Shown: positions 1 to 64,000, counted from the first letter of the stretch. The stretch: 64,000 nt of DNA from Rhodothermales bacterium (GCA_965232485.1 OZ246975.1:936959-1000958), one strand, 5' to 3'. The notes: generated by a model not told the origin, from the sequence alone. Program-made: numbers and translations.

Positions 1-2017
1 AGTCGAGCCCGTAGATGGGGTCGCGCGAAGACTCGGCGCTCTGATCCCACGCCAGCGTGACTTTCTTATCGCCTGGAACGGCGGTCAGGAAGGGCGTGCG
101 GGGCGGTTTGGCGAAGTTATAATCCGAGTCGTAGATGTTTTGCATGGTCCGCTTGTTGCGTAACATGTCCTGGAAATCATTGCCGCAGAAGAAGGCGATG
201 GAGAAACGTTGCTCCTGCCCGCGCCGGATGGAACTCAAACCGGCGGAATAAACATAGATGATATCGGCGGTTTCGGTGGGAGTAATGAAGACGCCTGGCT
301 GGATATACTCCTCCCAAAACAGGGGGTCGTCGTCAATATCGCGATCAAACTCGGCCGGGGTGCGAATGACCATCCCCGTCAGGCCGATCTGATCGATCTC
401 GTCGTTGTCGGTAAATTCAAAATTGGGTTCTCCGGGATCGGGACGACCGTTGGCCTCCGTACCGTCGGGGTCGGGGCCGGGATAGTTTTCGTTTTCCGGC
501 CCCAGGCCGTCCGAGCCTGTATCGTCATTGATCGGCTCAATGGTCAAGCGGCCATCTCCGTTGAGGTCTTCGCCAGAATCGAGGATAAAGTTGTTGTTGA
601 CGTCTTCGTTGTCATAGACGCCGTTGCCGTCCACATCTTCCCACGGGCGCCAGTCGCCATCGTCGTCGATCCCGTTAGCCCGGCTCTCGTCCACCAGATT
701 ATCGCTGTCATTGTCCAGACCGTCGCGAGGCAGTCCAGGGCTTTCCAGAAATCCAACCCCGCCATAGCCTACCTTGAATCCGTTGACAATCAGATCCTGT
801 TTGTACCACTGATACGTAATGTCGTCGACCGTGTCGAAAAACGCCGCGTTATTCGAGGTGCGGCCGGCGATATCGTAATCGACGATCATTGAGATAATGG
901 CCGTCGGAATATCGAATCGACTGACATTCTTGACGTCGAAGGTCGCAATAAAGATGTCCTCGGCCAACACGCTGGCCCATTGGTACTGACGCGCCTTCAC
1001 CTCAACGCCCAATCCGCGGCGGCCGCCCTGGGCAAAGCCCCGACGATCCGGTTGACCAGTGGCCGGATCCAGGAACGGGTAATACGGGAAATCGTCGTTG
1101 TCGCGATCGTCCACCACATAGTACGACTCCTGGTCGCCGCGCACAAAGGCCCCGAAAGCGCCGTTCCAGCGCCCGGAGCGCACGCCGGGTCCGGGATCGC
1201 AGGCGGCGCCCTGCTCGAACGTGCAGGCGGCGCGCTGGTCGCCCACATAGGACCTGGGCGGCCAGAAGGCAGGCCAGGTATTGCGCAAGTTGGACTGTGC
1301 GGCGTACTCCACGTCGTTGAATAACTCCAGGTCCAGGACCTTGTTGTTATTGATATCTTCCCGAGGACCCAACATGCCGTCCCCATCCACGTCCTCGCTT
1401 AAGCCGCCGACGTAGTAGAAACCCGTCTCATCAAGCAACCGGCGGTCGTCCGGGTTGTTGTTCAGACGATTGCGGGTAGCCGGATCGCCGTTCATGTTGT
1501 AATATCCCGGCAGGGGCGTGAAGAAAAATTTGTGGCTGCCAGTGGGGTGCTGGTCGCCCCCGCTTCGGTTGTAACTCTCTGAGATGATTCGGAGGCTATC
1601 GCCCTGCTCGCTAACAACCTTCCCCCCGACCACAAAACTCATGGTATGCCCGTACTCGACGCCGGAGCCTTTGGGCCAGATGATAAACCGGGGCGTCACG
1701 GAGCCGCCCCAGTATCCGGCAGAGATGTTCACATTGTTCACATAGGGAACCTGAATGAGATTACCGGTGCCCACTGCTCCGCGCACAAAGTTCCGGAACG
1801 ACAGCGGCGCAACCGCCCCGCTTCTGGCGGCGGCCCGTTGCGCTTCTTTTTCTATCTGGGCGATCTGCCGTTCAAGACGGTTGGCTACCTCATACGCCTC
1901 CTGCTCGACAGGCGAAGCGGCTTTCGTTTGGGCCCGCAGGTCGCCGGGTATCGTCCCCGCGACGACACAGCAGGCCAAAAGAGAAGCAACAAGCGATTTG
2001 AGAGCCGGCTTGGTCAT
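1..2017 (-). CDS. Secreted acidic-repeat protein, C-terminus off-window; homolog of the T9SS-cargo proteins of modules A/B (module C cargo)
   Basis: Not in the ORF track because it runs off the edge. I reverse-translated 2017->2 by hand and found 672 codons with no stop. The ATG at 2017 lies 7 nt after the TBDR stop. MTKPALKSLVASLLACCVVAG.. is a signal peptide. Asp-rich Ca-binding-like repeats follow (DNDSDNLVDES, IDDDGDW, DVDGNGVYDNEDVNNN, DLNGDGRL). The window end reads KPPRTPFLTAVPGDKKVTLAWDQS, matching the FN3-like start of 36781-39027 and 53371-55707. Confidence 0.7.
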   Translation of the reverse strand, partial: MTKPALKSLVASLLACCVVAGTIPGDLRAQTKAASPVEQEAYEVANRLERQIAQIEKEAQRAAARSGAVAPLSFRNFVRGAVGTGNLIQVPYVNNVNISAGYWGGSVTPRFIIWPKGSGVEYGHTMSFVVGGKVVSEQGDSLRIISESYNRSGGDQHPTGSHKFFFTPLPGYYNMNGDPATRNRLNNNPDDRRLLDETGFYYVGGLSEDVDGDGMLGPREDINNNKVLDLELFNDVEYAAQSNLRNTWPAFWPPRSYVGDQRAACTFEQGAACDPGPGVRSGRWNGAFGAFVRGDQESYYVVDDRDNDDFPYYPFLDPATGQPDRRGFAQGGRRGLGVEVKARQYQWASVLAEDIFIATFDVKNVSRFDIPTAIISMIVDYDIAGRTSNNAAFFDTVDDITYQWYKQDLIVNGFKVGYGGVGFLESPGLPRDGLDNDSDNLVDESRANGIDDDGDWRPWEDVDGNGVYDNEDVNNNFILDSGEDLNGDGRLTIEPINDDTGSDGLGPENENYPGPDPDGTEANGRPDPGEPNFEFTDNDEIDQIGLTGMVIRTPAEFDRDIDDDPLFWEEYIQPGVFITPTETADIIYVYSAGLSSIRRGQEQRFSIAFFCGNDFQDMLRNKRTMQNIYDSDYNFAKPPRTPFLTAVPGDKKVTLAWDQSAESSRDPIYGLD

Positions 2018-2024
2018 AGTCAGC

Positions 2025-4934
2025 TTAGAAATTCACCGTTACGGCGACAAGTACCCGGCGCGGCGCCGAGAACCTGGTCGCAACGTTGTCATCTTCCGCG
2101 CGGGTAAATAACCCCACAAAATCGCGGACCAGGTCTCGTTCGGCCTGAATCAGCGGCAGTCGAACAATCTGGTCGGCCCGCCCGGAAATCGCATCGACGG
2201 AAAGCTCGTTCAAGCGGTTAAACACGTTGTCGACCTGGACGCGTAACCCATAAGCCGCGCCTCCTATCCTGAAACGTTTCTCAGCACGCAGGTCAAAGGT
2301 AAAAAGAACGGGCTTGCGTTCGGCGTTGTCAAACTCGTTGGCAGGAAAATTCACGCTCGGATCCAGAAACCCCGGCGTGTAGGGTTGGCCGGTGGCTAAT
2401 TGGCTGATGAAGCCGACGCTCCAATTGTTTTCCCTTCCGATGGTGGCTGACAGGTTGGCCGTAAGGGTCTGGTCCCAGTCCAGAAGAATGACCTGTCGGT
2501 CAACGAATAATTCTCCAACTTCACCGGCTCGGCCCGCAATCACGACGTCGGCTACGGCGGCGGGATCGGATGAACTGCCCCGCGCATCGGAATAGGTGAT
2601 ATCAAAAGACGAATGCAAAAGGACGCCGACCGGACGCACCGCCAGCGCAATCGCGCCGCCGCGCACCAGTCCATGATCGCGGTTGACGGTGCGCGTATAC
2701 TGTATGTTGTCAAGCGTGCTGAGAATCTCTACGCCCAGCAAGTTTCGGATGTTTTTGTAGAACATGCTCGCATCGACCCCCAGAAAGCTGGTGAGTTGCT
2801 GCTGCACGCCCATCTCGTACTTGATTGTTCGCTCGGGGTCAAGGTCCGAATTTCCGACGGCGCGTCCTTCCAACTGTCCCACATTGATGTCGCTAAAAAT
2901 GGGGTTCTTGAGCATCTCGTTATAGGCCGGCATTTGCACGAAATGCCCGTAGGCCACGCGCAAGGCGCCGCGTTCCGAGATCGGATACGAAATACCGAGG
3001 CGCGGACTGAGATATTTCTTCGGCGAGGTATCCTCGAAGTTGTCGGACCGCCCGATTCGATCCGTAGGGGTGCGCGGCTCGATAAGCCGTTTTGCCCGAA
3101 TGTCGTAGCGCTCGAAGCGCAGGCCGGCCTTAAGAACAAGCCGATCGCCGATTTCCAGCTTATCCTGGGCATAGACGGCAAATTCAAAAGGAGATTCTTC
3201 GAAGCGATCGTCGACCTTGTATTGCTCCAGTTCCGGCGCCAGGATCGGCTGGCGCGCCCGGATAGCCTCCAGGTAATCGTCGAAGAAGGAATAGTCGGAG
3301 GCCGAGGGATACGGAAAGTTGACAAGGAGCGAATCCGGATCGTCCCGGTAGACCCAACTGCGATCCAGATCCTCGACCACTCGCCGATCATTCCTGAACT
3401 GGACGCCAACCTTCAACTCGCTTTGTCCGGTAATTTGCCAGGTAAAATCCGAAGCCAGATAAATGCTGCGCTCGTTGCTTTGAAACGCTCCGTTGGAGGT
3501 GCCGCCAAGGCTGAACCCGGTTACCGGCGCGCTGGCGCCAAAATACTGAATGTTCGGATCGGTTATGGACGCAAACGCATACGACTCGCTATCCGTGGTT
3601 TTGTACGATCCTTGCAGCGAAAAAACCTTGTTTCTCCCAAGTGTCTGCTTGAAGGTTGCGATATGCGTCCAGGCAGTGTAATAATTTTTGGGCCGGAAGT
3701 CCGGGGCGAAGCGCTGGCTATGACTATACTGTTGTCCTTCCGACTGGTTATAAAGGAGTTGATAGGTAAGCCGCGATCGGGATGCGGGCCTCAAGACGAT
3801 CTTGGGGGCCAGCGTTAACGCCCGGCGCATACTCATATCAATGATTCGACCGTCTCCGGAAGAAAACGTGATGGGATTTCCCTGCGAGTCCCGAATCAAT
3901 GCCCCGGCGGCAGTCCGGGCCGTATCCAGCGAAATGAGTCGGGTGTCGTCGGGCTGGAAAAGATCGCGATACCACCGTTGATAAGCCGTTACCTTGACCC
4001 CGTCCTGCGCCGTGAATCGCCGCTCCCCTTTGAGATGACCGATCCGGTCCTCAAGCCGACCGGAAAAGAAAAAGCCCAACCCCCATTTTTTAACCAGCGG
4101 ACCGCTCAGAGTCACAGACAAATCCTTTGACTCGAAGGGGGTCAAGCGACCCTCGCCGATGAAAACGTCGTCGCTCCCGGACAGATAGTTCCAGGTCGAA
4201 GCTCGCAGGCTCCCTGACAGCCTTTGCCCGGGGTCACGGGTTTTTACGCTAACGACGCCGGATTGCGCGCCGCCCAATTCCGCATCGAACGTGCCCGTGA
4301 AAACCTGCACTTCCTGCACCGACTCCACTTCCACGTCCAACGTATTGCCTCCTCCCTGTCCAAATACGTCATGCACGGGCACCCCGTCGAGGAGGTAGGC
4401 CGCTTCACGGGACCGACCGCCCCGAAAGTGAAAACTCCCGCCCGAGGTGACCACGCCTGGCTGGAATCGCACGAGTTCGCTTAACTCCTGGACGGGAAGC
4501 CTTTCGATCGCCTCCTGGCTCACGTAGGAGACGCTCGTGGTCCGGTCCTTGACGACAATGGGGCGCTCGGCGCGGACGACGATTTCCTGCCCTTCGATGA
4601 TCTGTTCCTGAAGCGCCCCGTCCACCTGCGTCGTTCGCCCGGAAAAGACTTCCACGCCTTCATGCTTGAGCGTGGCGAATCCGACAAAGGACATGACCAG
4701 GGTATATTTGCCAGGCGGTACGCTTAAGATAAAATACTCGCCATCCACTCCGGTCGTCGTACCTGTATAGGTCTGCTCCTCCAGATATACACTAACCCCC
4801 GGCAGCGATTCGCCCGTCGCAGCATCGATAACCGTACCCGAAATTTTTCCGTTCGACTGGCCCCTCGCCGAAATAACAGGCGCCAGCAGAAGAAAAACAA
4901 GGCTGATGGAGCAGTACGTGGTGCGCTTCGCCAT
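2025..4934 (-). CDS. TonB-dependent receptor with CarboxypepD_reg-like N-domain (module C)
   Basis: Track ORF 2025-4979 trimmed to ATG 4934 (MAKRTTYCSISLVFLLLAPVISARGQ signal). GKISGTVIDAATGESLPGVSVYL..GEYFILSVPPGKYTLVMSFVGF is the CarboxypepD_reg pattern. A plug-like segment and a long barrel follow, ending ..AVTVNF. Paralogous to 39080-42310 and 55806-59210. Confidence 0.85.
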   Translation of the reverse strand: MAKRTTYCSISLVFLLLAPVISARGQSNGKISGTVIDAATGESLPGVSVYLEEQTYTGTTTGVDGEYFILSVPPGKYTLVMSFVGFATLKHEGVEVFSGRTTQVDGALQEQIIEGQEIVVRAERPIVVKDRTTSVSYVSQEAIERLPVQELSELVRFQPGVVTSGGSFHFRGGRSREAAYLLDGVPVHDVFGQGGGNTLDVEVESVQEVQVFTGTFDAELGGAQSGVVSVKTRDPGQRLSGSLRASTWNYLSGSDDVFIGEGRLTPFESKDLSVTLSGPLVKKWGLGFFFSGRLEDRIGHLKGERRFTAQDGVKVTAYQRWYRDLFQPDDTRLISLDTARTAAGALIRDSQGNPITFSSGDGRIIDMSMRRALTLAPKIVLRPASRSRLTYQLLYNQSEGQQYSHSQRFAPDFRPKNYYTAWTHIATFKQTLGRNKVFSLQGSYKTTDSESYAFASITDPNIQYFGASAPVTGFSLGGTSNGAFQSNERSIYLASDFTWQITGQSELKVGVQFRNDRRVVEDLDRSWVYRDDPDSLLVNFPYPSASDYSFFDDYLEAIRARQPILAPELEQYKVDDRFEESPFEFAVYAQDKLEIGDRLVLKAGLRFERYDIRAKRLIEPRTPTDRIGRSDNFEDTSPKKYLSPRLGISYPISERGALRVAYGHFVQMPAYNEMLKNPIFSDINVGQLEGRAVGNSDLDPERTIKYEMGVQQQLTSFLGVDASMFYKNIRNLLGVEILSTLDNIQYTRTVNRDHGLVRGGAIALAVRPVGVLLHSSFDITYSDARGSSSDPAAVADVVIAGRAGEVGELFVDRQVILLDWDQTLTANLSATIGRENNWSVGFISQLATGQPYTPGFLDPSVNFPANEFDNAERKPVLFTFDLRAEKRFRIGGAAYGLRVQVDNVFNRLNELSVDAISGRADQIVRLPLIQAERDLVRDFVGLFTRAEDDNVATRFSAPRRVLVAVTVNF

Positions 4935-5084
4935 GGTAACGTTATCGTGAATCAAGTCTCCGGGCCTCTCGGGGACCATTGCGGGGCATTACCGTACGGA
5001 CAGCCAGGAAAACAACGAATTCGCCAACGATTAAGAAGTTGATGTTAACGCCTGCAAGCAACAAAGTCAATAAAAATTCAGAGG

Positions 5085-5221
5085 GAGGCGGTTCGGGTTA
5101 ACCGGAGGCCCTCGACGCCCTCCTTTGCGGGACGCCTCCCTGGGTTGTTTCGACAGGAACGAGGTCGCTATCCTGCGCCTTAAAGTCCCAAAAACGCTGT
5201 CCAACAAGCCCGAACCGCCTC
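5085..5221. repeat. 13-bp perfect inverted repeat pair flanking ~111 nt
   Basis: gaggcggttcggg (5085-5097) and its exact reverse complement cccgaaccgcctc (5209-5221). The core ggttcggg recurs at 5409-5416. Confidence 0.4.
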
Positions 5222-5238
5222 TACCCTCCGCCCTCTCC

Positions 5239-5343
5239 CTTCATTGCGCTGCTTTTAACGAAGAACAGCCGCATCGCAGGCTTGACAACATGACGCCCGA
5301 CGACGTATACTACAGACGCAAACCGCCGCAGAAGGCGACATGA
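5239..5343 (+). pseudogene. C-terminal remnant of an rve/DDE (IS3/IS481-like) transposase
   Basis: The tail of ORF 5125-5343 reads AAFNEEQPHRRLDNMTPDDVYY. This fits the conserved [FY]N-x2-(R)-P-H-x2-L-x3-TP-x2-[VF] end of integrase-core transposases. No catalytic core lies upstream, so it is a fragment. Confidence 0.45.
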
Positions 5344-5481
5344 CCCACCGTTGCCCTACGCTTGAAACGACCCGCAATAACTGTCTGGATTTTCCGGACC
5401 ATTCCTGTGGTTCGGGTGCAAAACGACCTTTCGATTACGAATCACGTATCTTTAAGGATGCTCTGATTGAATCCGCAAAGA

Positions 5482-5616
5482 TTCAGAGGCTGACAGGCGC
5501 TTCGCGAACGAGACGCCGCGAATCCGCCGTGTTTTTCGCTGATTTCAACGACGCCGTCATGTCGCGCTTTACGCGTGAAAGCGAAGCGCTGATCGAGGCG
5601 GACTTGATCAAAGCGC
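5482..5616 (+). repeat. Diverged/split copy of the hairpin repeat family seen at 59399-59511
   Basis: ttcagaggctgacaggcgct (5482-5501) matches ttcagaggctgcgaggcgct (59395-59414) at 18/20 positions. gcgctgatcga (5586-5596) and ttgatca (5604-5610) match the hairpin arms of the 59399-59511 repeats. Confidence 0.35.
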
Positions 5617-5723
5617 CCTTTGCATTGCGGGGAACGCCCCTGTTAATAACCCGGAGAGCGCTTCCGGTCCATCGCGAGCATGCTAACGCCAGACGGTAGA
5701 TCCGCGACGCCATGATAAGCTAA

Positions 5724-6923
5724 ATGGAAAATCACTCGGGCGAGGAAAACAAACTACTGTTCACGCCTGGTCCGCTGACCACCAGCCGGACCATCAAAGA
5801 AGCCATGCTGCGCGATTTCGGTTCGCGCGACACGGCCTTTATCGAAACCGTGCGCCGCATCCGGCGCCAACTACTGAAGATCGCCGGCGTTTCGCAAGAG
5901 GGCGGCTACGAAGCAATCCTGATGCAGGGAAGCGGGACATTCGGCCTCGAGTCCGTCGTGTCTTCGACCGTGCCCGAAGCGGGACGGATTCTTGTCGTCG
6001 TTAATGGGGCCTACGGCGAGCGCATCGTCAAGATGGCGCGCGTCCTCGATATCGATGCCCGGACGCTGCGTTACGAAGAGAACGCCCTCCCGGACGTCAA
6101 GGAGATTCGGCGGACGCTTGCCGAGGATGCAGCAGTCACCAACGTCTGCGTCGTGCACTGCGAGACGACCACCGGGCTTTTGAATCCTGTTGAAGAGATC
6201 GGAGCCGCTGTACGCGAGAAAGGTTGTTTCTACATCGTGGACGCCATGAGCAGCCTGGGGGCGATCCCCCTCAATCCCGAGGCCGCCTGCATTGACTTTC
6301 TGGTCACTTCGTCCAATAAGTGTCTCGAAGGGGTACCCGGTTTCTCCATCGCGCTTGCCCGGCGCGATGCGCTGATCGCCACGGAGGGAGCCGCGCGCAC
6401 GTTAAGTCTCGACCTGCAGGCGCAATGGCGCGGGCTCGAAGCCAACGGCCAGTTTCGCTTTACGCCTCCCACGCACGCGATCCTGGCGCTGGAGCAGGCT
6501 CTGCAGGAATTGGAAGACGAGGGGGGCGTCAGGGGCCGCGCAGCGCGTTACCAAACCAACCACGCCATATTAATGGAGGGTATGCAACGGTTGGGATTCC
6601 GCACGTATCTCTCCCCTGATCGCCAGAGTTATATCATTACCTCTTTCTATTATCCCGACGATCCGAACTTCTCATTCGAGACGTTTTACGAGCGGTTAAA
6701 CAGAAAGGGGTTCGTCGTCTATCCCGGCAAACTCACCCAGGCCGATTGCTTCCGCATCGGCAACATCGGCCAGATTTTCCCTGAGGACATGGTCCGTTTG
6801 CTTGCCGCCATTAAGGATACGCTTAAAGAAATGGGGGTAAAGACGGGCGCCTCTTCGATCAGGTCGAGGTCCGCAAAACAGAATGAAAACGCCTCAAACC
6901 ATGAACATGTCGGGCGCCTTTGA
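5724..6923 (+). CDS. phnW: 2-aminoethylphosphonate:pyruvate aminotransferase
   Basis: 399 aa. LLFTPGPLTTS near the N-terminus and the SSNKCLEGVPGFS PLP-Lys region are typical of class-V PhnW. phnA and phnY lie in the same strand block. Confidence 0.88.
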   Translation: MENHSGEENKLLFTPGPLTTSRTIKEAMLRDFGSRDTAFIETVRRIRRQLLKIAGVSQEGGYEAILMQGSGTFGLESVVSSTVPEAGRILVVVNGAYGERIVKMARVLDIDARTLRYEENALPDVKEIRRTLAEDAAVTNVCVVHCETTTGLLNPVEEIGAAVREKGCFYIVDAMSSLGAIPLNPEAACIDFLVTSSNKCLEGVPGFSIALARRDALIATEGAARTLSLDLQAQWRGLEANGQFRFTPPTHAILALEQALQELEDEGGVRGRAARYQTNHAILMEGMQRLGFRTYLSPDRQSYIITSFYYPDDPNFSFETFYERLNRKGFVVYPGKLTQADCFRIGNIGQIFPEDMVRLLAAIKDTLKEMGVKTGASSIRSRSAKQNENASNHEHVGRL

Positions 6924-7893
6924 TCGGAGGCGGTTTTTGCAGTTGGCGGGCAGCGGCCTTATAACGGGCCTGGCCGGCCGCGCGACGGGAGCGCCTTTTT
7001 ACGATTTCTGGCGTGACGGAGCCAACCCGCCGCTGCGGTTTGGCGTGATCGCCGACGTGCATCATGGACTCATGCCGAAGGCGGAAGAGCGGCTGGAAGC
7101 TTTTCTGGAAGAGGCGGGCCGGCGCGACCTGGACTTTCTCATTCAACTGGGCGATTTCTGCCACCCGCATCCCGACGCTCGCGCCTTCGTCAAGCTCTGG
7201 GAGCAAGCCGATGCGCCGCGCTACCATGTGCTTGGCAACCACGACATGGACCTGGGCGCCAAACGACAGATCATGGACTTCTGGCAGATGGAGCAGAACG
7301 TCTATTCCTTCGATGCAGGCGCCTGCCATTTCATAGCGCTCGACTGTAATTTTTTGCACGTCGACGGCGCGTACGTGGACTACGAGCATGGCAATTTCTA
7401 CGTGGACGATGCGCTCCGCACCTTCATTCACCCCGAGCAACTTGAGTGGCTCGAAGACGAACTGGCTTCAACCAATCGGCAGACTATCGTATTTACGCAT
7501 CAGGCGCTGGATGAGATCTGGAATGGAGGACTGGCCAAAAATCGCGAGACGGTCCGCCAGATCTTCGCCGAAGCGAACAAGCAGGCCGGTTTCCAAAAGG
7601 TAATTGCATGTTTCTCCGGCCATCATCATCTGGACGCGCACAGCATAATCGACGGCGTCCATTACGTGCAGGTTAACAGCGCCTCGTATTACTGGGTCGG
7701 CGAAGGGTATGGTCGGATGGCTGCATACCGGGACCCGTTGTTCGCCTTTGTCACGGTGGGCGCAGAAGGCGTCGTCATCGAAGGTCGGCGCAGCGTTTTT
7801 ACAGATCCAACCCCGATCGACCTCGAGTTTCCCGAGGCGCATCGGCTTTCCGCCAGCCTCTCCGACCGGACGCTGGCCTTTGCGCAGCCGTAA
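6883..7893 (+). CDS. Tat-exported calcineurin-like metallophosphoesterase
   Basis: Twin-arginine signal FDRRRFLQLAGSGLITGLAG. Motifs GVIADVHHG, LGDFCH, GNHDMD and GHHHLD are present. A start at 6883 overlaps phnW by 41 nt; ATG 6901 is an alternative. Confidence 0.8.
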   Translation: MKTPQTMNMSGAFDRRRFLQLAGSGLITGLAGRATGAPFYDFWRDGANPPLRFGVIADVHHGLMPKAEERLEAFLEEAGRRDLDFLIQLGDFCHPHPDARAFVKLWEQADAPRYHVLGNHDMDLGAKRQIMDFWQMEQNVYSFDAGACHFIALDCNFLHVDGAYVDYEHGNFYVDDALRTFIHPEQLEWLEDELASTNRQTIVFTHQALDEIWNGGLAKNRETVRQIFAEANKQAGFQKVIACFSGHHHLDAHSIIDGVHYVQVNSASYYWVGEGYGRMAAYRDPLFAFVTVGAEGVVIEGRRSVFTDPTPIDLEFPEAHRLSASLSDRTLAFAQP

Positions 7894-7934
7894 ACGATAT
7901 CAGGCCGCGTTTTCTAACGCTCATAACACACAGC

Positions 7935-10445
7935 ATGAACATGAAACGCATCATCCCGCTCAGGAAGCATGGATGTCTTTATGGCCTCAGCGCCATACTC
8001 TTACTCTTCATGGCGTCGTGTAGCGATGCGTCGCAGCAAGCAGGCCAGGACGCCCCGCGAGTCGTAGTGATCGGGGTGGACGGGATGAGCCCTGACGGTA
8101 TCCGCCATGCCGACACCCCGCATCTGGATGCCTTAATGGCGGGCGGCGCATATAGCTTCAAGGCCCGCGCCGTCCTGACCACATCCAGCAGCCAGAATTG
8201 GGCGTCCATGATTATGGGAACAGGACCCGTGCAGCACGGAATCACGTCCAACGACTGGCGACCCGACCACTTCAGCATAGAGCCCACGGCGGCCGGTTCG
8301 GGGCCTATCTTCCCTGCGGTGTTTGACCTGTTGCGCCAGCAAAGGCCCTCAGCGACAAGCGCCTCGATTTATGACTGGAGCGGCTTCGGACGCCTCTATA
8401 ACCAGGGCGCCGTCACAATTGACATAGACGCGGACGGCCCCCAGGCGACCACCGATGCAGCGGTACGCGTCTTCCGTAACGAAAACCCTGTTTTCACGTT
8501 TATTCACCTTGACCATGTGGACGCCGCCGGACACGGCTATGGGCATGGCGCCGAAGAGTACTATGCCGCTGTAGAAGAAGCTGATCGGTATATCGGCGAA
8601 ATCGTTGCGGGGCTGGAAGCAGCGGAAGTGCGCGAAAACACGACTATCATAGTCACAGCCGACCACGGCGGCAAAGACAAAGGCCACGGCGGGGAATCCA
8701 TGGGCGAGGTGGAGATTCCCTGGATTATCAACGGCCCGGGCGTTGCGGCCGGCAAGGAAATCAGCGAACCCATCAATACCTACGATACGGCTGCGACGGC
8801 AGCGTATGTCCTGGGCCTGGTTCCGCCTTATGCCTGGATAGCCCGTCCCGTCTATGATGCTTTCGAAGAGCCGGAGCGCCCGGAACCGATCGAGCCTGGC
8901 CTGGAAGGCGTCGAACATGTCGTGGTAATCGGCGTCGATGCGCTGAGCCCGGACGGTATCCAGAAAGCCCGCACCCCGACCCTCAACCACATGATTCAAA
9001 ACGGTGCGTACAGTTTTACGGCCCGGGGCGTATTGACCACATCCAGCAGCCAGAACTGGGCGTCGATGATCATGGGAGCCGGGCCGGAACAACATGGAAT
9101 CACTTCCAACGATTGGGAGCCTGACAACTTCTCCATCGAGCCCACGGCGAAGGGTCCGGAAGACCTCTTCCCGAGTATTTTTTCCGAACTCCGGGCTGCC
9201 GAGCCGGACGCCTATATCGCCTCCATCTACGATTGGGGCGGCTTCGGGCGGCTGTTTCCCCAAAGCGTGGTCGACGCAAGCATCGACGCCGAGAGTCCGC
9301 AGGACGCCGTGGACAAGGCCCGCGAACAGTTTATGGCGCGCCAGCCCCGGCTCACATTTATTCATCTCGACCACATAGACCATGCCGGCCATACGTACGG
9401 ACATGGATCGGACGAATTCTATGCCTCGGTCGAAGAAGCGGACCGGCTTATCGGCGAGGTCTTGGCGGGTCTGGAAGAAACTGGCATGGCAACGCAGACA
9501 CTGGTGCTCATCTCAGCCGATCATGGAGGAAAGGGTAAGGGCCATGGGGGCGAATCGATGGCCGAGCTTGAAATTCCATGGCTTGCATATGGTCCTGGCG
9601 TCGTGGCAGGCAAGCGCCTCACCGTTCCAATCAATACGTACGATACCGCTGCGACAGTATTGTTAGCCCTGGGTGTATCACAACCGTATGCCTGGATTGC
9701 ACGTCCTGTGGCCTCTGCTTTCGAACGCTATCACGACGCTTCCGAGCCTCTGGGAATGTATATGCCAGCTCCTCGAATTATCCCGCTGGGCGGTCTTGCG
9801 CTTCTGAATGAATCCCCTGAAATTACGATGACCGTAGCGGAGGATCCCGAAGCCGAAATACGATACACGCTCGACGGCAGCGATCCGGATGAGACTTCTC
9901 CGTTGTACGAGGGAGCCTTCCGGATCGCCGGCAATGTCCAGGTAAACGCCAGAACCTTTAAGGGAACGGCGACAAGCAGCGTCTCGCAAACGAGTTACCG
10001 GATACTGCCTCCCGGACAGACAAAAAAGGTCTCTTACGCTTACTACGAAGGGCAGTGGGAGTTCCTCCCCGACTTTGACCGGCTACAGCCCTTGCATACG
10101 GGCAAGGTCTATGAGTTTCACCTGGACGGCGTGGAGAATCGGCGCGAGGATTACTATGCCGTGAAGTTTGAGGGCGTCATCCTGATTGAACAAGCAGGGA
10201 CCTATACGTTCTACACCCGATCCGATGACGGAACCAAACTCTACGTGAACGGCATTGAGGTGGTGAACAATGACGGCTCCCATGGAGCGCTGGAAGAAAG
10301 CGGCGACATTGCCCTTGAGCCCGGAAGACACATGATCGAGGTAGAGTATTTTGAGCATTACGGGGGAGAACACCTCGAGGTGATGTACCATGGGCCGGGG
10401 GTTGAAAGAACCCTGCTCTCCTACATGGTATTTCAATCGGAGTGA
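7935..10445 (+). CDS. Lipoprotein with two tandem alkaline-phosphatase/NPP-superfamily modules plus a PA14-like C-terminal domain
   Basis: Lipobox LLLFMASC. Module 1 (8061-8864) and module 2 (8919-9722) share VVVIGVD..SPDG, TTSSSQNWASMIMG, HGITSNDW, FIHLDH..AGH, ADHGGK.KGHGGES and YAWIARPV. These are followed by IRYTLDGSDP (chitobiase/FN3-associated-like) and a PA14 pattern (YAYYEGQW, YAVKFEGVI, GTYTFYTRSDDGTKLYVNG). Confidence 0.8.
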   Translation: MNMKRIIPLRKHGCLYGLSAILLLFMASCSDASQQAGQDAPRVVVIGVDGMSPDGIRHADTPHLDALMAGGAYSFKARAVLTTSSSQNWASMIMGTGPVQHGITSNDWRPDHFSIEPTAAGSGPIFPAVFDLLRQQRPSATSASIYDWSGFGRLYNQGAVTIDIDADGPQATTDAAVRVFRNENPVFTFIHLDHVDAAGHGYGHGAEEYYAAVEEADRYIGEIVAGLEAAEVRENTTIIVTADHGGKDKGHGGESMGEVEIPWIINGPGVAAGKEISEPINTYDTAATAAYVLGLVPPYAWIARPVYDAFEEPERPEPIEPGLEGVEHVVVIGVDALSPDGIQKARTPTLNHMIQNGAYSFTARGVLTTSSSQNWASMIMGAGPEQHGITSNDWEPDNFSIEPTAKGPEDLFPSIFSELRAAEPDAYIASIYDWGGFGRLFPQSVVDASIDAESPQDAVDKAREQFMARQPRLTFIHLDHIDHAGHTYGHGSDEFYASVEEADRLIGEVLAGLEETGMATQTLVLISADHGGKGKGHGGESMAELEIPWLAYGPGVVAGKRLTVPINTYDTAATVLLALGVSQPYAWIARPVASAFERYHDASEPLGMYMPAPRIIPLGGLALLNESPEITMTVAEDPEAEIRYTLDGSDPDETSPLYEGAFRIAGNVQVNARTFKGTATSSVSQTSYRILPPGQTKKVSYAYYEGQWEFLPDFDRLQPLHTGKVYEFHLDGVENRREDYYAVKFEGVILIEQAGTYTFYTRSDDGTKLYVNGIEVVNNDGSHGALEESGDIALEPGRHMIEVEYFEHYGGEHLEVMYHGPGVERTLLSYMVFQSE

Positions 10446-11860
10446 GGATTTCCGCAAACCAGCCTCAGTGGATAATGAAGCAGCATCGCGCCAACCAGGA
10501 TCCGGACTATCTTGACTCTGAGGGCGATTTGAATATCTCGCCGCGCCGGGCCGCCTGGGTCGCTGACCAGATTGACGAGGAGACGAAGGCGCTGCTGGAC
10601 GAAGACGCCCGGTACTTTCTGCGCCAGTCGCTCTCCACGCCCTGCCTCAATGTGCTGCGCGCGTGTGACGGGGTCTACATTGAAGACTATCAGGGCCGGC
10701 GCATCATGGATTTCCACGGCAACTGGGTGCATCAGGTCGGCTTCCGGAATCCACGTGTAATTGCGGCCATTACAGAGCAGCTACACACCCTTCCGTTCTG
10801 CACGCGGCGGTATACGAACGCACCCGCCATCGAACTCGCCAAAAAGCTGGCCGAACTGGCGCCCGGCATGCTCAACAAGGCGCTCTTCGCCCCCGGCGGA
10901 GCGCTTGCAATGGGCATGGCCCTGAAATTAGCCCGCGTCGCGACAGGGCGCTTCAAAACCATCTCCATGTGGGATGCTTTTCATGGCGCGTCTCTCGACG
11001 CAATCTCCATTGGCGGAGAAGCCGTTTTTCGCCGCGGCATTGGCCCGCTATTGCCAGGAACCGAACATGTGCCGCCGCCCAATCCAAGCGCATGCCCCTT
11101 TGGCTGCCAACGTACGTGCAGCCTGAAATGCGCCGAGTATATCGACTACGTCCTTGAGAAAGAAGGCGATGTCGCGGCGGTGGTCGCCGAAACAGTGCGC
11201 AGCGTCCCGTACATCCCCCCTGTCGAATACTGGCAGATCGTGCGAAAAGCCTGCGATCGTCACGGCGCCCTGCTGATTCTGGATGAGATTCCGCACGCCC
11301 TCGGGCGCACCGGGACCATGTTCGCCTGCGAGCGCTACGGCGTCGAGCCGGATATCCTTGTCCTTGGCAAGGGGCTCGGCGGCGGCGTCTTCCCGCTTGC
11401 CGCCATGCTTGCCCGCGAAAATCTCGACGTGGCGAAAGATAGCGCGCTCGGACACTACACGCACGAGAAAAATCCTGTAGCCTGCGCCGCCGCGCTGGCT
11501 GCCATTCATTTCCTAGAAGAAGAAAATATCCTCGCCCATACGCGCACCCTCGGCGCATGGGCGCTTGATCAGATGCGCATGATGATGGAACGCCACCGCC
11601 TCATCGGCGACGTGCGGGGTCTGGGGCTAATGCTCGGCATGGAACTCGTGAAGGATCGGGCTACGATGGAACGCGCACCCGGGGCCGCAGAGGAAGTCAT
11701 GTACCGGGCGTTGTCTCGCGGGCTCAGTTTCAAGCTGACCATGGGCAATATCATTGCGCTGGCGCCGGCGCTCACCATTACCCGGGAGGAAATGGCCAAG
11801 GCGTTGGACATTCTGGACATCTGCATTACAGAGGTGGAAGCCGGGGGAACTGCCGATTAA
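10442..11860 (+). CDS. Class-III (aspartate aminotransferase family) PLP enzyme; candidate aminophosphonate transaminase or PbfA-like lyase
   Basis: The GTG start overlaps the previous stop (GTGA); ATG 10475 is an alternative. DFHGNWVHQVGF, LILDEIPHALGRTG and LGKGLGGG (Schiff-base Lys) are class-III hallmarks. The specific function is inferred from phosphonate context only. Confidence 0.75.
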   Translation: MRISANQPQWIMKQHRANQDPDYLDSEGDLNISPRRAAWVADQIDEETKALLDEDARYFLRQSLSTPCLNVLRACDGVYIEDYQGRRIMDFHGNWVHQVGFRNPRVIAAITEQLHTLPFCTRRYTNAPAIELAKKLAELAPGMLNKALFAPGGALAMGMALKLARVATGRFKTISMWDAFHGASLDAISIGGEAVFRRGIGPLLPGTEHVPPPNPSACPFGCQRTCSLKCAEYIDYVLEKEGDVAAVVAETVRSVPYIPPVEYWQIVRKACDRHGALLILDEIPHALGRTGTMFACERYGVEPDILVLGKGLGGGVFPLAAMLARENLDVAKDSALGHYTHEKNPVACAAALAAIHFLEEENILAHTRTLGAWALDQMRMMMERHRLIGDVRGLGLMLGMELVKDRATMERAPGAAEEVMYRALSRGLSFKLTMGNIIALAPALTITREEMAKALDILDICITEVEAGGTAD

Positions 11861-12014
11861 CCATAGCCTGGCAAACAAATCAGAGGTTTCATTTAATTTC
11901 GAAATGGCGTATGATAGATGTGTATTGTGCAACTTTATGTTTCGATTTACGATCATTGCCCCTTGCTGTCGCCAACCGAGTAGTTAAGCGAGCGTAACCA
12001 CTATAAAAACCGCG

Positions 12015-13307
12015 ATGTCCAGCAAGCATGCAAACGACCGTCCCATTTCCACTACCCCTTTCACGGTCAACGGGCGGACCTACCGCCCCCCGGATCGTCC
12101 TGTGGCGGTCGTCTGCATCGACGGATGCGCCGATGAATATCTAAGCGCTTCGCTGGCGCGCGGGCGTATGGACAACCTCCAGCGGATGCTGGCCGCCGGA
12201 GGATATCGCGGGATGGTCCGGGGCGCTCTCCCCTCCTTCACCAACGTCAACAATGCGTCCATCGCGACGGGGCTTCCGCCGTCGGCGCATGGGATAAGCG
12301 GTAATTTTTTTCTTGATCCGGAGACAGGCGAAGAGGTGATGATGAACTCGGCCGCCTATCTTCGCGCCGAGACGATACTTGCCGCGGCAGCCCAGGCCGG
12401 CCGAAAGGTGGCCATGGTGACCGCCAAAGAAAAGCTCCGGGATATACTCGCCCACAACCTCGACGGCGTCGCCTTCTCCGCCGAGAAAGCGAACGAGGCA
12501 ACAGAAGAAACACACGGTATCTCGGATGTCGAAGAGTTGGCAGGGGCTTCCACGCCGCCGATTTACAGCGCCGACGCAAGCTTGTTCGTGCTCAAAGCCG
12601 GCGTGGCGCTCATGGAAAAGGGGCTGGCCGATTTCCTTTACTTGTCGCTGACCGACTATATGCAGCACAAGTATGCGCCAGACGCCCCGGAGTCCCTGGA
12701 TTTTCATGAAAACCTTGATCGCGAACTGGGGCGTTTGCTTGCATGCGACGCTGTCGTCGGAGCCACGGCGGATCACGGCATGAATGCGAAGCAGACGCTC
12801 GACGGTAAACCCAACGCAATCTATCTGGAGAGCCTGCTAACCGAAAAATTCGGGGAAAACATCCGTGTCATTCTGCCCATCACCGACCCATATGTAGTAC
12901 ATCACGGGGCCCTTGGGGCCTTTGCAGTGGTCCATGTGCCCGACCCGATAATAATCGATGCTGTGCTTGGTTACGTGCGCGAGATCGACGGCATTACAGA
13001 AGCGTACGACCGAGCGACCGCCGCAAGAAAGCTTCAATTGCCGCAAGACCGTATCGGCGACCTCGCAGTGCTGTCCGGGCGTGACGTGGTGATCGGGCGC
13101 ACGCCGGCGCATCACGATCTAAGTCTCGTTCAAGGCGGGTTGCGCTCCCATGGAGGACGTTACGAAGAAATGGTGCCGCTGCTTCTCTCCGAGCCGCTCA
13201 ATGCGCTCTATGCCCGTTATGCAGCCGCCGATCCGCGTAATTTCGATGTCTTCGACTTCACTGTGAACGGAACCCTTGCGTCAACGCGCGCTATCGAACC
13301 AGGATAA
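12015..13307 (+). CDS. phnA: Phosphonoacetate hydrolase (alkaline-phosphatase superfamily)
   Basis: 430 aa. VAVVCIDGCADEYL, PSFTNVNNASIATG and HGISGNFF are motifs of phosphonoacetate hydrolase. The gene sits directly upstream of phnY. Confidence 0.82.
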   Translation: MSSKHANDRPISTTPFTVNGRTYRPPDRPVAVVCIDGCADEYLSASLARGRMDNLQRMLAAGGYRGMVRGALPSFTNVNNASIATGLPPSAHGISGNFFLDPETGEEVMMNSAAYLRAETILAAAAQAGRKVAMVTAKEKLRDILAHNLDGVAFSAEKANEATEETHGISDVEELAGASTPPIYSADASLFVLKAGVALMEKGLADFLYLSLTDYMQHKYAPDAPESLDFHENLDRELGRLLACDAVVGATADHGMNAKQTLDGKPNAIYLESLLTEKFGENIRVILPITDPYVVHHGALGAFAVVHVPDPIIIDAVLGYVREIDGITEAYDRATAARKLQLPQDRIGDLAVLSGRDVVIGRTPAHHDLSLVQGGLRSHGGRYEEMVPLLLSEPLNALYARYAAADPRNFDVFDFTVNGTLASTRAIEPG

Positions 13308-13359
13308 CAGGCGATCCAGCCCCTTAAGCGCCTTTCGTCTATAATATGACCCCGGAATT

Positions 13360-14817
13360 ATGGAAACGTCTATCGCCATTTCCAAAAACGACCATGTCGG
13401 CGCGCATGATCTTCCCTGTTACATTGCGGGACGTAAAGTCGTCACGGATGAACGGTTAACGGTTTACAATCCCTATACCGGCGACGTCGCCGGGACGGTA
13501 AGCAGTGTCTGTCGCAGCCAAACGCACGAGGCCATTGAGGCCGCGCTCAAAGGAGGCGAGTTGCTGACGCGCTATCGGCGCTACGAGATCCTGAACAAGG
13601 CGCGCTCGCTTTTGCTGGAGCAAGCGGAATCGTTTGCCCATTTGATAACGGCAGAGTCGGGGCTGTGCCTGCGCGAAACCCGGTACGAGGTCGGGAGAGC
13701 CTGCGACGTGCTTCAGTTTGCCGCAATGGAGGCGCTGAAAGATGACGGGCAGATATTTTCCTGCGACATTACGCCCACCGGGAAGGCCCGGAAAATCTTT
13801 ACGTTGCGCGAACCGCACCGCCTGGTAGTCGCCATTACCCCATTCAATCACCCCCTCAACCAGGTGATGCACAAGATCGCTCCAGCCATTGCCGTCGGAG
13901 CGCCGGTGGCGCTCAAGCCTTCCGAAAAGACGCCGCTTACGGCTGTCCGGTGCGTCGAGTTGATGTATGAAGCAGGGCTGCCCGAATGGATGCTGAGCGT
14001 TATCGTCGGACCAATGGACGAGGTGGCCGAGGAACTGGTCGTCGACCCTCGAACCGAAGTAGTGAGCTTTACCGGCAGCGTCGAAATCGGTAAGAAAATC
14101 GCTCAAAGAGCCGGTTACAAAAAGCTGATTCTGGAACTGGGCGGAAATGCCCCGTTGATCGTACTGGAAGACGCCGACATGGACCTGGCCGTGCACCTGG
14201 CCGCGGAAGGATGTTATCGCAACTCAGGCCAGCGTTGCACCGCCGTAAAACGCTTGCTCATCCACGAAGACGTCCTGGATACGTTTACCAGGCGCTTCGT
14301 ACAAGCCTCGAAAGCCTATGTCTATGGCGACCCAATGGACCTGGATACGCGCGTCGGGACAGTCATCGACGAGGCAGCGGCCATCCGGCTTGAGACCGTG
14401 GTGCAGAAAGCCGTCGACGGCGGAGCCCGGGTGTTGCTCGGCGGCGAACGCCGCGGCGCCCTCCTCGCGCCGACCGTAATCGCCGACACGCCGCGCGATG
14501 CAGAGATGGTTATGTGCGAATCCTTCGGTCCTCTGGCGCCCATTATGGCGATCAAGGACCTCGACGACGCCATCGCACTTGCCAACAGCACGGACTACGG
14601 CCTCTCTTCCGGCATAGTCACCAAAGACTTCAACAAAGCGCTTAAGGCGGTAAAGGAAATACGCACGGGCACTGTGAACATTAATGAGGTGCCCGGCTAC
14701 CGCATCGAGTTGTCTCCCTTCGGCGGCGTAAAAGATTCCGGTTTGGGAATCAAAGAGGGCGTCCTTGAGACCATGAAGGGGTTAACCGCAGTGAAAACGT
14801 TTTCCCTGCCCTGGTAG
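13360..14817 (+). CDS. phnY: NAD-dependent aldehyde dehydrogenase, probable phosphonoacetaldehyde dehydrogenase
   Basis: 485 aa ALDH fold (ELGGNAP, GQRCTA catalytic Cys, PFGGVKDSG). Its position between phnA and the other phosphonate genes supports the PhnY role. Confidence 0.78.
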   Translation: METSIAISKNDHVGAHDLPCYIAGRKVVTDERLTVYNPYTGDVAGTVSSVCRSQTHEAIEAALKGGELLTRYRRYEILNKARSLLLEQAESFAHLITAESGLCLRETRYEVGRACDVLQFAAMEALKDDGQIFSCDITPTGKARKIFTLREPHRLVVAITPFNHPLNQVMHKIAPAIAVGAPVALKPSEKTPLTAVRCVELMYEAGLPEWMLSVIVGPMDEVAEELVVDPRTEVVSFTGSVEIGKKIAQRAGYKKLILELGGNAPLIVLEDADMDLAVHLAAEGCYRNSGQRCTAVKRLLIHEDVLDTFTRRFVQASKAYVYGDPMDLDTRVGTVIDEAAAIRLETVVQKAVDGGARVLLGGERRGALLAPTVIADTPRDAEMVMCESFGPLAPIMAIKDLDDAIALANSTDYGLSSGIVTKDFNKALKAVKEIRTGTVNINEVPGYRIELSPFGGVKDSGLGIKEGVLETMKGLTAVKTFSLPW

Positions 14818-14821
14818 CTAT

Positions 14822-16966
14822 ATGTCGAAAAGGTTCGATATCCAAAGACAAACCGGGAGGCCGATTATGCGCTGGCTTCCAACGGACCGGATAACGGGGA
14901 TCGTCGCAGGCTTGTTGTGCTCCCTGACTACGCTCGCCCATGCGCAACCGCTGCCCTTCTACGACAATTTCAATGACGGCGACTATGCTGGTTGGACAGT
15001 TACGGACGATGTGCAACCACAACACGGACCCAGCGAATGGGTGGTCGAGCAGGGCGTATTGGTTCAAAAATCCAACATCTGGGCCTATGGACCCGTGGAG
15101 TTGGAAACAAAATACCATCTGGGCACGCACATCGCCGCCGGCGACAGAAACTGGACCGATTATTCGCTCAATGCGCTGGTCCGATCCGCAGACAATGACG
15201 GAGTCGGCCTGATCTTTCGCTACCAGGACGCAAAAAATTATTACCGTGTCCTATTGATGAACGACCCGTCCTGGTCAGGCCGGGACTCCTCGGGAACGCC
15301 TGTTAACACCCCATTGCAGCGCATCCAGAAATTCGTCGATGGAGAGCCATATATCCTCGCTGAAAATCTGGTCTCCCAAGCCTATCCCTCCGGCTTCTTT
15401 GCCTTGACGGCAGACGTGCGGGGCGACGCCATCCACGCCTATCTCAATGGAAACCTGATTCTGAGCGCCAGGGACCGGCAGCACGAGGCAGGCGGTATCG
15501 GGTTGTTGTCTTACGCCAACGCCGGGGCGTATTACGATAGCGTGTCCGTTACGAGCGAGCAGTTTATATATTCCAAACCGGACGAGACGATCATTACGTA
15601 TCCAGTTCGGGAATTCAGGGCTCCGTACATCCAGAATCCAACCCGTACCTCTGTCGAAGTTGCCTGGCGCACGGTCGAGAAACAGGTTGGAAGGGTGAAG
15701 TACGGGCAAAAAAAGGGGGTCTTAAGCGAGGAAGCGGTGGAATCGGAAGCCCGGCAAAAACATCACGTCAAGATTAATGGCCTGGAGGAAAGCACCCGGT
15801 ATTTCTACGAGGTTTACAGCGAAAATCAACGCGTGGCGGGCGAAGAGAATTTTCGCACGGCCCGAAGTCATGACGAAACGCTGTTTTCCTTCCTGGTTCT
15901 CGGCGATAGCGGCGTGGACACCCCCACCCAGTGGCGTCTGGGCCGGCAGATGCAGCTCAGCGCGAATAATAGAGAGATTGATTTTATTGTCCACGTGGGA
16001 GATGTGCATCAGGGCAGCGGGGACTACTACGACGATATATACTTTAAACCCTACGCCAGTTTGCTCAAGAACGTCAATGTGTTCACCTCACTTGGCAACC
16101 ACGACGTGATTACGGACAACGGCGGGGTGTACCTTGATGATTTTTACCTGCCTCACAACAACCCGGACAGCACCGAGCGCTACTATTCTTTCCGCTGGGC
16201 TAATGCCTATTTCATCGCCCTGGACACCAACGGAGACTTCAGTCCCGGTTCGCCCCAACATGCTTTTCTGATCAATGCATTGACCGATAGCCTCCGAACT
16301 TCGGCCGCCTGGACGTTCGTCTATGCTCATCATCCGCCCTACACTGAGCACTGGACCGATTATTATGGCGACAAAAGGGTTCAGGATCATCTGGTGCCCA
16401 TTTACGAGCAATACGACGTGGACATGGTGATGAATGGCCATACGCACAGTTACGAGCGCGGAGAGATGGAACATGTGCACTACCTGGTTTCCGGCGGCGG
16501 AGGCGGTGGCCTGGACGATTATTTTACCGATTACGACCACATCGCCTTCTCCGACATGGTCCATCATTTTACGCGAATTGATGTGGATAACGATGAATTG
16601 CACGTCACAGCCATTGATCAGCAAAGCAGTGTGGTAGATCGATTTACGATAAATAAATTCGTACAGGTATCCATCCAGGATCATGAGCTGCCCCAGGCGC
16701 TGGATTTTATTGATCTGGAGCCCGGTTACCCGAATCCCGTCACCGATACGACTGCTTTCGTGTATCGCATCGCGCAAGAGGCGCGGGTGAAACTCGAACT
16801 GTTCGACCTGACCGGGCGCAAGTTGTCCACTCTGGTCGATCAGTTTCATCCCGTTGGAACATACAGGGTCGTGCTTGACGCCGCCCGTCTGGCGAACGGA
16901 ACGTATGTGGTGAACCTGACCGCCGGAAACTTTACGCGAAGCCAACAACTGACGATTATCAAATAA
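14822..16966 (+). CDS. Secreted DUF1080/LamG-like + purple-acid-phosphatase-like metallophosphoesterase with T9SS type-A C-terminal domain
   Basis: Has a signal peptide. PFYDNFNDGDYAGWTV..WVVEQGVLVQ is DUF1080-like. LVLGDSG, HVGDVH, GNHD, HHPPY and NGHTHSYER are metallophosphoesterase motifs. The C-terminus GYPNPVTDTTAFVYRI..LELFDLTGRKL..GTYVVNL..QQLTIIK is a T9SS sorting tail. Confidence 0.8.
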   Translation: MSKRFDIQRQTGRPIMRWLPTDRITGIVAGLLCSLTTLAHAQPLPFYDNFNDGDYAGWTVTDDVQPQHGPSEWVVEQGVLVQKSNIWAYGPVELETKYHLGTHIAAGDRNWTDYSLNALVRSADNDGVGLIFRYQDAKNYYRVLLMNDPSWSGRDSSGTPVNTPLQRIQKFVDGEPYILAENLVSQAYPSGFFALTADVRGDAIHAYLNGNLILSARDRQHEAGGIGLLSYANAGAYYDSVSVTSEQFIYSKPDETIITYPVREFRAPYIQNPTRTSVEVAWRTVEKQVGRVKYGQKKGVLSEEAVESEARQKHHVKINGLEESTRYFYEVYSENQRVAGEENFRTARSHDETLFSFLVLGDSGVDTPTQWRLGRQMQLSANNREIDFIVHVGDVHQGSGDYYDDIYFKPYASLLKNVNVFTSLGNHDVITDNGGVYLDDFYLPHNNPDSTERYYSFRWANAYFIALDTNGDFSPGSPQHAFLINALTDSLRTSAAWTFVYAHHPPYTEHWTDYYGDKRVQDHLVPIYEQYDVDMVMNGHTHSYERGEMEHVHYLVSGGGGGGLDDYFTDYDHIAFSDMVHHFTRIDVDNDELHVTAIDQQSSVVDRFTINKFVQVSIQDHELPQALDFIDLEPGYPNPVTDTTAFVYRIAQEARVKLELFDLTGRKLSTLVDQFHPVGTYRVVLDAARLANGTYVVNLTAGNFTRSQQLTIIK

Positions 16967-17130
16967 CGTAACCCGAAACGCAAGGCGACGCGAGGCAGGT
17001 ATGACATGGCGCATGGCGACTGGTTGCCCGATGGCGTTCGTGGTTTTCAGGGTATGTGGAATCTACCTGATTTTTATCATCGACGATCCTTTCGCCGTCA
17101 TGCGCAGGCGGCGTCGATGAAATAGCGCGC

Positions 17131-18333
17131 ATGCCAACCGTCATGTCAAGCGGCGCCAAACACATGCCCCATGCGCTAAAAGCAGATATTGCCGTGATCG
17201 GCGCGGGTATCGCTGGAATCGCCCATGCCCTCGAGGCGGCGCGGCGGGGACTATCGGTCGTCCTCTTTGAGCGCGACACGCGCGCGCTCGGAGCCTCGAT
17301 TCGCAACTTCGGCATCGTCTTTCCACTCGGGATGTCGCCTGGAACATCCCACGAGCGGGCCTTGCGTAGTCGAGCGACCTGGCTGGAGATCGCAACTCAG
17401 GCGGGTATTTGGCGCAAGTCGACAGGCTCCCTCATCGCAGCCTACCACGAGGATGAGTATGCCGTTCTAAACGAATTTATCGAAGAGGCCCCAAAACTCG
17501 GCTACAGGTGCGCATGGCTTGATCCCGAAGAGGCGGTTCGCCGAAGCCCGGCCCTTCGGACTCACGGACTGCGAGGCGGGCTCTGGAGCCCGGAGGAGAT
17601 TATCGTTGACCCGCGCGAGGCCATAGCAAAGCTTCCCGGTTACCTTCATAGTAAGTACAATGTTGAATTGCGCTTCGGAAAAACCGTCGCCGGCATTGCC
17701 ATGCCTTACATTGAAGCCGGCGACGAGATATGGCGCGTCGAACGGGCTGTCGTATGCAGCGGCGCTGACTTCGAAACGCTGTACCCGGCTGCTTTCGCCG
17801 CCAGCGGACTGACGCGCTGCAAACTGCAGATGATGCGCACGGTCCCGCAACCCGGCATGTGGCGCCTCGGCCCTATACTTGCCACCGGCCTCAGCCTGCG
17901 TCGCTATCCGGCATTCTCGTTGTGCCCATCGCTGCCCGCCTTGAAACGCCGCATTGCTCAGAACCATCCGGCCCTCGAACAATGGGGAATCCATATCCTG
18001 ATTGCGCAAAACGGCGCGGGAGAACTCCTCCTGGGGGATTCTCACGAGTATGGCTGGACGCCGGATCCGTTCGATCGCCCGGAGATCGACGCGCTGATCC
18101 TGACGTATCTGGAGACCATTTTTGCGCCGCCTTCGTTGACGATTCTCCAGCGCTGGCGCGGCGTATACGCCAAGCGCCCCGCACATGACGTCTTCCTTGC
18201 AGAGCCAGAGCCGAATGTTCGCATCGTCAATGGCCTCGGCGGAACCGGCATGACCACAAGTTTCGGCCTGGCGCAAGATGTTTTTACCGATTGGGAGGGA
18301 GCGCGGAACCTTACCTTGCAGGAGATTCCTTAA
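17131..18333 (+). CDS. FAD-dependent oxidoreductase (DAO family; TIGR03364-like clade associated with phosphonate loci)
   Basis: Rossmann motif DIAVIGAGIAGIAHALEAARRGLSVVLFERD. Size and synteny fit the phosphonate-associated FAD oxidase clade, but this family call is unverified. The start could be ATG 17164. Confidence 0.72.
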   Translation: MPTVMSSGAKHMPHALKADIAVIGAGIAGIAHALEAARRGLSVVLFERDTRALGASIRNFGIVFPLGMSPGTSHERALRSRATWLEIATQAGIWRKSTGSLIAAYHEDEYAVLNEFIEEAPKLGYRCAWLDPEEAVRRSPALRTHGLRGGLWSPEEIIVDPREAIAKLPGYLHSKYNVELRFGKTVAGIAMPYIEAGDEIWRVERAVVCSGADFETLYPAAFAASGLTRCKLQMMRTVPQPGMWRLGPILATGLSLRRYPAFSLCPSLPALKRRIAQNHPALEQWGIHILIAQNGAGELLLGDSHEYGWTPDPFDRPEIDALILTYLETIFAPPSLTILQRWRGVYAKRPAHDVFLAEPEPNVRIVNGLGGTGMTTSFGLAQDVFTDWEGARNLTLQEIP

Positions 18334-18363
18334 CCCGTCTCGCAACCTGCCATCTCCTTGCCG

Positions 18364-19668
18364 ATGAATCCGACCTCGATGCAAACGGACGCTGAACGTT
18401 CACTGGCTATCTTTCCCGCCGGATCGAATGGCGAATTCAACCTTCCAGCCGCTCTGTCCATGGTGATTGCGCGCGGTTCGGGCTGCGATCTCTGGGACAC
18501 CGATGGAAAGCGCTATGTGGACTTCTCGATGGGATGGGGCTCGGCGCTCGTCGGGCATGGGCGTCGCGAAATCGCCGAGGCCGTAGCGCAGCAGGCGCCG
18601 AAGGGAGCTAATTTCGCGTACGTCACGGAGACTTCGCTCGCACTGGCCGAAGAAATTGTCCGGATAAGCGCGGCTTGCGAAAGGCTGCGCTTCTGCGCCT
18701 CCGGCACCGAGGCAACCATGTACAGTCTGCGTCTGGCGCAGGCTTTTACTGGACGTTCTCGCGTGATCAAGTTCGAGGGGGCTTACCATGGAGCGAATGA
18801 CGTCGGCGTAACCAGCTTGTTTCCACAGCACTTGCCCGATTTCCCCACGCCTGAGCCATCCTCTGACGGCATCGATCACCTTGTGCGCGATCATGTCCTG
18901 ATTGCACCTTATAACGACCTGGAAACAACCCAACGGATCATCGCCGCCTACGCCGACGAAGTAGCGGCGGTGATTGTAGAGCCGCTGCATCGCTGTCTGC
19001 CTCCGGTATCGGGTTTCCTGCAAGGCTTGCGCGAGATTACAGCCGCCCACGGCATACTGCTGATCTTCGACGAAGTGGTAACCGGATTCCGTCTGGCTTA
19101 CGGGGGCGCCCAGGAATACTACGGCGTCGCGCCAGACCTCGCGGCCTACGGAAAAGCGCTCGGGGGCGGCTATCCAATCGGCGCCTATGGCGGTCGCTTC
19201 GAAATCATGGATCTGGTGCGCGAAGATCGCCTGGGAAAAGAAACCTACGTCTGGACGGCCTCTACGCTGGGCGGCAACCCGATTTCGACGGCGGCTGCAG
19301 GAGCGGCCTTGTCCGTATTTCGACAGCCCGGCGCCTACGAACATCTGCACGAGATCGGCGCTTATCTGCGAGAGGGAATGAGGCAGGCGCTCCAGGCGCG
19401 AGGCGTCCCCGGGCAGATAATCGGCGACGGCCCGTTGGCTCAGGCGGTCTTCACGCGCGAAGAGGAGCCGATCCTGGACTACCGTTCCACCCGGCGCGGC
19501 GACGCACAAACCAGCCGAGCCGTAATGCTCGGTCTTTTCAGCCGGGGCGTCTTTCTCAACCCCATGGGAACCAAGCTCTACCTGTCACTGGCTCACGACA
19601 AAGCGGCCTGCGACGTGTTTCTTGATCGCTTCGACGACACGCTCGCGAAGGTTTTGCCTGCCGCCTGA
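18364..19668 (+). CDS. Class-III PLP enzyme, glutamate-1-semialdehyde-aminomutase-like
   Basis: The track start 18358 is TTG; I prefer ATG 18364. ASGTEATMYSLRLAQAFTGR, FDEVVTGFRLAYGGAQ and YGKALGGGYPIGAYGG match the GSA-aminomutase-like subgroup. Confidence 0.75.
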   Translation: MNPTSMQTDAERSLAIFPAGSNGEFNLPAALSMVIARGSGCDLWDTDGKRYVDFSMGWGSALVGHGRREIAEAVAQQAPKGANFAYVTETSLALAEEIVRISAACERLRFCASGTEATMYSLRLAQAFTGRSRVIKFEGAYHGANDVGVTSLFPQHLPDFPTPEPSSDGIDHLVRDHVLIAPYNDLETTQRIIAAYADEVAAVIVEPLHRCLPPVSGFLQGLREITAAHGILLIFDEVVTGFRLAYGGAQEYYGVAPDLAAYGKALGGGYPIGAYGGRFEIMDLVREDRLGKETYVWTASTLGGNPISTAAAGAALSVFRQPGAYEHLHEIGAYLREGMRQALQARGVPGQIIGDGPLAQAVFTREEEPILDYRSTRRGDAQTSRAVMLGLFSRGVFLNPMGTKLYLSLAHDKAACDVFLDRFDDTLAKVLPAA

Positions 19669-19698
19669 CTTTCCAACGATCATTGCCCCGGCCCAAGC

Positions 19699-20982
19699 AT
19701 GACCCATTCCTTGCTTCCAAAACCCTGGCGTCACCGGATATTCACAGTGACATGGCTTGCCTACGCCGGTCTCTACCTGTGCCGAAAAAATTTCAGCGTG
19801 GTCATGCCATTCCTGATGGGCGAGTACGGGTTCACCAAAACTGATCTCGCCTGGGTTCTTACCGGCTACAGTCTCATCTACATGTTGGGCCAATTTGTTA
19901 ACGGCCTGCTCTCTGATCGCTTCGGGCCGCGGATCATCGTCGCCACAGGCATTCTGATATCTGTTTTTTCAAACGTCGCAATGGGCTTCGGAGCCTCTCT
20001 GTTTTTGTTCATATTCATGATGTGGAGCAATGGTTACGGGCAATCGACAGGATGGCCCGGACTAATCAAGAACATGTCTTCCTGGTTCCGACACCAGGAG
20101 CGGGGCGTGGTGATGGCCTGGTGGTGTACATGCTATGTGGTAGGCGGCTTCGTGGGCACGATCTTTGCCACATACTGGGCCACGAATGAGATGTTTTTCG
20201 CCGATCTGGGCTGGCGGAGGGCTTTCTGGGCGCCCGCGCTTCTGCTTACGATCATCGCCGGCGCATACGCGCTCTTCACGCGAAACCGGCCTTCGGATGC
20301 AGGGCTTCCGGACCTGCCGGAGGATGACGCCGATGAAACCGCTCCTTCTCCGGTTAGCGGCGCAGAAAGGAGGTCTGTACTGCGAGAGGTCCTGTCCAAT
20401 TCGGCGCTATGGGTGACGGGCGCGATGTACTTCTTCACAAAGATGACCCGTTACGCATTTCTATTCTGGCTCCCGCTCTATATGACCGAGGCGCTCGACT
20501 ATACGGAGCGTGCGGCAGGGTACACTTCTTCCGTCTACGAAATAGTCGGTTTCTTGGGAGTGATAATGGCCGGCTATGCCTCCGACAAACTCTTTCAGGC
20601 GCGCCGTTTCCCGGTCGGCGCACTCATGCTATATGGATTGGCGCTGACCCTTTTACTTCACCCTACCCTGGCGGAACTCGGCGTCGTAGCCAATATCGTC
20701 AGCATTGGCGTCATCGGGATCATGACGTTTGGGCCGGACGCGCTCATGTCCGGCGCCGCCGCAATGGACATTGGCAGCCAGCGGGGGGCCGCCACAGCGG
20801 CAGGTCTGATAAATGGCATGGGGTCCTGCGGCCAACTGATTTCTCCCCTCCTCGTCGCCTATGTAGCCGAACACTTCGGCTGGAACAGCATGTTCTACCT
20901 GTTCGTGATCTTCGCTATAATCTCCGGAACGCTGCTCACGACGAAGTGGAATTACGGAAAAAGAGTTGTTCCTGCGTCATGA
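19699..20982 (+). CDS. MFS transporter, organophosphate:Pi antiporter (GlpT/UhpC-like) family
   Basis: 427 aa, multi-TM. YLCRKNFSV, GQFVNGLLSDRFGPR, NGYGQSTGWPG and WFRHQERG resemble OPA-family signatures. Confidence 0.78.
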   Translation: MTHSLLPKPWRHRIFTVTWLAYAGLYLCRKNFSVVMPFLMGEYGFTKTDLAWVLTGYSLIYMLGQFVNGLLSDRFGPRIIVATGILISVFSNVAMGFGASLFLFIFMMWSNGYGQSTGWPGLIKNMSSWFRHQERGVVMAWWCTCYVVGGFVGTIFATYWATNEMFFADLGWRRAFWAPALLLTIIAGAYALFTRNRPSDAGLPDLPEDDADETAPSPVSGAERRSVLREVLSNSALWVTGAMYFFTKMTRYAFLFWLPLYMTEALDYTERAAGYTSSVYEIVGFLGVIMAGYASDKLFQARRFPVGALMLYGLALTLLLHPTLAELGVVANIVSIGVIGIMTFGPDALMSGAAAMDIGSQRGAATAAGLINGMGSCGQLISPLLVAYVAEHFGWNSMFYLFVIFAIISGTLLTTKWNYGKRVVPAS

Positions 20983-21008
20983 GGGCGCTACAAATGGACG
21001 ACTTCGCG

Positions 21009-21947
21009 CTACGGATCCACCGAAACGTACGCATCGATCAGCGCCTGTTCCCCTTCCTTGCCGGGCGCGGCGTTCCCGTGCTCCATGCCGAGGATGTCAG
21101 TATACCCCCGTTCGTGGATGTATTTGAACACGTTGCGGTAGTTGATCTCGCCCGTAGTCGGTTCCTTCCGGCCCGGATTGTCGCCGATCTGAAAATAGCC
21201 GATCTCATCCCATGATTTTTCGATGTTCGGGATCAGGTTCCCCTCGCTAATCTGCTGATGGTAGATATCGAAGAGAATCTTGCAGGCGGGACTGTCCACA
21301 TGCTTGCAAAGCATGTAGGCCTGGGGCGCCCGGCTCAGGAACATGCCGGGATGGTTCGACCACCAGTTCAGCGGCTCCAGAACCATGACCAGTCCGTGCG
21401 GCTCCAGAATCTCCGCCGCGCGCTTCAGCGACTCCGCCACATGCACCGTCTGGTACTCCATTTCCTGGCGCTGGTCGACTCGCCCGGGCACCACCGTCAT
21501 CCACATAGCGTTGACGCGCTTCGCCACTTCCACTGCCCCGCGAATGTCATCCAGAAATTCCTCCCGTCTGGCCGGATCGCCGCTCGCCAGATTGGGGCCT
21601 TGCCAATCGATCTGGTGCGCGACGAATACCCCCATGCGCATATTCAGGCGCGTCATTTCCCGGGCAATGGCTTCCTGCATCTCCGGGGTGCGGCCCGCCA
21701 TGCCATTGTCTTCCATGGACCGGAACCCCATCTCCGCCATAAAACGAAGTTGGTCAAGCAGATCGTCCCCTGCATGGTTCGCGAACATGCCGAAATGAGG
21801 CGCATAGTCGAGCGTGAATTCGGGACGGTTTCCGGAAAAACCGGAAGGTTCTCCTCCCTCGGACAAACCGGCTGCGAGCCCCGCATGGGCGAAGGGAAGC
21901 GCCGCGGAGGCGGCCGCAAAGGAACGCAGAAAACGACGTCGTTGCAT
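21009..21947 (-). CDS. Tat-exported xylose-isomerase-like TIM-barrel protein (hydroxypyruvate-isomerase-like)
   Basis: Tat signal MQRRRFLRSFAAASAALPFAHA. LVMVLEPLN, GYFQIGDNPGRKEP and GMEHG are typical of the Hyi-like sugar phosphate isomerase/epimerase fold. Confidence 0.78.
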   Translation of the reverse strand: MQRRRFLRSFAAASAALPFAHAGLAAGLSEGGEPSGFSGNRPEFTLDYAPHFGMFANHAGDDLLDQLRFMAEMGFRSMEDNGMAGRTPEMQEAIAREMTRLNMRMGVFVAHQIDWQGPNLASGDPARREEFLDDIRGAVEVAKRVNAMWMTVVPGRVDQRQEMEYQTVHVAESLKRAAEILEPHGLVMVLEPLNWWSNHPGMFLSRAPQAYMLCKHVDSPACKILFDIYHQQISEGNLIPNIEKSWDEIGYFQIGDNPGRKEPTTGEINYRNVFKYIHERGYTDILGMEHGNAAPGKEGEQALIDAYVSVDP

Positions 21948-22028
21948 GGTTGCATGGATTTGAGTTCAAAAAAACGCGCGCAAGCGGCCCGGAGTCGCCC
22001 GGTCTGCTCCCATCTTCTTCCAGTCTTG

Positions 22029-22652
22029 TTACAATGTCTCCCAGGGCGCTTTAGACAACCCCAGTCGTTCGATCTCGGATTGCGGGGCGCCCGTCCATTC
22101 GGACACGAATACATTCCCTATATAGCCAATATCGGCCATGCCCGCCTCTGTGGTCCAGAATCCCGACGCGGTCAAGTCGCGAAAGAAATTGAAAAACGCG
22201 ACGCCCTCTGCAAGCGCCGGATCGGCGTCCTCGGGCCAGGCGATCGCATCGACCAGTTCGATGCGCTGCGCTTCGGCGCATGCTGCGAAAGAAGACCCGA
22301 AGCGCTCCCGCGCCCACGTGTCCAGCCAGGCCAATCCTTCGCGCATGGGGGCCTGCATAGCGACCCGATCCATGACCATGAAGTCCATGAATTCCGGCGC
22401 GCCCGCCTCCGTCGCACTGCCCGAGCGATCATCCGCCGGAATAATCAGGTCCGCAAGAATGCGCACCGTTTCGTACTCCTCGTCCGTAAAAAACGACGGC
22501 GAAAAATCCCCCTCGGCGCGGGCTTCTTCCGCCTTGCGGGCGGCGCGTTCGGCGTCGGAAGCGGTCCATCGGCATCCCGCCGCCGTCAGTACGCCGGGGG
22601 CCGCGGCCGACAAGGCCAGCGCCAGTAATTTAAGCGATTCGCGGCGATCCAT
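22029..22652 (-). CDS. Small Tat-signal subunit of the gluconate 2-dehydrogenase subunit 3 family
   Basis: Track ORF 22029-22808 trimmed to ATG 22652 (MDRRESLKLLALALSAAAPGVLTAAGC). The longer form would overlap the GMC gene. Its size (~207 aa) and its position next to a signal-less GMC flavoprotein are typical of this family. Confidence 0.68.
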   Translation of the reverse strand: MDRRESLKLLALALSAAAPGVLTAAGCRWTASDAERAARKAEEARAEGDFSPSFFTDEEYETVRILADLIIPADDRSGSATEAGAPEFMDFMVMDRVAMQAPMREGLAWLDTWARERFGSSFAACAEAQRIELVDAIAWPEDADPALAEGVAFFNFFRDLTASGFWTTEAGMADIGYIGNVFVSEWTGAPQSEIERLGLSKAPWETL

Positions 22653-22695
22653 ATGATTAGCGTGCTGCAATGTGCAACGTTGTCCATACAATGTA

Positions 22696-24414
22696 TTACA
22701 AAACGCCCGCATTGCGAAGTTCGACAATGCGATCCGCGGTGCGCCACGCCAGCGCCAGAATGGTCCATGTTGCGTTCTTGTGCGCCTGCGACACAAAAGG
22801 CGCGCCATCCGTTACGAACACATTCTTTGCGTCGTGCGCCTGGCACCAGGCGTTCAGCGGGGACCTGGCCGGGTCGTTCCCCATGCGAACCGTACCCACC
22901 TCATGGATGATCTTGCCCGGCGCCAGAATGCCATATCCCTCTTCTTTCGAGGGCATGGGCGTGAGCGCCTCGCCCCCCATCGCCTCTACGAGTTGGCGGC
23001 TTGCTTCCTGGGCATGCTTGATCTGAAGATATTCTTCGTCGCTCCAGCGCACATGGAAGCGCAGGACGGGAATGCCGTACTTATCCGCCACGTCCGGGTC
23101 GATTTCGCAATAATTATCGTACCGGGCAATCATCTCGCCGCGGGCGGAAAAGCCCACGACGGAGCCGTACAAATCCCGGTAATCCTGCTTCAGCTGCATC
23201 CCGTAGCCGCCCCCGCCCCGGGGACGATCCTCGAACAGGTTATTGATCGTATGAATCCCGTGCGCGAAACCGTAGCTGGGCTGCTGGCGTCCTCCCCATA
23301 CTTCAAGATGGTATCCGCGGGCGAAATCGCGCTGCTGGTCATATCCGAACCAGGGGATGTAAATGTGCGCCCCGCCCACGCCGTCTTCGTTGTACGACGA
23401 GCGTCCGATCAGCTGCGGAAAGATTCCGGCCACGCTGGCGCCCGTGGAATCCATCAGATACCGCCCCACGACGCCGCTTGCGTTGGCCAGGCCGGCCGGA
23501 TGCCGGGGCGAGGTCGAATTCAATAGCAACCGGGCCGATTCGCATGCGCTGGCCGCCAGCACGACGACTCGGGCGCGCACCGCGTACTCCTGCATATCGT
23601 TCCGGTTCACGTACGAGACGCCGGTGGCCAACCCCTCCTGATCCGTGGTGACCTCCCGCGCCATGGCATTGTCCACAATGGTCAGCCGCCCCGTATCGAG
23701 GGCCGGAGGCAACAACACGGACGGCGAAGAAAAATTCGAATCCGTCGCGCAACCGCGCCCGCACTGCCCGCAAAAATGGCAGGCAGGCCGCCCGTTGCGC
23801 GCTTTCGTCAGGATGGAAAGACGATTCGCCAACACCGGAATGCCCAGCCGGGCCGCTCCCTGCATCACGAGCAATTCATGCAAGCGCGGCGCCGGAGGCG
23901 GCAAAAAATCCCCGTCCGGCTCGTTGTAAAAACCATCCCGCGCGCCGAAAATCCCGACAAGGCGATCCAACTTGTCGTACCAGGGCGCAAGGTCTTCGTA
24001 TCCTATGGGCCAGTCGTCCCCCAGGCCGTCCAGGCTGTATCCGCGAAAATCGTCCGGGCCGAATCGCAACGAAATACGGCCCCAGTGGTTCGTGCGTCCT
24101 CCCAGCATACGCGCCCGGAACCAGTCCCACTCCGTCCCGGAAGCGCGGGTGTACGGCTCGCCCTCGATTTCCCAGCCGCCGATGCACCCGTCGAATTCGC
24201 CGAACGGTTTCTCCTTCGAAGACGCCCCGCGGCGAGGCGAAGAATAATTCCAGGTAAACATGTCGCCATCCTCGGCGGCGTCCCACATGGGACCCGCCTC
24301 CAGCATCGCCACATTCGCGCCCGCCTGGGCCAGTACGTACGCCGCCATGCCGCCTCCGGCGCCGGAGCCGACAATAGCCACATCGTAAATATCGGGATTA
24401 ACGATATGCCGCAT
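22696..24414 (-). CDS. GMC-family FAD oxidoreductase
   Basis: The track start 24456 is TTG. ATG 24414 gives MRHIVNPDIYDVAIVGSGAGGG (FAD Rossmann). HEVGTVRMG lies near the C-terminus. It has no signal peptide of its own. Confidence 0.85.
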   Translation of the reverse strand: MRHIVNPDIYDVAIVGSGAGGGMAAYVLAQAGANVAMLEAGPMWDAAEDGDMFTWNYSSPRRGASSKEKPFGEFDGCIGGWEIEGEPYTRASGTEWDWFRARMLGGRTNHWGRISLRFGPDDFRGYSLDGLGDDWPIGYEDLAPWYDKLDRLVGIFGARDGFYNEPDGDFLPPPAPRLHELLVMQGAARLGIPVLANRLSILTKARNGRPACHFCGQCGRGCATDSNFSSPSVLLPPALDTGRLTIVDNAMAREVTTDQEGLATGVSYVNRNDMQEYAVRARVVVLAASACESARLLLNSTSPRHPAGLANASGVVGRYLMDSTGASVAGIFPQLIGRSSYNEDGVGGAHIYIPWFGYDQQRDFARGYHLEVWGGRQQPSYGFAHGIHTINNLFEDRPRGGGGYGMQLKQDYRDLYGSVVGFSARGEMIARYDNYCEIDPDVADKYGIPVLRFHVRWSDEEYLQIKHAQEASRQLVEAMGGEALTPMPSKEEGYGILAPGKIIHEVGTVRMGNDPARSPLNAWCQAHDAKNVFVTDGAPFVSQAHKNATWTILALAWRTADRIVELRNAGVL

Positions 24415-24478
24415 AAGGATCGAAAGTAATTCTGCAGAAAAACAGAGACGCGCCAAGCGACCGCCTCACGCTTCATAG

Positions 24479-25567
24479 TTAACGACGTTCAGAATTCGGA
24501 TGCAAGACATTTCCAGCCTTTCCCTGGGCGAATCCCTCAATCCCCTGAAAAATCTCGCTCACGCACGGCTCGGGCGGGTTATGGCACTCCGGCACGTTGC
24601 GAGGAACCAGGCCCGTGCATCTGGGCAGAAAATTATAGCCCGCCTGAAGACTCGTTTCCGTCGAGGGGGTCCATTCCCGGCCTATGCCCTCTCCGGCGCC
24701 GAAAAAGCCGTAGCCGTTCTGCACGTTGGAGAACGTACCCGGCGCCGCAAGCAAGTTCACGTCGAAAACCCTGCCGGGCGGCGACCAGGTCGAATCCGCC
24801 AGCAGGCCCGAAAACGCCACCTTCCGAAGCCATATGTCCGGGGCGCTTTCTTCGGGATCGGTAATCAGGCAATTGATTTGATAGGCCGACCGAACGGTTT
24901 CGAAATCCCCCGCGATATCTATCGTGAAACGCCAGCCTCCCGGGATGCGCTCGACCCGATCGTCGTACGAAACGATCACGGGCAACTGCACGGCGGGAGC
25001 CACCGGGGACCCTTGCGGCCAGGCTTGCGGGGGCGGCACGTTGATGGCGTGGTACGTTACGCGCAGCCCGATGAGGTTCGGTACGTCGCCGTCTATAAAG
25101 ACAGGAACCTGCACGCTGGACTCGCCGGTTTCCAGCGTAAACTGCGCGGCGGGCGGCACGGTCACTTCGACGCGGGCCGTCTCGCCGTCCGAACGCGCCA
25201 CCTCAAGCAAATAACGCGCGTCGTACTCCGGTCGGAAAGGGGCCATGAAAAAATGGCCGGTGATCAAACTGTCGAAATGTACGCGCTCGTACGTCCACTC
25301 CAGACGCTTGCCCGTCGCAAGATGCGTGGAAAATACGCGCGCGTCGATCTTCGCCTCCCGGTCGGGAATCAACACGTCCGTGACCTCGAAGACGCGGACA
25401 TATTGCGTATCTGCGGCGGAATCCAGAAAACCCCAGACCGTAAAGGGAATGTCGGTCCCGGTAATGGCGTCCACGCTTTCCTCGCAGCCCGCGGTCGCCA
25501 GCAGCAAGCCCGGCAGCGCCGCCGCCAGGAGAAAACGAATCAGCCATGTGTCGAACAAGCGCTTCAT
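24479..25567 (-). CDS. DUF4249-like lipoprotein (module B)
   Basis: Lipobox LLLATAGC followed by EESVD. Paralog of 42576-43535 (QYVRVF/QWVRVF; VQNGYGFFGAG/VQNGFGFVGAG). Its location right after a CarboxypepD_reg TBDR fits DUF4249; the family call is tentative. Confidence 0.55.
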   Translation of the reverse strand: MKRLFDTWLIRFLLAAALPGLLLATAGCEESVDAITGTDIPFTVWGFLDSAADTQYVRVFEVTDVLIPDREAKIDARVFSTHLATGKRLEWTYERVHFDSLITGHFFMAPFRPEYDARYLLEVARSDGETARVEVTVPPAAQFTLETGESSVQVPVFIDGDVPNLIGLRVTYHAINVPPPQAWPQGSPVAPAVQLPVIVSYDDRVERIPGGWRFTIDIAGDFETVRSAYQINCLITDPEESAPDIWLRKVAFSGLLADSTWSPPGRVFDVNLLAAPGTFSNVQNGYGFFGAGEGIGREWTPSTETSLQAGYNFLPRCTGLVPRNVPECHNPPEPCVSEIFQGIEGFAQGKAGNVLHPNSERR

Positions 25568-25590
25568 GTCAATGCTTAATCAGAGCATGC

Positions 25591-27876
25591 TTAAAACTGG
25601 ACCTTCATGCCCGCGATGGGAACAAGGGGCAGCTGGTCGCTGCGGCGGGCCGTGAGCAAATCCAGCGAAAAGAGATTCGCCCGGTCATAGGCGTTCATCA
25701 CGCCGGCCTGCACGGTCATTTCCGCTTCGAGGGGCAAATCGAATGCCCGTTCCACGGTGACGTCCAGCCGGTGATAGGTCGGGAGCGCGCCCCGATACGG
25801 AATGCTTTCGTAGATGACCCGGGGAAATCCGCGTACGTTTCGGACATCTACAGGGCCATCCATCAACACGAAACCGTCGAACCCCTCGACAGGCGTGTAC
25901 GGCAGCCCGGAGCCGAACTGCCACCGGGCGCTTACATCGAAACCGTATACCGTCGCCTTCCCCAGCATATTGACCTGATGGCGCCGGTCGTGAGGCGGAC
26001 GAAACCGCCCGGGATTGTTCACCGCCGGACTTGCCGGATCGATTTCGTAGCGGGTGGAAGACAAGCCGTAATTCACGAACCCGTAAAAACGGGGACGCCG
26101 CACTTCCAGCCGCAAATCGAATCCGTAGGCATTGCCGTGGGCCTCCTGCAAGCGCGTGGTGAAGCCCGGAAACGCCGTCCACTCCCCGATAAAAATGTTG
26201 TCCATGCTTTTGTAAAATCCCTCGATGGAGCATTCCAGCCAGGGGGCGGGTTCGACCCGGTATCCGAGCAGCGCGTGCGTGGAACGCATGGCCTCGCTGG
26301 AAGGCGTTTGCACCCAGGCGGTAAAAATATTCGTGGCGTCGCGACGATCGCTCAGGCCCACGGTGACCTGCCGATAGACGCCCGCCGCGGCGCTCCATTC
26401 CTGTACGCCGCGCTGCAGGCGCAGGCGTAGCCGGGGTTCGAAATAGTCGCCCGTACTGCCCATCGTCTGCACGGTGAGCCCGGGTCGTACGTACAACCCG
26501 CCGGCCACGTATATTTCCGGTTGAATATAGGCGCCGACATTCGTGGGCGCCCCTCGCCCGACCGTAAGATTCTGAAACAATCCCCCCAGCACGGTTTCCG
26601 TGAGCGGCGTCCGCAGGAAAAATCCCCACTTGACCTCCGAACTCTGGGCGAAATTCGTCATATTGACGGCGAGGTTGAACAGTTCGAGATCGGAAGTCCG
26701 GGTCGGTTCGCCGCGCGGCCCAAAAGAACTTTCCAGACGAGAAACAGACACGAGCACTTCGCTCAGAATCGGAAGGATGCGCGGCGCGGAAAGGTAGCGT
26801 ACGCCGAGCGCCGTATTGCGCCAGCTGACCTCGTCGTTGCGGCGCAATGGGTCGTCGGTGGGCGTAAGCGTGCCCCGGTCAAAGGTCTTCAGCCCCGTTA
26901 CCGAGAGTTGGCGATTCGATCCAAGGCGCGCATGCATTTTTCCGAACACATCGTCGAATACGTAGGGAAGCGGCGCAGACACGTACCGGGAAGCCAGTTC
27001 GTCCAGCATCGAATACCGGGCGGCCCCCAGAAACGAGATGCGGCCCGGCAAAATGGGTCCTTCGAGATGTCCCGCGCTGGTAAACGGCGACAGGGCTGCA
27101 GAAGCATGAAAACTGCGCTTGTTTCCGTTGCGGGAATGCACATCGATCACTGAGGATATTCTTCCCGAAAATTCCGCCCCGAATCCCCCGGCGTAGACAT
27201 CGGCCCGACTGACGATTTCAGAAGAAAACGCCGAATAGAAACCCAGCACATGGAAGGGCTGGTAAATCTCGATGCCGTCCAGCATCGTCAGGTTTTGCGT
27301 AGGCTCGCCGCCCCGAATGAACACCTGCCCGCCGCGGTCTCCCATCAACACTACGCTGGGTATCGTGGAAAGATAGGATACCAGATCGCCCGAAACGTCC
27401 GGCGACGGGATCAGTTCGATATCTTCCGGGCGGATGGTTTGCTGCCCAGCCGTTACGCGCGCCGCCCCGTCGTCGCGCTCCGCCTCGACAGAAATGCCCT
27501 CCAGGGCCATGGCGTCTTCCCGAAGCACGATATTGACCAGCAGGCGGTCGTCGACCTCAATGTCCAGCGTATCCACATACGTCACGAATCCGATGAAAGA
27601 AGCCCGCAACAGGTAGCGCCCCGGCGAAATGCGTCCGATAAGAAAAAATCCGTCCTCGTTGGACGCCGCCCCCTTCAGCGCGCCGGTCAGGTTATCGACC
27701 GATACGTTGACGCCCTGAAGCGATTCCCCGCCCGGATCCGTCGTAACGAAACCCCGCACGGAAGCGGATTGCGCCCTCGCTTCGGACAATAAACCCGGAG
27801 CCGACCCGACGATCCCCGACAGGGCCGCCAACGCCCACAGGCGAACATACGCGCTATGCATGCCCCGTAACGTCAT
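25591..27876 (-). CDS. TonB-dependent receptor, ~760-aa class (module B, second receptor)
   Basis: ATG 27876 overlaps the upstream stop (ATGA). SVRGFVTTDPGGESLQGVNVSV..GFFLIGRISPGRYLLRASFIGF is CarboxypepD_reg-like. The plug reads GGQVFIRGGEPTQNLTMLDGIEIY. The barrel ends GMKVQF. Confidence 0.85.
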   Translation of the reverse strand: MTLRGMHSAYVRLWALAALSGIVGSAPGLLSEARAQSASVRGFVTTDPGGESLQGVNVSVDNLTGALKGAASNEDGFFLIGRISPGRYLLRASFIGFVTYVDTLDIEVDDRLLVNIVLREDAMALEGISVEAERDDGAARVTAGQQTIRPEDIELIPSPDVSGDLVSYLSTIPSVVLMGDRGGQVFIRGGEPTQNLTMLDGIEIYQPFHVLGFYSAFSSEIVSRADVYAGGFGAEFSGRISSVIDVHSRNGNKRSFHASAALSPFTSAGHLEGPILPGRISFLGAARYSMLDELASRYVSAPLPYVFDDVFGKMHARLGSNRQLSVTGLKTFDRGTLTPTDDPLRRNDEVSWRNTALGVRYLSAPRILPILSEVLVSVSRLESSFGPRGEPTRTSDLELFNLAVNMTNFAQSSEVKWGFFLRTPLTETVLGGLFQNLTVGRGAPTNVGAYIQPEIYVAGGLYVRPGLTVQTMGSTGDYFEPRLRLRLQRGVQEWSAAAGVYRQVTVGLSDRRDATNIFTAWVQTPSSEAMRSTHALLGYRVEPAPWLECSIEGFYKSMDNIFIGEWTAFPGFTTRLQEAHGNAYGFDLRLEVRRPRFYGFVNYGLSSTRYEIDPASPAVNNPGRFRPPHDRRHQVNMLGKATVYGFDVSARWQFGSGLPYTPVEGFDGFVLMDGPVDVRNVRGFPRVIYESIPYRGALPTYHRLDVTVERAFDLPLEAEMTVQAGVMNAYDRANLFSLDLLTARRSDQLPLVPIAGMKVQF

Positions 27877-29153
27877 GGCCCGGAGGAAGAAGCGAGGCGG
27901 GCCAGCGACCGCCGCGCCATGTCGTTGTCCGGCTCGATGCGCAAGGCGGCTTCCCAGGCTTGCCGCGCATTGTCCGGATCCCCCGACATGGCGTACAAAC
28001 TGCCCAGATTAATCAGGGCATGGGTATTGGTCGCATCCGCCTGCGCCATGCCCTCGAACGACCGAATCGCGGACAGGGTATCGCCCTGCAGCAAATGCAG
28101 CACGGCCACATTGTTCCGGAAATCGGCATTCGCGGGATCCAGATAAAGCGCCACGCTGTAGGCTTTCATGGCTTCGTCGTATCGGCGGGCGCGCCGCAAC
28201 AGCGTCCCGAGGCCCGCATGCGCGTAAGGGTCTTCCGCATAGGTCCGGGAGGCGGTCGTCTGGTTCGTGATTTGCGCCTGGAGCGCGCGGAGTTCCTCGG
28301 CGTACTGCTGCACCGCTTCCGCTTCGTCCGCCCGGCCCAGACGCATCAGAACCTGGCCCATGTTGTAATGCGCGCCCTGATGCCACGGCCACGCCTGCAC
28401 GACGGCCTCCAGCGGAGCCAGGGCTTCCTCCCACCGCCCCAGCTTGACAAGGTACGAAGCAATATGGTATCTATATTCGAGATTATCGGGCGCATGGGCC
28501 AGCGCGCGCCGCGCGCTATGGAGCGCGCCCTCGAAATCCCCCAAATCGTCCAGCAACAAAGCCGTCCCGAAATGGGCCTGCGCAAAGGCGCTGTCGAGCG
28601 CCAGCGCCTCCCCGAAAGCATAGCGGGCGCTGTCCGTCTCGCCCAGTTCGATGTATGCGCGGGCAATGCCCAGCCAGGGGCGGGGATCGGGAGCCATTTC
28701 CAGCTCGCGGCGATAGTACCCGACCGATTTTACGTACTCCTGCCGCTGCCAGGCCGTATTGCCCAGATTGTTCCAGACCCCTGGATACGATGGACGAATC
28801 GCAAGGACAGCCCGGTATGCCGAATCCGCCTTGCCGAGCCGGTGCAATCCAGCGTAGATACGACCGCGCAAAAACGGAATGTCCGCCAGTTCCGGCGCCG
28901 CCGCAGCCACGCTGTCCGTAAAGGCGAAGGCTTGCGCAAATTCGTTTCGGGAGAGGGCTTCGCTGCTCAGCCGGATAAAACGGCCTGCCTCAGGAGATAC
29001 AGGCTGCGCATCCCGGACCCCGGGCGCATCCGGGGCTTCCCGATGGCGCGGTTCGCCTGCGCATCCCCCCGCCCATAGCAGACAACATACTACAGCGAGG
29101 CGCAGCGCCATGCGCCGGTCGCGCGACGTACGCAAAGATGCGGCGCCTTGCAT
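27873..29153 (-). CDS. TPR-repeat lipoprotein
   Basis: The track ORF runs to 29624, across the upstream gene's 3' end. Trimmed to ATG 29153, or to 29111 (MALRLAVVCCLLWAGGC lipobox). Repeated TPR helices are present (AYRAVLAIRPSYPGVWNNLGN, AWEAALRIEPDNDMARRSL). Confidence 0.7.
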   Translation of the reverse strand: MQGAASLRTSRDRRMALRLAVVCCLLWAGGCAGEPRHREAPDAPGVRDAQPVSPEAGRFIRLSSEALSRNEFAQAFAFTDSVAAAAPELADIPFLRGRIYAGLHRLGKADSAYRAVLAIRPSYPGVWNNLGNTAWQRQEYVKSVGYYRRELEMAPDPRPWLGIARAYIELGETDSARYAFGEALALDSAFAQAHFGTALLLDDLGDFEGALHSARRALAHAPDNLEYRYHIASYLVKLGRWEEALAPLEAVVQAWPWHQGAHYNMGQVLMRLGRADEAEAVQQYAEELRALQAQITNQTTASRTYAEDPYAHAGLGTLLRRARRYDEAMKAYSVALYLDPANADFRNNVAVLHLLQGDTLSAIRSFEGMAQADATNTHALINLGSLYAMSGDPDNARQAWEAALRIEPDNDMARRSLARLASSSGP

Positions 29154-29370
29154 GGCGTTATCTGTTTTTGGCGTCAAATGCAGATGATTCCCGGGATATG
29201 CGTGACCGCAGAAAGGCGCAACGGTATCGTTTCCGTACTTCCGACGAGTTTCGGACATTAGACCCTTCGAATCCGTTCGTGATTCCACAACCTGGAATGT
29301 ACAGGATGCTTTGATCCGGCGCCCCTTCCATTTCCGGCGCCTGCGCCGGAACCATGCAAGCGCAATCATA

Positions 29371-30438
29371 TCAGGGGATTTCTTCCGACGCCGCCTCTTC
29401 CATGCGCTGACGGGCGGTAGCGGCCCGGGCGATTTCCAGCGCCTGTCGCCGTTCGGCTTCGCGTCCGGCTTGCGCAAACCAATTGGCCAGGGCGCGCCAC
29501 CGCGCCGGATCGTCGGGATAATACGCCGCCGCGGCGCGAGCCATGCCGATCTGGTTATCCAGATCTTCCAGCGCTTCCGTGGCGTCCACATGCCGCTGAC
29601 CTTCTTCGAGGCGGCCCAGCGCAATCAGCGCGCGTCCGTAGTTGTATCGAAAAGAAGACTCATAGGGTTTCGCATACGCAGCGCGCTCCAGCAAAGGCAA
29701 CGCGCGCTCCGCATCGCCGGTTTTAAGCAATAACGCGCCCAGCCGGTACGCAAAGTCCACCTGTTCCCGATCCTGCTCCCATGCCGCGCGCGCATGCGAA
29801 AGCGCCTCTTCCGTCCGTCCCGCTTCATCGTGCAATTCCGCCAGCCAGGCATGCGCCTGCGCATGAGTCGAATCGCGCGCGAGCGCTTCCCGATATGCCC
29901 ATGCGGCGCTGTCGGGCAGGTTCAGCAATTCGTACGTCCGCCCCGTCTGCGTCCAGGCCCGGGACAACACGGCGGCGTCCGTCCGCCGGTAAAACGCCCG
30001 CACAGGCTCCGGGGAGGATAAGATGACTTCCCGCTGAAGCCGATACCGCCGGATCGCCTCGCTGTACCGCCCCTCTTCAAACGCAACATGCCCCCGCCGA
30101 AACCAGCCGTCGCGCAAGTACGGATCGAGCGCCATCGCCCGCGCAAACGCTTCGTCCGCCAACGCCAACTGATACGTACGCATCCGAACGCTCCCCAGCA
30201 ACATGTACGCCTCCGGCAGATCGGGCGCCCGGCTCAGCAGACTGTCCGTCAGCGCAAGCGCCTCCGGATACCGTCCCGCCGCCTCTTCCTCGCGCGCGTC
30301 CACAAGCAAGCGCCGGACATCCTCGTCCGCTGCTTGCAGGCGTTCCGCCGGCGTCTGCGCCGGCGCGCCGCACCCGGCCAAGGCGAGCCATGCCGCAAAA
30401 CATCCCGGTATCGATATGGACGGACAAAATTCGGGCAT
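29371..30438 (-). CDS. TPR-repeat lipoprotein
   Basis: 355 aa. Lipobox AAWLALAGC, with TPR-like helical repeats throughout. Confidence 0.68.
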   Translation of the reverse strand: MPEFCPSISIPGCFAAWLALAGCGAPAQTPAERLQAADEDVRRLLVDAREEEAAGRYPEALALTDSLLSRAPDLPEAYMLLGSVRMRTYQLALADEAFARAMALDPYLRDGWFRRGHVAFEEGRYSEAIRRYRLQREVILSSPEPVRAFYRRTDAAVLSRAWTQTGRTYELLNLPDSAAWAYREALARDSTHAQAHAWLAELHDEAGRTEEALSHARAAWEQDREQVDFAYRLGALLLKTGDAERALPLLERAAYAKPYESSFRYNYGRALIALGRLEEGQRHVDATEALEDLDNQIGMARAAAAYYPDDPARWRALANWFAQAGREAERRQALEIARAATARQRMEEAASEEIP

Positions 30439-30683
30439 GACGACTCAATCGCGAAAACGACCCCGCAAGCGTGTCCTCGCAGGCAGGGGCCTCGTCAAAA
30501 TAAGGGAAGAATTACATCGAATGCCTGATAATTACGCTGAGCAAGTCCACGCAAACAAGAGACTGCGAGGGGCGGGCTGGCGAGGCATGACGAAGCAGTG
30601 TAGTCTGGCGGTCCCGCATGTATGCGCGGCGCCCTCTCGCCCGCCTTGCATTCGCCGGAAACCCCGCAAGGCAAACCGGATCG

Positions 30684-32429
30684 TCAGGGACCATCGCGAC
30701 CTCTGAAAAGAATCGTGTCCACGACGCCCGATCCCTCGACAATATGTACCTCGCGCCCGGCGAGGATGTTCGCATAACGCGCCGTGTCGCCGCCGGGCCA
30801 CTGCACGATGAGCGTGTCCGCCTGCGCGGCGGCGCCCAACCCGAACGTCAACGCCTTTTCCGAAGAAACGAGATAACTTGACCCGCTCCGCACGCGCCGC
30901 GCCATCCGCCGATCCCCCGCGACCGCCGTTACCTGCGCGCTCAGGGCGTCCCTGTTGCCCGACATGCCCTGCAAGCGTACGCGCAACGAAGCGCCTCCCC
31001 TCGCCTCGTTGCGCAAGAGATGCACCGGCCCGGCATTCTCCGTAACCAGCACATCCTCGTCGCCATCCCGGTCGTAATCGGCCAGCGCCGCCCCGCGGGC
31101 AATCATCGGCGCGGCGATAGACAACGCATATTCGGAAAAACGCCCGTCCCCGTCATTCAGAAAAAGCTGGGACGCCTGCCGATACGACAGGCCCTCCGCT
31201 GTTCCTTCCACGTCCGGCGAAATATGTCCATTCGCCAGAAAAATATCCAGATCGCCATCCAGGTCGGCGTCGAAAAGGCACAGCCCGAAGGTAAGCGTGG
31301 GGAGCGACGGCAACCCCACCTGCGACTGGGCGGCGCGATCCAGAAAAACGCCGGGGGCAATCTGGCGATACAAACCCACCGGCTCGTTGGCGAAATGCCC
31401 GATGACGACCGACGGCGCGCCCGTGCCGTCCAGCACGCCCACATCCACCCCCATGCCCGCGCGCGCCTGACCGTCCGCGTCGTAGGCAAGGCCGCTGGCC
31501 ACCCCTGTCTCCACGAATGCGCCGGTCCCGTCGTTCAGGTACAGCAAATCCCGTTGCGTATCGTTCGCCGCCACGAGGTCCGGCCAGCCATCCTCGTTGA
31601 AATCCCATTCGGCGACGCCCAGCGTCTTGCCGGGCGCAGGCAGAAATCCGGCCTCGGCGGTCCGGTCGGCGAAAACGCCGCCCTCGTTTCGGTAAAAGCG
31701 GCTGGGCGCGCCATCGTATAACTTGGGGGTGCAGTACGTTTTATCCTTCCCGTTCATGGTGCACCACATATCGGTTTCCGGGGACCATGCGACATAATTC
31801 GCTACGTACAAATCGACCTGTCCATCCAGGTCGGCGTCGAAAAAAATCGCCGACGTACTCCATGCGCCGTCGCCCGCAAGTCCCGCGGCCTGCGCCGTCT
31901 CGCTAAACGAAACCCGCCCGCCGGAGCCTGCCGCACGATCGTTTCGCAGCAGCAGGTTCTGTCCCACGGCAGCCAGAAATATATCCGGATCCCCGTCGTT
32001 GTCGTAATCGGCGATGGCGAGGCCCATCCCGTACGCATGCACGTCGGCCAAACCGGTTTCCTCCGTAACTTCCGTAAAATACCCGCCTTCGTTCCGGTAC
32101 AGGCGAATCGCAGGCGGCGCAGCATCGCCCCGATCCGGCCATACGCCGCCCGCAACCAGCGCAATATCCTGCCACCCGTCCCCGTCGTAATCCAGAAAAC
32201 CGGCGCCGCCTCCCATTGTCTCGGGAAACCACATTTCCCCAAACGCCCCGGTCACATGCCGAAACGCCCCCAGCCCGACCTCCTCCGTAACATGCGTAAA
32301 ACGAAGCGCCTCCGACGGAGCGCGCGAATCAGACGCTTCCTTGGCGAGACGCTTGTCGTCCGCGCCGCACCCGCCCAGGACGAGGAGCGCACCCGCGACA
32401 ACCGGAATCAGGCGACGACGGGCAATCAC
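30684..32429 (-). CDS. CRTAC1-family lipoprotein (FG-GAP/VCBS repeats + ASPIC/UnbV C-terminal domain)
   Basis: GTG 32429 overlaps the upstream stop (GTGA). Lipobox LVLGGC. Repeats FLDYDGDGWQD, DYDNDGDPD and DADLDGQVD are present. The C-terminus reads LRVRLQGMSGNRDALSAQV..GSSYLVSSEKALTFGLG..LIVQWPGG. Confidence 0.85.
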   Translation of the reverse strand: MIARRRLIPVVAGALLVLGGCGADDKRLAKEASDSRAPSEALRFTHVTEEVGLGAFRHVTGAFGEMWFPETMGGGAGFLDYDGDGWQDIALVAGGVWPDRGDAAPPAIRLYRNEGGYFTEVTEETGLADVHAYGMGLAIADYDNDGDPDIFLAAVGQNLLLRNDRAAGSGGRVSFSETAQAAGLAGDGAWSTSAIFFDADLDGQVDLYVANYVAWSPETDMWCTMNGKDKTYCTPKLYDGAPSRFYRNEGGVFADRTAEAGFLPAPGKTLGVAEWDFNEDGWPDLVAANDTQRDLLYLNDGTGAFVETGVASGLAYDADGQARAGMGVDVGVLDGTGAPSVVIGHFANEPVGLYRQIAPGVFLDRAAQSQVGLPSLPTLTFGLCLFDADLDGDLDIFLANGHISPDVEGTAEGLSYRQASQLFLNDGDGRFSEYALSIAAPMIARGAALADYDRDGDEDVLVTENAGPVHLLRNEARGGASLRVRLQGMSGNRDALSAQVTAVAGDRRMARRVRSGSSYLVSSEKALTFGLGAAAQADTLIVQWPGGDTARYANILAGREVHIVEGSGVVDTILFRGRDGP

Positions 32430-33673
32430 GGCGCAGGGGACGGAGGAGGGAGTTGCGCCAGGTACGAAATGGCTTCTGCGTGGCCGGGGGCATGCTCAAG
32501 CACGGTTTCCCAGGCGGCGCGGGCTTCTTCGTAGTTGCCCGATAACGCATGGAGCGTACCCAGATTCAACCACACGTCCGGCTGGGTGGGCGCATGTTGC
32601 AACAGGACTTCGTATCGCTCCAGCGCCGTGACGGTATCTCCGGCGGCAAGGTGCAGGTTGGCGATATTGTTGTGCAGTTCCAGCCATCCCGGGCGCAGGG
32701 AAAGCGCCACCGTAAGCGCCTCGATGGCTTCGTCCACGCGGCCCGACCGGCGAAGCGACTCCCCATACTGGACCCAGAGCAGGGGTTCCATGCTGTTCGT
32801 CTTGATGCGCTCCACCCACTGCTCGACGTCCCGCTGCATGTCCAGCAGGGTATCGGCGCGGGCAAGGTAATGCGCAGCGCGTTCCGCCTCGCCCAAACCG
32901 TTCAGCGCCTGCCCAAGATTGTAGTGCGCCGGATAGTGCCATGGAATCCCGTCGGCTACGCGCATCAGAATATCCGCAGCGGCTTCCAGGTCGCCGTTGC
33001 GCAAATGCTGAACCCCGTATACATAGGCGTAATTCAGGTTGCCCGGATCCAGCGCAATGCCTTGTTCGGAATACGAAAGCGCGACCTCGAAATCGCCCGC
33101 GTCTTCATGGAGTTGGCCGAGCCACATGTACGCTGTCGGGTTGGCGGAATCCGCCGCAATGGCCTGCTCGTACGCCCGGCGCGCGCTGTCCGGCTCGCCC
33201 GTATCCGCCCAGGCCCGCCCAAGTTGCGTCAAGTAGTCCGTCGTTTCCGCAACGAGGCTGCGTTCTTTGCGATAGAGCGCAAGCGCTTCCGCCGGCTCGC
33301 CGTACATATAGGCCCCGTTTCCCCGGTTGAACCACACGCCCGGATAGTCCGGATCCAGTTCCAGCGTCTTTTCATAGGCCTCCGTAGCCATATCCATCTG
33401 CCGAAGCGCCGTGAAGATGCGGCCGCGCATAAAGGAAATATCGGCCAGATCGGGCGCATAGCGAGCAGCGCTATCCGCCAGCGCGAGCGCCGCGCTGTAG
33501 TACCCTGTCTCGAAGGCATGCTCCGCATCGAACAAAAATTCCACCGCTTTCGGATCTGTGTTGCGGCGGGCCAGTTCGGTCAAGGAAGGCGCCTCCCCCG
33601 AACCGCCGCATCCGCCCGAAGCAACAACGATCGTCGCCCCGAGGCAGGCTATCCATGTACTTGCGCTGCGCAT
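32426..33673 (-). CDS. TPR-repeat lipoprotein
   Basis: 415 aa. Lipobox VVASGGC, with TPR repeats. Its stop overlaps the start of the downstream CRTAC1 gene. Confidence 0.72.
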   Translation of the reverse strand: MRSASTWIACLGATIVVASGGCGGSGEAPSLTELARRNTDPKAVEFLFDAEHAFETGYYSAALALADSAARYAPDLADISFMRGRIFTALRQMDMATEAYEKTLELDPDYPGVWFNRGNGAYMYGEPAEALALYRKERSLVAETTDYLTQLGRAWADTGEPDSARRAYEQAIAADSANPTAYMWLGQLHEDAGDFEVALSYSEQGIALDPGNLNYAYVYGVQHLRNGDLEAAADILMRVADGIPWHYPAHYNLGQALNGLGEAERAAHYLARADTLLDMQRDVEQWVERIKTNSMEPLLWVQYGESLRRSGRVDEAIEALTVALSLRPGWLELHNNIANLHLAAGDTVTALERYEVLLQHAPTQPDVWLNLGTLHALSGNYEEARAAWETVLEHAPGHAEAISYLAQLPPPSPAP

Positions 33674-33859
33674 AAGACGCTTCAGGAAAGATGATGGCGT
33701 GACCCGTTCAATTCGACATGCCCCGCGGCGGAGTCCTGCGCGTAGCCTGCGTATCCTTTGGGCAAATGCCGACCATTGGGTTAGGAATAATTTTCAGAAT
33801 GACCTGCCGCCCGCCGGCTTTTCCACACAGGCAAACGCAGGCGCGGCCAAAACGGTTCG

Positions 33860-35602
33860 TTACGGAACGACGGGCAATGCCGTTCGGGAAACCATCCCCT
33901 GCCCGTCTATTACATGCACCTCATAGCCCGCAGGCAAGCCGACGTGACGCTCCAGGCGGCCATCCGGCCACCGCACGGTCAGGGTATCCACCCGATCCGC
34001 CGATCCCAGGCCGAACGTCAGCGTTTTTTCCGACTGCGAAAGATAACCGGAACCCGTCCGGACCCGCCGCACCTGCCGTACGCCGCCTGCCGTAACCGTC
34101 GCCTGCGCGCCGAGGGCGTCAAGATTGCCCCTCCCGGATCCCGGTCGCCCCGCCAGACGCACCCGCAACACATTCCCCCCGGACGAATCGTTGCGCAACA
34201 GGCGAGCCGGACCATTGTTTTCCGTCACCAGCAAATCCACGTCTCCATCGCGATCGTAGTCGGCTTTCGCCACGGCCCGCGCCACCATCGCCTCCGTAAA
34301 TACGCCCCCGACGGAGTCCGCCAGGTCCACATAGGTTCCTTCCCCCCCGTTGACGAACAAATGCGGCGGCTGCCGGTACGCCGACCCGTCGATCGGATCG
34401 AGGTACACATGCCCGTTGGCCACATACAAATCCAGATCGCCGTCCAGCTCGGCGTCGAAAAGCAACACCCCGAAGGCCAGCGTCGTCAGGCTGGATTGCC
34501 CGATACGGGAAGCCGCCGCGCGATCCATGAACCACCCGCTTGCCGTTCGCCGGTACACCCCGATCATTTCACTGGAAAAATTCCCCACGAAAACAGAGGG
34601 CATGCCCGTCGTATCCACGATCCCGACGTCCACGCCCATTCCGGCGCGCGCTTCCCCGTGCTCCCCGTAGGCAATCCCGCTACGCACCCCTTGCTCCGTG
34701 AACGCGCCATTGCCGTCGTTCATATACAAGAGGTCCGGCTCCCCGTCGTTTACCACCACGAGGTCGGACCAGCCGTCTTCGTTGAAATCCCATTCGGCGA
34801 CGGCCAGCGACTTGCCGGGCGTACCCGTCAGGCCGCTCGCCTGCGTACGTTCGGTAAACGCGCCGTCCCCGTTATTGCGATAAAAATAGCTCGGAGCGCC
34901 CGGATACGTGGCCGGGCGGCAATAATCCGGTCGCCCGTCCGCCCGAAAACATTCCATGTCGCTGGCGAGCGACCACAAGGCGTAGCCGGGCACATAGAGA
35001 TCGAGGCGCCCGTCCAGATCGGCGTCGAAAAACAGCGGGGAACTGCTCCATCCGGGAGGACCCGCCACGCCCGCCATGCGCCCGATCTCCGTAAAAAAAC
35101 GCGCCCCCGAAGGCCCGGAATCGTTGCGGAAAAGCAGATTTTCCCCAAAGGTCGCAAGAAAAATATCCTGATCGCCGTCGTTGTCGTAATCGGCGGCGGT
35201 TACCCCGGTGCCCCAGCCTCGCGCCTCGTCCAGCCCCGCCTCGCGGGTCACATCGGTAAAGGTCCCGTCCCGGTTGTTGCGAAAAAGGCGCAGGGCGCGC
35301 ACGTCCGGCGGCCCGGTCGGCGACAGACTTCCGCCTCCCACCAGGACAATATCTTCCCAGCCATCTCCGTCGTAATCCACGAATCCCCCTCCGGCGCCCA
35401 TCTGTTCCGGAAACCAGAAACGATCTTCGCTTCCGTTTTCGTGGCGGAAATTCCCCAGCCCGGCCGTGGAAGAAACCTCTTGAAACGCGATGCCATACGA
35501 GGAAGTCGCCTGCGTATTACGCGAACCGCCCTCCCCGCATCCGCCCAAAAAAATCAGGACGACGAGGGCCAGCGTTCCACCGGCGACACGGCGCACATGC
35601 AT
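33860..35602 (-). CDS. CRTAC1-family lipoprotein (FG-GAP + ASPIC/UnbV)
   Basis: The track start 35656 is TTG. ATG 35602 gives MHVRRVAGGTLALVVLIFLGGC. FVDYDGDGWED and DYDNDGDQD repeats are present. The C-terminus reads VRLAGRPGSGRGNLDALGAQATV..GSGYLSQSEKTLTFGLG..LTVRWPDG. Confidence 0.85.
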   Translation of the reverse strand: MHVRRVAGGTLALVVLIFLGGCGEGGSRNTQATSSYGIAFQEVSSTAGLGNFRHENGSEDRFWFPEQMGAGGGFVDYDGDGWEDIVLVGGGSLSPTGPPDVRALRLFRNNRDGTFTDVTREAGLDEARGWGTGVTAADYDNDGDQDIFLATFGENLLFRNDSGPSGARFFTEIGRMAGVAGPPGWSSSPLFFDADLDGRLDLYVPGYALWSLASDMECFRADGRPDYCRPATYPGAPSYFYRNNGDGAFTERTQASGLTGTPGKSLAVAEWDFNEDGWSDLVVVNDGEPDLLYMNDGNGAFTEQGVRSGIAYGEHGEARAGMGVDVGIVDTTGMPSVFVGNFSSEMIGVYRRTASGWFMDRAAASRIGQSSLTTLAFGVLLFDAELDGDLDLYVANGHVYLDPIDGSAYRQPPHLFVNGGEGTYVDLADSVGGVFTEAMVARAVAKADYDRDGDVDLLVTENNGPARLLRNDSSGGNVLRVRLAGRPGSGRGNLDALGAQATVTAGGVRQVRRVRTGSGYLSQSEKTLTFGLGSADRVDTLTVRWPDGRLERHVGLPAGYEVHVIDGQGMVSRTALPVVP

Positions 35603-35663
35603 CCTTCCGTAAACGTTAGGCGCCGGCGAACGGCGACGCGCGTGCACAAGATGCAAAATACCC

Positions 35664-36701
35664 TTAGAAGGACAGGCTCACGCCCATGCGATGGACCGCG
35701 CCGAAAAGTCCAAAGGCCGTATAGGCGTAATCCGCCGAGAAACCCACCGCCGACGTATCGTATTTCAGACCGCCGCCCAGGCTGACGCTCTGTTCGTCCG
35801 TCGGATAGGTATACCCTGCGCGCACGGACACCATATCCATGAATGTGTATTCTCCGCCTGCTTTGATTTGCTCGGAGAAGTCCCTTGGACGCTCTGCTTC
35901 CAGCGAAAAGCGCAAGGCGTGCACATTCGGGTCCATGGCCGTGAGGTCAAGCACATTCATGGATACGCCCACGTTGAAGGTGAGCGGCAACTCGAAGTTC
36001 TCCTGCACATAGCGTAACTCCCGCGCAAAGTTGCGTACGCTCATGGCAAGGTTCAGGCTGCGAAATCCGGTGCGGTACATCAATCCGAAGTCGAACGCCA
36101 CGGTAGACGTAGAATTAGACTCGGTGGTCCCGTCCGACGACAAGATCGCTTCGGAAAGATCCTGCAGAACGTACTTGGCGTTGCCGCCTACGCCGAACCG
36201 ATCCGTTACGGCGACCCCGTACCCAAGGCCGATCGCCATGGCGGAAGGCTCGGGATTGCTTACGTTCAACTCGCCGTATTCCTGATACCCCCGCTCGTTG
36301 GTCGCCGCAATAGTGCCGATGATGCCGCCCCCGTAATCGGCGAACAGCAACGAAGCCCCGAACACCCCGTAATTCGTACGGACGGCGGCGCTCGCCGTAT
36401 TGTAGGTGATGTCCGCAATCCAGTTCGTAATGCCGAACCCTGCGCTGAACCGGTTTTCCATCCAGCCCATGGCCGCCGGATTATAGAACATGGCCGCCGA
36501 CGAAGCGAATTCGCTGGCCGTTATGGCGTCGCTCTGCGCCGCCGCGCGCGGATGCACGGATATCTCGAGGAACTTGAAGTTCGTCTGCGCCAGTTTGTCC
36601 GTACCGACGTCTTCGGTCGTGATCTGCGCAAAGGCTCCCGGTGCGGTAAACACAGCAAGCGCTGCAAGGACGATCAGGGTTGTGTAGCGGTGATAGGTCA
36701 T
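35664..36701 (-). CDS. PorV/PorQ-like (FadL-fold) outer-membrane beta-barrel (module B)
   Basis: Trimmed to ATG 36701 (MTYHRYTTLIVLAALAVFTAPGAFAQ). FKFLEISVHPRAAAQSDA..AMFYNPAAMG resembles the PorV/PorQ N-terminal signature. The C-terminus is MGVSLSF. Paralog of 52195-53283. Confidence 0.62.
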   Translation of the reverse strand: MTYHRYTTLIVLAALAVFTAPGAFAQITTEDVGTDKLAQTNFKFLEISVHPRAAAQSDAITASEFASSAAMFYNPAAMGWMENRFSAGFGITNWIADITYNTASAAVRTNYGVFGASLLFADYGGGIIGTIAATNERGYQEYGELNVSNPEPSAMAIGLGYGVAVTDRFGVGGNAKYVLQDLSEAILSSDGTTESNSTSTVAFDFGLMYRTGFRSLNLAMSVRNFARELRYVQENFELPLTFNVGVSMNVLDLTAMDPNVHALRFSLEAERPRDFSEQIKAGGEYTFMDMVSVRAGYTYPTDEQSVSLGGGLKYDTSAVGFSADYAYTAFGLFGAVHRMGVSLSF

Positions 36702-36780
36702 TGAATCCTTTCTGGTTAGGTCCTGAGCGTATCCCCGGCGACCGCCGCAAGGACGGCGGCCGGGGATGCTACGCGCGTGT

Positions 36781-39027
36781 CTACCGGATGATGATAAATT
36801 TCTGGATGGCCTGCTCGCCCGACGCAAGGTCGGTGATCACGGCGATGTAAATGCCGCTCGCAACCACCTGCCGCGAAGAAGTCGTCAGATCCCAGAATTC
36901 GTCGCCGCTCCCGTCCAGGTGATCGATCGTCCGAATCAATTCGCCCAGTTCGGAAAATATCTGGATGCGCGCTTCGCCCGGAAGCTCATAGAAAGCCATG
37001 CGATCCTGCACGTCGAGACGCACCGCCGGGTCTGCGTCGATGTGATAGGGATTCGGCACGATGCGTATTTCGCTCAGCGAATTGCCGGGCGGACGCTTCA
37101 GCGTGGCCGGGTTGTAGGTTTGCGCATAGTAGCGGCTGGTCTTCGTCCCGTCGCTGCCTATTCCTATCAGGTAATAGTAATACGAACCGCCCCGGACCAC
37201 CTCGGCGTCCTCGTAGGTCGTTGCGTTGCCCGGCAGCTCCGCGGCAAGGGAGTACTCGCGCGCCACGTCCGGAACGCCTATGCCGCCCGGACCTTCTTCA
37301 AGGACCGAAACAATTCCGGAATAATGCTTCTGCGCGCGCCACACCTGCCACGAAGCGGGTGCGGACGTAGCCGTCCAGTCGAGAACGATTTTGTCCGTGC
37401 CGGACGTCACGATAAACGACGTGGGGGGCGGCGGCGGGTGCGGCGCATTCAGCCCGCCATTGTACGTGTCTATGGCGCGCTGGAAAGTATCGAACAGCGA
37501 ATCGCGCGCCGTCATAAACCACTCGTTCTTCGTCATCTTCTCGTCGTCGTCGATGACGCCGTTGCCGTTGGCGTCGAATTCGATGACCAGATCGTTGTCG
37601 CCGTCCCGAGGCGGACTGCCGTGCATATCGCCGGACAGCTTGTAGGTCCGACCGATATGCCAGGCTGCTTCGTCGCTGAGTCCCGCAGCGGCCTCGGCAA
37701 TGACGATCTTCACTTCTTCGCCATGCGCTATGTCGTACGGCCCGAATGCATACGCGAAGCCCCACCCGCCAGCGCCGGCGCCCCCGTTGGGATCGTTGGA
37801 CTGATTGGCGAAATCGGGATCCGAGTCATAGGGCGAATCGGTGGTCAAACCCATCACGAGACCTGCCTGGGTCGGCCAGGAACGCCCCGTACATTCCGCA
37901 TCCCCCGGCCTGGCGATGCCGCCAGTCGGCGCAGAGGTGGATCCGCACTGGAACCAGTCGTACTGCTCCAGCATGAGGTCCCGCTTGTTGTGCGTAGGTT
38001 CGCTGGTCAGCTTTCCGTAATCGGAATTGAGATACGTCACCATGGAAGGCTGTCCCGGATCGTCGGGACGGCTTTCCCCCGAAGCATGCGCCTCCGTGTC
38101 CGCATGGATAGTCACTGAGCCCGTGAAATTGGCGCTGCCAAGCCTTCCAAGGGTATCCGCCGGGAAACCCCATTGATGGTCGGCCCAGAACGGATTCCCC
38201 AGCGTATTCACCAGGTACCCGGTCGGCTTGACATTTCCGAGCCACGCAAACGAAGCGCGCATGTCCACGCCGTAATCGTTCAATCCGTCGCCTATGGCGT
38301 CGTTCATGGTGTACTGCCCCCAACCCACGCCGCCTGCGCTATTTCCCCACGCGCCCGCGAATCCGGCGCCCGTCGGACGCTCCAGGAACGCAATGTACAC
38401 GCCTTCCAGATCGTTCTCTACTTCGATATCGGGGTCTCCGTCCTGATTCCCCGTATTCGTGAAGGTGTACTCGATGATGTGGTAGTTGTCATGATCCTCA
38501 TGACTCCACGCCATGGCGCGGCGGAGCGCCGTGATCCCGATGGAAGAGTTAATCTCCGAAACCACCATGCGGTCCGGACCCATGCTTCCGTCCACCTCGT
38601 CCGGAACCACAGGCTGAAGGAAGGTATCCGCTCCGTCCACCTGCACCGTCACCGGTTCGTATCGGGAATACAGCAAATGGGATATGCTGAACACCTCGCC
38701 AATGCCGGGAGCGCGAGGCCCCGTGTGCGAGATGCGGACGTCGTATTGCTGTCCGGTTTCCCCATGGGTCACGTTCTTCGCGCCGATCCAGAACCCTTTC
38801 CAGCGGCTGTACCCCGCAGCAGGACGAATGGCCGGATAGTTCCAGACCACGTCGCTTCGCTCCGGGTTGGCCCCGCCGGACAGGTACCAGCTCTGGAAGT
38901 CGCCTACGCTAAGCCATTTGGGAATCCACTGAGCCTTTGCATCCTCTACCGGCGCAAAGAGCATAAGCGCCAGCGCCAGCCCGGCTGCCATAAGCCCCGA
39001 CGTACGGATGTGATGAGTGATTCGCAT
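36781..39027 (-). CDS. Secreted protein of unknown family with T9SS type-A C-terminal sorting domain (module B cargo)
   Basis: The track start 39045 is TTG; I use ATG 39027. Has a signal peptide (..LMLFAPVEDAKAQ). The N-terminal domain is unassigned. DANGNGVIDDDE is a Ca-binding-like loop and PPPPTSF..LDW is FN3-like. The CTD reads IVPNPYH..ARIQIFSELGELIRTI..SGIYIAVITD..QKFIIIR. Confidence 0.7.
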   Translation of the reverse strand: MRITHHIRTSGLMAAGLALALMLFAPVEDAKAQWIPKWLSVGDFQSWYLSGGANPERSDVVWNYPAIRPAAGYSRWKGFWIGAKNVTHGETGQQYDVRISHTGPRAPGIGEVFSISHLLYSRYEPVTVQVDGADTFLQPVVPDEVDGSMGPDRMVVSEINSSIGITALRRAMAWSHEDHDNYHIIEYTFTNTGNQDGDPDIEVENDLEGVYIAFLERPTGAGFAGAWGNSAGGVGWGQYTMNDAIGDGLNDYGVDMRASFAWLGNVKPTGYLVNTLGNPFWADHQWGFPADTLGRLGSANFTGSVTIHADTEAHASGESRPDDPGQPSMVTYLNSDYGKLTSEPTHNKRDLMLEQYDWFQCGSTSAPTGGIARPGDAECTGRSWPTQAGLVMGLTTDSPYDSDPDFANQSNDPNGGAGAGGWGFAYAFGPYDIAHGEEVKIVIAEAAAGLSDEAAWHIGRTYKLSGDMHGSPPRDGDNDLVIEFDANGNGVIDDDEKMTKNEWFMTARDSLFDTFQRAIDTYNGGLNAPHPPPPPTSFIVTSGTDKIVLDWTATSAPASWQVWRAQKHYSGIVSVLEEGPGGIGVPDVAREYSLAAELPGNATTYEDAEVVRGGSYYYYLIGIGSDGTKTSRYYAQTYNPATLKRPPGNSLSEIRIVPNPYHIDADPAVRLDVQDRMAFYELPGEARIQIFSELGELIRTIDHLDGSGDEFWDLTTSSRQVVASGIYIAVITDLASGEQAIQKFIIIR

Positions 39028-39079
39028 GGTGTATCTCAGATTCAAATGTCAGGAAATTTGCGTCAGCGAGGCTTTTGCG

Positions 39080-42000
39080 TCAGAAGGAGAGCCGCAGCCC
39101 GAAGAACACATTGCGCGGGTTCAGGAACTGCTGCCACATCCGGTTCGGCATGTTGATGTACGCCTTGTCCTCCAGCACCTTGTCCACTTCGCTCTGGTTC
39201 GCCGCCGAGAAGGAACCGTTGCTCCACTTGTAGTACTTCTGCTCCTCCAGCACATAGTAAAGCGGCCGGTCTTCGCCGGTTTCGGGCAACGACCCCTGAA
39301 TGATCGGCACGAACGCTACGCCGGGTCCGCGGAAATCGCCGGGCTGATCGTCGCCGTACAAACCGCCGTCCGGAGAATCGGGGAGGGTGCTCTGCGGCAG
39401 ATGGAGCGACGACATGTAATTGGTCAGGTCCTGCTGCCCCGCGCCGAACAGATTGCCGCCTGCGTGATACAAGTGACGAATGTTCAGGGCGTTCGTAAGG
39501 TCCACGAAGAACTGCGCCGAGCCGACGCTCGTGTTGAAGCTCTTGCTAAGCCGCATGTCGAGCGTGTAATAGTCCTTCCAGCGGACGTTCCCTTGCAGTT
39601 CGCGATCGCCGCTTCCCGCCGCGCTGGTCAGACTCTGGCCATCCCACGTAAGCGTAAGGCCCTGTCTCCATTCCCCGAGGAAATTGATCCGCCAGTCGCC
39701 AAGCGGATAACTGCCGCCGAGGCTGGGCCCAAGGGTCTTCGGAAGAATCAGTTCGACATTGAAGCGGGCGAAGGGCTCCGGAACCGGCTTGCTCGTGTAG
39801 TGCTCCGTCGTGGTCCGGACAAATTCATCCTGTTCCGTCCGGTTTTCGTCGAAGCTGCTGAACCCGAAGTTGCCCGTCTTGCGCACCAGGTAGGTGTAGT
39901 TGACGAATCCGCGCACCCAGTCGCCCCGGTTTCTGGAGATGGTGGCCTCGAAACCCCGCACGTCGCCGTAGTTCCAGGGCAGCGACTTGCCGTAGCTAAC
40001 GAGGTCGTCCAGGCTGATGTACCGCACGAAACGCGGCTGCTGGCTCAGGTCGCGGTAATACCCGGACAAACGAAGCAGGTATTGATCGAACAGGTTCTGG
40101 TCGAAGCCAAGTTCGTACGCCACCGTCTTGGGCATCGGGTGGTCCGGATTGCCGATCGCCACCAGCGCGCCCGCGGAACCTTCCTCGAGGTTGAAGAGGT
40201 CGTGCGGGTTGAGCGCATTGCGGAAATGCCCGTAGTTGAAGTACAGTTTGCTGTCTTCGGTCACCGGGAAGGAAATGCCGATCCGCGGGCTCAGGGCGAC
40301 TTGCCGTTCCGTGGGTTCCTGACTGAGCTCCTCGTCGATGCGGGCGCGCCCGATCGCGGCGGAGAAGGTGCGTTCGAACGTATCGTAGGTATACCAATCG
40401 CCGCCCGCATGGAAATAATCCAGCCGTACCCCCACGTTGGCCACCATGCCCCGGAATTCCAGCTTCGACTGGGCATAGGTCGCGGCCTGCTGCGGCTTGC
40501 GATTCCAGAGCCGCTTGGGATTCGTATGGTGCGGGTGCTCCGGATCGTCCTCGCCGAAGTCCGTATCGTAGTTCGAGTAGATGTACTCGACGCCCGCCTT
40601 GACCAGCATGAACCGGTTGCGCTGGCTGGTAATGTCGAACCGGCCCGTGAAACGGTTTACCGCCGAGCTGTCGTACCCGCTGCCCCAGTGCCCGGAAGTG
40701 CGAACGCCAAGCCCGAGCTTGTCGAAGTCGTCGCTGATGCTGAATCCATAGGGCTCCTCGTCCAGCATGATGCCGCCGCCGAGATAGGGAATGTTCGCCG
40801 TTTCGTCGCGGGCGCGCACCGTCCTCGTAAAGTAGTCCGTCGTGGAGTTCTGAAGCTGCACTTCATAGAAAGTCTTGGCGTTCAGCGTATGCGTGAACTG
40901 CGCGCCGACCATGGTGCGATCCACGTCCATGAGGTTGTACAACATGGGGGCGAAATAGGCGCCCATGTCATGGCCAATGCCGAACATCGTCTGGTGGCCG
41001 CCTTGCCACGGATAATAAAACGTATCTCCCGTGGTCAGATTCGGCCAGCCCGCCTCGTTGCGGTTAAGGCCCAATTGCGTGGACAACATGCCCTGCACGA
41101 TCAGTTTCATGCCGGGCGCCACGTTCGAAATGATTTTTGCTTGTCCCACGCGCTCCGTAAAAGCGTCGCGTTCATAGCCGCCCATCGCGTACCCGGTCTG
41201 TATCTGGCGGAACGAAGCTGTAAACCGCATATCGCCCACCAACTGGTGCAGACCCGGCACCGGCCCGCCAATGGTGGCGTCGAATTCGTAGTCGGGCTTC
41301 TGGACCGACACGTCTTTACGCAGGTAATGGTCGAAATAAACCTGCTGGAGTTCCCGCGCGGTGAACGTCCGGCCCAACGCCATAACCTCCGGACGGTTGT
41401 TGTAGTCGTCCGCGATCTTGTTCCAACCCCCCTCGAAGGAATCGTATTCGCGCTGCATCCAGGAAGGCCAGTTCTGCGTGCCCTCGAACGCCACGGCCGG
41501 ATCCGTCAGCGGACGGAGGTGAAAACTGTTATTGGAACTGATCATATCGACTTCGTTCCCGTCTACGTCCACGCCCGGAAAATTCTTCTGCGCCGCGGGA
41601 CTGTACCGCACGATGGCGTCCACGAAGTACTGGTTCTCTTCCGGTTCTTTCGTGATCACGTTCACCAGTCCCGAACGCACGTTGCCGTACTCCGCATTGA
41701 AACCGCCCGTCTGCACCTGCACTTCCTGGACCGACGTGTAGCTTACGCCCGTATACGGCGTGTTGTCGCGTCCGCTGGTCATCGACAGGCCGTCCACCAT
41801 AAACTGTATCTGGTCCCCGCCGAAACCGCGCACGGTAAGGCCGCGCTCGAAACCGGCCTGCAACCCGATGACCCGTTCGATGTCGGTCAACGGGATGTTC
41901 TCGATCTCCTCAGCGGTGATGTTCGCCACGCTGGCCGACACGTCGCGCTGCACCACGGGGCGGACATCCGTAACGACCACCTCTTCGAGGCCCACCGCCT

Positions 42001-42310
42001 CTTCCTGCAACACGAAGTTCAGCTCCGTGGTCAGGTCGATATTGACGCGCACGGCTTCATACACCTCGGAGGCGTACCCGATGAAGGAAGCCCGCACATC
42101 GTACGATCCGGGGCGCACATTCACAATGAAGTAGTACCCCTCCGCATCGGTGATGGCGCCTTGCGTCGTACCCATAATGGCCACATTGACGCCCGGCAAC
42201 GCTTCGCCGGTAGAGGCTTCCGTAACCTGGCCGGATATTTTACCCGTTTGAGCCCAGGCAGAGGCTGGAAGAAAGAGAATAAGCGCAAACAGTAGCTTTG
42301 CGAGTCTCAT
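39080..42310 (-). CDS. Large (1076-aa) TonB-dependent receptor with CarboxypepD_reg N-domain, no SusD partner (module B)
   Basis: MRLAKLLFALILFLPASAWAQ signal. GKISGQVTEASTGEALPGVNVAI..GYYFIVNVRPGSYDVRASFIGY is CarboxypepD_reg-like. LEEVVVT is a TonB-box-like stretch. The barrel ends FGLRLSF. Confidence 0.9.
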   Translation of the reverse strand: MRLAKLLFALILFLPASAWAQTGKISGQVTEASTGEALPGVNVAIMGTTQGAITDAEGYYFIVNVRPGSYDVRASFIGYASEVYEAVRVNIDLTTELNFVLQEEAVGLEEVVVTDVRPVVQRDVSASVANITAEEIENIPLTDIERVIGLQAGFERGLTVRGFGGDQIQFMVDGLSMTSGRDNTPYTGVSYTSVQEVQVQTGGFNAEYGNVRSGLVNVITKEPEENQYFVDAIVRYSPAAQKNFPGVDVDGNEVDMISSNNSFHLRPLTDPAVAFEGTQNWPSWMQREYDSFEGGWNKIADDYNNRPEVMALGRTFTARELQQVYFDHYLRKDVSVQKPDYEFDATIGGPVPGLHQLVGDMRFTASFRQIQTGYAMGGYERDAFTERVGQAKIISNVAPGMKLIVQGMLSTQLGLNRNEAGWPNLTTGDTFYYPWQGGHQTMFGIGHDMGAYFAPMLYNLMDVDRTMVGAQFTHTLNAKTFYEVQLQNSTTDYFTRTVRARDETANIPYLGGGIMLDEEPYGFSISDDFDKLGLGVRTSGHWGSGYDSSAVNRFTGRFDITSQRNRFMLVKAGVEYIYSNYDTDFGEDDPEHPHHTNPKRLWNRKPQQAATYAQSKLEFRGMVANVGVRLDYFHAGGDWYTYDTFERTFSAAIGRARIDEELSQEPTERQVALSPRIGISFPVTEDSKLYFNYGHFRNALNPHDLFNLEEGSAGALVAIGNPDHPMPKTVAYELGFDQNLFDQYLLRLSGYYRDLSQQPRFVRYISLDDLVSYGKSLPWNYGDVRGFEATISRNRGDWVRGFVNYTYLVRKTGNFGFSSFDENRTEQDEFVRTTTEHYTSKPVPEPFARFNVELILPKTLGPSLGGSYPLGDWRINFLGEWRQGLTLTWDGQSLTSAAGSGDRELQGNVRWKDYYTLDMRLSKSFNTSVGSAQFFVDLTNALNIRHLYHAGGNLFGAGQQDLTNYMSSLHLPQSTLPDSPDGGLYGDDQPGDFRGPGVAFVPIIQGSLPETGEDRPLYYVLEEQKYYKWSNGSFSAANQSEVDKVLEDKAYINMPNRMWQQFLNPRNVFFGLRLSF

Positions 42311-42450
42311 GGGCCGATTCCCCCGGATATGGTTTTACGTGAGTAGTCGTGGCGTAATGACATTCGTTGGACGCGCCCCTTTGCGTCAGCGCAGGGACGC
42401 CGCGTAAGCATAAAATCTGCTACGTTCTGATAAGATAAACTTAATTAAAC

Positions 42451-42479
42451 AAAATACAAGAGAAATTTTTTTTAACAAG
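42451..42479 (-). promoter_or_regulatory. AT-rich element upstream of module B receptor (putative promoter/UP region)
   Basis: aaaatacaagagaaattttttttaacaag is the only strongly AT-rich patch in the 265-nt gap. It shares the exact 13-mer agaaatttttttt with 59351-59376. It lies ~150-160 nt upstream of the start codon. Confidence 0.3.
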
Positions 42480-42575
42480 CCGCCCCGGGGACATGCCCGC
42501 TTCGCCCGACGCCAGGCATTTTCCCGGAGGACGTCCGGCGTACGCGCGCGGCCCTCGCCGAACGGAGCGTTTCCC

Positions 42576-43535
42576 TCAATTTTCTTCCGGCGAGCGGAAA
42601 CCGGCCTCTTCGATGGCTTCGCGCGGCGGGAGCCACTGCTTTTCGAGACGGTACCCCGCGCCCACGAATCCGAATCCGTTCTGCACGTTCCGCATGACGT
42701 TCGGCTGCGCCAGGATATCCCGGTCGAATATTCCTCCGGGCGGATCCCAGGCCTCGCTGGCGACGATCAACCGCAACGTCGCGTTCAGCAGAATGACGCC
42801 CACTTGCAGGTCGATCCCTACGTCGATCTGTTGCGCCAGACTCGCGGTGACTTCCAGAAAATCCTCCCGCAGGTCCACCGGAACGATCCAGCCCTCGCTT
42901 GTTTTTTCATGCCGCAGAAGGTAGGGAATGACAATATTATCCGATTCGATGTCCGGCCCGTTGGCGATCTTGTACGCTATGGCGTAACGCACCTCCACCT
43001 GCACCAGGCCGGGCGCGTCCCCCTGCACCAGCGCCGGCTGCACGACGGAAGCAAAACGAATCACCGGCTCCTGGATTACGATTTCCGCCTCGGGCGGCAC
43101 CGTCGTCTCGACCGTAGATTCCGCGCCGTCCGAACGAATGGCCGAAATTTCGTAGGTATGCCCGAAGCGGGCCCGGAACGGGGCGTAATACACGTGTGCA
43201 TACTGATCCGCAAAATCCACGATGACGGAATCGCGCCAGGCGTATCGCTCGCCGGTCGTACGGTCTACGGAAACAACTTGTACGTCCAGCGGCTCCGGCG
43301 TGGCGGGAACGAGGCGTTGCTCCACCGGGAAAACCCGCACCCACTGCGAATCGAGTTGGGGGGACAACACCCCATACATCGAATACGGCATATTCGTCCC
43401 GACGACCGCCACGACATCCTCCTCGCAAGCGCTCAAGCCAAGAAGCGCCGCAAAGATGCACGGAACGAATGCGGCCCGGAACGCGAAACGCCGGCTCGCC
43501 CAGAGACCATGCGATATATTCCGTACGAACCTCAT
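42576..43535 (-). CDS. DUF4249-like lipoprotein (module A)
   Basis: 319 aa. Lipobox LLGLSAC followed by EEDVV. Its start overlaps the upstream TBDR stop (ATGA). Paralog of 24479-25567. Confidence 0.55.
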   Translation of the reverse strand: MRFVRNISHGLWASRRFAFRAAFVPCIFAALLGLSACEEDVVAVVGTNMPYSMYGVLSPQLDSQWVRVFPVEQRLVPATPEPLDVQVVSVDRTTGERYAWRDSVIVDFADQYAHVYYAPFRARFGHTYEISAIRSDGAESTVETTVPPEAEIVIQEPVIRFASVVQPALVQGDAPGLVQVEVRYAIAYKIANGPDIESDNIVIPYLLRHEKTSEGWIVPVDLREDFLEVTASLAQQIDVGIDLQVGVILLNATLRLIVASEAWDPPGGIFDRDILAQPNVMRNVQNGFGFVGAGYRLEKQWLPPREAIEEAGFRSPEEN

Positions 43536-45892
43536 TCGAAAGACACCTTCATTCCGAGAGAAGGTACGAAAGGCAGCTGATCGACGCGGTTGAGCGTGAA
43601 AATGTCGAGGTAGAAAATGTTGCGGCGGCCATACGTATTGATCGCGCTGGCCAGCAACGCCACATTGACGGGTCCGGCGGAAAAGGTCCGCTCCACCGAT
43701 ATATCCAGCCGATGATACGTCGGCAACAGCGCATTGAAAGGCCGTTCGTAAATGACCCGCCGCGTGGACGGCGCATCCACGGATTTCTCCACGTCGTCCA
43801 CCAGCAAAAATCCGTCGAACCCGATGGCGCGGCTGAACGGAAGGCCCGACCCGAAATCCCAGCGCGCGCTCACGTCGAACCCCTTCGCTTCAACGGCCGC
43901 TACGATATTCAACTGATGCCGCCGGTCGTGGGGCGGACGAAATTTCAGGGTCTCTTCGCCGTACCAGAGCGGAATGGACGCGTCCTCCGCCTCGTACCGG
44001 GTGGAAGAAAGGCCGTAGTTCGCATAGCCGTAGAACCGCCGCCCGCGCAGCTCGAACCGGACGTCCACCCCCATCGAACGGCCCGTAGCCGGTTGCAGTC
44101 TCGAAATGAACCGGGGATAACTCGTCCATTCGGAAATGAAAAGGTTCGACAAATGCCGATAGTATCCCTCTACGGACAATTCGAGGCGCTGCAAAGGCTG
44201 GGCGCGGTATCCCAGCAAGAAGTGCGAAGCCCGCTGCGGCCGCCCCTGCAAGACATTCAGCAAATTCGGGTTGTCCTTGGGCACATTGACCCATACCGTG
44301 AACACGCTGGCGGCGTCCCGGCGGTCGTTGAGTCCCAGAATCTCCTGATGATAAATGCCCCAGGCCGCGCTGATTTCATGGATTCCCCGCCCCCATACGG
44401 CGCGCAACCGGGGTTCGACGAACGGTTCAAACCGGACCCGATAAAATTGAAGCCGCATCCCCGGACGAATGCTGAATCCTCCCCCCGGCGCTATATCGAG
44501 ATCGAGGTAACTCCCCCACTGGGGTACGCTCGCATACCGGAGTTCGATATTCTGATACAGCCCCCCGATGGCGCTGTTCAGCCTGGTGGCGCGCAATTCG
44601 CTGCCGCCCCGGGCGTCGATTCCGTCGCCGAAATAGGTTACGTCCGCCGAAACATGCGTGTTCTCGATACTGGACCAGCGGAGGGGGTCTTCGCGGGGGC
44701 CAAGCTCGGTTTCGAGCCGCGAATACGATACGTGAAAATTGGCCATGATGGAAAAAACGCGGGGCAACATCAATAGCCGCAAGCCAATGGCGTCGTTGCG
44801 CCAGCCTATTTCTTCCTGGATTCCGCCCGTATCCCCGGTTAAAAATCCGCGATCCCAGGTTTTGAGGCCCGTTACCGAAGCGCGCATGTTGCTCTTCACG
44901 ACGCCGTGCACCTTGAAGAAGGCGTCGCCGAACGTAAACGGCAGTTCGTCGTCGAGGTAGCGGGCGACGCCCTGTTCGATGTTCGACCGGCGCACGGAAG
45001 CAGCCATGGAAATGCGGCCCGGCCACAGCGGTCCCTCCAGACGCGCCGAACTCAGAAACGGCGAGGCGGACGCCGAAGCGGCGTACCGGCGCATGTTGCC
45101 CGTGCGCGACGAAATGTCGATCACGGAAGAAATCCACCCCCCGAATTCGCTCCCGTATCCCCCCGCGTAAATATCCACCCGATTGATATTGTCGGACGGA
45201 AAGGCGGAATAAAACCCCATGATGTGAAACGGCTGGTACAGGAGAATGCCGTCCAGCTGGACAAGGTTCTGGGAGGGCTCTCCGCCCCGAATGAAAAGCT
45301 GCCCGCCCCGGTCGCCCGTCGTGACGACGCCCGGCTGCGCGGACAAGTACGTTGCAAGGTCTCCGGTTACGTCCGGCCCCGGCACATATTCGATGTCGGC
45401 GGCCCGGATCGTTTGTTGTCCGGCGGTCACGCGAGCGCCGCCGCCCTCGCGCTCCGACTCCACCAGCATCTCCTCCATCTCTTCGTCCGCGGGCTCCATC
45501 GCAATATTGTACGTTCGGACCGCTCCTGCGCGAAGCTGCAGCGAATCGACATGCGGGCGATACCCGACGAAGCGCGCCTCAATCCGGTAGGCGCCGGGCG
45601 TCAGGCCCGCGATCACATACAATCCGTCCTCGTTCGTCGCCGCCCCGCGCACAAGCCGTCCGCCCTGCTCGAGCGCCACATTGACCAGTTCAAGCGGCTG
45701 CCCATCAGAAACGTCGGTCACGAACCCGCTGACGGAGGCTTGTTGCGCCTGCGCTGCGCCCGGAACGAACAACCAGGCCATTGCGCATCCCGCCGCCAGC
45801 CCCGCCCGCATCGTCCGCCGCGCAAAAGACCGGACGCGCGCATCCATGCGCAGGAGCCCCCCGAACGTGTTGCACAACCGATCCTTTCCCAT
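43532..45892 (-). CDS. TonB-dependent receptor, ~770-aa class (module A, second receptor)
   Basis: Possible ATG starts at 45892, 45847 and 45811. SVSGFVTDVSDGQPLELVNVAL..GLYVIAGLTPGAYRIEARFVGY is CarboxypepD_reg-like. The plug reads GGQLFIRGGEPSQNLVQLDGILLY. The barrel ends GMKVSFE. Confidence 0.85.
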   Translation of the reverse strand: MGKDRLCNTFGGLLRMDARVRSFARRTMRAGLAAGCAMAWLFVPGAAQAQQASVSGFVTDVSDGQPLELVNVALEQGGRLVRGAATNEDGLYVIAGLTPGAYRIEARFVGYRPHVDSLQLRAGAVRTYNIAMEPADEEMEEMLVESEREGGGARVTAGQQTIRAADIEYVPGPDVTGDLATYLSAQPGVVTTGDRGGQLFIRGGEPSQNLVQLDGILLYQPFHIMGFYSAFPSDNINRVDIYAGGYGSEFGGWISSVIDISSRTGNMRRYAASASASPFLSSARLEGPLWPGRISMAASVRRSNIEQGVARYLDDELPFTFGDAFFKVHGVVKSNMRASVTGLKTWDRGFLTGDTGGIQEEIGWRNDAIGLRLLMLPRVFSIMANFHVSYSRLETELGPREDPLRWSSIENTHVSADVTYFGDGIDARGGSELRATRLNSAIGGLYQNIELRYASVPQWGSYLDLDIAPGGGFSIRPGMRLQFYRVRFEPFVEPRLRAVWGRGIHEISAAWGIYHQEILGLNDRRDAASVFTVWVNVPKDNPNLLNVLQGRPQRASHFLLGYRAQPLQRLELSVEGYYRHLSNLFISEWTSYPRFISRLQPATGRSMGVDVRFELRGRRFYGYANYGLSSTRYEAEDASIPLWYGEETLKFRPPHDRRHQLNIVAAVEAKGFDVSARWDFGSGLPFSRAIGFDGFLLVDDVEKSVDAPSTRRVIYERPFNALLPTYHRLDISVERTFSAGPVNVALLASAINTYGRRNIFYLDIFTLNRVDQLPFVPSLGMKVSFE

Positions 45893-45977
45893 ATCGCCCC
45901 TGATCCATGAGCAATGACCCGCGCGCCCGTTTGGCGCACATGCTCATTGCGTTGTTCCCGGACCGCACATGTCTGGT

Positions 45978-47318
45978 TTATTGCGACGCCGCCTCCATAA
46001 CCTCCCGAATGGCCTCCACCACGAGCTCCGGGGCCTGCCGATGGAACCACGTTCCGCTGCGCCGGGTCTGCACGTGCCGACTCCACGCGAACCCTTCGAG
46101 CCATTCGTCCCGCAACGCAACCTTCGCCTGGATCCCCGCCCCGGTTTCGCCCACCCAGCGCGGCGTCTCCGGAAGATGCAGGGACGTCAAAACCACGACG
46201 GGGATATCCGGCAAGGTCCCGGCTTCCGACAACGCCCCGGTTTCCATCATCTCCTCGTAGAGCGCAAACTCGGCGCGTTCGGCGTCCGACGCCAGGCCGT
46301 ACAGCATATTCCGCCCGGCCATATACCGATCCACGGACGCCTCGTCAAGCGCGGAAAGTCGTTGCATCTCCTGCTCGTGCGCCGGCTCCACCAACGCCAG
46401 CCCCGCCACAGCGTCGGGATAGCGCGCGGCGAATGTTCGGGCCAGCGCCGCGCCCAGCCCGTGCGCCGCCAGTACGTACGGCGGCTCGGCGGACAATTGC
46501 TGCAACAGGGCATGGAGTTCCTCTGCAAGCGCGGCGGGCGTTCTTTCGGATTGGGGGGAGGCCGGAAAAGCGTCCGAATAGCCCAGCCCCGAACGCGAAT
46601 AAGATATGGCCCGGGCAAACGCCTGCACGTCATGGTGCGCGTAATCCCATACGCGCAGGTCTTCGCCCAGATCGGACAGAAACACGACGGGCATGCCCTC
46701 GCCTTCGTCCAGCGCATACAGCCCATAGCCACCCACATCCACCTTCGTCCCGCGCGGGCCTTCGAGCATATCCAGTTCGCGGCGCCGGATATTCCGCTCA
46801 AGCCAGGCGATGCGCTGATCCACGCGCTCCCAGGACAGACGATCCGCGGAGACGACTTGACCGGGCGGCGCAAACGCGGCGGGGCCCATGCTTGCGTTCT
46901 CGTCGGAGCAAACGCCTGCGAACACGCCATCCGGTTCGCGTTCCAGTTCGCAATCTATCCGAAACGCAGGCCACCAGGAAAACGACAGGAAATCCTCAAT
47001 GAGACGCGCCTCCTCCACCCGAAATCTGTCCTGAAGAAGGTGCTCGATCCGCAGGATGGCTTCCGAGGAATCTCCGGGGGCGGGCATATGGATCGTTACG
47101 CCAAACGGCGGCCCGCCGGGATTTTGCATGAATCCGGTCCATGCGCCTGCTTGCGGCATATCTTCGGGCGGAACGGGCGTTTGCCCCCGGACCTCCTGGA
47201 TATTCAATGTAAAAATGCAAGCCCCGAGGCAAGCCGCCGCGGCCAAAGCGAAACGCGCGGGCAGACAAACCCTGCGGGACAGACAAAACGACGATCGGGA
47301 TAGTGCGTACGAAAACAT
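45978..47318 (-). CDS. Exported alpha/beta-hydrolase-fold protein lacking the nucleophile serine
   Basis: Signal/lipobox-like AAAACLGAC. The C-terminal ~270 aa match the alpha/beta-hydrolase pattern (MPVVFLSDLGED; YVLAAHGLGAALARTFAARYPDAVAGLALVEPA; SGTWFHRQAPELVVEAIREVM). The nucleophile-elbow residue is Gly (plus-strand ccc at 46458-46460). Confidence 0.62.
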   Translation of the reverse strand: MFSYALSRSSFCLSRRVCLPARFALAAAACLGACIFTLNIQEVRGQTPVPPEDMPQAGAWTGFMQNPGGPPFGVTIHMPAPGDSSEAILRIEHLLQDRFRVEEARLIEDFLSFSWWPAFRIDCELEREPDGVFAGVCSDENASMGPAAFAPPGQVVSADRLSWERVDQRIAWLERNIRRRELDMLEGPRGTKVDVGGYGLYALDEGEGMPVVFLSDLGEDLRVWDYAHHDVQAFARAISYSRSGLGYSDAFPASPQSERTPAALAEELHALLQQLSAEPPYVLAAHGLGAALARTFAARYPDAVAGLALVEPAHEQEMQRLSALDEASVDRYMAGRNMLYGLASDAERAEFALYEEMMETGALSEAGTLPDIPVVVLTSLHLPETPRWVGETGAGIQAKVALRDEWLEGFAWSRHVQTRRSGTWFHRQAPELVVEAIREVMEAASQ

Positions 47319-47360
47319 AGGGACGTCAACAGCGTGAAAACAGGTTGAACGGACAATAGT

Positions 47361-48596
47361 TTAGCCTTCGCTTGCCATGCGGGCAAGCTGATTCAGGTAG
47401 TTTCGGGCGGCGCGGCTGCCCGGGTCGAGCCGAATCGCCATTTCCCAGGACTGGCGCGCCTCGTCGTATCGACCGGAGTTGCCATAGGCCACGCCCAGAT
47501 TCAGCCAGGCCTCCGCAAACGCCGGGTCGCGGTCCACGATCATCCGGTATTGCGCGATCGCCGCGTCGGCGTCGCCGCTTTCCAGCATCAGCGACGCCAG
47601 ATTCACATGCAGCCGAAGGTCGTTCGGCACGAGAGCGATGGCGCGCTTGTAGGCGTCCAGCGCCCGATCGTACATGCCCGCCTCGCGGTGCGCATCGCTC
47701 AACCGGAGCCAGTTCTGCACCTCGCTCGGATTCCGGTTTATGGCTTCATGCGCCTCGTTGATCTCCTGCTGGATCTGCTGCGCCTCTTCGGCCAGCGCCA
47801 AATGCACCTCCGCCTCGGCCTCCTCGCCCAGGCGCATCAACGCCTGCCCCAGATTGTATTGCGCGCCATGGTGCCGCGGACGCTCCTCCGCTACGGCGCG
47901 GAGCTGGGCCGCCGCCTCTTCCACTTCGTCCATGCGGAGCAACTGCGCCCCGAGCACATAACGGTAATCCACGCTCCCGGGACGGATTTCCACCGCGCGT
48001 TTCGACAAGGCGATAGCCGTCTCGAAATCGCCCATTTCCTCGTGGAGCTGGCCCAGCCACATGTACGCAGTCGTGTTCATGCTGTCTATCGCGATCGCCT
48101 GCTCGTACGACCATTGCGCGCTGTCGGCCATGCCCAGCTTGGCGTACGCGCGGCCCATTTCAAGATACAGATGCGTATTCGGTTCGATCGCCTCCTCGCG
48201 GCGAAACGCGCCGATGGCGTCCCGGAGACGCCCCCGGCGAGAATGATTGACGCCGATGTTCATGTGCGCCCCGCGATACGCCTCGTCCGCCGCAAGAACA
48301 GTGGCGTATGCGGCATTGGCGGCCTCCAGCTGGTTCAGGTCCGTGTAGATTCGACCGCGCAGGAAGTACGTGTCCGCCAGTTCCGGCGCATATTTCTCCA
48401 CGCTGTCCGTAAGCGCCAGCGCATGCACGTAATTGCCCTGGCGCGACGCCGCCTCGGCCCTCAGCATGAATCGTTTTACGTTCATGTCCAGCGAGGCGCG
48501 CAGCGCTTCCGTCCGGGTAGGCGGCGGCTCCGCGCTTTCCTGACCGCAGCCTGCAAGCAGGCAGGCGATCGCCGCAATGCAAAACCCTCGTATCAT
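47361..48596 (-). CDS. TPR-repeat lipoprotein
   Basis: Track ORF 47361-48734 trimmed to ATG 48596 (MIRGFCIAAIACLLAGC lipobox). TPR repeats are homologous to those of 32426-33673. Confidence 0.72.
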   Translation of the reverse strand: MIRGFCIAAIACLLAGCGQESAEPPPTRTEALRASLDMNVKRFMLRAEAASRQGNYVHALALTDSVEKYAPELADTYFLRGRIYTDLNQLEAANAAYATVLAADEAYRGAHMNIGVNHSRRGRLRDAIGAFRREEAIEPNTHLYLEMGRAYAKLGMADSAQWSYEQAIAIDSMNTTAYMWLGQLHEEMGDFETAIALSKRAVEIRPGSVDYRYVLGAQLLRMDEVEEAAAQLRAVAEERPRHHGAQYNLGQALMRLGEEAEAEVHLALAEEAQQIQQEINEAHEAINRNPSEVQNWLRLSDAHREAGMYDRALDAYKRAIALVPNDLRLHVNLASLMLESGDADAAIAQYRMIVDRDPAFAEAWLNLGVAYGNSGRYDEARQSWEMAIRLDPGSRAARNYLNQLARMASEG

Positions 48597-48636
48597 GCCT
48601 TTTCTTCTGTCTGAAAGAAAATCGTTTCCGCCTCGA

Positions 48637-50475
48637 TCACATCTCGGCGGAACGCTCCGCGACGGGTTCCGCCGGGCGCAAAACGCCGGATCCTTCGACG
48701 AGAACCACCTCTTGCCTGGACTCCACCTCGGCAAAACGTTCCGTCAGGCCGCTCGGCCAATGCACTATTAGACTATCTACCCGCCGCCGTGCTCCCAGCC
48801 CGAACGCCGCAGGCAGCGCGGACTGCGACAGGAAACTCGAACCCGACCGGATCCGCCGCTCCATGCGCAAATCGCCGAGCGCCGCTTCGATCCGGGCGCC
48901 GAGCGCGCTGCGGTTGCTGTCGCGCCCTTCCAGCCGGACATGCAGCCACTCCGCTCCGTCCAGATCGTTGCGCCACAAGTGCGCCGGGCCGGCGTTTTCC
49001 AGCAACAAAACATCAAGGTCGCCGTCCCGGTCGTAGTCGGCGTACGCTGCGCCGCGGGCCACTAGGGGCCGGGTAAGCACGCCTGTCGCCGAAAGCGCCT
49101 CGTCGAATACGCCGTCCCCCCGATTCAGAAAAAGCTGCGCCGGTTCCGCAAACGTCGCCCCCTCCAGAATTTCGGCGATATGCTCCAGCACATGACCGTT
49201 GGCCAGAAAAAGATCGAGGTCGCCGTCAAGGTCCGCATCGAAAAGAAACAGGCCAAAGGTCAAGGTGCCCATCGTGGGAAAGCCAATGCGAGACGCGGTC
49301 GCCCGATCCGTAAAATAGCCGTTGGAGGCGTGCCGGAAAACGCTCACCGTTTCCTGGGTGAAATTCCCTACGAAAATGGTCGTTTGCCCGGCGCTGTCCA
49401 CGACGCCCGCATCCACCCCCATGCCGGCCCGAGGCTGCCCGTGCTGGTCGTACGCCACGCCGTTGCGCACCCCCGCCTCGCTGAACGTGCCGTCCCCGCG
49501 ATTTACGAACAGCAGGTTCCGCTCCGTATCGTTCGCCACGTACACATCGGAATAGCCGTCGCCGGTTACGTCCAGTTCGGTCACGCCGAGCGTTTTGTCC
49601 AGGACCGGATCGATCGCGCCCGCAAAACCGGCCTCCTCCGTCGCATCCGCAAAAGAACCGTCTCCCTCGTTGCGATAAAAGACGCTGGCGACGCCCGCGT
49701 AATTTTGCGGCGTGCAATAGGCCTTCGCCCCCTCGTGAAAACAGGGAATATCCGTCTCGGGGGTCCAGAATACATAATTGCCCACGAACAAATCGACCCA
49801 GCCGTCCCGGTCCGCGTCGAAGAAGGCGGCAGACGTACTCCAGTGCGCCTCGTCCGCAAGGCCCGCCTCTTCGCCAACCTCCTCAAACCGCCCGCCGTCA
49901 TTGCGAAAGAGCAGGTTTGCGTGGAGCGTCGTCAGGAAAAAATCCGTGTCCCCGTCGTTGTCGTAATCGGCGGCGGCCACGCCAAACCCGTAAGCCTCCA
50001 GCCCGGCAAGGCCCGCTTCGCCGGAAACGTCGGCGAACGTTCCGTCCCCCAGGTTCCGGTAGAGAAACAAGGCTTCGACCGGCTTGTCGGAAACATGCGC
50101 CCACCGCCCGCCGCCCACCAGCAGAATATCCTGCCAGCCATCGTCGTCGTAATCGAGAAACGCCCCGCCAGGCCCTACCACTTCAGGCATCCATTTCTGG
50201 CCGAAGCCCCCGTTTTCATGCCGATAATCCCCCAAACCCGCTTCCTCCGTAACATCCGTGAAAATCGGGACGTCAGACGCAACGCCGGATGCAGTTTCTT
50301 CGCGTTCTCCCGCCCCGCCTGCGCATCCGGCCGCCAGGATGGCGCAACAGGCGGCAGCGACCATGCAACGCGCGACGCGCTGCGGCGAGTAAACCCGGCG
50401 ACCAGGAATGCTCTGATCAAGTCCGCAAAGATCAGAGACTGAAAGGCGCGCGCCGGCAAGGAATGACGAAATCAT
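48637..50475 (-). CDS. CRTAC1-family lipoprotein (FG-GAP + ASPIC/UnbV)
   Basis: The track ORF runs to 50895, inside the upstream gene. ATG 50475 overlaps the upstream stop (ATGA). ATG 50364 (MVAAACCAILAAGC) is the alternative. FLDYDDDGWQD and DYDNDGDTD repeats are present. The C-terminus reads VRLEGRDSNRSALGARIEA..GSSFLSQSALPAAFGLG..LIVHWPSG. Confidence 0.8.
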   Translation of the reverse strand: MISSFLAGARLSVSDLCGLDQSIPGRRVYSPQRVARCMVAAACCAILAAGCAGGAGEREETASGVASDVPIFTDVTEEAGLGDYRHENGGFGQKWMPEVVGPGGAFLDYDDDGWQDILLVGGGRWAHVSDKPVEALFLYRNLGDGTFADVSGEAGLAGLEAYGFGVAAADYDNDGDTDFFLTTLHANLLFRNDGGRFEEVGEEAGLADEAHWSTSAAFFDADRDGWVDLFVGNYVFWTPETDIPCFHEGAKAYCTPQNYAGVASVFYRNEGDGSFADATEEAGFAGAIDPVLDKTLGVTELDVTGDGYSDVYVANDTERNLLFVNRGDGTFSEAGVRNGVAYDQHGQPRAGMGVDAGVVDSAGQTTIFVGNFTQETVSVFRHASNGYFTDRATASRIGFPTMGTLTFGLFLFDADLDGDLDLFLANGHVLEHIAEILEGATFAEPAQLFLNRGDGVFDEALSATGVLTRPLVARGAAYADYDRDGDLDVLLLENAGPAHLWRNDLDGAEWLHVRLEGRDSNRSALGARIEAALGDLRMERRIRSGSSFLSQSALPAAFGLGARRRVDSLIVHWPSGLTERFAEVESRQEVVLVEGSGVLRPAEPVAERSAEM

Positions 50476-52259
50476 GAATCGGCCCGGACAGGTTGCAAAT
50501 TCCCCGATCCCTCGACAAGCAACACGTCCTGTCCGCCCGCCACCTCGCCGAACCGCTCGACCAGGCCGCTGGGCCAGTACACGGTCAGGGAATCGACGGC
50601 TTCCCGGCGGCCCAGCCCAAAAGCCGCCACCTGCTCCGATTGCGAAAGATAACTGGACCCGGTCCGGATGCGCCGCTCCATAACCAGGTCGCCCAACCGC
50701 GCCGTAATACGGGCGCCCAGTCCGTCCCGGTTGCTCGTTCGGCCCTGCACATGGACGCGCAAATACCGTCCGGGCGGCGTATCGTTGCGCCAGAGATGCA
50801 CCGGTCCCCCATTCTCTGTAATCAGGATGTCCTGATCGCCATCCCGGTCGTAATCCGCGTAGGCGGCCCCGCGGCCCACGAGCAAATCCGTCCATACGCC
50901 CTCCTCCGGCGTAAATTCGTCGAACGTCCCGTTTCCCCGATTCAGGAAAAGCTGGGCGGGCTGTCGGTAGCGAATGCGGTCGTTCTCCCCCGTCCGGTCC
51001 GGATGTACGTGCCCATTGGCCGCGAACAGGTCCAGGTCCGTATCCATGTCCACGTCCAGCAAAAAGAGCCCGAACGTAAGGGACAGCAGGCTCGGAAAAC
51101 CAATGCGCGACAGCCCGGCGCGGTCTGTAAGCGATTCGCCCGCTTCGTGGCGGTACACACCGATCATCTCCCCTGAAAAATTGCCGACGTACAGCGAGTA
51201 GCGACCCGTACTGTCCGTAATTCCCGCGTCAATCCCCATGCCGGCGCGCGCTTCCCCGTGTTCGCTGAACGCAAAACCGCTCGGCACGCCGATATTGGCG
51301 AAGGAGCCGTCCGCATTGTTGCGGAAAAGCAAGTCGCCCTCGCCGTCGTTCGCCACGGCGAGGTCGGGCCATCCGTCGAAATTGAAATCCAGTTCGGCCA
51401 CCCCCAGCGACTTGCCCAGCGTCGGCATGAAACCGGCCGCTTCCGTGCGGTCGACAAACGCGCCGTCCCCTCCGTTTACGTAGTACCGGCTCTGCACCCC
51501 GGCGTACACGGCGGGGTGACAATACAGCTTGACGGCGCCCCCTGACGGACAAAAAATATCCGTTTCCGGCGTCCAGTCCACATAGTTCGCCACATACAGA
51601 TCGGCGTCCCCGTCCCGGTCGGCGTCAAAGAAAATAGCCGAACTGCTCCAGATATCGTTTCCTTCCAGGCCCGCCTCGCGGGTCGCTTCCGCGAACCGCC
51701 CCCCTTCGTTGCGAAAGAAAAGATTCTCCTCCAGACAGGTAATATAGAGGTCCGGGTCCCCGTCGTTGTCGTAATCGGCGGCGGTCATCCCGATGGTATA
51801 TCCGTCCACGCCCGCCAGGCCCGCCGCTTCCGTTGCCTCGGTAAAGGCGCCGTCGCCGTTGTTCCGGTACAGAAACAGGGCCTGCGACGGCGTTTGGGGA
51901 TCCCAGTTTCCCCCGCCCAGGAGCAAAATATCAATCCAGCCGTCGCCGTCGTAATCGAAAAATCCTCCCCCGGATCCCATTTGCTCGGGATACCACTTGT
52001 CCCCGGAGGCGCCGTTGACATGCCTGAAACCGCCCAGACCCGCCGCTCCCGCTACGTTCGTAAAAACAGGAAGCCGGACGCCCTCCTCCTCTGTCGTCCG
52101 CGAGCCGGAAAGCGAACAAGCGCTCAACGAACCCGCAACGCACCAGACAAGGACAGCGCCCAGCCAACCTGTCGAGCAGAAACCGGGGGCCGGGTCAGAA
52201 GGTGAGGTTAACGGCGAACCGCTGGACCGTGTCGAAAACACCGAAATCCGTGTAGGCAT
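50472..52259 (-). CDS. CRTAC1-family lipoprotein (FG-GAP + ASPIC/UnbV)
   Basis: In-frame ATGs occur only at 52289 and 52259 (GTG at 52241), all inside the 3' end of the upstream barrel gene. Lipobox VAGSLSAC. FFDYDGDGWID and DYDNDGDPD repeats are present. The C-terminus reads VHVQGRTSNRDGLGARITA..GSSYLSQSEQVAAFGLG..LTVYWPSG. Confidence 0.8.
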   Translation of the reverse strand: MPTRISVFSTRSSGSPLTSPSDPAPGFCSTGWLGAVLVWCVAGSLSACSLSGSRTTEEEGVRLPVFTNVAGAAGLGGFRHVNGASGDKWYPEQMGSGGGFFDYDGDGWIDILLLGGGNWDPQTPSQALFLYRNNGDGAFTEATEAAGLAGVDGYTIGMTAADYDNDGDPDLYITCLEENLFFRNEGGRFAEATREAGLEGNDIWSSSAIFFDADRDGDADLYVANYVDWTPETDIFCPSGGAVKLYCHPAVYAGVQSRYYVNGGDGAFVDRTEAAGFMPTLGKSLGVAELDFNFDGWPDLAVANDGEGDLLFRNNADGSFANIGVPSGFAFSEHGEARAGMGIDAGITDSTGRYSLYVGNFSGEMIGVYRHEAGESLTDRAGLSRIGFPSLLSLTFGLFLLDVDMDTDLDLFAANGHVHPDRTGENDRIRYRQPAQLFLNRGNGTFDEFTPEEGVWTDLLVGRGAAYADYDRDGDQDILITENGGPVHLWRNDTPPGRYLRVHVQGRTSNRDGLGARITARLGDLVMERRIRTGSSYLSQSEQVAAFGLGRREAVDSLTVYWPSGLVERFGEVAGGQDVLLVEGSGNLQPVRADS

Positions 52260-53283
52260 AATCCACGCCGAATCCAATACCCGAAGCATTGTATTTCAAA
52301 CCTGCTCCAAGGCTGAATCCTTCTTCATGATCGTCGCCCACGAACGCGCGTCCCAAACCTCCCCGCAGGGAAAAAATGTTCATGACCGTGTACTCGCCGC
52401 CGAGTTTCACATGCTCCGCAAAGTCGCGCGGACGTTGCGCATCCACGGAAATCATGAAGGAGTGCATGTTCGGGTCCAGCGTGGTGAGATCGACGACGTC
52501 CATCGAAAGACCGATCTGGAACGTCAGGGGAATTTCGAAACGCTCCCGTTCGTACACCAGCTCGCGCGAGAAATTCCGGGTGCTCATCGCGATGGTGAGG
52601 CTCTCGAAACCCGTGTCGTACAGTACGCCGAAATCGACCGCGATGGTGTTCAGCGCATAATCCTCGAACGAGGCGGCCGTGCCGTCGTCCAGCGAGACAG
52701 AGGCGTCATCCGAGCGGGCTTTGGCGAACGAACCCAAGTCCTGCTGGGTATACTTGACGTGCGCGCCCACGGAAAAGCGATCCGTGAACGACCGCGCATA
52801 CCCTACGCCTACGGCCAGCGCTGTCGGACTATAGGCGCCGGTATCAACGTAGCCCTGCTCGTTTTCCGCGCGAACGGTTCCAAAAAACTCGCCGCCGTAA
52901 TCCACGTTCATGAACGAGAGGCCCACCACCCCGTAATTTCCTCCGCCCGGGCGGTACGCCACGCTCGCCGCATTGTACTGGATGTCCACGATGTAGTTCA
53001 TGATGCCGAAGCCCGCGCTGAAATTACCGTTTATGCGCGCCATGGAGGCGGGGTTGTAGAACATCGCCGTGGAAGAACCCGCGGAAGACGACGTCACGGC
53101 CCCGCCCATGGCGGCCGCCCGCGCATCGACGGATTCTGCGAGAAACTTGAAGCCGGTTTGACCGCGTTTGTCCGTTTCCACCGTGTCATCCGGGCCGGCA
53201 ATGCCCGTCTGGGCAAACGCCGAAGGGGCCGCCAGCAACCCGATGGCTACGAGAAAGCACGTAGTAGCAATACACCTTTTCAT
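52195..53283 (-). CDS. PorV/PorQ-like (FadL-fold) outer-membrane beta-barrel (module A)
   Basis: The track start 53289 is TTG. ATG 53283 gives MKRCIATTCFLVAIGLLAAPSAFAQ. FKFLAESVDARAAAMGGAVTS..AMFYNPASMA matches the PorV/PorQ signature. The C-terminus is FAVNLTF. Confidence 0.65.
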   Translation of the reverse strand: MKRCIATTCFLVAIGLLAAPSAFAQTGIAGPDDTVETDKRGQTGFKFLAESVDARAAAMGGAVTSSSAGSSTAMFYNPASMARINGNFSAGFGIMNYIVDIQYNAASVAYRPGGGNYGVVGLSFMNVDYGGEFFGTVRAENEQGYVDTGAYSPTALAVGVGYARSFTDRFSVGAHVKYTQQDLGSFAKARSDDASVSLDDGTAASFEDYALNTIAVDFGVLYDTGFESLTIAMSTRNFSRELVYERERFEIPLTFQIGLSMDVVDLTTLDPNMHSFMISVDAQRPRDFAEHVKLGGEYTVMNIFSLRGGLGRAFVGDDHEEGFSLGAGLKYNASGIGFGVDYAYTDFGVFDTVQRFAVNLTF

Positions 53284-53370
53284 AATCAAGCCTGATTGAA
53301 TGTCGATAAGGGGTTTCGTGTGTCGAAGCCTCGGGGGCGAACCGACAAGCGATCCGCCCCCGGACCCGGG

Positions 53371-55707
53371 TTACCGAATGACCGTGAATTTCCGGAATAC
53401 GCGATCGCCGTCCGGGGTTTCGACCACGGCGATATAAATACCGCTGACGAGCAGCTGGCGCGCGCGAGTAGTGAGATTCCACTTCTCGTCGCCGCTCCCG
53501 TCGTCGTGCTCAATGGTCTCAATGAGTTCGCCGATCTCCGAGTAAATCCTGATCGTGCACTCGCCCGGAATATTGAAGAAGGCCACTTCGTCTTCCTTAG
53601 TGAAGCGAATGGACTGGTCAGAACCGAGATTGACCGGGTTCGGCACCACGCGCACATCTTCGATCGTTCCGGTAGCGCCGAACGGCGGACGTTTCAGGTT
53701 CGTGGGCTGGTAGGTCTGCGTAAAGTACCGACCGCTGCGCAACCGTACGCCCCCGCCCGGAACCCCTGTGAGTCCATTCGGATCGTCCGGAAGCGTTTCG
53801 CCGACCGCAACGAGATAGTAGTAATAGTCCGTGCCGCGAACGGCCGCTTCGTCGTTAAACGACGTCGCGCCGGCGTCCAGCATAGGCCCTTCGCAGTCGG
53901 GACGAGCGCCGCGCAAGCAGACATACGGCATTTCGTCTTCCACTCGACGGAGCCTGCCCGTGTTCGCATTCTGGTCGGTGCTGCTGATTGCTCCCATCAA
54001 ATCGCCGGCCTCCCGCACGTAATCGTACGCCGGACTCCACCACACATTCCGATCCGTGCGATATACTTCCCAACCGGCGCGGCTGGGGCCGCCTGCCGAA
54101 GGCTCCCACGCAAGCTCGATCTGGCCGGGCTTGCCGTTCACCGAAAAGGTTTTCGGCGGCAAGGGCGGCTGCGCGATCGGGTACGTCGTGAGATCGTTCG
54201 ACGCTTCGTAGACGGCTCGGGCCGTAACGAAATTCTTGAAGAGCGAATCCCTCGCCGTAAGCACCCACTGGTTCTTCGTCATGGCTTCAAGGCCCAGATC
54301 GTACGCGTCGTGGTAGCTATACGGCACGTCGTCCTTGATCACGCCATCGCCATTGGCGTCGTAGCGAATGACGTAATCCTTGTCCCGGCCCGCCAGCTTG
54401 AACTCCCGGCCGATCGCAAGCGCCGCGTCGAAGTCCAGGCCGCCCACGGAACGAGCGAACACGAGGCGCACCTCGTCGCCGAATTCCATGTCATAGGGAC
54501 CGTACGCTACCGTGGCGGCATGGCCGCCCTGGCGACCCTGGCTCGGATTGTTCGAGGGATCCCAGAAATTTCCGTCGGTTTCGATGCGGTCCGCCCACAT
54601 GGGGCACATGCGCGTGCGGGGCACGTCCGAAGAGCATCCCTCCGGCGCGGCGGTGTGATCCTCGCGCGTCAGAATGCCGTCCTCGTAATACTCAAGGTGC
54701 GCGGCGCCCGCGGCGGTCAGTTTCTCGTCCTGGTCCATAAAGCCGATCGTGCGCGGCTGCACCGCGCGATCAAAGGTGGGATCGCTCATGGAATTCGGAG
54801 CGTACAGCGGCATCTCGCCATCGAAATACGCTCCGGAGAGGCGGCCCAGCGTATCACCCGTGGCCTGCGACCAGTGCGCCTCAAGGATCGGCGCCCCCAG
54901 GTTGTCCCAATTCGCCGCGGCATAATCCGGCTCGTAACCCTTCCACAGGTAATACGCCGTAATGTCGAGGGGATAATCGGCATGGCCGTCGCCCACGGCG
55001 TCCACCATGCTGTACTTGCCCCATACCTGGCCGCCGTCGCCGACCCACGCGCCTCCCAACGTTCCCCGCCAGCGGTGAACCCAGTAGAAGTACGTCTCCT
55101 TCAGGCTCTGGTCCTGCAGCTCGATGTCCGGATCGTCGTCGGTATTGCCCGTGTTCGTGAAGACGTACTCGACGATATGGTATTCGTCATGGAACGGGTT
55201 ACTCCAGGCGTAGGCGCGCTTGCGGACGGTAATGCCGATATTCATGTTCCATACGGATTCCTGAACCCGGTCGGCAGGCAGGTTCGGATCCACCTCGTTC
55301 ACTACCGCGACGCGGTCGAACGAAGCGACGCCATCCACCGTGACTTCCGAATCCTCCCATTTGGCGGTCAGCTTGTCTTCCACCGGGAAGGCGAAATCGA
55401 CGCCGGGGCTGCGGGGCCCGATACGAGACGTGTAGTACGGGTAGGCCTGCCCATTGGGATCCGTCCAGTCCTTGGCGCCGATCCAGAAAGCGCCGGAACG
55501 CTCATGGGTAGAATTCCTGTGAATGGCCGGGTAGGCCATCAGATCCGACGTTTCGTTCTTGACCCCGACCTGGGAGTACCCGTCCTGGTAATCCCCGATG
55601 TCGAGCCACGTAATGGTGAACTGGGCAACGGCCGTGCCGGCGCCCAGCGCCCCGAACGCAAACACAAGGATAGCGCCCGCAAAAAGCTTGTAGCTGACTT
55701 TCATCAT
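53371..55707 (-). CDS. Secreted protein of unknown family with T9SS type-A C-terminal sorting domain (module A cargo)
   Basis: Track ORF 53371-55953 trimmed to ATG 55707 (MMKVSYKLFAGAILVFAFGALGAGTAVAQ). Colinear homolog of 36781-39027 (WIGAK, HIVEYVFTNTGN..DPDIE, YDANGDGVIKDD, MTKNQW). The CTD reads VVPNPVN..CTIRIYSEIGELIETI..SGIYIAVVET..RKFTVIR. Confidence 0.7.
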   Translation of the reverse strand: MMKVSYKLFAGAILVFAFGALGAGTAVAQFTITWLDIGDYQDGYSQVGVKNETSDLMAYPAIHRNSTHERSGAFWIGAKDWTDPNGQAYPYYTSRIGPRSPGVDFAFPVEDKLTAKWEDSEVTVDGVASFDRVAVVNEVDPNLPADRVQESVWNMNIGITVRKRAYAWSNPFHDEYHIVEYVFTNTGNTDDDPDIELQDQSLKETYFYWVHRWRGTLGGAWVGDGGQVWGKYSMVDAVGDGHADYPLDITAYYLWKGYEPDYAAANWDNLGAPILEAHWSQATGDTLGRLSGAYFDGEMPLYAPNSMSDPTFDRAVQPRTIGFMDQDEKLTAAGAAHLEYYEDGILTREDHTAAPEGCSSDVPRTRMCPMWADRIETDGNFWDPSNNPSQGRQGGHAATVAYGPYDMEFGDEVRLVFARSVGGLDFDAALAIGREFKLAGRDKDYVIRYDANGDGVIKDDVPYSYHDAYDLGLEAMTKNQWVLTARDSLFKNFVTARAVYEASNDLTTYPIAQPPLPPKTFSVNGKPGQIELAWEPSAGGPSRAGWEVYRTDRNVWWSPAYDYVREAGDLMGAISSTDQNANTGRLRRVEDEMPYVCLRGARPDCEGPMLDAGATSFNDEAAVRGTDYYYYLVAVGETLPDDPNGLTGVPGGGVRLRSGRYFTQTYQPTNLKRPPFGATGTIEDVRVVPNPVNLGSDQSIRFTKEDEVAFFNIPGECTIRIYSEIGELIETIEHDDGSGDEKWNLTTRARQLLVSGIYIAVVETPDGDRVFRKFTVIR

Positions 55708-55805
55708 GGTCTTGTTTCTTATGTAAGAATAACTGCCGGCGACGATGGTCTCCGAATAGATTCGTCCGGGGGTCGCTGGCCGCCCCCCGGACGAATCCGT
55801 TTCGT

Positions 55806-58800
55806 TCAGAAGCTTACCCGCAGGCCCAGCGTGACCCGGCGCGGATTCAGGAAGGTGTTGAACCGGTGGTTCGGCATATCGATGTAGGCCTTGTCCTCCA
55901 GTACCTGATCCACGTCGCCCTGGGGAACGTTCTCCCAGGCGCTGCCCGTCCACCGATGGTACGTATCCGTATCCTGGGCCCAGACCCAGCCGCGCTCGAA
56001 ACCCTCGTCGGGCGCGTCCGGCAACGTGGCCTTGCCCTCGATGGGCTGGAATTCGACGTCCCAGTCACGGAACGTGCCCGGCTTGTCGTCGCCCGGAACC
56101 CATACGTAGGGCTCGGTCGTGCCTTCGGGCAACTGGTGGAAAATATCCTTGTCCAGATGCAACGACCGCATGTACTCCCCGAGATCGTCTCCCTGACGCT
56201 CGAGGAATGCGCCGCCCCAGTTCAAATGCCGCAGGTTGAATACATTGTCGATGTCCGCAAACAACTGCAGCCGCGTGGGGCCCGCGCTGAAGTGCTTCGT
56301 AAAGCGCAGGTCGAAGTTCCAGTAATCCCGATACCGGACGTTGTTGCGCACTTCCGGAATGCTCGCAGACACATCGCCCGCCCAGGTCAAAGCCTGGCCC
56401 TTGCGCCATTCGCCAAGGAGGCTGACGCGGAAATTCGCCAAGGGATTCCCGCCGGCGATCTCGGGGCCGAAGCCCTGCGGCGTAAGCACCAGCAGGTTTG
56501 CATTCGCGAACGGCTCGGCCACCGGCGCCGACTGCCTGTAATCCGTGGAGGTGCGCAGCCAGTTCACCATCTGGAACGAGTTCTCGTAGAATTCCTCGTA
56601 CCCGAAGTTGCCCGACTTGCGCTGCTGGTACGTGAAGTTCGCAAAGCCCTGCACCCACTTGCCCCGGTTCTTGGAAACGCTGAGCTCCGCGCCCCGCGTA
56701 TCCGAGTAATGCCACGGCATCTTGGTGGTGTATTGCACGACCTCGCCGAGGCTCCGGAAAGTGACTTCCCGTGTTTCTTCCCTGTTGTCCCGATAGTACC
56801 CGGAAATACGCACAAGGAATCGATCCAGCACATTCTGGTCGAAGCCCAGTTCGTACGCCACCGTCTTGGGCAGCGGATGCTCCGGATTCGCCAACTGATC
56901 GATGCCGCCCGCCTTGGACTGCTGAATGCCCAGTACGTCGTAGGCGTCCATCATCTGGCGGAAGTGCCCGTAGTTGAAATACAGTTTGCTGTTCGTGGTG
57001 ATCGGGAAGGAAATGCCCACGCGCGGGCTGACGCCCAGCTGCGAGGAAACGGACTCCTTATCCAGATCCTCATCCAGCGTTTCCCGGTTGAAGCGCAAGA
57101 TGCTGTCGTAGTACCCGTAATTCCACCATTCCGTATTCGGGTCGAAATAGTCGAGGCGTACGCCGAGATTGGCGATCATCCCCTGGAATTCGAGTTTGCC
57201 CTGCGCATAGGCCGCGCCCTGCACCGGCGAGCCGTCCCAGGGCCAGCGCGCGCCCGATTGCGGACCTGCCAGCGCAATGTTGATGCTCGCGTAGTTCATG
57301 TTGTAATCGCTGAATATCAGCTCGGCGCCGGTCTTGACCAGCAGGAAGCGATTAAGCTGGCTCGTCAGGTCGAAGCGACCGGTCCATACCGTTACGGACG
57401 AGGTGTCGCGGGTCTTGACCCAGTGGCCGCCCGTCGATTCGTCCGTGAGTATGTTCCCGCCGATGCCCGCGAAGCCCATGGGCTCCTGACCGGAGCAGTA
57501 CGGCGTAACGGCGCCGTCGCCGGTGACGTCGGAATCGCCGCCGAAGCATATGATGCCGTCTTCCTGTCCGACCAGACCATTGAATCCGTCGTTAATGCGT
57601 CCGAAGTTGTCCGTCCAGGGAACGCGAACGAGTTCATACGGCTGGCAGGATTCGCCATTGGGGCCCGTGCCGTCCGAGGAACATACGAACGATCCGTCCC
57701 GCAGCGTCGGAAGCCTCGTTTGGTAGTCCGACTGCATTCGCTGAAGGCCTACCTCGTAGAACGTGTTCTGATTCAGCGTATGCGTTAGCTGCAGGCCCAG
57801 CATGTCGTGATCGATATCGCCGATCGGCCACTGCCCGTCCGTAAACAATTCGTCTCCGCGAATGTCGATCTCCCATATCTGCTTGCCTATGTCGCGGCCT
57901 TCGCTCTGCCACCACGGATACGCCGGAATCTGGCCCGTCCACAACTCCGTTCCGCGCGAATTTTCCTGCCATACCTGGCCCCGCTGCCGGGTGCCGAGGG
58001 CGTGCGCCGTCAGTTTCATGCCGGGGGCCACGTTGGAAATCAACTTGACCTGGTAGGTATTGTCCGAGTACGCCTGGCGATCCTGCGGATACAGATATGA
58101 CGTCTGGCTTCCGCGGTACGACGCGAGAAAGCGCAGACCGCCAAGATACTGGCTGACGCCTGGAATCGGCCCGCCGATCGTAATGTCGGCGTCGTAATCC
58201 GGCATCGTGATTTCGTTGCTCTTGCGCCACATGTAGTGCCAGTACTCGATCATGTCCGATTCGGTCACGTCGAAATTCTCGTCATGCAGCCGGTCGAGAA
58301 TTCCTTGCCAGCCCGGAAACGGCTTGTACTGCCGGGCCTCGTAGGCGTCCCATACGCCCGCCGAACCATTCAGCCGAACCGCCGGGTCCAGCACCGGGCG
58401 CGCAAACCAGGTGTCGCATTCGATGGGAACGGACGCGCCGGAATAATTGCAACTGGACGGCAACTGATGATAGGGATCGAACGTCTTGTCCTGGGCCGGC
58501 GCATAGCGAATGAGCGCGTCCACCGTGTATTCCGTGCGAGAGGGTTCTTTCGTAGCCACGTTCACAATGCCGGAACGCACGTTTCCGTACTCCGCGCTGA
58601 ACCCGCCCGTCTGCACCTGCACCTCCTCGAGCGACGTATAGCTGACGCTGGTCAGGGGATCGTTGTGGCGACCCGTTCGCATCTGCAATCCGTCTACGAT
58701 AAAGGCCACCTCGTTGAGCCCGCCGCCGCGTACGCGCATGCCGGGCTCAATACCCGCCTGCAGGTCCAGCACCTCCGAAACGCCCGCCACCGGCAGGTCC

Positions 58801-59210
58801 TGAAAGTCCTGGGCGCTCAGGTTGGCCACGTTCGCCGACACGTCGGCCTGTACGATGGGTTGTTCGGCCACCACGACCACCTCCTCGAGACCCACGGTTT
58901 CCTCGCTAAGGTCGAAGTCCACCGTGGAGGTAAGGTCCGTACTTACGTGAATGCCTTCCTGCACCGCCGTCGTATACCCGATGAACGAGGCGCGAAGGTT
59001 GTACGTACCGGGGCGCACATTCAGAATGTGATAGAAACCTTCGGCGTCGGTTACGGCGCCTTGCGTCGTACCATCGATTACCACATTCACGCCGGGGAGC
59101 GAATCCCCGGTGTTTCCGTCGGTTACCTGGCCAGCGATTTTGCCCTGCTGCGCCCATGCCGTGGCCGGGACAAGCAACGCAAGCGTAAACAGTAGCTTTG
59201 CCATTCTCAT
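55806..59210 (-). CDS. Large (~1134-aa) TonB-dependent receptor with CarboxypepD_reg N-domain, no SusD partner (module A)
   Basis: ATGs occur at 59216, 59210 and 59204. 59210 (MRMAKLLFTLALLVPATAWAQ) aligns with the paralog's start. The first 60 aa match 39080-42310 at 43/60 positions (hand count). The barrel ends LGLRVSF. Confidence 0.9.
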   Translation of the reverse strand: MRMAKLLFTLALLVPATAWAQQGKIAGQVTDGNTGDSLPGVNVVIDGTTQGAVTDAEGFYHILNVRPGTYNLRASFIGYTTAVQEGIHVSTDLTSTVDFDLSEETVGLEEVVVVAEQPIVQADVSANVANLSAQDFQDLPVAGVSEVLDLQAGIEPGMRVRGGGLNEVAFIVDGLQMRTGRHNDPLTSVSYTSLEEVQVQTGGFSAEYGNVRSGIVNVATKEPSRTEYTVDALIRYAPAQDKTFDPYHQLPSSCNYSGASVPIECDTWFARPVLDPAVRLNGSAGVWDAYEARQYKPFPGWQGILDRLHDENFDVTESDMIEYWHYMWRKSNEITMPDYDADITIGGPIPGVSQYLGGLRFLASYRGSQTSYLYPQDRQAYSDNTYQVKLISNVAPGMKLTAHALGTRQRGQVWQENSRGTELWTGQIPAYPWWQSEGRDIGKQIWEIDIRGDELFTDGQWPIGDIDHDMLGLQLTHTLNQNTFYEVGLQRMQSDYQTRLPTLRDGSFVCSSDGTGPNGESCQPYELVRVPWTDNFGRINDGFNGLVGQEDGIICFGGDSDVTGDGAVTPYCSGQEPMGFAGIGGNILTDESTGGHWVKTRDTSSVTVWTGRFDLTSQLNRFLLVKTGAELIFSDYNMNYASINIALAGPQSGARWPWDGSPVQGAAYAQGKLEFQGMIANLGVRLDYFDPNTEWWNYGYYDSILRFNRETLDEDLDKESVSSQLGVSPRVGISFPITTNSKLYFNYGHFRQMMDAYDVLGIQQSKAGGIDQLANPEHPLPKTVAYELGFDQNVLDRFLVRISGYYRDNREETREVTFRSLGEVVQYTTKMPWHYSDTRGAELSVSKNRGKWVQGFANFTYQQRKSGNFGYEEFYENSFQMVNWLRTSTDYRQSAPVAEPFANANLLVLTPQGFGPEIAGGNPLANFRVSLLGEWRKGQALTWAGDVSASIPEVRNNVRYRDYWNFDLRFTKHFSAGPTRLQLFADIDNVFNLRHLNWGGAFLERQGDDLGEYMRSLHLDKDIFHQLPEGTTEPYVWVPGDDKPGTFRDWDVEFQPIEGKATLPDAPDEGFERGWVWAQDTDTYHRWTGSAWENVPQGDVDQVLEDKAYIDMPNHRFNTFLNPRRVTLGLRVSF

Positions 59211-59350
59211 ATACATGGCCCTCTGGTATTGATGTTAGTTGGCGAATAACGCGTCAAAAAGCGCGACGGCCCGGCATGCCATGGGGCATATCACGGACAA
59301 GTACGCACGAAATCGGAAAGATGGTACGGCATATCAAACAATAACGCAAG

Positions 59351-59376
59351 AAAATAAGAAATTTTTTTTGAATACC
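59351..59376 (-). promoter_or_regulatory. AT-rich element upstream of module A receptor (putative promoter/UP region)
   Basis: aaaataagaaattttttttgaatac shares aaaata..agaaatttttttt with 42451-42479 apart from a 4-nt indel. It lies ~140-160 nt upstream of the start codon. Confidence 0.3.
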
Positions 59377-59398
59377 CTGATTAAACCCACAAGGTTCA

Positions 59399-59511
59399 GA
59401 GGCTGCGAGGCGCTGATCGAAATGATTTTGATCAGCTTTGAGGCCTTCCGGGGCGTCGTCGGCCTGCTTTCCGGAGGCTGCGAGGCGCTGATCGAAATGA
59501 TTTTTATCAGC
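59399..59511. repeat. Two 38-nt direct repeats (period 75 nt), each containing a GCTGATC-N11-GATCAGC hairpin/palindrome
   Basis: Copy 1 is 59399-59436 (gaggctgcgaggcgctgatcgaaatgattttgatcagc). Copy 2 is 59474-59511, identical except one G->T in the distal arm. The spacer is 37 nt. The pair sits 12 nt downstream of the ADH stop and ~190-300 nt upstream of the module A receptor. Confidence 0.75.
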
Positions 59512-59517
59512 GTATCC
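59506..59517 (-). promoter_or_regulatory. GGATACGCTGAT box (copy 1, reverse orientation)
   Basis: atcagcgtatcc is the reverse complement of ggatacgctgat. The extended form ggatacgctgataaaa overlaps the end of repeat copy 2. Confidence 0.3.
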
Positions 59518-59522
59518 CCGAA

Positions 59523-60557
59523 TCAGTCAGCGGGAACGAACAGGGTCTTCACGCCGCGGCGCGTTTCGAACCCATCGAAAGCCTCTTTCCATTTCGTTAC
59601 CTCGAATATATCGGTGACGAGCGGCTTTGTCCGCACCTGCCCGGATTGCAGCAGTCGCAACGCGCGCAGCCAGGCGGGGGGGACGCTCGCGTTGCTGCCG
59701 GTAACGATCAATTCCTTGTAGCATACCTGGTCCAGGTCCCAGGCGATGGGCTTGCCGAAAAGCCCGATCTGCACATACCGCCCGGCTCGACGCACGAGGT
59801 CCAGCAACCCGGCGGCGGCCGGCCCCGCGCCCGAGCATTCGTATACCGCGTCGGCTCCCATGCCTTCGGACGTCAGGGCGGCTACGAGTTCCGAAGCATT
59901 ATCGCGCTCCACGTTTACGATGTGGTCGGCCCCGAACGAACGGGCCATGTCCAGGCGGTGCCCGTCGCTGTCCGTGCCGAGCATGACCACCGTCGCGCCG
60001 GCCGCCTTGACCACCTGCAACGTAAGCAGCCCGATGGCGCCGGGCCCCGCCACGACCGCCACATCGCCGGGAAACACCGTCGGGACGCTCGACGCGCCGT
60101 GCACTACGCAGGCGAGCGGCTCGGTCAAGGCGCCTGCATGGAAATCCACATTGTCCGGCAAAACATGAATGTTGGACGCCGGCACGATCACGTACCGGGT
60201 GAATCCCCCGTTGACCGCAGAGCCGATCGAAAGGCGACGCAAACACAGGTTCGCCCGACCGGCGCGGCAATAGCGACAAGCCCCGCACGTAGAAAAATAG
60301 GTCTCCGTCGTTACGCGCAGGCCCGGCGCAAGACGCTCCACATCGTCTCCGGCGTCCGCAATCTCCCCGGCCACCTCGTGCCCGAGCACGACGGGAGGCC
60401 GCGAAGGAAATTCGTCTTTATATATATGGAGGTCCGTACCGCATATCCCGGCGGCCCGCACCCGAATCTTGACCTGCCCGGGACCCGGATGCGGCTCGGG
60501 AATGTCGCGGAGTTCGATTTGCCCCGCGCCGGGGGCGATTTTCATGACGGCTTTCAT
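59523..60557 (-). CDS. Zinc-dependent medium-chain alcohol/polyol dehydrogenase
   Basis: Track ORF 59523-60794 trimmed to ATG 60557 ([22 protein letters not shown]). [10 protein letters not shown] and GHEVAGEI are Zn-ADH motifs. GPGAIGLL is the NAD-binding motif. Confidence 0.8.
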
Positions 60558-60689
60558 AACGACGGTTGCGTTCGGGGGATGTCTTCTCGAGCGGAGCCTT
60601 GGGCAGGCGGGCGCCCGTACGGCGCAGTACGGCCGTATGTGGATACGCGCCGGCGCCGAACGGGCCATCCCGCTCGCTGTCAATATGTA

Positions 60690-60701
60690 GGATACGCTGA
60701 T
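60690..60701 (+). promoter_or_regulatory. GGATACGCTGAT box (copy 2)
   Basis: ggatacgctgataaag, within the ADH/iolA divergent intergenic region. Confidence 0.3.
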
Positions 60702-60816
60702 AAAGCCACATCGCTCCGCACCTGTCGCCGGAAACCGCATTTCTGCCCGGCGACCCATAACGCACAGGGGGCCGCGCGTTGACGGCAGGAACACAAAAGG
60801 CCTTCGCAGGATTTAC

Positions 60817-60828
60817 GGATACGCTGAT
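60817..60828 (+). promoter_or_regulatory. GGATACGCTGAT box (copy 3)
   Basis: ggatacgctgatcaaaa, ~90 nt upstream of the iolA start. Confidence 0.3.
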
Positions 60829-60914
60829 CAAAACCCCGGCGCGCCGCGGACTCCATCGATGCGCGCAGACGCGCCGCGCCGCATCGTATTCGCTAAAAAT
60901 TCATATTTTGCGCC

Positions 60915-62390
60915 ATGCCCCCTGCTCCGCTGCACCATTATATCGAAGGCGACTGGCGACTCCGACAGGAAAGCCCCCTGCTGGACGTAACGAACCCGGC
61001 CACGGCGACCCCGCTGGCGCGCGTTCCCCTTTCGTCGAAGGAAGAGGTCGATCAGGCCGTCCGGGCGGCGCACAAGGCATTCCCCGCATGGCGGGCCACG
61101 CCGATCACGGAACGCATACAATACCTTTTCCGGCTCAAGCAACTGCTGGAAGAACACGTCGAAGACCTTGCCCGAACCATCACGAACGAATGCGGCAAGA
61201 CCTTCCGGGAAAGCCTGGGCGAGCTCCGGCGGGGCGTCGAAAACGTGGAGGTGGCCATCGGAACGCCCATACTCATGCAGGGCGTGAACAACGAGGACAT
61301 TGCGCGCGGCATCGACGAGCACATGATCCGGCAACCGCTGGGCGTAACCACGGCCATCACCCCGTTCAATTTTCCGGGCATGATCCCCTTGTGGTTCCTG
61401 CCCTACGCCGTCGCCACCGGCAATTGCTTCATCCTGAAGCCGAGCGAGCGCGTCCCGATGACCAGCGCCCGGCTGTTCGACCTGATCGACCAATGCGATT
61501 TCCCGCCGGGCGTGCTGCAACTCGTGCACGGAGGCAAGGATACCGTAGACGCGCTCCTCGACCATCCGCTGGTGCGCGCCGTGAGTTTCGTAGGCTCGAC
61601 GCCGGTGGCGCGGTATGTCTACGGCAGGGCGTCCGCTTCGGGCAAACGCGCGCAATGCCAGGGAGGCGCCAAAAATCCAGTGGTGATCCTGCCGGACGCG
61701 GACATGGACATGACCACGCAGATCATGGCCGATTCCGCGTTTGGCTGCGCCGGACAGCGCTGCCTCGCCGCTTCCGTAGCCGTAACGGTAGGCAGCGCAG
61801 GCAAGGAATTTACCGAACGGATTGCGGAAGCCGCCGCATCCCGCCGGGTGGGCTACGGTCTGGATGAAGACGCACAAATGGGGCCTGTGATTTCCGAGCA
61901 AAGCAGACAGCGCATCGAAGGACTCATCGAAACGGGCGCAAAAGAGGGCGCCCGGCTCGTCGTGGACGGGCGCGGCAAACACGTCGGGGGCTACGAAGAC
62001 GGATATTTTCTTTTCCCCTCCGTGCTTTCGGATATTCCCCCGGCAAGCACGCTGTCCCGGATCGAAGTATTCGGCCCGGTGCTGAGCCTATCCCATGTCG
62101 ATACCCTCGACGAGGCGATCCGGTTCGTAAACGACCGTCCCTACGGAAACATGGCCTGCATCTTCACAAGCAGCGGCGCGAGCGCGCGGCAATTCCGCCA
62201 CGAAGCAGACGCCGGCAACATCGGCGTGAATATCGGCGTGGCCGCGCCGATGGCCTTTTTTCCGTTCAGCGGCTGGAACGAAAGCTTCTTCGGAGACTTG
62301 CATGCGCAGTCCCGGCACGGCGTCGAATTCTACACGCAAACGAAAGTGGTCGTGGAGCGCTGGCCAAGCGAATGGACCCGCACCTTCTGA
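60915..62390 (+). CDS. iolA: CoA-acylating methylmalonate/malonate-semialdehyde dehydrogenase
   Basis: 491 aa ALDH fold with the MmsA/IolA-type pattern ([34 protein letters not shown]; GQRCLA catalytic Cys). It is followed by iolC. Confidence 0.82.
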
Positions 62391-62419
62391 TTTCTCCGGC
62401 TGATTTTTCTGGCGCAAGC

Positions 62420-63379
62420 ATGTCCGAACGAACTTTCGACGTCGTCAGCCTGGGACGGCTGGCGATCGATCTGTACGCCGACGAGATCGGCGTGGAACTG
62501 TCCCGCGTACGGCATTTCAGCGTCTACGCGGGGGGCTGTCCCGCCAATTTCGCTACCGGCGCGGCCCGCCTCGGCCTGCGCGTAGCCATGGCGTCCCGCA
62601 TCGGCGCGGACGGCCTGAGCGACGGCCTGGTTGAGTTTTTGACGAAGGAGGGCGTCGATACCCGGTATGTCGCGCGCGATCCGGAACGCTTGACCGGGTT
62701 GGCTTTCCTGAGCATCCTGCCCCCGGATACGTTCCCGCTCGTTTACTACCGCCCCGATCCGGCCGACATGCACATGACGCCGGAAGATATTGCCTCGATT
62801 GCTTTCGGGCAGGCCAAGGCGCTTTTCGTCGCCGGGACCCGGTTCAGCGGCGAGCCCGCCCGCAGCGCTGCGCTGGACGCCATGAAACGCGCCCGCGCGG
62901 CAGGCGCCGAAATCATCCTCGATATAGACAAACGCCCCACGCTCTGGGCGGACCTTGACGCTTTCGGCAGCCACCTTCGCAACGCCCTCCCTCTTGTGGA
63001 TATCGCCATCGGGACGGAGGACGAAATCACTGCCGCCGCCGACCGGCCAAGCGTCGAGGAGGCCGTACCCGTGCTGCTCGACCTCGTGCAACGCGCCGTC
63101 GCCGTCAAGCACGGCCAGGACGGTTCGGAAGTGTACGCCAAAGACGGGGGCGTACACAGCGCCGCGCCGTTTTCCGTGGAGGCGCTCAATGTACTTGGCG
63201 CCGGGGACGCCTGGGCCGCCGGATTCGTCTATGCGTATTTACAGGGATGGGCATGGGAAAAATGCGCCCGGTTCGGCAACGCTACCGGAGCGATCGTCGT
63301 GACGCGCCACGCCTGCGCGAACGACATGCCCACGCGCGAAGAAGCCGCTTCCTTTATCGAGGAGCAAGGGGGATTCTGA
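62420..63379 (+). CDS. iolC: PfkB-family sugar kinase, probable 5-dehydro-2-deoxygluconokinase
   Basis: The track start 62372 lies inside iolA; I prefer ATG 62420 (MSERTFDVVSLGRLAIDLY). The C-terminal GAGDAWAAGF PfkB motif is present. Context is iolA upstream and an aldolase downstream. Confidence 0.72.
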   Translation: MSERTFDVVSLGRLAIDLYADEIGVELSRVRHFSVYAGGCPANFATGAARLGLRVAMASRIGADGLSDGLVEFLTKEGVDTRYVARDPERLTGLAFLSILPPDTFPLVYYRPDPADMHMTPEDIASIAFGQAKALFVAGTRFSGEPARSAALDAMKRARAAGAEIILDIDKRPTLWADLDAFGSHLRNALPLVDIAIGTEDEITAAADRPSVEEAVPVLLDLVQRAVAVKHGQDGSEVYAKDGGVHSAAPFSVEALNVLGAGDAWAAGFVYAYLQGWAWEKCARFGNATGAIVVTRHACANDMPTREEAASFIEEQGGF

Positions 63380-64000
63380 TGGGGACAGCACCCATTCGGG
63401 CAGACCGGACAGGCCGGGCAGACCGCAAGGACGAAAGCCCTGAGGACCGGCCCGCGGCGCGCCTTGCGATCGAGCAACATTTGACCCGGTGTGCGGGGGA
63501 GGCGGGTGTGTTTACCGTACTCGCCATCGATCACCGGGCCAATCTTGCAGAGGATATGGCGAAGGCGCGGGGCCGCCCGACAGGCAAGCAAGACATGTTG
63601 GCGTTCAAACGGGCGGCGATCCACGGACTTGCCGGTTCGTACGACGCCGTACTGGCCGATCCGGAGTACGGCTTCCCCGCGCTGGCGGACCCTGCACTAA
63701 CGAACAATTCCGGCAACCCCGAACGCGAATCCGGCCTCCTTGCCCCCCTGGAGGTCACCGACTACAGCGCGCATCCAAGCCGCCGGGAAACGGTATTCAT
63801 CGAAAACTGGGGGGTAGAAGGAATCGTCCGTTCCGGCGGCAACGGCGCAAAACTGTTGCTCTTTTTTCACCCGGAGTCCGCGCGCGCCGCCGCGCAAACG
63901 GAAGGGGTCGACCGGATCGGAGCGGAGTGCCGCGCCCGGGGCCTGCCCTTCTTTCTGGAACCGGTGGCCTGCTCGCTCGACCCCGACCAGCCGCTTTCCA
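63379..64000 (+). CDS. DeoC/LacD-family (DUF2090-like) aldolase, 3'-truncated by window; probable 5-dehydro-2-deoxyphosphogluconate aldolase
   Basis: Not in the ORF track (runs off the window). The ATG at 63379 overlaps the iolC stop (TGATG). I hand-translated 207 codons with no stop. FTVLAIDHRANL and FFLEP resemble tagatose-bisphosphate/IolC-C-terminal aldolases. Confidence 0.55.
   Translation, partial: MGTAPIRADRTGRADRKDESPEDRPAARLAIEQHLTRCAGEAGVFTVLAIDHRANLAEDMAKARGRPTGKQDMLAFKRAAIHGLAGSYDAVLADPEYGFPALADPALTNNSGNPERESGLLAPLEVTDYSAHPSRRETVFIENWGVEGIVRSGGNGAKLLLFFHPESARAAAQTEGVDRIGAECRARGLPFFLEPVACSLDPDQPLS

Follow-up and report, generated by a model that had tools for sequence, protein, structure and literature searches.

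A stretch of 64,000 nucleotides from a Rhodothermales bacterium (GCA_965232485.1 OZ246975.1:936959-1000958; hereafter the window) carries a row of phosphonate-catabolic genes that includes a HemL-like (glutamate-1-semialdehyde-aminomutase-like) class-III PLP enzyme, and members of this enzyme's family recur inside the phosphonate clusters of several phyla, an observation that adds to the initial annotation of the window. On balance we favour reading the window as an aminophosphonate-scavenging island, in which a core route is joined by side entries through PbfA and PbfD and by a HemL-like aminotransferase that would feed phosphonoacetaldehyde (PAA).

Gene content of the island

From 5724 to 20982 all genes lie on the plus strand, in the order phnW, two phosphoesterases, pbfA, phnA, phnY, a secreted phosphatase, the FAD oxidase, the HemL-like gene and an MFS transporter (Table 1). 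Judged by curated models, the core route runs from 2-aminoethylphosphonate (AEP) to PAA by PhnW, from PAA to phosphonoacetate by PhnY, and from phosphonoacetate to acetate and phosphate by PhnA. The NPP-type phosphodiesterase is probably extracytoplasmic, and proteins of the same type as the secreted phosphatase are also found near the HemL-like gene in loci L005, L009, L088 and L091. The TonB-dependent receptor gene is oriented divergently from the island; a similar receptor is found next to L088 and L091, two related loci from metagenomes, and we infer that it may be the island's uptake component.

Table 1. Predicted features of the island and of the adjoining receptor gene, with model scores and, where available, curated cutoffs.
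Feature	Coordinates	Strand	Evidence
TonB-dependent outer-membrane receptor (TBDR)	2025..4979	-	models below cutoff: TIGR01785 (TonB-hemin) 71 vs 317 bits; TIGR04056 (SusC/RagA) 68 vs 368
PhnW, 2-aminoethylphosphonate:pyruvate transaminase (class V)	5724..6923	+	NCBIfam NF010006 492 bits (cutoff 296); TIGR02326 473 (cutoff 401)
Calcineurin-like metallophosphoesterase	6883..7893	+	Pfam Metallophos 58 bits
Large alkaline-phosphatase-superfamily phosphodiesterase, NPP type	7935..10445	+	Pfam Phosphodiest 203, PA14 50, Fn3_assoc 52 bits
PbfA, (R)-1-hydroxy-AEP (HAEP) ammonia-lyase	10442..11860	+	GTG start, 472 aa; Pfam Aminotran_3 271 bits
PhnA, phosphonoacetate hydrolase	12015..13307	+	TIGR02335 501 bits (cutoff 408)
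PhnY, phosphonoacetaldehyde dehydrogenase	13360..14817	+	TIGR03250 639 bits (cutoff 635.65)
Purple-acid-phosphatase-like metallophosphoesterase, secreted, T9SS C-terminal sorting domain	14822..16966	+	Pfam Metallophos, Pur_ac_phosph_N, Por_Secre_tail, 3keto-disac_hyd
PbfD-type FAD amine oxidase (TIGR03364)	17131..18333	+	ATG start, 400 aa; Pfam DAO 144 bits
HemL-like class-III PLP enzyme	18364..19668	+	Pfam Aminotran_3 208 bits
MFS transporter, organophosphate:Pi antiporter (GlpT/PgtP) family, AepP-like	19699..20982	+	TIGR00881 243 bits (cutoff 408)

The initial annotation had singled out three accessory enzymes besides PhnW, namely two class-III PLP enzymes and a FAD oxidoreductase, and PhnW and all three are recovered here, the latter in both the ORF list and Pfam. 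The first, which it described as a class-III aminotransferase-fold enzyme, passes the PbfA equivalog NF049939 (NCBIfam) at 690.4 bits (cutoff 525); the match covers model positions 1-441 of 442 and protein residues 26-464. Its start overlaps the stop codon of the preceding gene by 4 nt, and it lies between phnW and the phnA-phnY pair (12015-14817) on the same strand, which is the layout of a hydrolytic AEP cluster. Going by sequence, this is a bona fide PbfA, predicted by homology to convert HAEP to PAA and ammonia as a first side entry. It resembles the alphaproteobacterial examples described in 2021 (PMC8154272) in sitting in a phnW-phnA-phnY cluster, and nothing notable sets it apart from the PbfA systems described there except the host phylum, Rhodothermota.

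The placement of the FAD oxidoreductase in the DAO family, close to TIGR03364, is likewise upheld by a score of 433.9 bits (cutoff 285.1, NCBIfam) and by an N-terminal FAD-binding DAO domain at residues 19-382 (Pfam). Zangelmi et al. (2023; PMC10590968) give TIGR03364 as the annotation of PbfD1, a characterised enzyme. PbfD proteins are FAD-dependent N-methyl-AEP/AEP oxidases whose homologues occur in the AEP clusters of bacteria from the FCB and PVC groups (PMC10590968). The gene shares its row with phnY and phnA, and its product is expected to turn N-methyl-AEP, or AEP itself, into PAA, which would constitute a second side entry. The annotation's summary of Pbf biochemistry agrees with the published papers, and the widened range of aminophosphonate substrates that it proposed is supported, as a prediction, through homology and gene context. 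Clusters that combine several Pbf genes 'a la carte' have been recognised before, and thus the HemL-like gene alone is new here.

The HemL-like gene lies 30 nt from the FAD oxidase gene on one side and 30 nt from the MFS gene on the other. The best models for the transporter are PgtP and GlpT, both of which it matches below cutoff; it is co-located with AEP genes, AepP, a 2AEP permease, is GlpT-related (PMC8316502), and the transporter may be an AepP. It is a conserved partner in the Rhodothermales, where the row pbfD, HemL-like gene, MFS gene is maintained; the pair formed by the last two is kept in L004, L005, L006, L007, L009 and L062.

Sequence and active site of the HemL-like enzyme

The ORF is listed from 18358 to 19668 with a TTG start (436 aa), but an in-frame ATG lies at codon 3 (18364), and the closest homologue (P0001) starts at the position matching this ATG. 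As the initial annotation had noted, the nearest named relatives of the protein are the glutamate-1-semialdehyde aminomutases (GSAMs), with which it shares the class-III fold family, the PLP-binding Lys and Asp, and most of the scaffold that holds the cofactor. Its best NCBIfam models are both for this enzyme (NF000818, 346 bits vs a cutoff of 398; TIGR00713, 337.7 vs 527.3), and its best PDB matches are also GSAMs, albeit at ∼269 bits compared with 665-914 bits inside its own family. Identity to E. coli HemL is 36%. The catalytic PLP Lys (YGKALGGG) and the PLP Asp (FDEVVTGFR) of the fold are conserved.

The elements of HemL that deal with its substrate are replaced. The substrate-carboxylate Ser/Arg motif GGVNSPVRAF has become FPAGSNG---EFNLP, where three residues are deleted and the Arg is missing (in at least 95% of the 67 members of the clade), and the gating loop KAGSG..TLG.P.SPGVP has become TSLFP..DFP.PEPSS.GI, which is 3 residues longer. 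In place of AGNMNC the clade has [H/Q]RC, the Arg being present in at least 95% of members, and a Lys found in at least 95% of the clade (NPMGTKL) aligns with both GabT Arg398, which binds the carboxylate, and E. coli HemL Glu399 (Glu406 in the Synechococcus numbering). Judged by these motifs, the enzyme is a descendant of the HemL/GSAM lineage that has lost the HemL active-site signature, and is not HemL. The HemL-like proteins of different phyla are 55-93% identical to each other and have invariant motifs of their own, so they form a distinct orthologous group, and in the tree the window protein falls in this separate clade. None of the three accessory enzymes clusters with housekeeping families.

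A housekeeping hemL serving tetrapyrrole synthesis, set beside the phosphonate genes by chance, would account for the names of the top models and PDB entries and for the JGI label of glutamate-1-semialdehyde 2,1-aminomutase on many homologues. The shortfall against both curated cutoffs, the low identity to HemL, the exchanged substrate motifs and the separate orthologous group nevertheless make it very improbable, as does the naming of clade members by PGAP only as 'aspartate aminotransferase family protein'. Genomic context points the same way: the gene sits amid phosphonate catabolism rather than haem synthesis, and the annotated neighbours at the loci include no recognisable haem-pathway gene.

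GSAM-like scaffolds are known to act as true intermolecular transaminases in secondary and beta-amino-acid metabolism, as in the beta-phenylalanine/beta-transaminases, D-phenylglycine aminotransferase and GntE. The window protein matches such enzymes at 163-174 bits (PDB 4ao9, 2yku, 2cy8), compared with ∼269 for the GSAMs, and the GntE model at 297 bits. These transaminases have aromatic or guanidino amino acids as substrates and none is tied to phosphonates.

Genomic context of the HemL-like clade

To define the clade we used a threshold of at least 55% identity, which gave 68 genome loci, and sought AEP-catabolic genes (phnW, phnX, phnA, phnY, pbfA or pbfD) within 10 kb. Such genes lie within this distance at 24 of the 68 loci, compared with none of 12 in a sister clade at 42-46% identity (Fisher p = 0.014, the control being small). 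The 24 positive loci show about nine gene arrangements, come from at least four phyla (Rhodothermota, Alpha- and Gammaproteobacteria, Planctomycetota and Chloroflexota) and are dispersed across the whole clade tree. About 60% of the clade loci have no recognisable phosphonate gene in the flanks examined, some contigs being very short. This recurrent and phylogenetically dispersed co-location is what Peracchi and co-workers require, operationally, of a "phosphonate breakdown factor". The literature searched describes PbfA-D, PbfF, PbfG and PhpC but no HemL-like member and no phosphonate role for this clade, in keeping with the initial annotation's remark that the aminomutase-like enzyme has no assigned role.

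In several loci the HemL-like gene is inserted directly among the genes of the hydrolytic pathway, with gaps of less than ∼100 nt; the bit scores given here for neighbours were compared with curated cutoffs. It lies between phnW (554 bits) and phnA (522), followed by phnY (815), in L052; between phnW (480) and phnX (333), followed by a HAD gene and pbfA (712), in L061; and directly 3' of phnX (288) in L035, where a phnS2 ABC transporter precedes phnX and a DMGDH-like gene follows. Elsewhere it follows pbfA (623; L042), is convergent with a planctomycete row of phnX (335), adjoining pbfD (446) and Phn-HD (224; L050), or precedes phnC (300) and, further on, phnE (215.4, just under the cutoff of 216.7; L049). 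In L071 a LysR gene separates it from phnA (559), an HpnZ-like ADH, an ALDH and phnDEC, with phnW and pbfD absent from the 10 kb examined. A further arrangement (L088, L091, L093) consists of genes for a TmpA-like protein, HD, FeADH, DUF5690, the HemL-like enzyme and DUF5001; PhnW and PbfD were not found in the flanks examined of these TmpA-type operons. Transporter partners across the loci are PhnS2TU, PhnCDE and AepP-like MFS proteins, and alcohol and aldehyde dehydrogenases are common neighbours.

Other contexts look unrelated to AEP. In the Acidiferrobacterales the gene sits in a row of ADHz, HemL-like, SIS, SDR and cupin genes, with an OpuAC ABC transporter, ChoK/APH and a DMGDH-like gene further along, and in the Kiloniellaceae it lies in a row of a TPP enzyme, DUF6445, the HemL-like gene and a GlcD-like gene. 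These members are ∼69% identical to the window protein and so probably share its chemistry, in which case the real substrate may be an anionic or N-methyl-derived amine of a more general kind. The recurrence of such contexts (OpuAC-type ABC, ChoK/APH, DMGDH-like, SIS and SDR genes, or TPP enzyme and GlcD-like) speaks for a general omega-amine:keto-acid transaminase that serves the breakdown of amines or osmolytes, with possible substrates such as GABA, beta-alanine, taurine-like compounds or the amino-aldehydes from N-methyl amine demethylation, which would have no phosphonate specificity and would occur in phosphonate islands since nutrient-scavenging loci collect amine genes. The frequent dehydrogenase neighbours agree with such an enzyme, as do the genes downstream in L035 (a DMGDH-like demethylase, an SSADH/BADH-like ALDH and a 4-hydroxybutyrate-DH-like Fe-ADH), which resemble an N-methyl-omega-amino-acid route. 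We nonetheless consider it unlikely given the tight insertions in L052, L061 and L035 and the phosphonate-type transporter partners, and about nine arrangements in four phyla are hard to ascribe to coincidence.

Proposed role and substrate

We propose that several phyla have recruited the HemL-like clade into phosphonate-catabolic operons, where the enzyme would act as an aminotransferase: an anionic omega-amine brought in by the neighbouring transporter would give up its amino group, and the product, PAA or a closely similar aldehyde, would pass to PhnX or to PhnY/PhnA. This is the role of PhnW, which also supplies the aldehyde for these enzymes from an aminophosphonate, although the two belong to unrelated subfamilies (class V for PhnW and class III for the HemL-like enzyme). 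Where phnW directly adjoins the HemL-like gene (L052, L061, L063, L018), plain AEP transamination would be redundant, and since the two are often encoded side by side, the HemL-like enzyme would be expected to differ from PhnW in substrate or co-substrate. The most probable substrate of the HemL-like enzyme is AEP itself or a substituted AEP on which PhnW acts poorly. The Lys at the GabT Arg398 position and the family-specific Arg of the EPL[H/Q]RC loop are candidate ligands of a keto-acid carboxylate or of the phosphonate; Lys rather than Arg at this position is, however, unusual for a keto-acid-dependent transaminase and counts against the aminotransferase assignment.

If the enzyme kept HemL-type chemistry, working as a PLP racemase or as an intramolecular aminomutase or isomerase, it could instead act on an amino-oxo or chiral aminophosphonate and turn a dead-end isomer into a substrate of PhnW, PbfA or PbfD. 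GSAMs are indeed its nearest matches among solved structures and models alike, PbfF provides the precedent of an isomerase feeding PbfA, and a second PAA-forming enzyme is present wherever phnX or phnA adjoins, with the exception of L071, as befits an upstream feeder. We regard such chemistry as improbable. The GSAM-specific elements, namely the gating loop, the carboxylate site formed by Ser/Arg and the Glu that keeps out external keto acids, are gone, and the EP[LI][Q/H] motif together with a basic side chain where GabT has Arg398 looks more like an ordinary transaminase. We also know of no natural vicinal amino-oxo-phosphonate described as a substrate.

Returning to the aminotransferase that we favour, it is conceivable, though we advance this only tentatively, that the HemL-like clade is an unrecognised and widespread phosphonate breakdown factor, derived from GSAM and distinct from PhnW in specificity (e.g. 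for S-1-hydroxy-AEP or 3-aminopropylphosphonate), perhaps with another amino acceptor. Were this so, the enzyme would provide a new way into the hydrolytic pathway for an aminophosphonate that currently lacks a route, and the Bacteroidota-type operons would be self-contained modules of uptake, transamination and cleavage that include an uncharacterised DUF5690 membrane protein and a DUF5001 metallohydrolase. Its recurrence inside phosphonate-degradation clusters of at least four phyla makes the clade a good candidate for a new phosphorus-cycle enzyme.

Gene content of the aminophosphonate island

Between 5.3 and 21 kb of the window, the ORF list gives a single co-directional gene row with short or overlapping gaps, the members of which were identified with Pfam and NCBIfam. 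The three accessory genes of the initial annotation are all present where it had placed them, since the ORF list and the Pfam and NCBIfam assignments match. The nearest genome locus, in a Rhodothermales MAG (L006, OX638295.1), encodes proteins 89-96% identical to those of the window.

Features of the island and its surroundings (bit scores with curated cutoffs)
Feature	Position	Strand	Score
TonB-dependent receptor, divergent from gene row	2025-4979	-	
Flanking ORF, 119 aa	5340-5699		no Pfam or NCBIfam match
PhnW	5724-6923	+	492, cutoff 296
Calcineurin-like phosphoesterase	6883-7893	+	Pfam 58
NPP/alkaline-phosphatase-superfamily protein with PA14, 836 aa	7935-10445	+	Pfam 203
PbfA	10442-11860	+	690, cutoff 525
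PhnA	12015-13307	+	501, cutoff 408
PhnY	13360-14817	+	639, cutoff 636
Purple-acid-phosphatase-like protein with T9SS sorting domain	14822-16966	+	Pfam 54
TIGR03364 FAD oxidoreductase	17131-18333	+	434, cutoff 285
HemL-like class-III PLP protein (X)	18358/18364-19668	+	best models GSA aminomutase: 346, cutoff 398; 338, cutoff 527
GlpT/PgtP-family MFS transporter	19699-20982	+	243, cutoff 408
Flanking ORF, 456 aa	21258-22628		no NCBIfam match

One class-III enzyme is of the PbfA type, with a full-length match above the cutoff of the curated equivalog model, and the FAD enzyme passes the model for TIGR03364, the clade to which the initial annotation had likened it; both are therefore assigned to kinds already known, and their roles are predicted by analogy with characterised homologues. 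PbfA, first described as a lyase with the class-III fold, turns (R)-1-hydroxy-AEP into phosphonoacetaldehyde (PMC8154272). The FAD enzymes of 2-aminoethylphosphonate (AEP) clusters form three groups, PbfB, PbfC and PbfD (PMC10590968, PMC13576164), with PbfD1 the member carrying the TIGR03364 annotation (PMC10590968); PbfD enzymes, found in the FCB and PVC groups, oxidize N-methyl-AEP, and also AEP, to phosphonoacetaldehyde (PAA) (PMC10590968, PMC13576164). Overall, the island belongs to a known type of system, that of hydrolytic AEP clusters accompanied by ancillary enzymes.

Promoter and terminator matches between 4900 and 21400 were at the level of shuffled sequence and are therefore uninformative on operon structure; a strong sigma-70-like match (11/12) from this chance-level scan lies at 5282-5311, directly upstream of the 119-aa ORF. 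Three predicted extracytoplasmic phosphoesterases (Metallophos, NPP with PA14 and purple-acid-phosphatase-like; 6883-10445 and 14822-16966) interleave with the phn genes, the last also carrying a 3-keto-disaccharide-hydrolase-like domain. By analogy, these and the divergent TonB-dependent receptor form a layout that resembles polysaccharide-utilisation-locus-style freeing and import of phosphonate head groups.

Active-site motifs of the HemL-like enzyme

The third accessory enzyme, X, shares 36% identity with E. coli HemL, and its best PDB matches are glutamate-1-semialdehyde aminomutases (GSAMs) at ∼269 bits, compared with 665-914 bits for members of its own family. We aligned 67 members of its clade with E. 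coli HemL; a second alignment combined fewer members with E. coli GabT and the window PbfA. The clade retains both PLP residues, the lysine (YGKALGGG) and the aspartate (FDEVVTGFR). The HemL Ser/Arg motif GGVNSPVRAF is replaced by AGSNG---EFNLP, which lacks the Arg, the gating loop by TSLFP..DFP.PEPSS.GI, and EPVAGNMNC by EPL[H/Q]RC, with the Arg in at least 95% of members. HemL Glu399 aligns with the carboxylate-binding Arg398 of GabT, and at least 95% of the clade has Lys at this position (NPMGTKL). We take the Ser/Arg motif, gating loop, AGNMNC region and Glu399 to be the elements defining GSAM substrate handling, and the alignment and active-site inspection that the initial annotation had proposed find every one of them altered in X.

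That X is a housekeeping HemL is hardly credible, even though GSAMs are its best matches: we rule this out on the model cutoffs, which it does not reach, the replaced substrate motifs and the phosphonate genomic context. A second PbfA-like lyase was likewise dropped, because X is only 27% identical to the window PbfA and matches no PbfA model. An isomerase or aminomutase appears quite unlikely, as the EP[LI][Q/H] motif and the basic residue at the Arg398 position would make X, judging from its residues, more similar to ordinary intermolecular transaminases than to aminomutases. Current annotations wrongly label members of the clade as HemL or 'aspartate aminotransferase family protein'.

Genomic neighbourhoods of the HemL-like clade

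A homologue scan covering one genome per species returned 68 loci (L numbers) with proteins 55-93% identical to window X, and 12 sister-clade loci (L074-L085; Dehalococcoidia, Rokubacteria, Methylomirabilota and Nitrospinota) at 42-46%. De novo neighbour clustering based on crude ORF calls found the main recurring partners; in high-GC loci it also gave many spurious singletons and missed some true genes (e.g. the X and phnA ORFs of L052). Because these ORF calls were unreliable, neighbours were re-examined by tblastn, with verified window proteins plus PhnX and PhnS2 from related loci as queries, and against curated NCBIfam cutoffs. Of the 68 clade loci, 24 have AEP-catabolic genes in their 10-kb flanks, whereas all 12 sister loci lack them (Fisher p = 0.014), and we estimate the chance expectation for random genes at far below 1%. 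The sister clade, in which no phosphonate genes were found within 10 kb, has the same Lys at the GabT-Arg398 position and the same EP[LV]QR motif. Phosphonate-positive loci are scattered across the entire neighbour-joining tree of the clade and come from Rhodothermales, Alphaproteobacteria (Hyphomicrobiales, Rhodospirillales), one gammaproteobacterium, Planctomycetota (Pirellulales, Planctomycetaceae, Phycisphaerales) and Chloroflexota (Anaerolineales, Caldilineaceae, Ardenticatenales).

Gene order around the HemL-like gene (X) in phosphonate-positive loci (bit scores in brackets; for L050/L069, the scores and the HD gene are from L050)
Locus	Taxon	Arrangement
L052	Hyphomicrobiales	phnW (554) - X - phnA (522) - phnY (815)
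L061	Caldilineaceae	phnW (480) - X - phnX (333) - HAD - pbfA (712)
L063	Ardenticatenales	GntR - phnW - X
L035, L036; L032	Rhodospirillaceae; Alphaproteobacteria	phnS2-T-U - phnX (288) - X - DMGDH-like - ALDH - Fe-ADH; then LysR, pbfA - phnW
L042	Hyphomicrobiales	pbfA (623) - X
L060	Anaerolineales	pbfA, X divergent
L050; L069	Pirellula; Pirellulales	X convergent with phnX (335) - pbfD (446) - Phn-HD (224)
L049	Phycisphaerales	NPP-like - X - phnC (300) ... phnE
L071	Rhodospirillales	X, LysR, phnA (559) - HpnZ/PbfG-like ADH - ALDH - phnD-E-C

The gene order pbfD - X - MFS is conserved among Rhodothermales, and in L005 the X - MFS pair is kept although an IS66 element occupies the pbfD position. 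This element (L005:6248-7869, in a Rhodothermales assembly) lies between a secreted phosphatase gene and X; L004 is a second copy of the pair, with transposases on all sides. Three metagenome contigs (L088, L091, L093) and a MAG (L011) carry a one-strand operon of TmpA-like dioxygenase - HD oxygenase - Fe-ADH - DUF5690 - X - DUF5001, in which the first two score below cutoff (L093:5514-12494; NF049936 364 bits, cutoff 400; Phn-HD TIGR03276 201.5, cutoff 214.6). The operon adjoins SusC/SusD, DUF5690 is a membrane protein and DUF5001 a PHP-like metallohydrolase; these two uncharacterised proteins appear to provide transport and hydrolysis, respectively, in a new phosphonate module.

Neither PhnW nor PbfD was found in the flanks examined of the TmpA-type operons or within the 10-kb flank of L071, which suggests that X can serve as the amine-to-aldehyde step. 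In L071 (3370-10034), X lies across the LysR gene from the phnA cluster, the ALDH is BADH-like, and the HpnZ/PbfG-like Zn-ADH scores 291 bits with TIGR03366, below the cutoff of 328. An 810-aa DAO-FAO_M-GCV_T fusion of the dimethylglycine/sarcosine-dehydrogenase type adjoins X downstream of phnX (L035:11275-13725; also L032, L036, L057 and L073) and may demethylate N-methylated aminophosphonates in a folate-dependent reaction. In the Ardenticatenales MAG (L063:5797-8245), citryl-CoA-lyase-like and acylating sulfoacetaldehyde-dehydrogenase-like genes (the latter 481 bits with the SauS model, below the cutoff of 600) lie ∼1 kb downstream of phnW and X, a pair that hints at a CoA-acylating route for PAA. 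The sole cultured isolate among the 80 genome hits is Lacipirellula limnantheis I41 (L055; NZ_CP036339.1, 2680507-2701760), which carries phnX and pbfD 8-9 kb from X and is a practical host for genetics.

Proposed role and significance

We tentatively favour X as an aminophosphonate transaminase. An adjacent transporter (AepP-like MFS, PhnS2TU, PhnCDE or DUF5690) would deliver an anionic primary amine, which X would convert by PLP-dependent transamination to an aldehyde; in phosphonate clusters this would be PAA or a close analogue, consumed by PhnX or PhnY/PhnA. That X directly adjoins PhnW in four loci argues that the two differ in substrate or amino acceptor, candidate substrates of X being S-HAEP (HAEP, 1-hydroxy-AEP), 3-aminopropylphosphonate, or AEP made by a neighbouring N-demethylase.

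Some contexts do not fit AEP and speak for a general omega-transaminase, a reading we consider unlikely. Loci of the Acidiferrobacterales type have SIS and SDR genes downstream of X, in some cases with cupin and Zn-ADH genes, and close by a DMGDH-like gene and genes for a ChoK/APH kinase and an OpuAC ABC transporter. A conserved cluster of this kind (L002/L092:2783-21347; RidA - PhyH - SHMT - NUDIX/DUF4743 - MatE - Zn-ADH - X - SIS - SDR - OpuAC ABC - ChoK/APH - DMGDH-like) may serve the catabolism of quaternary or N-methyl amines with the help of an X-type enzyme. In Kiloniellaceae-type loci X has a TPP enzyme with DUF6445 on one side and a GlcD-like oxidase on the other; speculatively, the TPP enzyme could be a sulfoacetaldehyde acetyltransferase (Xsc), linking the family to taurine. 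Because members of both types, at ∼69% identity to the window protein, probably share its chemistry, the true substrate of X may be broader than AEP alone. Nothing recognisable was found near X in other clade loci, some on contigs of merely 3-5 kb.

In the sea and in soils, aminophosphonates represent a major reservoir of organic phosphorus and contain some nitrogen as well, and enzymes feeding the PhnX and PhnA routes are still being added (PbfA in 2021, PbfB-D in 2023, PbfF in 2025, PbfG/PhpC in 2026). The full texts searched, which extend to mid-2026, describe PbfA, PbfB/C/D, PbfF and PbfG/PhpC; we found no GSAM-like or HemL-like enzyme there, and searches for a HemL-like or aminomutase-like phosphonate-catabolic enzyme, PbfE or PbfH returned nothing relevant. 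This agrees with the initial view that the aminomutase-like enzyme has no assigned phosphonate role, and as far as we can tell the family is undescribed as a recurrent component of phosphonate clusters. Embedded in phosphonate operons of Rhodothermota, Proteobacteria, Planctomycetota and Chloroflexota, the family can be tested at once, and cheaply, and is a concrete lead for specialists more than a conceptual surprise. If X acts on a phosphonate, annotations of marine and soil metagenomes would have to be revised, since they would overstate hemL and understate the capacity for phosphonate catabolism; more substrates than are now known would enter the hydrolytic pathways, and the family would offer a clear case of a HemL scaffold that has become a different PLP enzyme.
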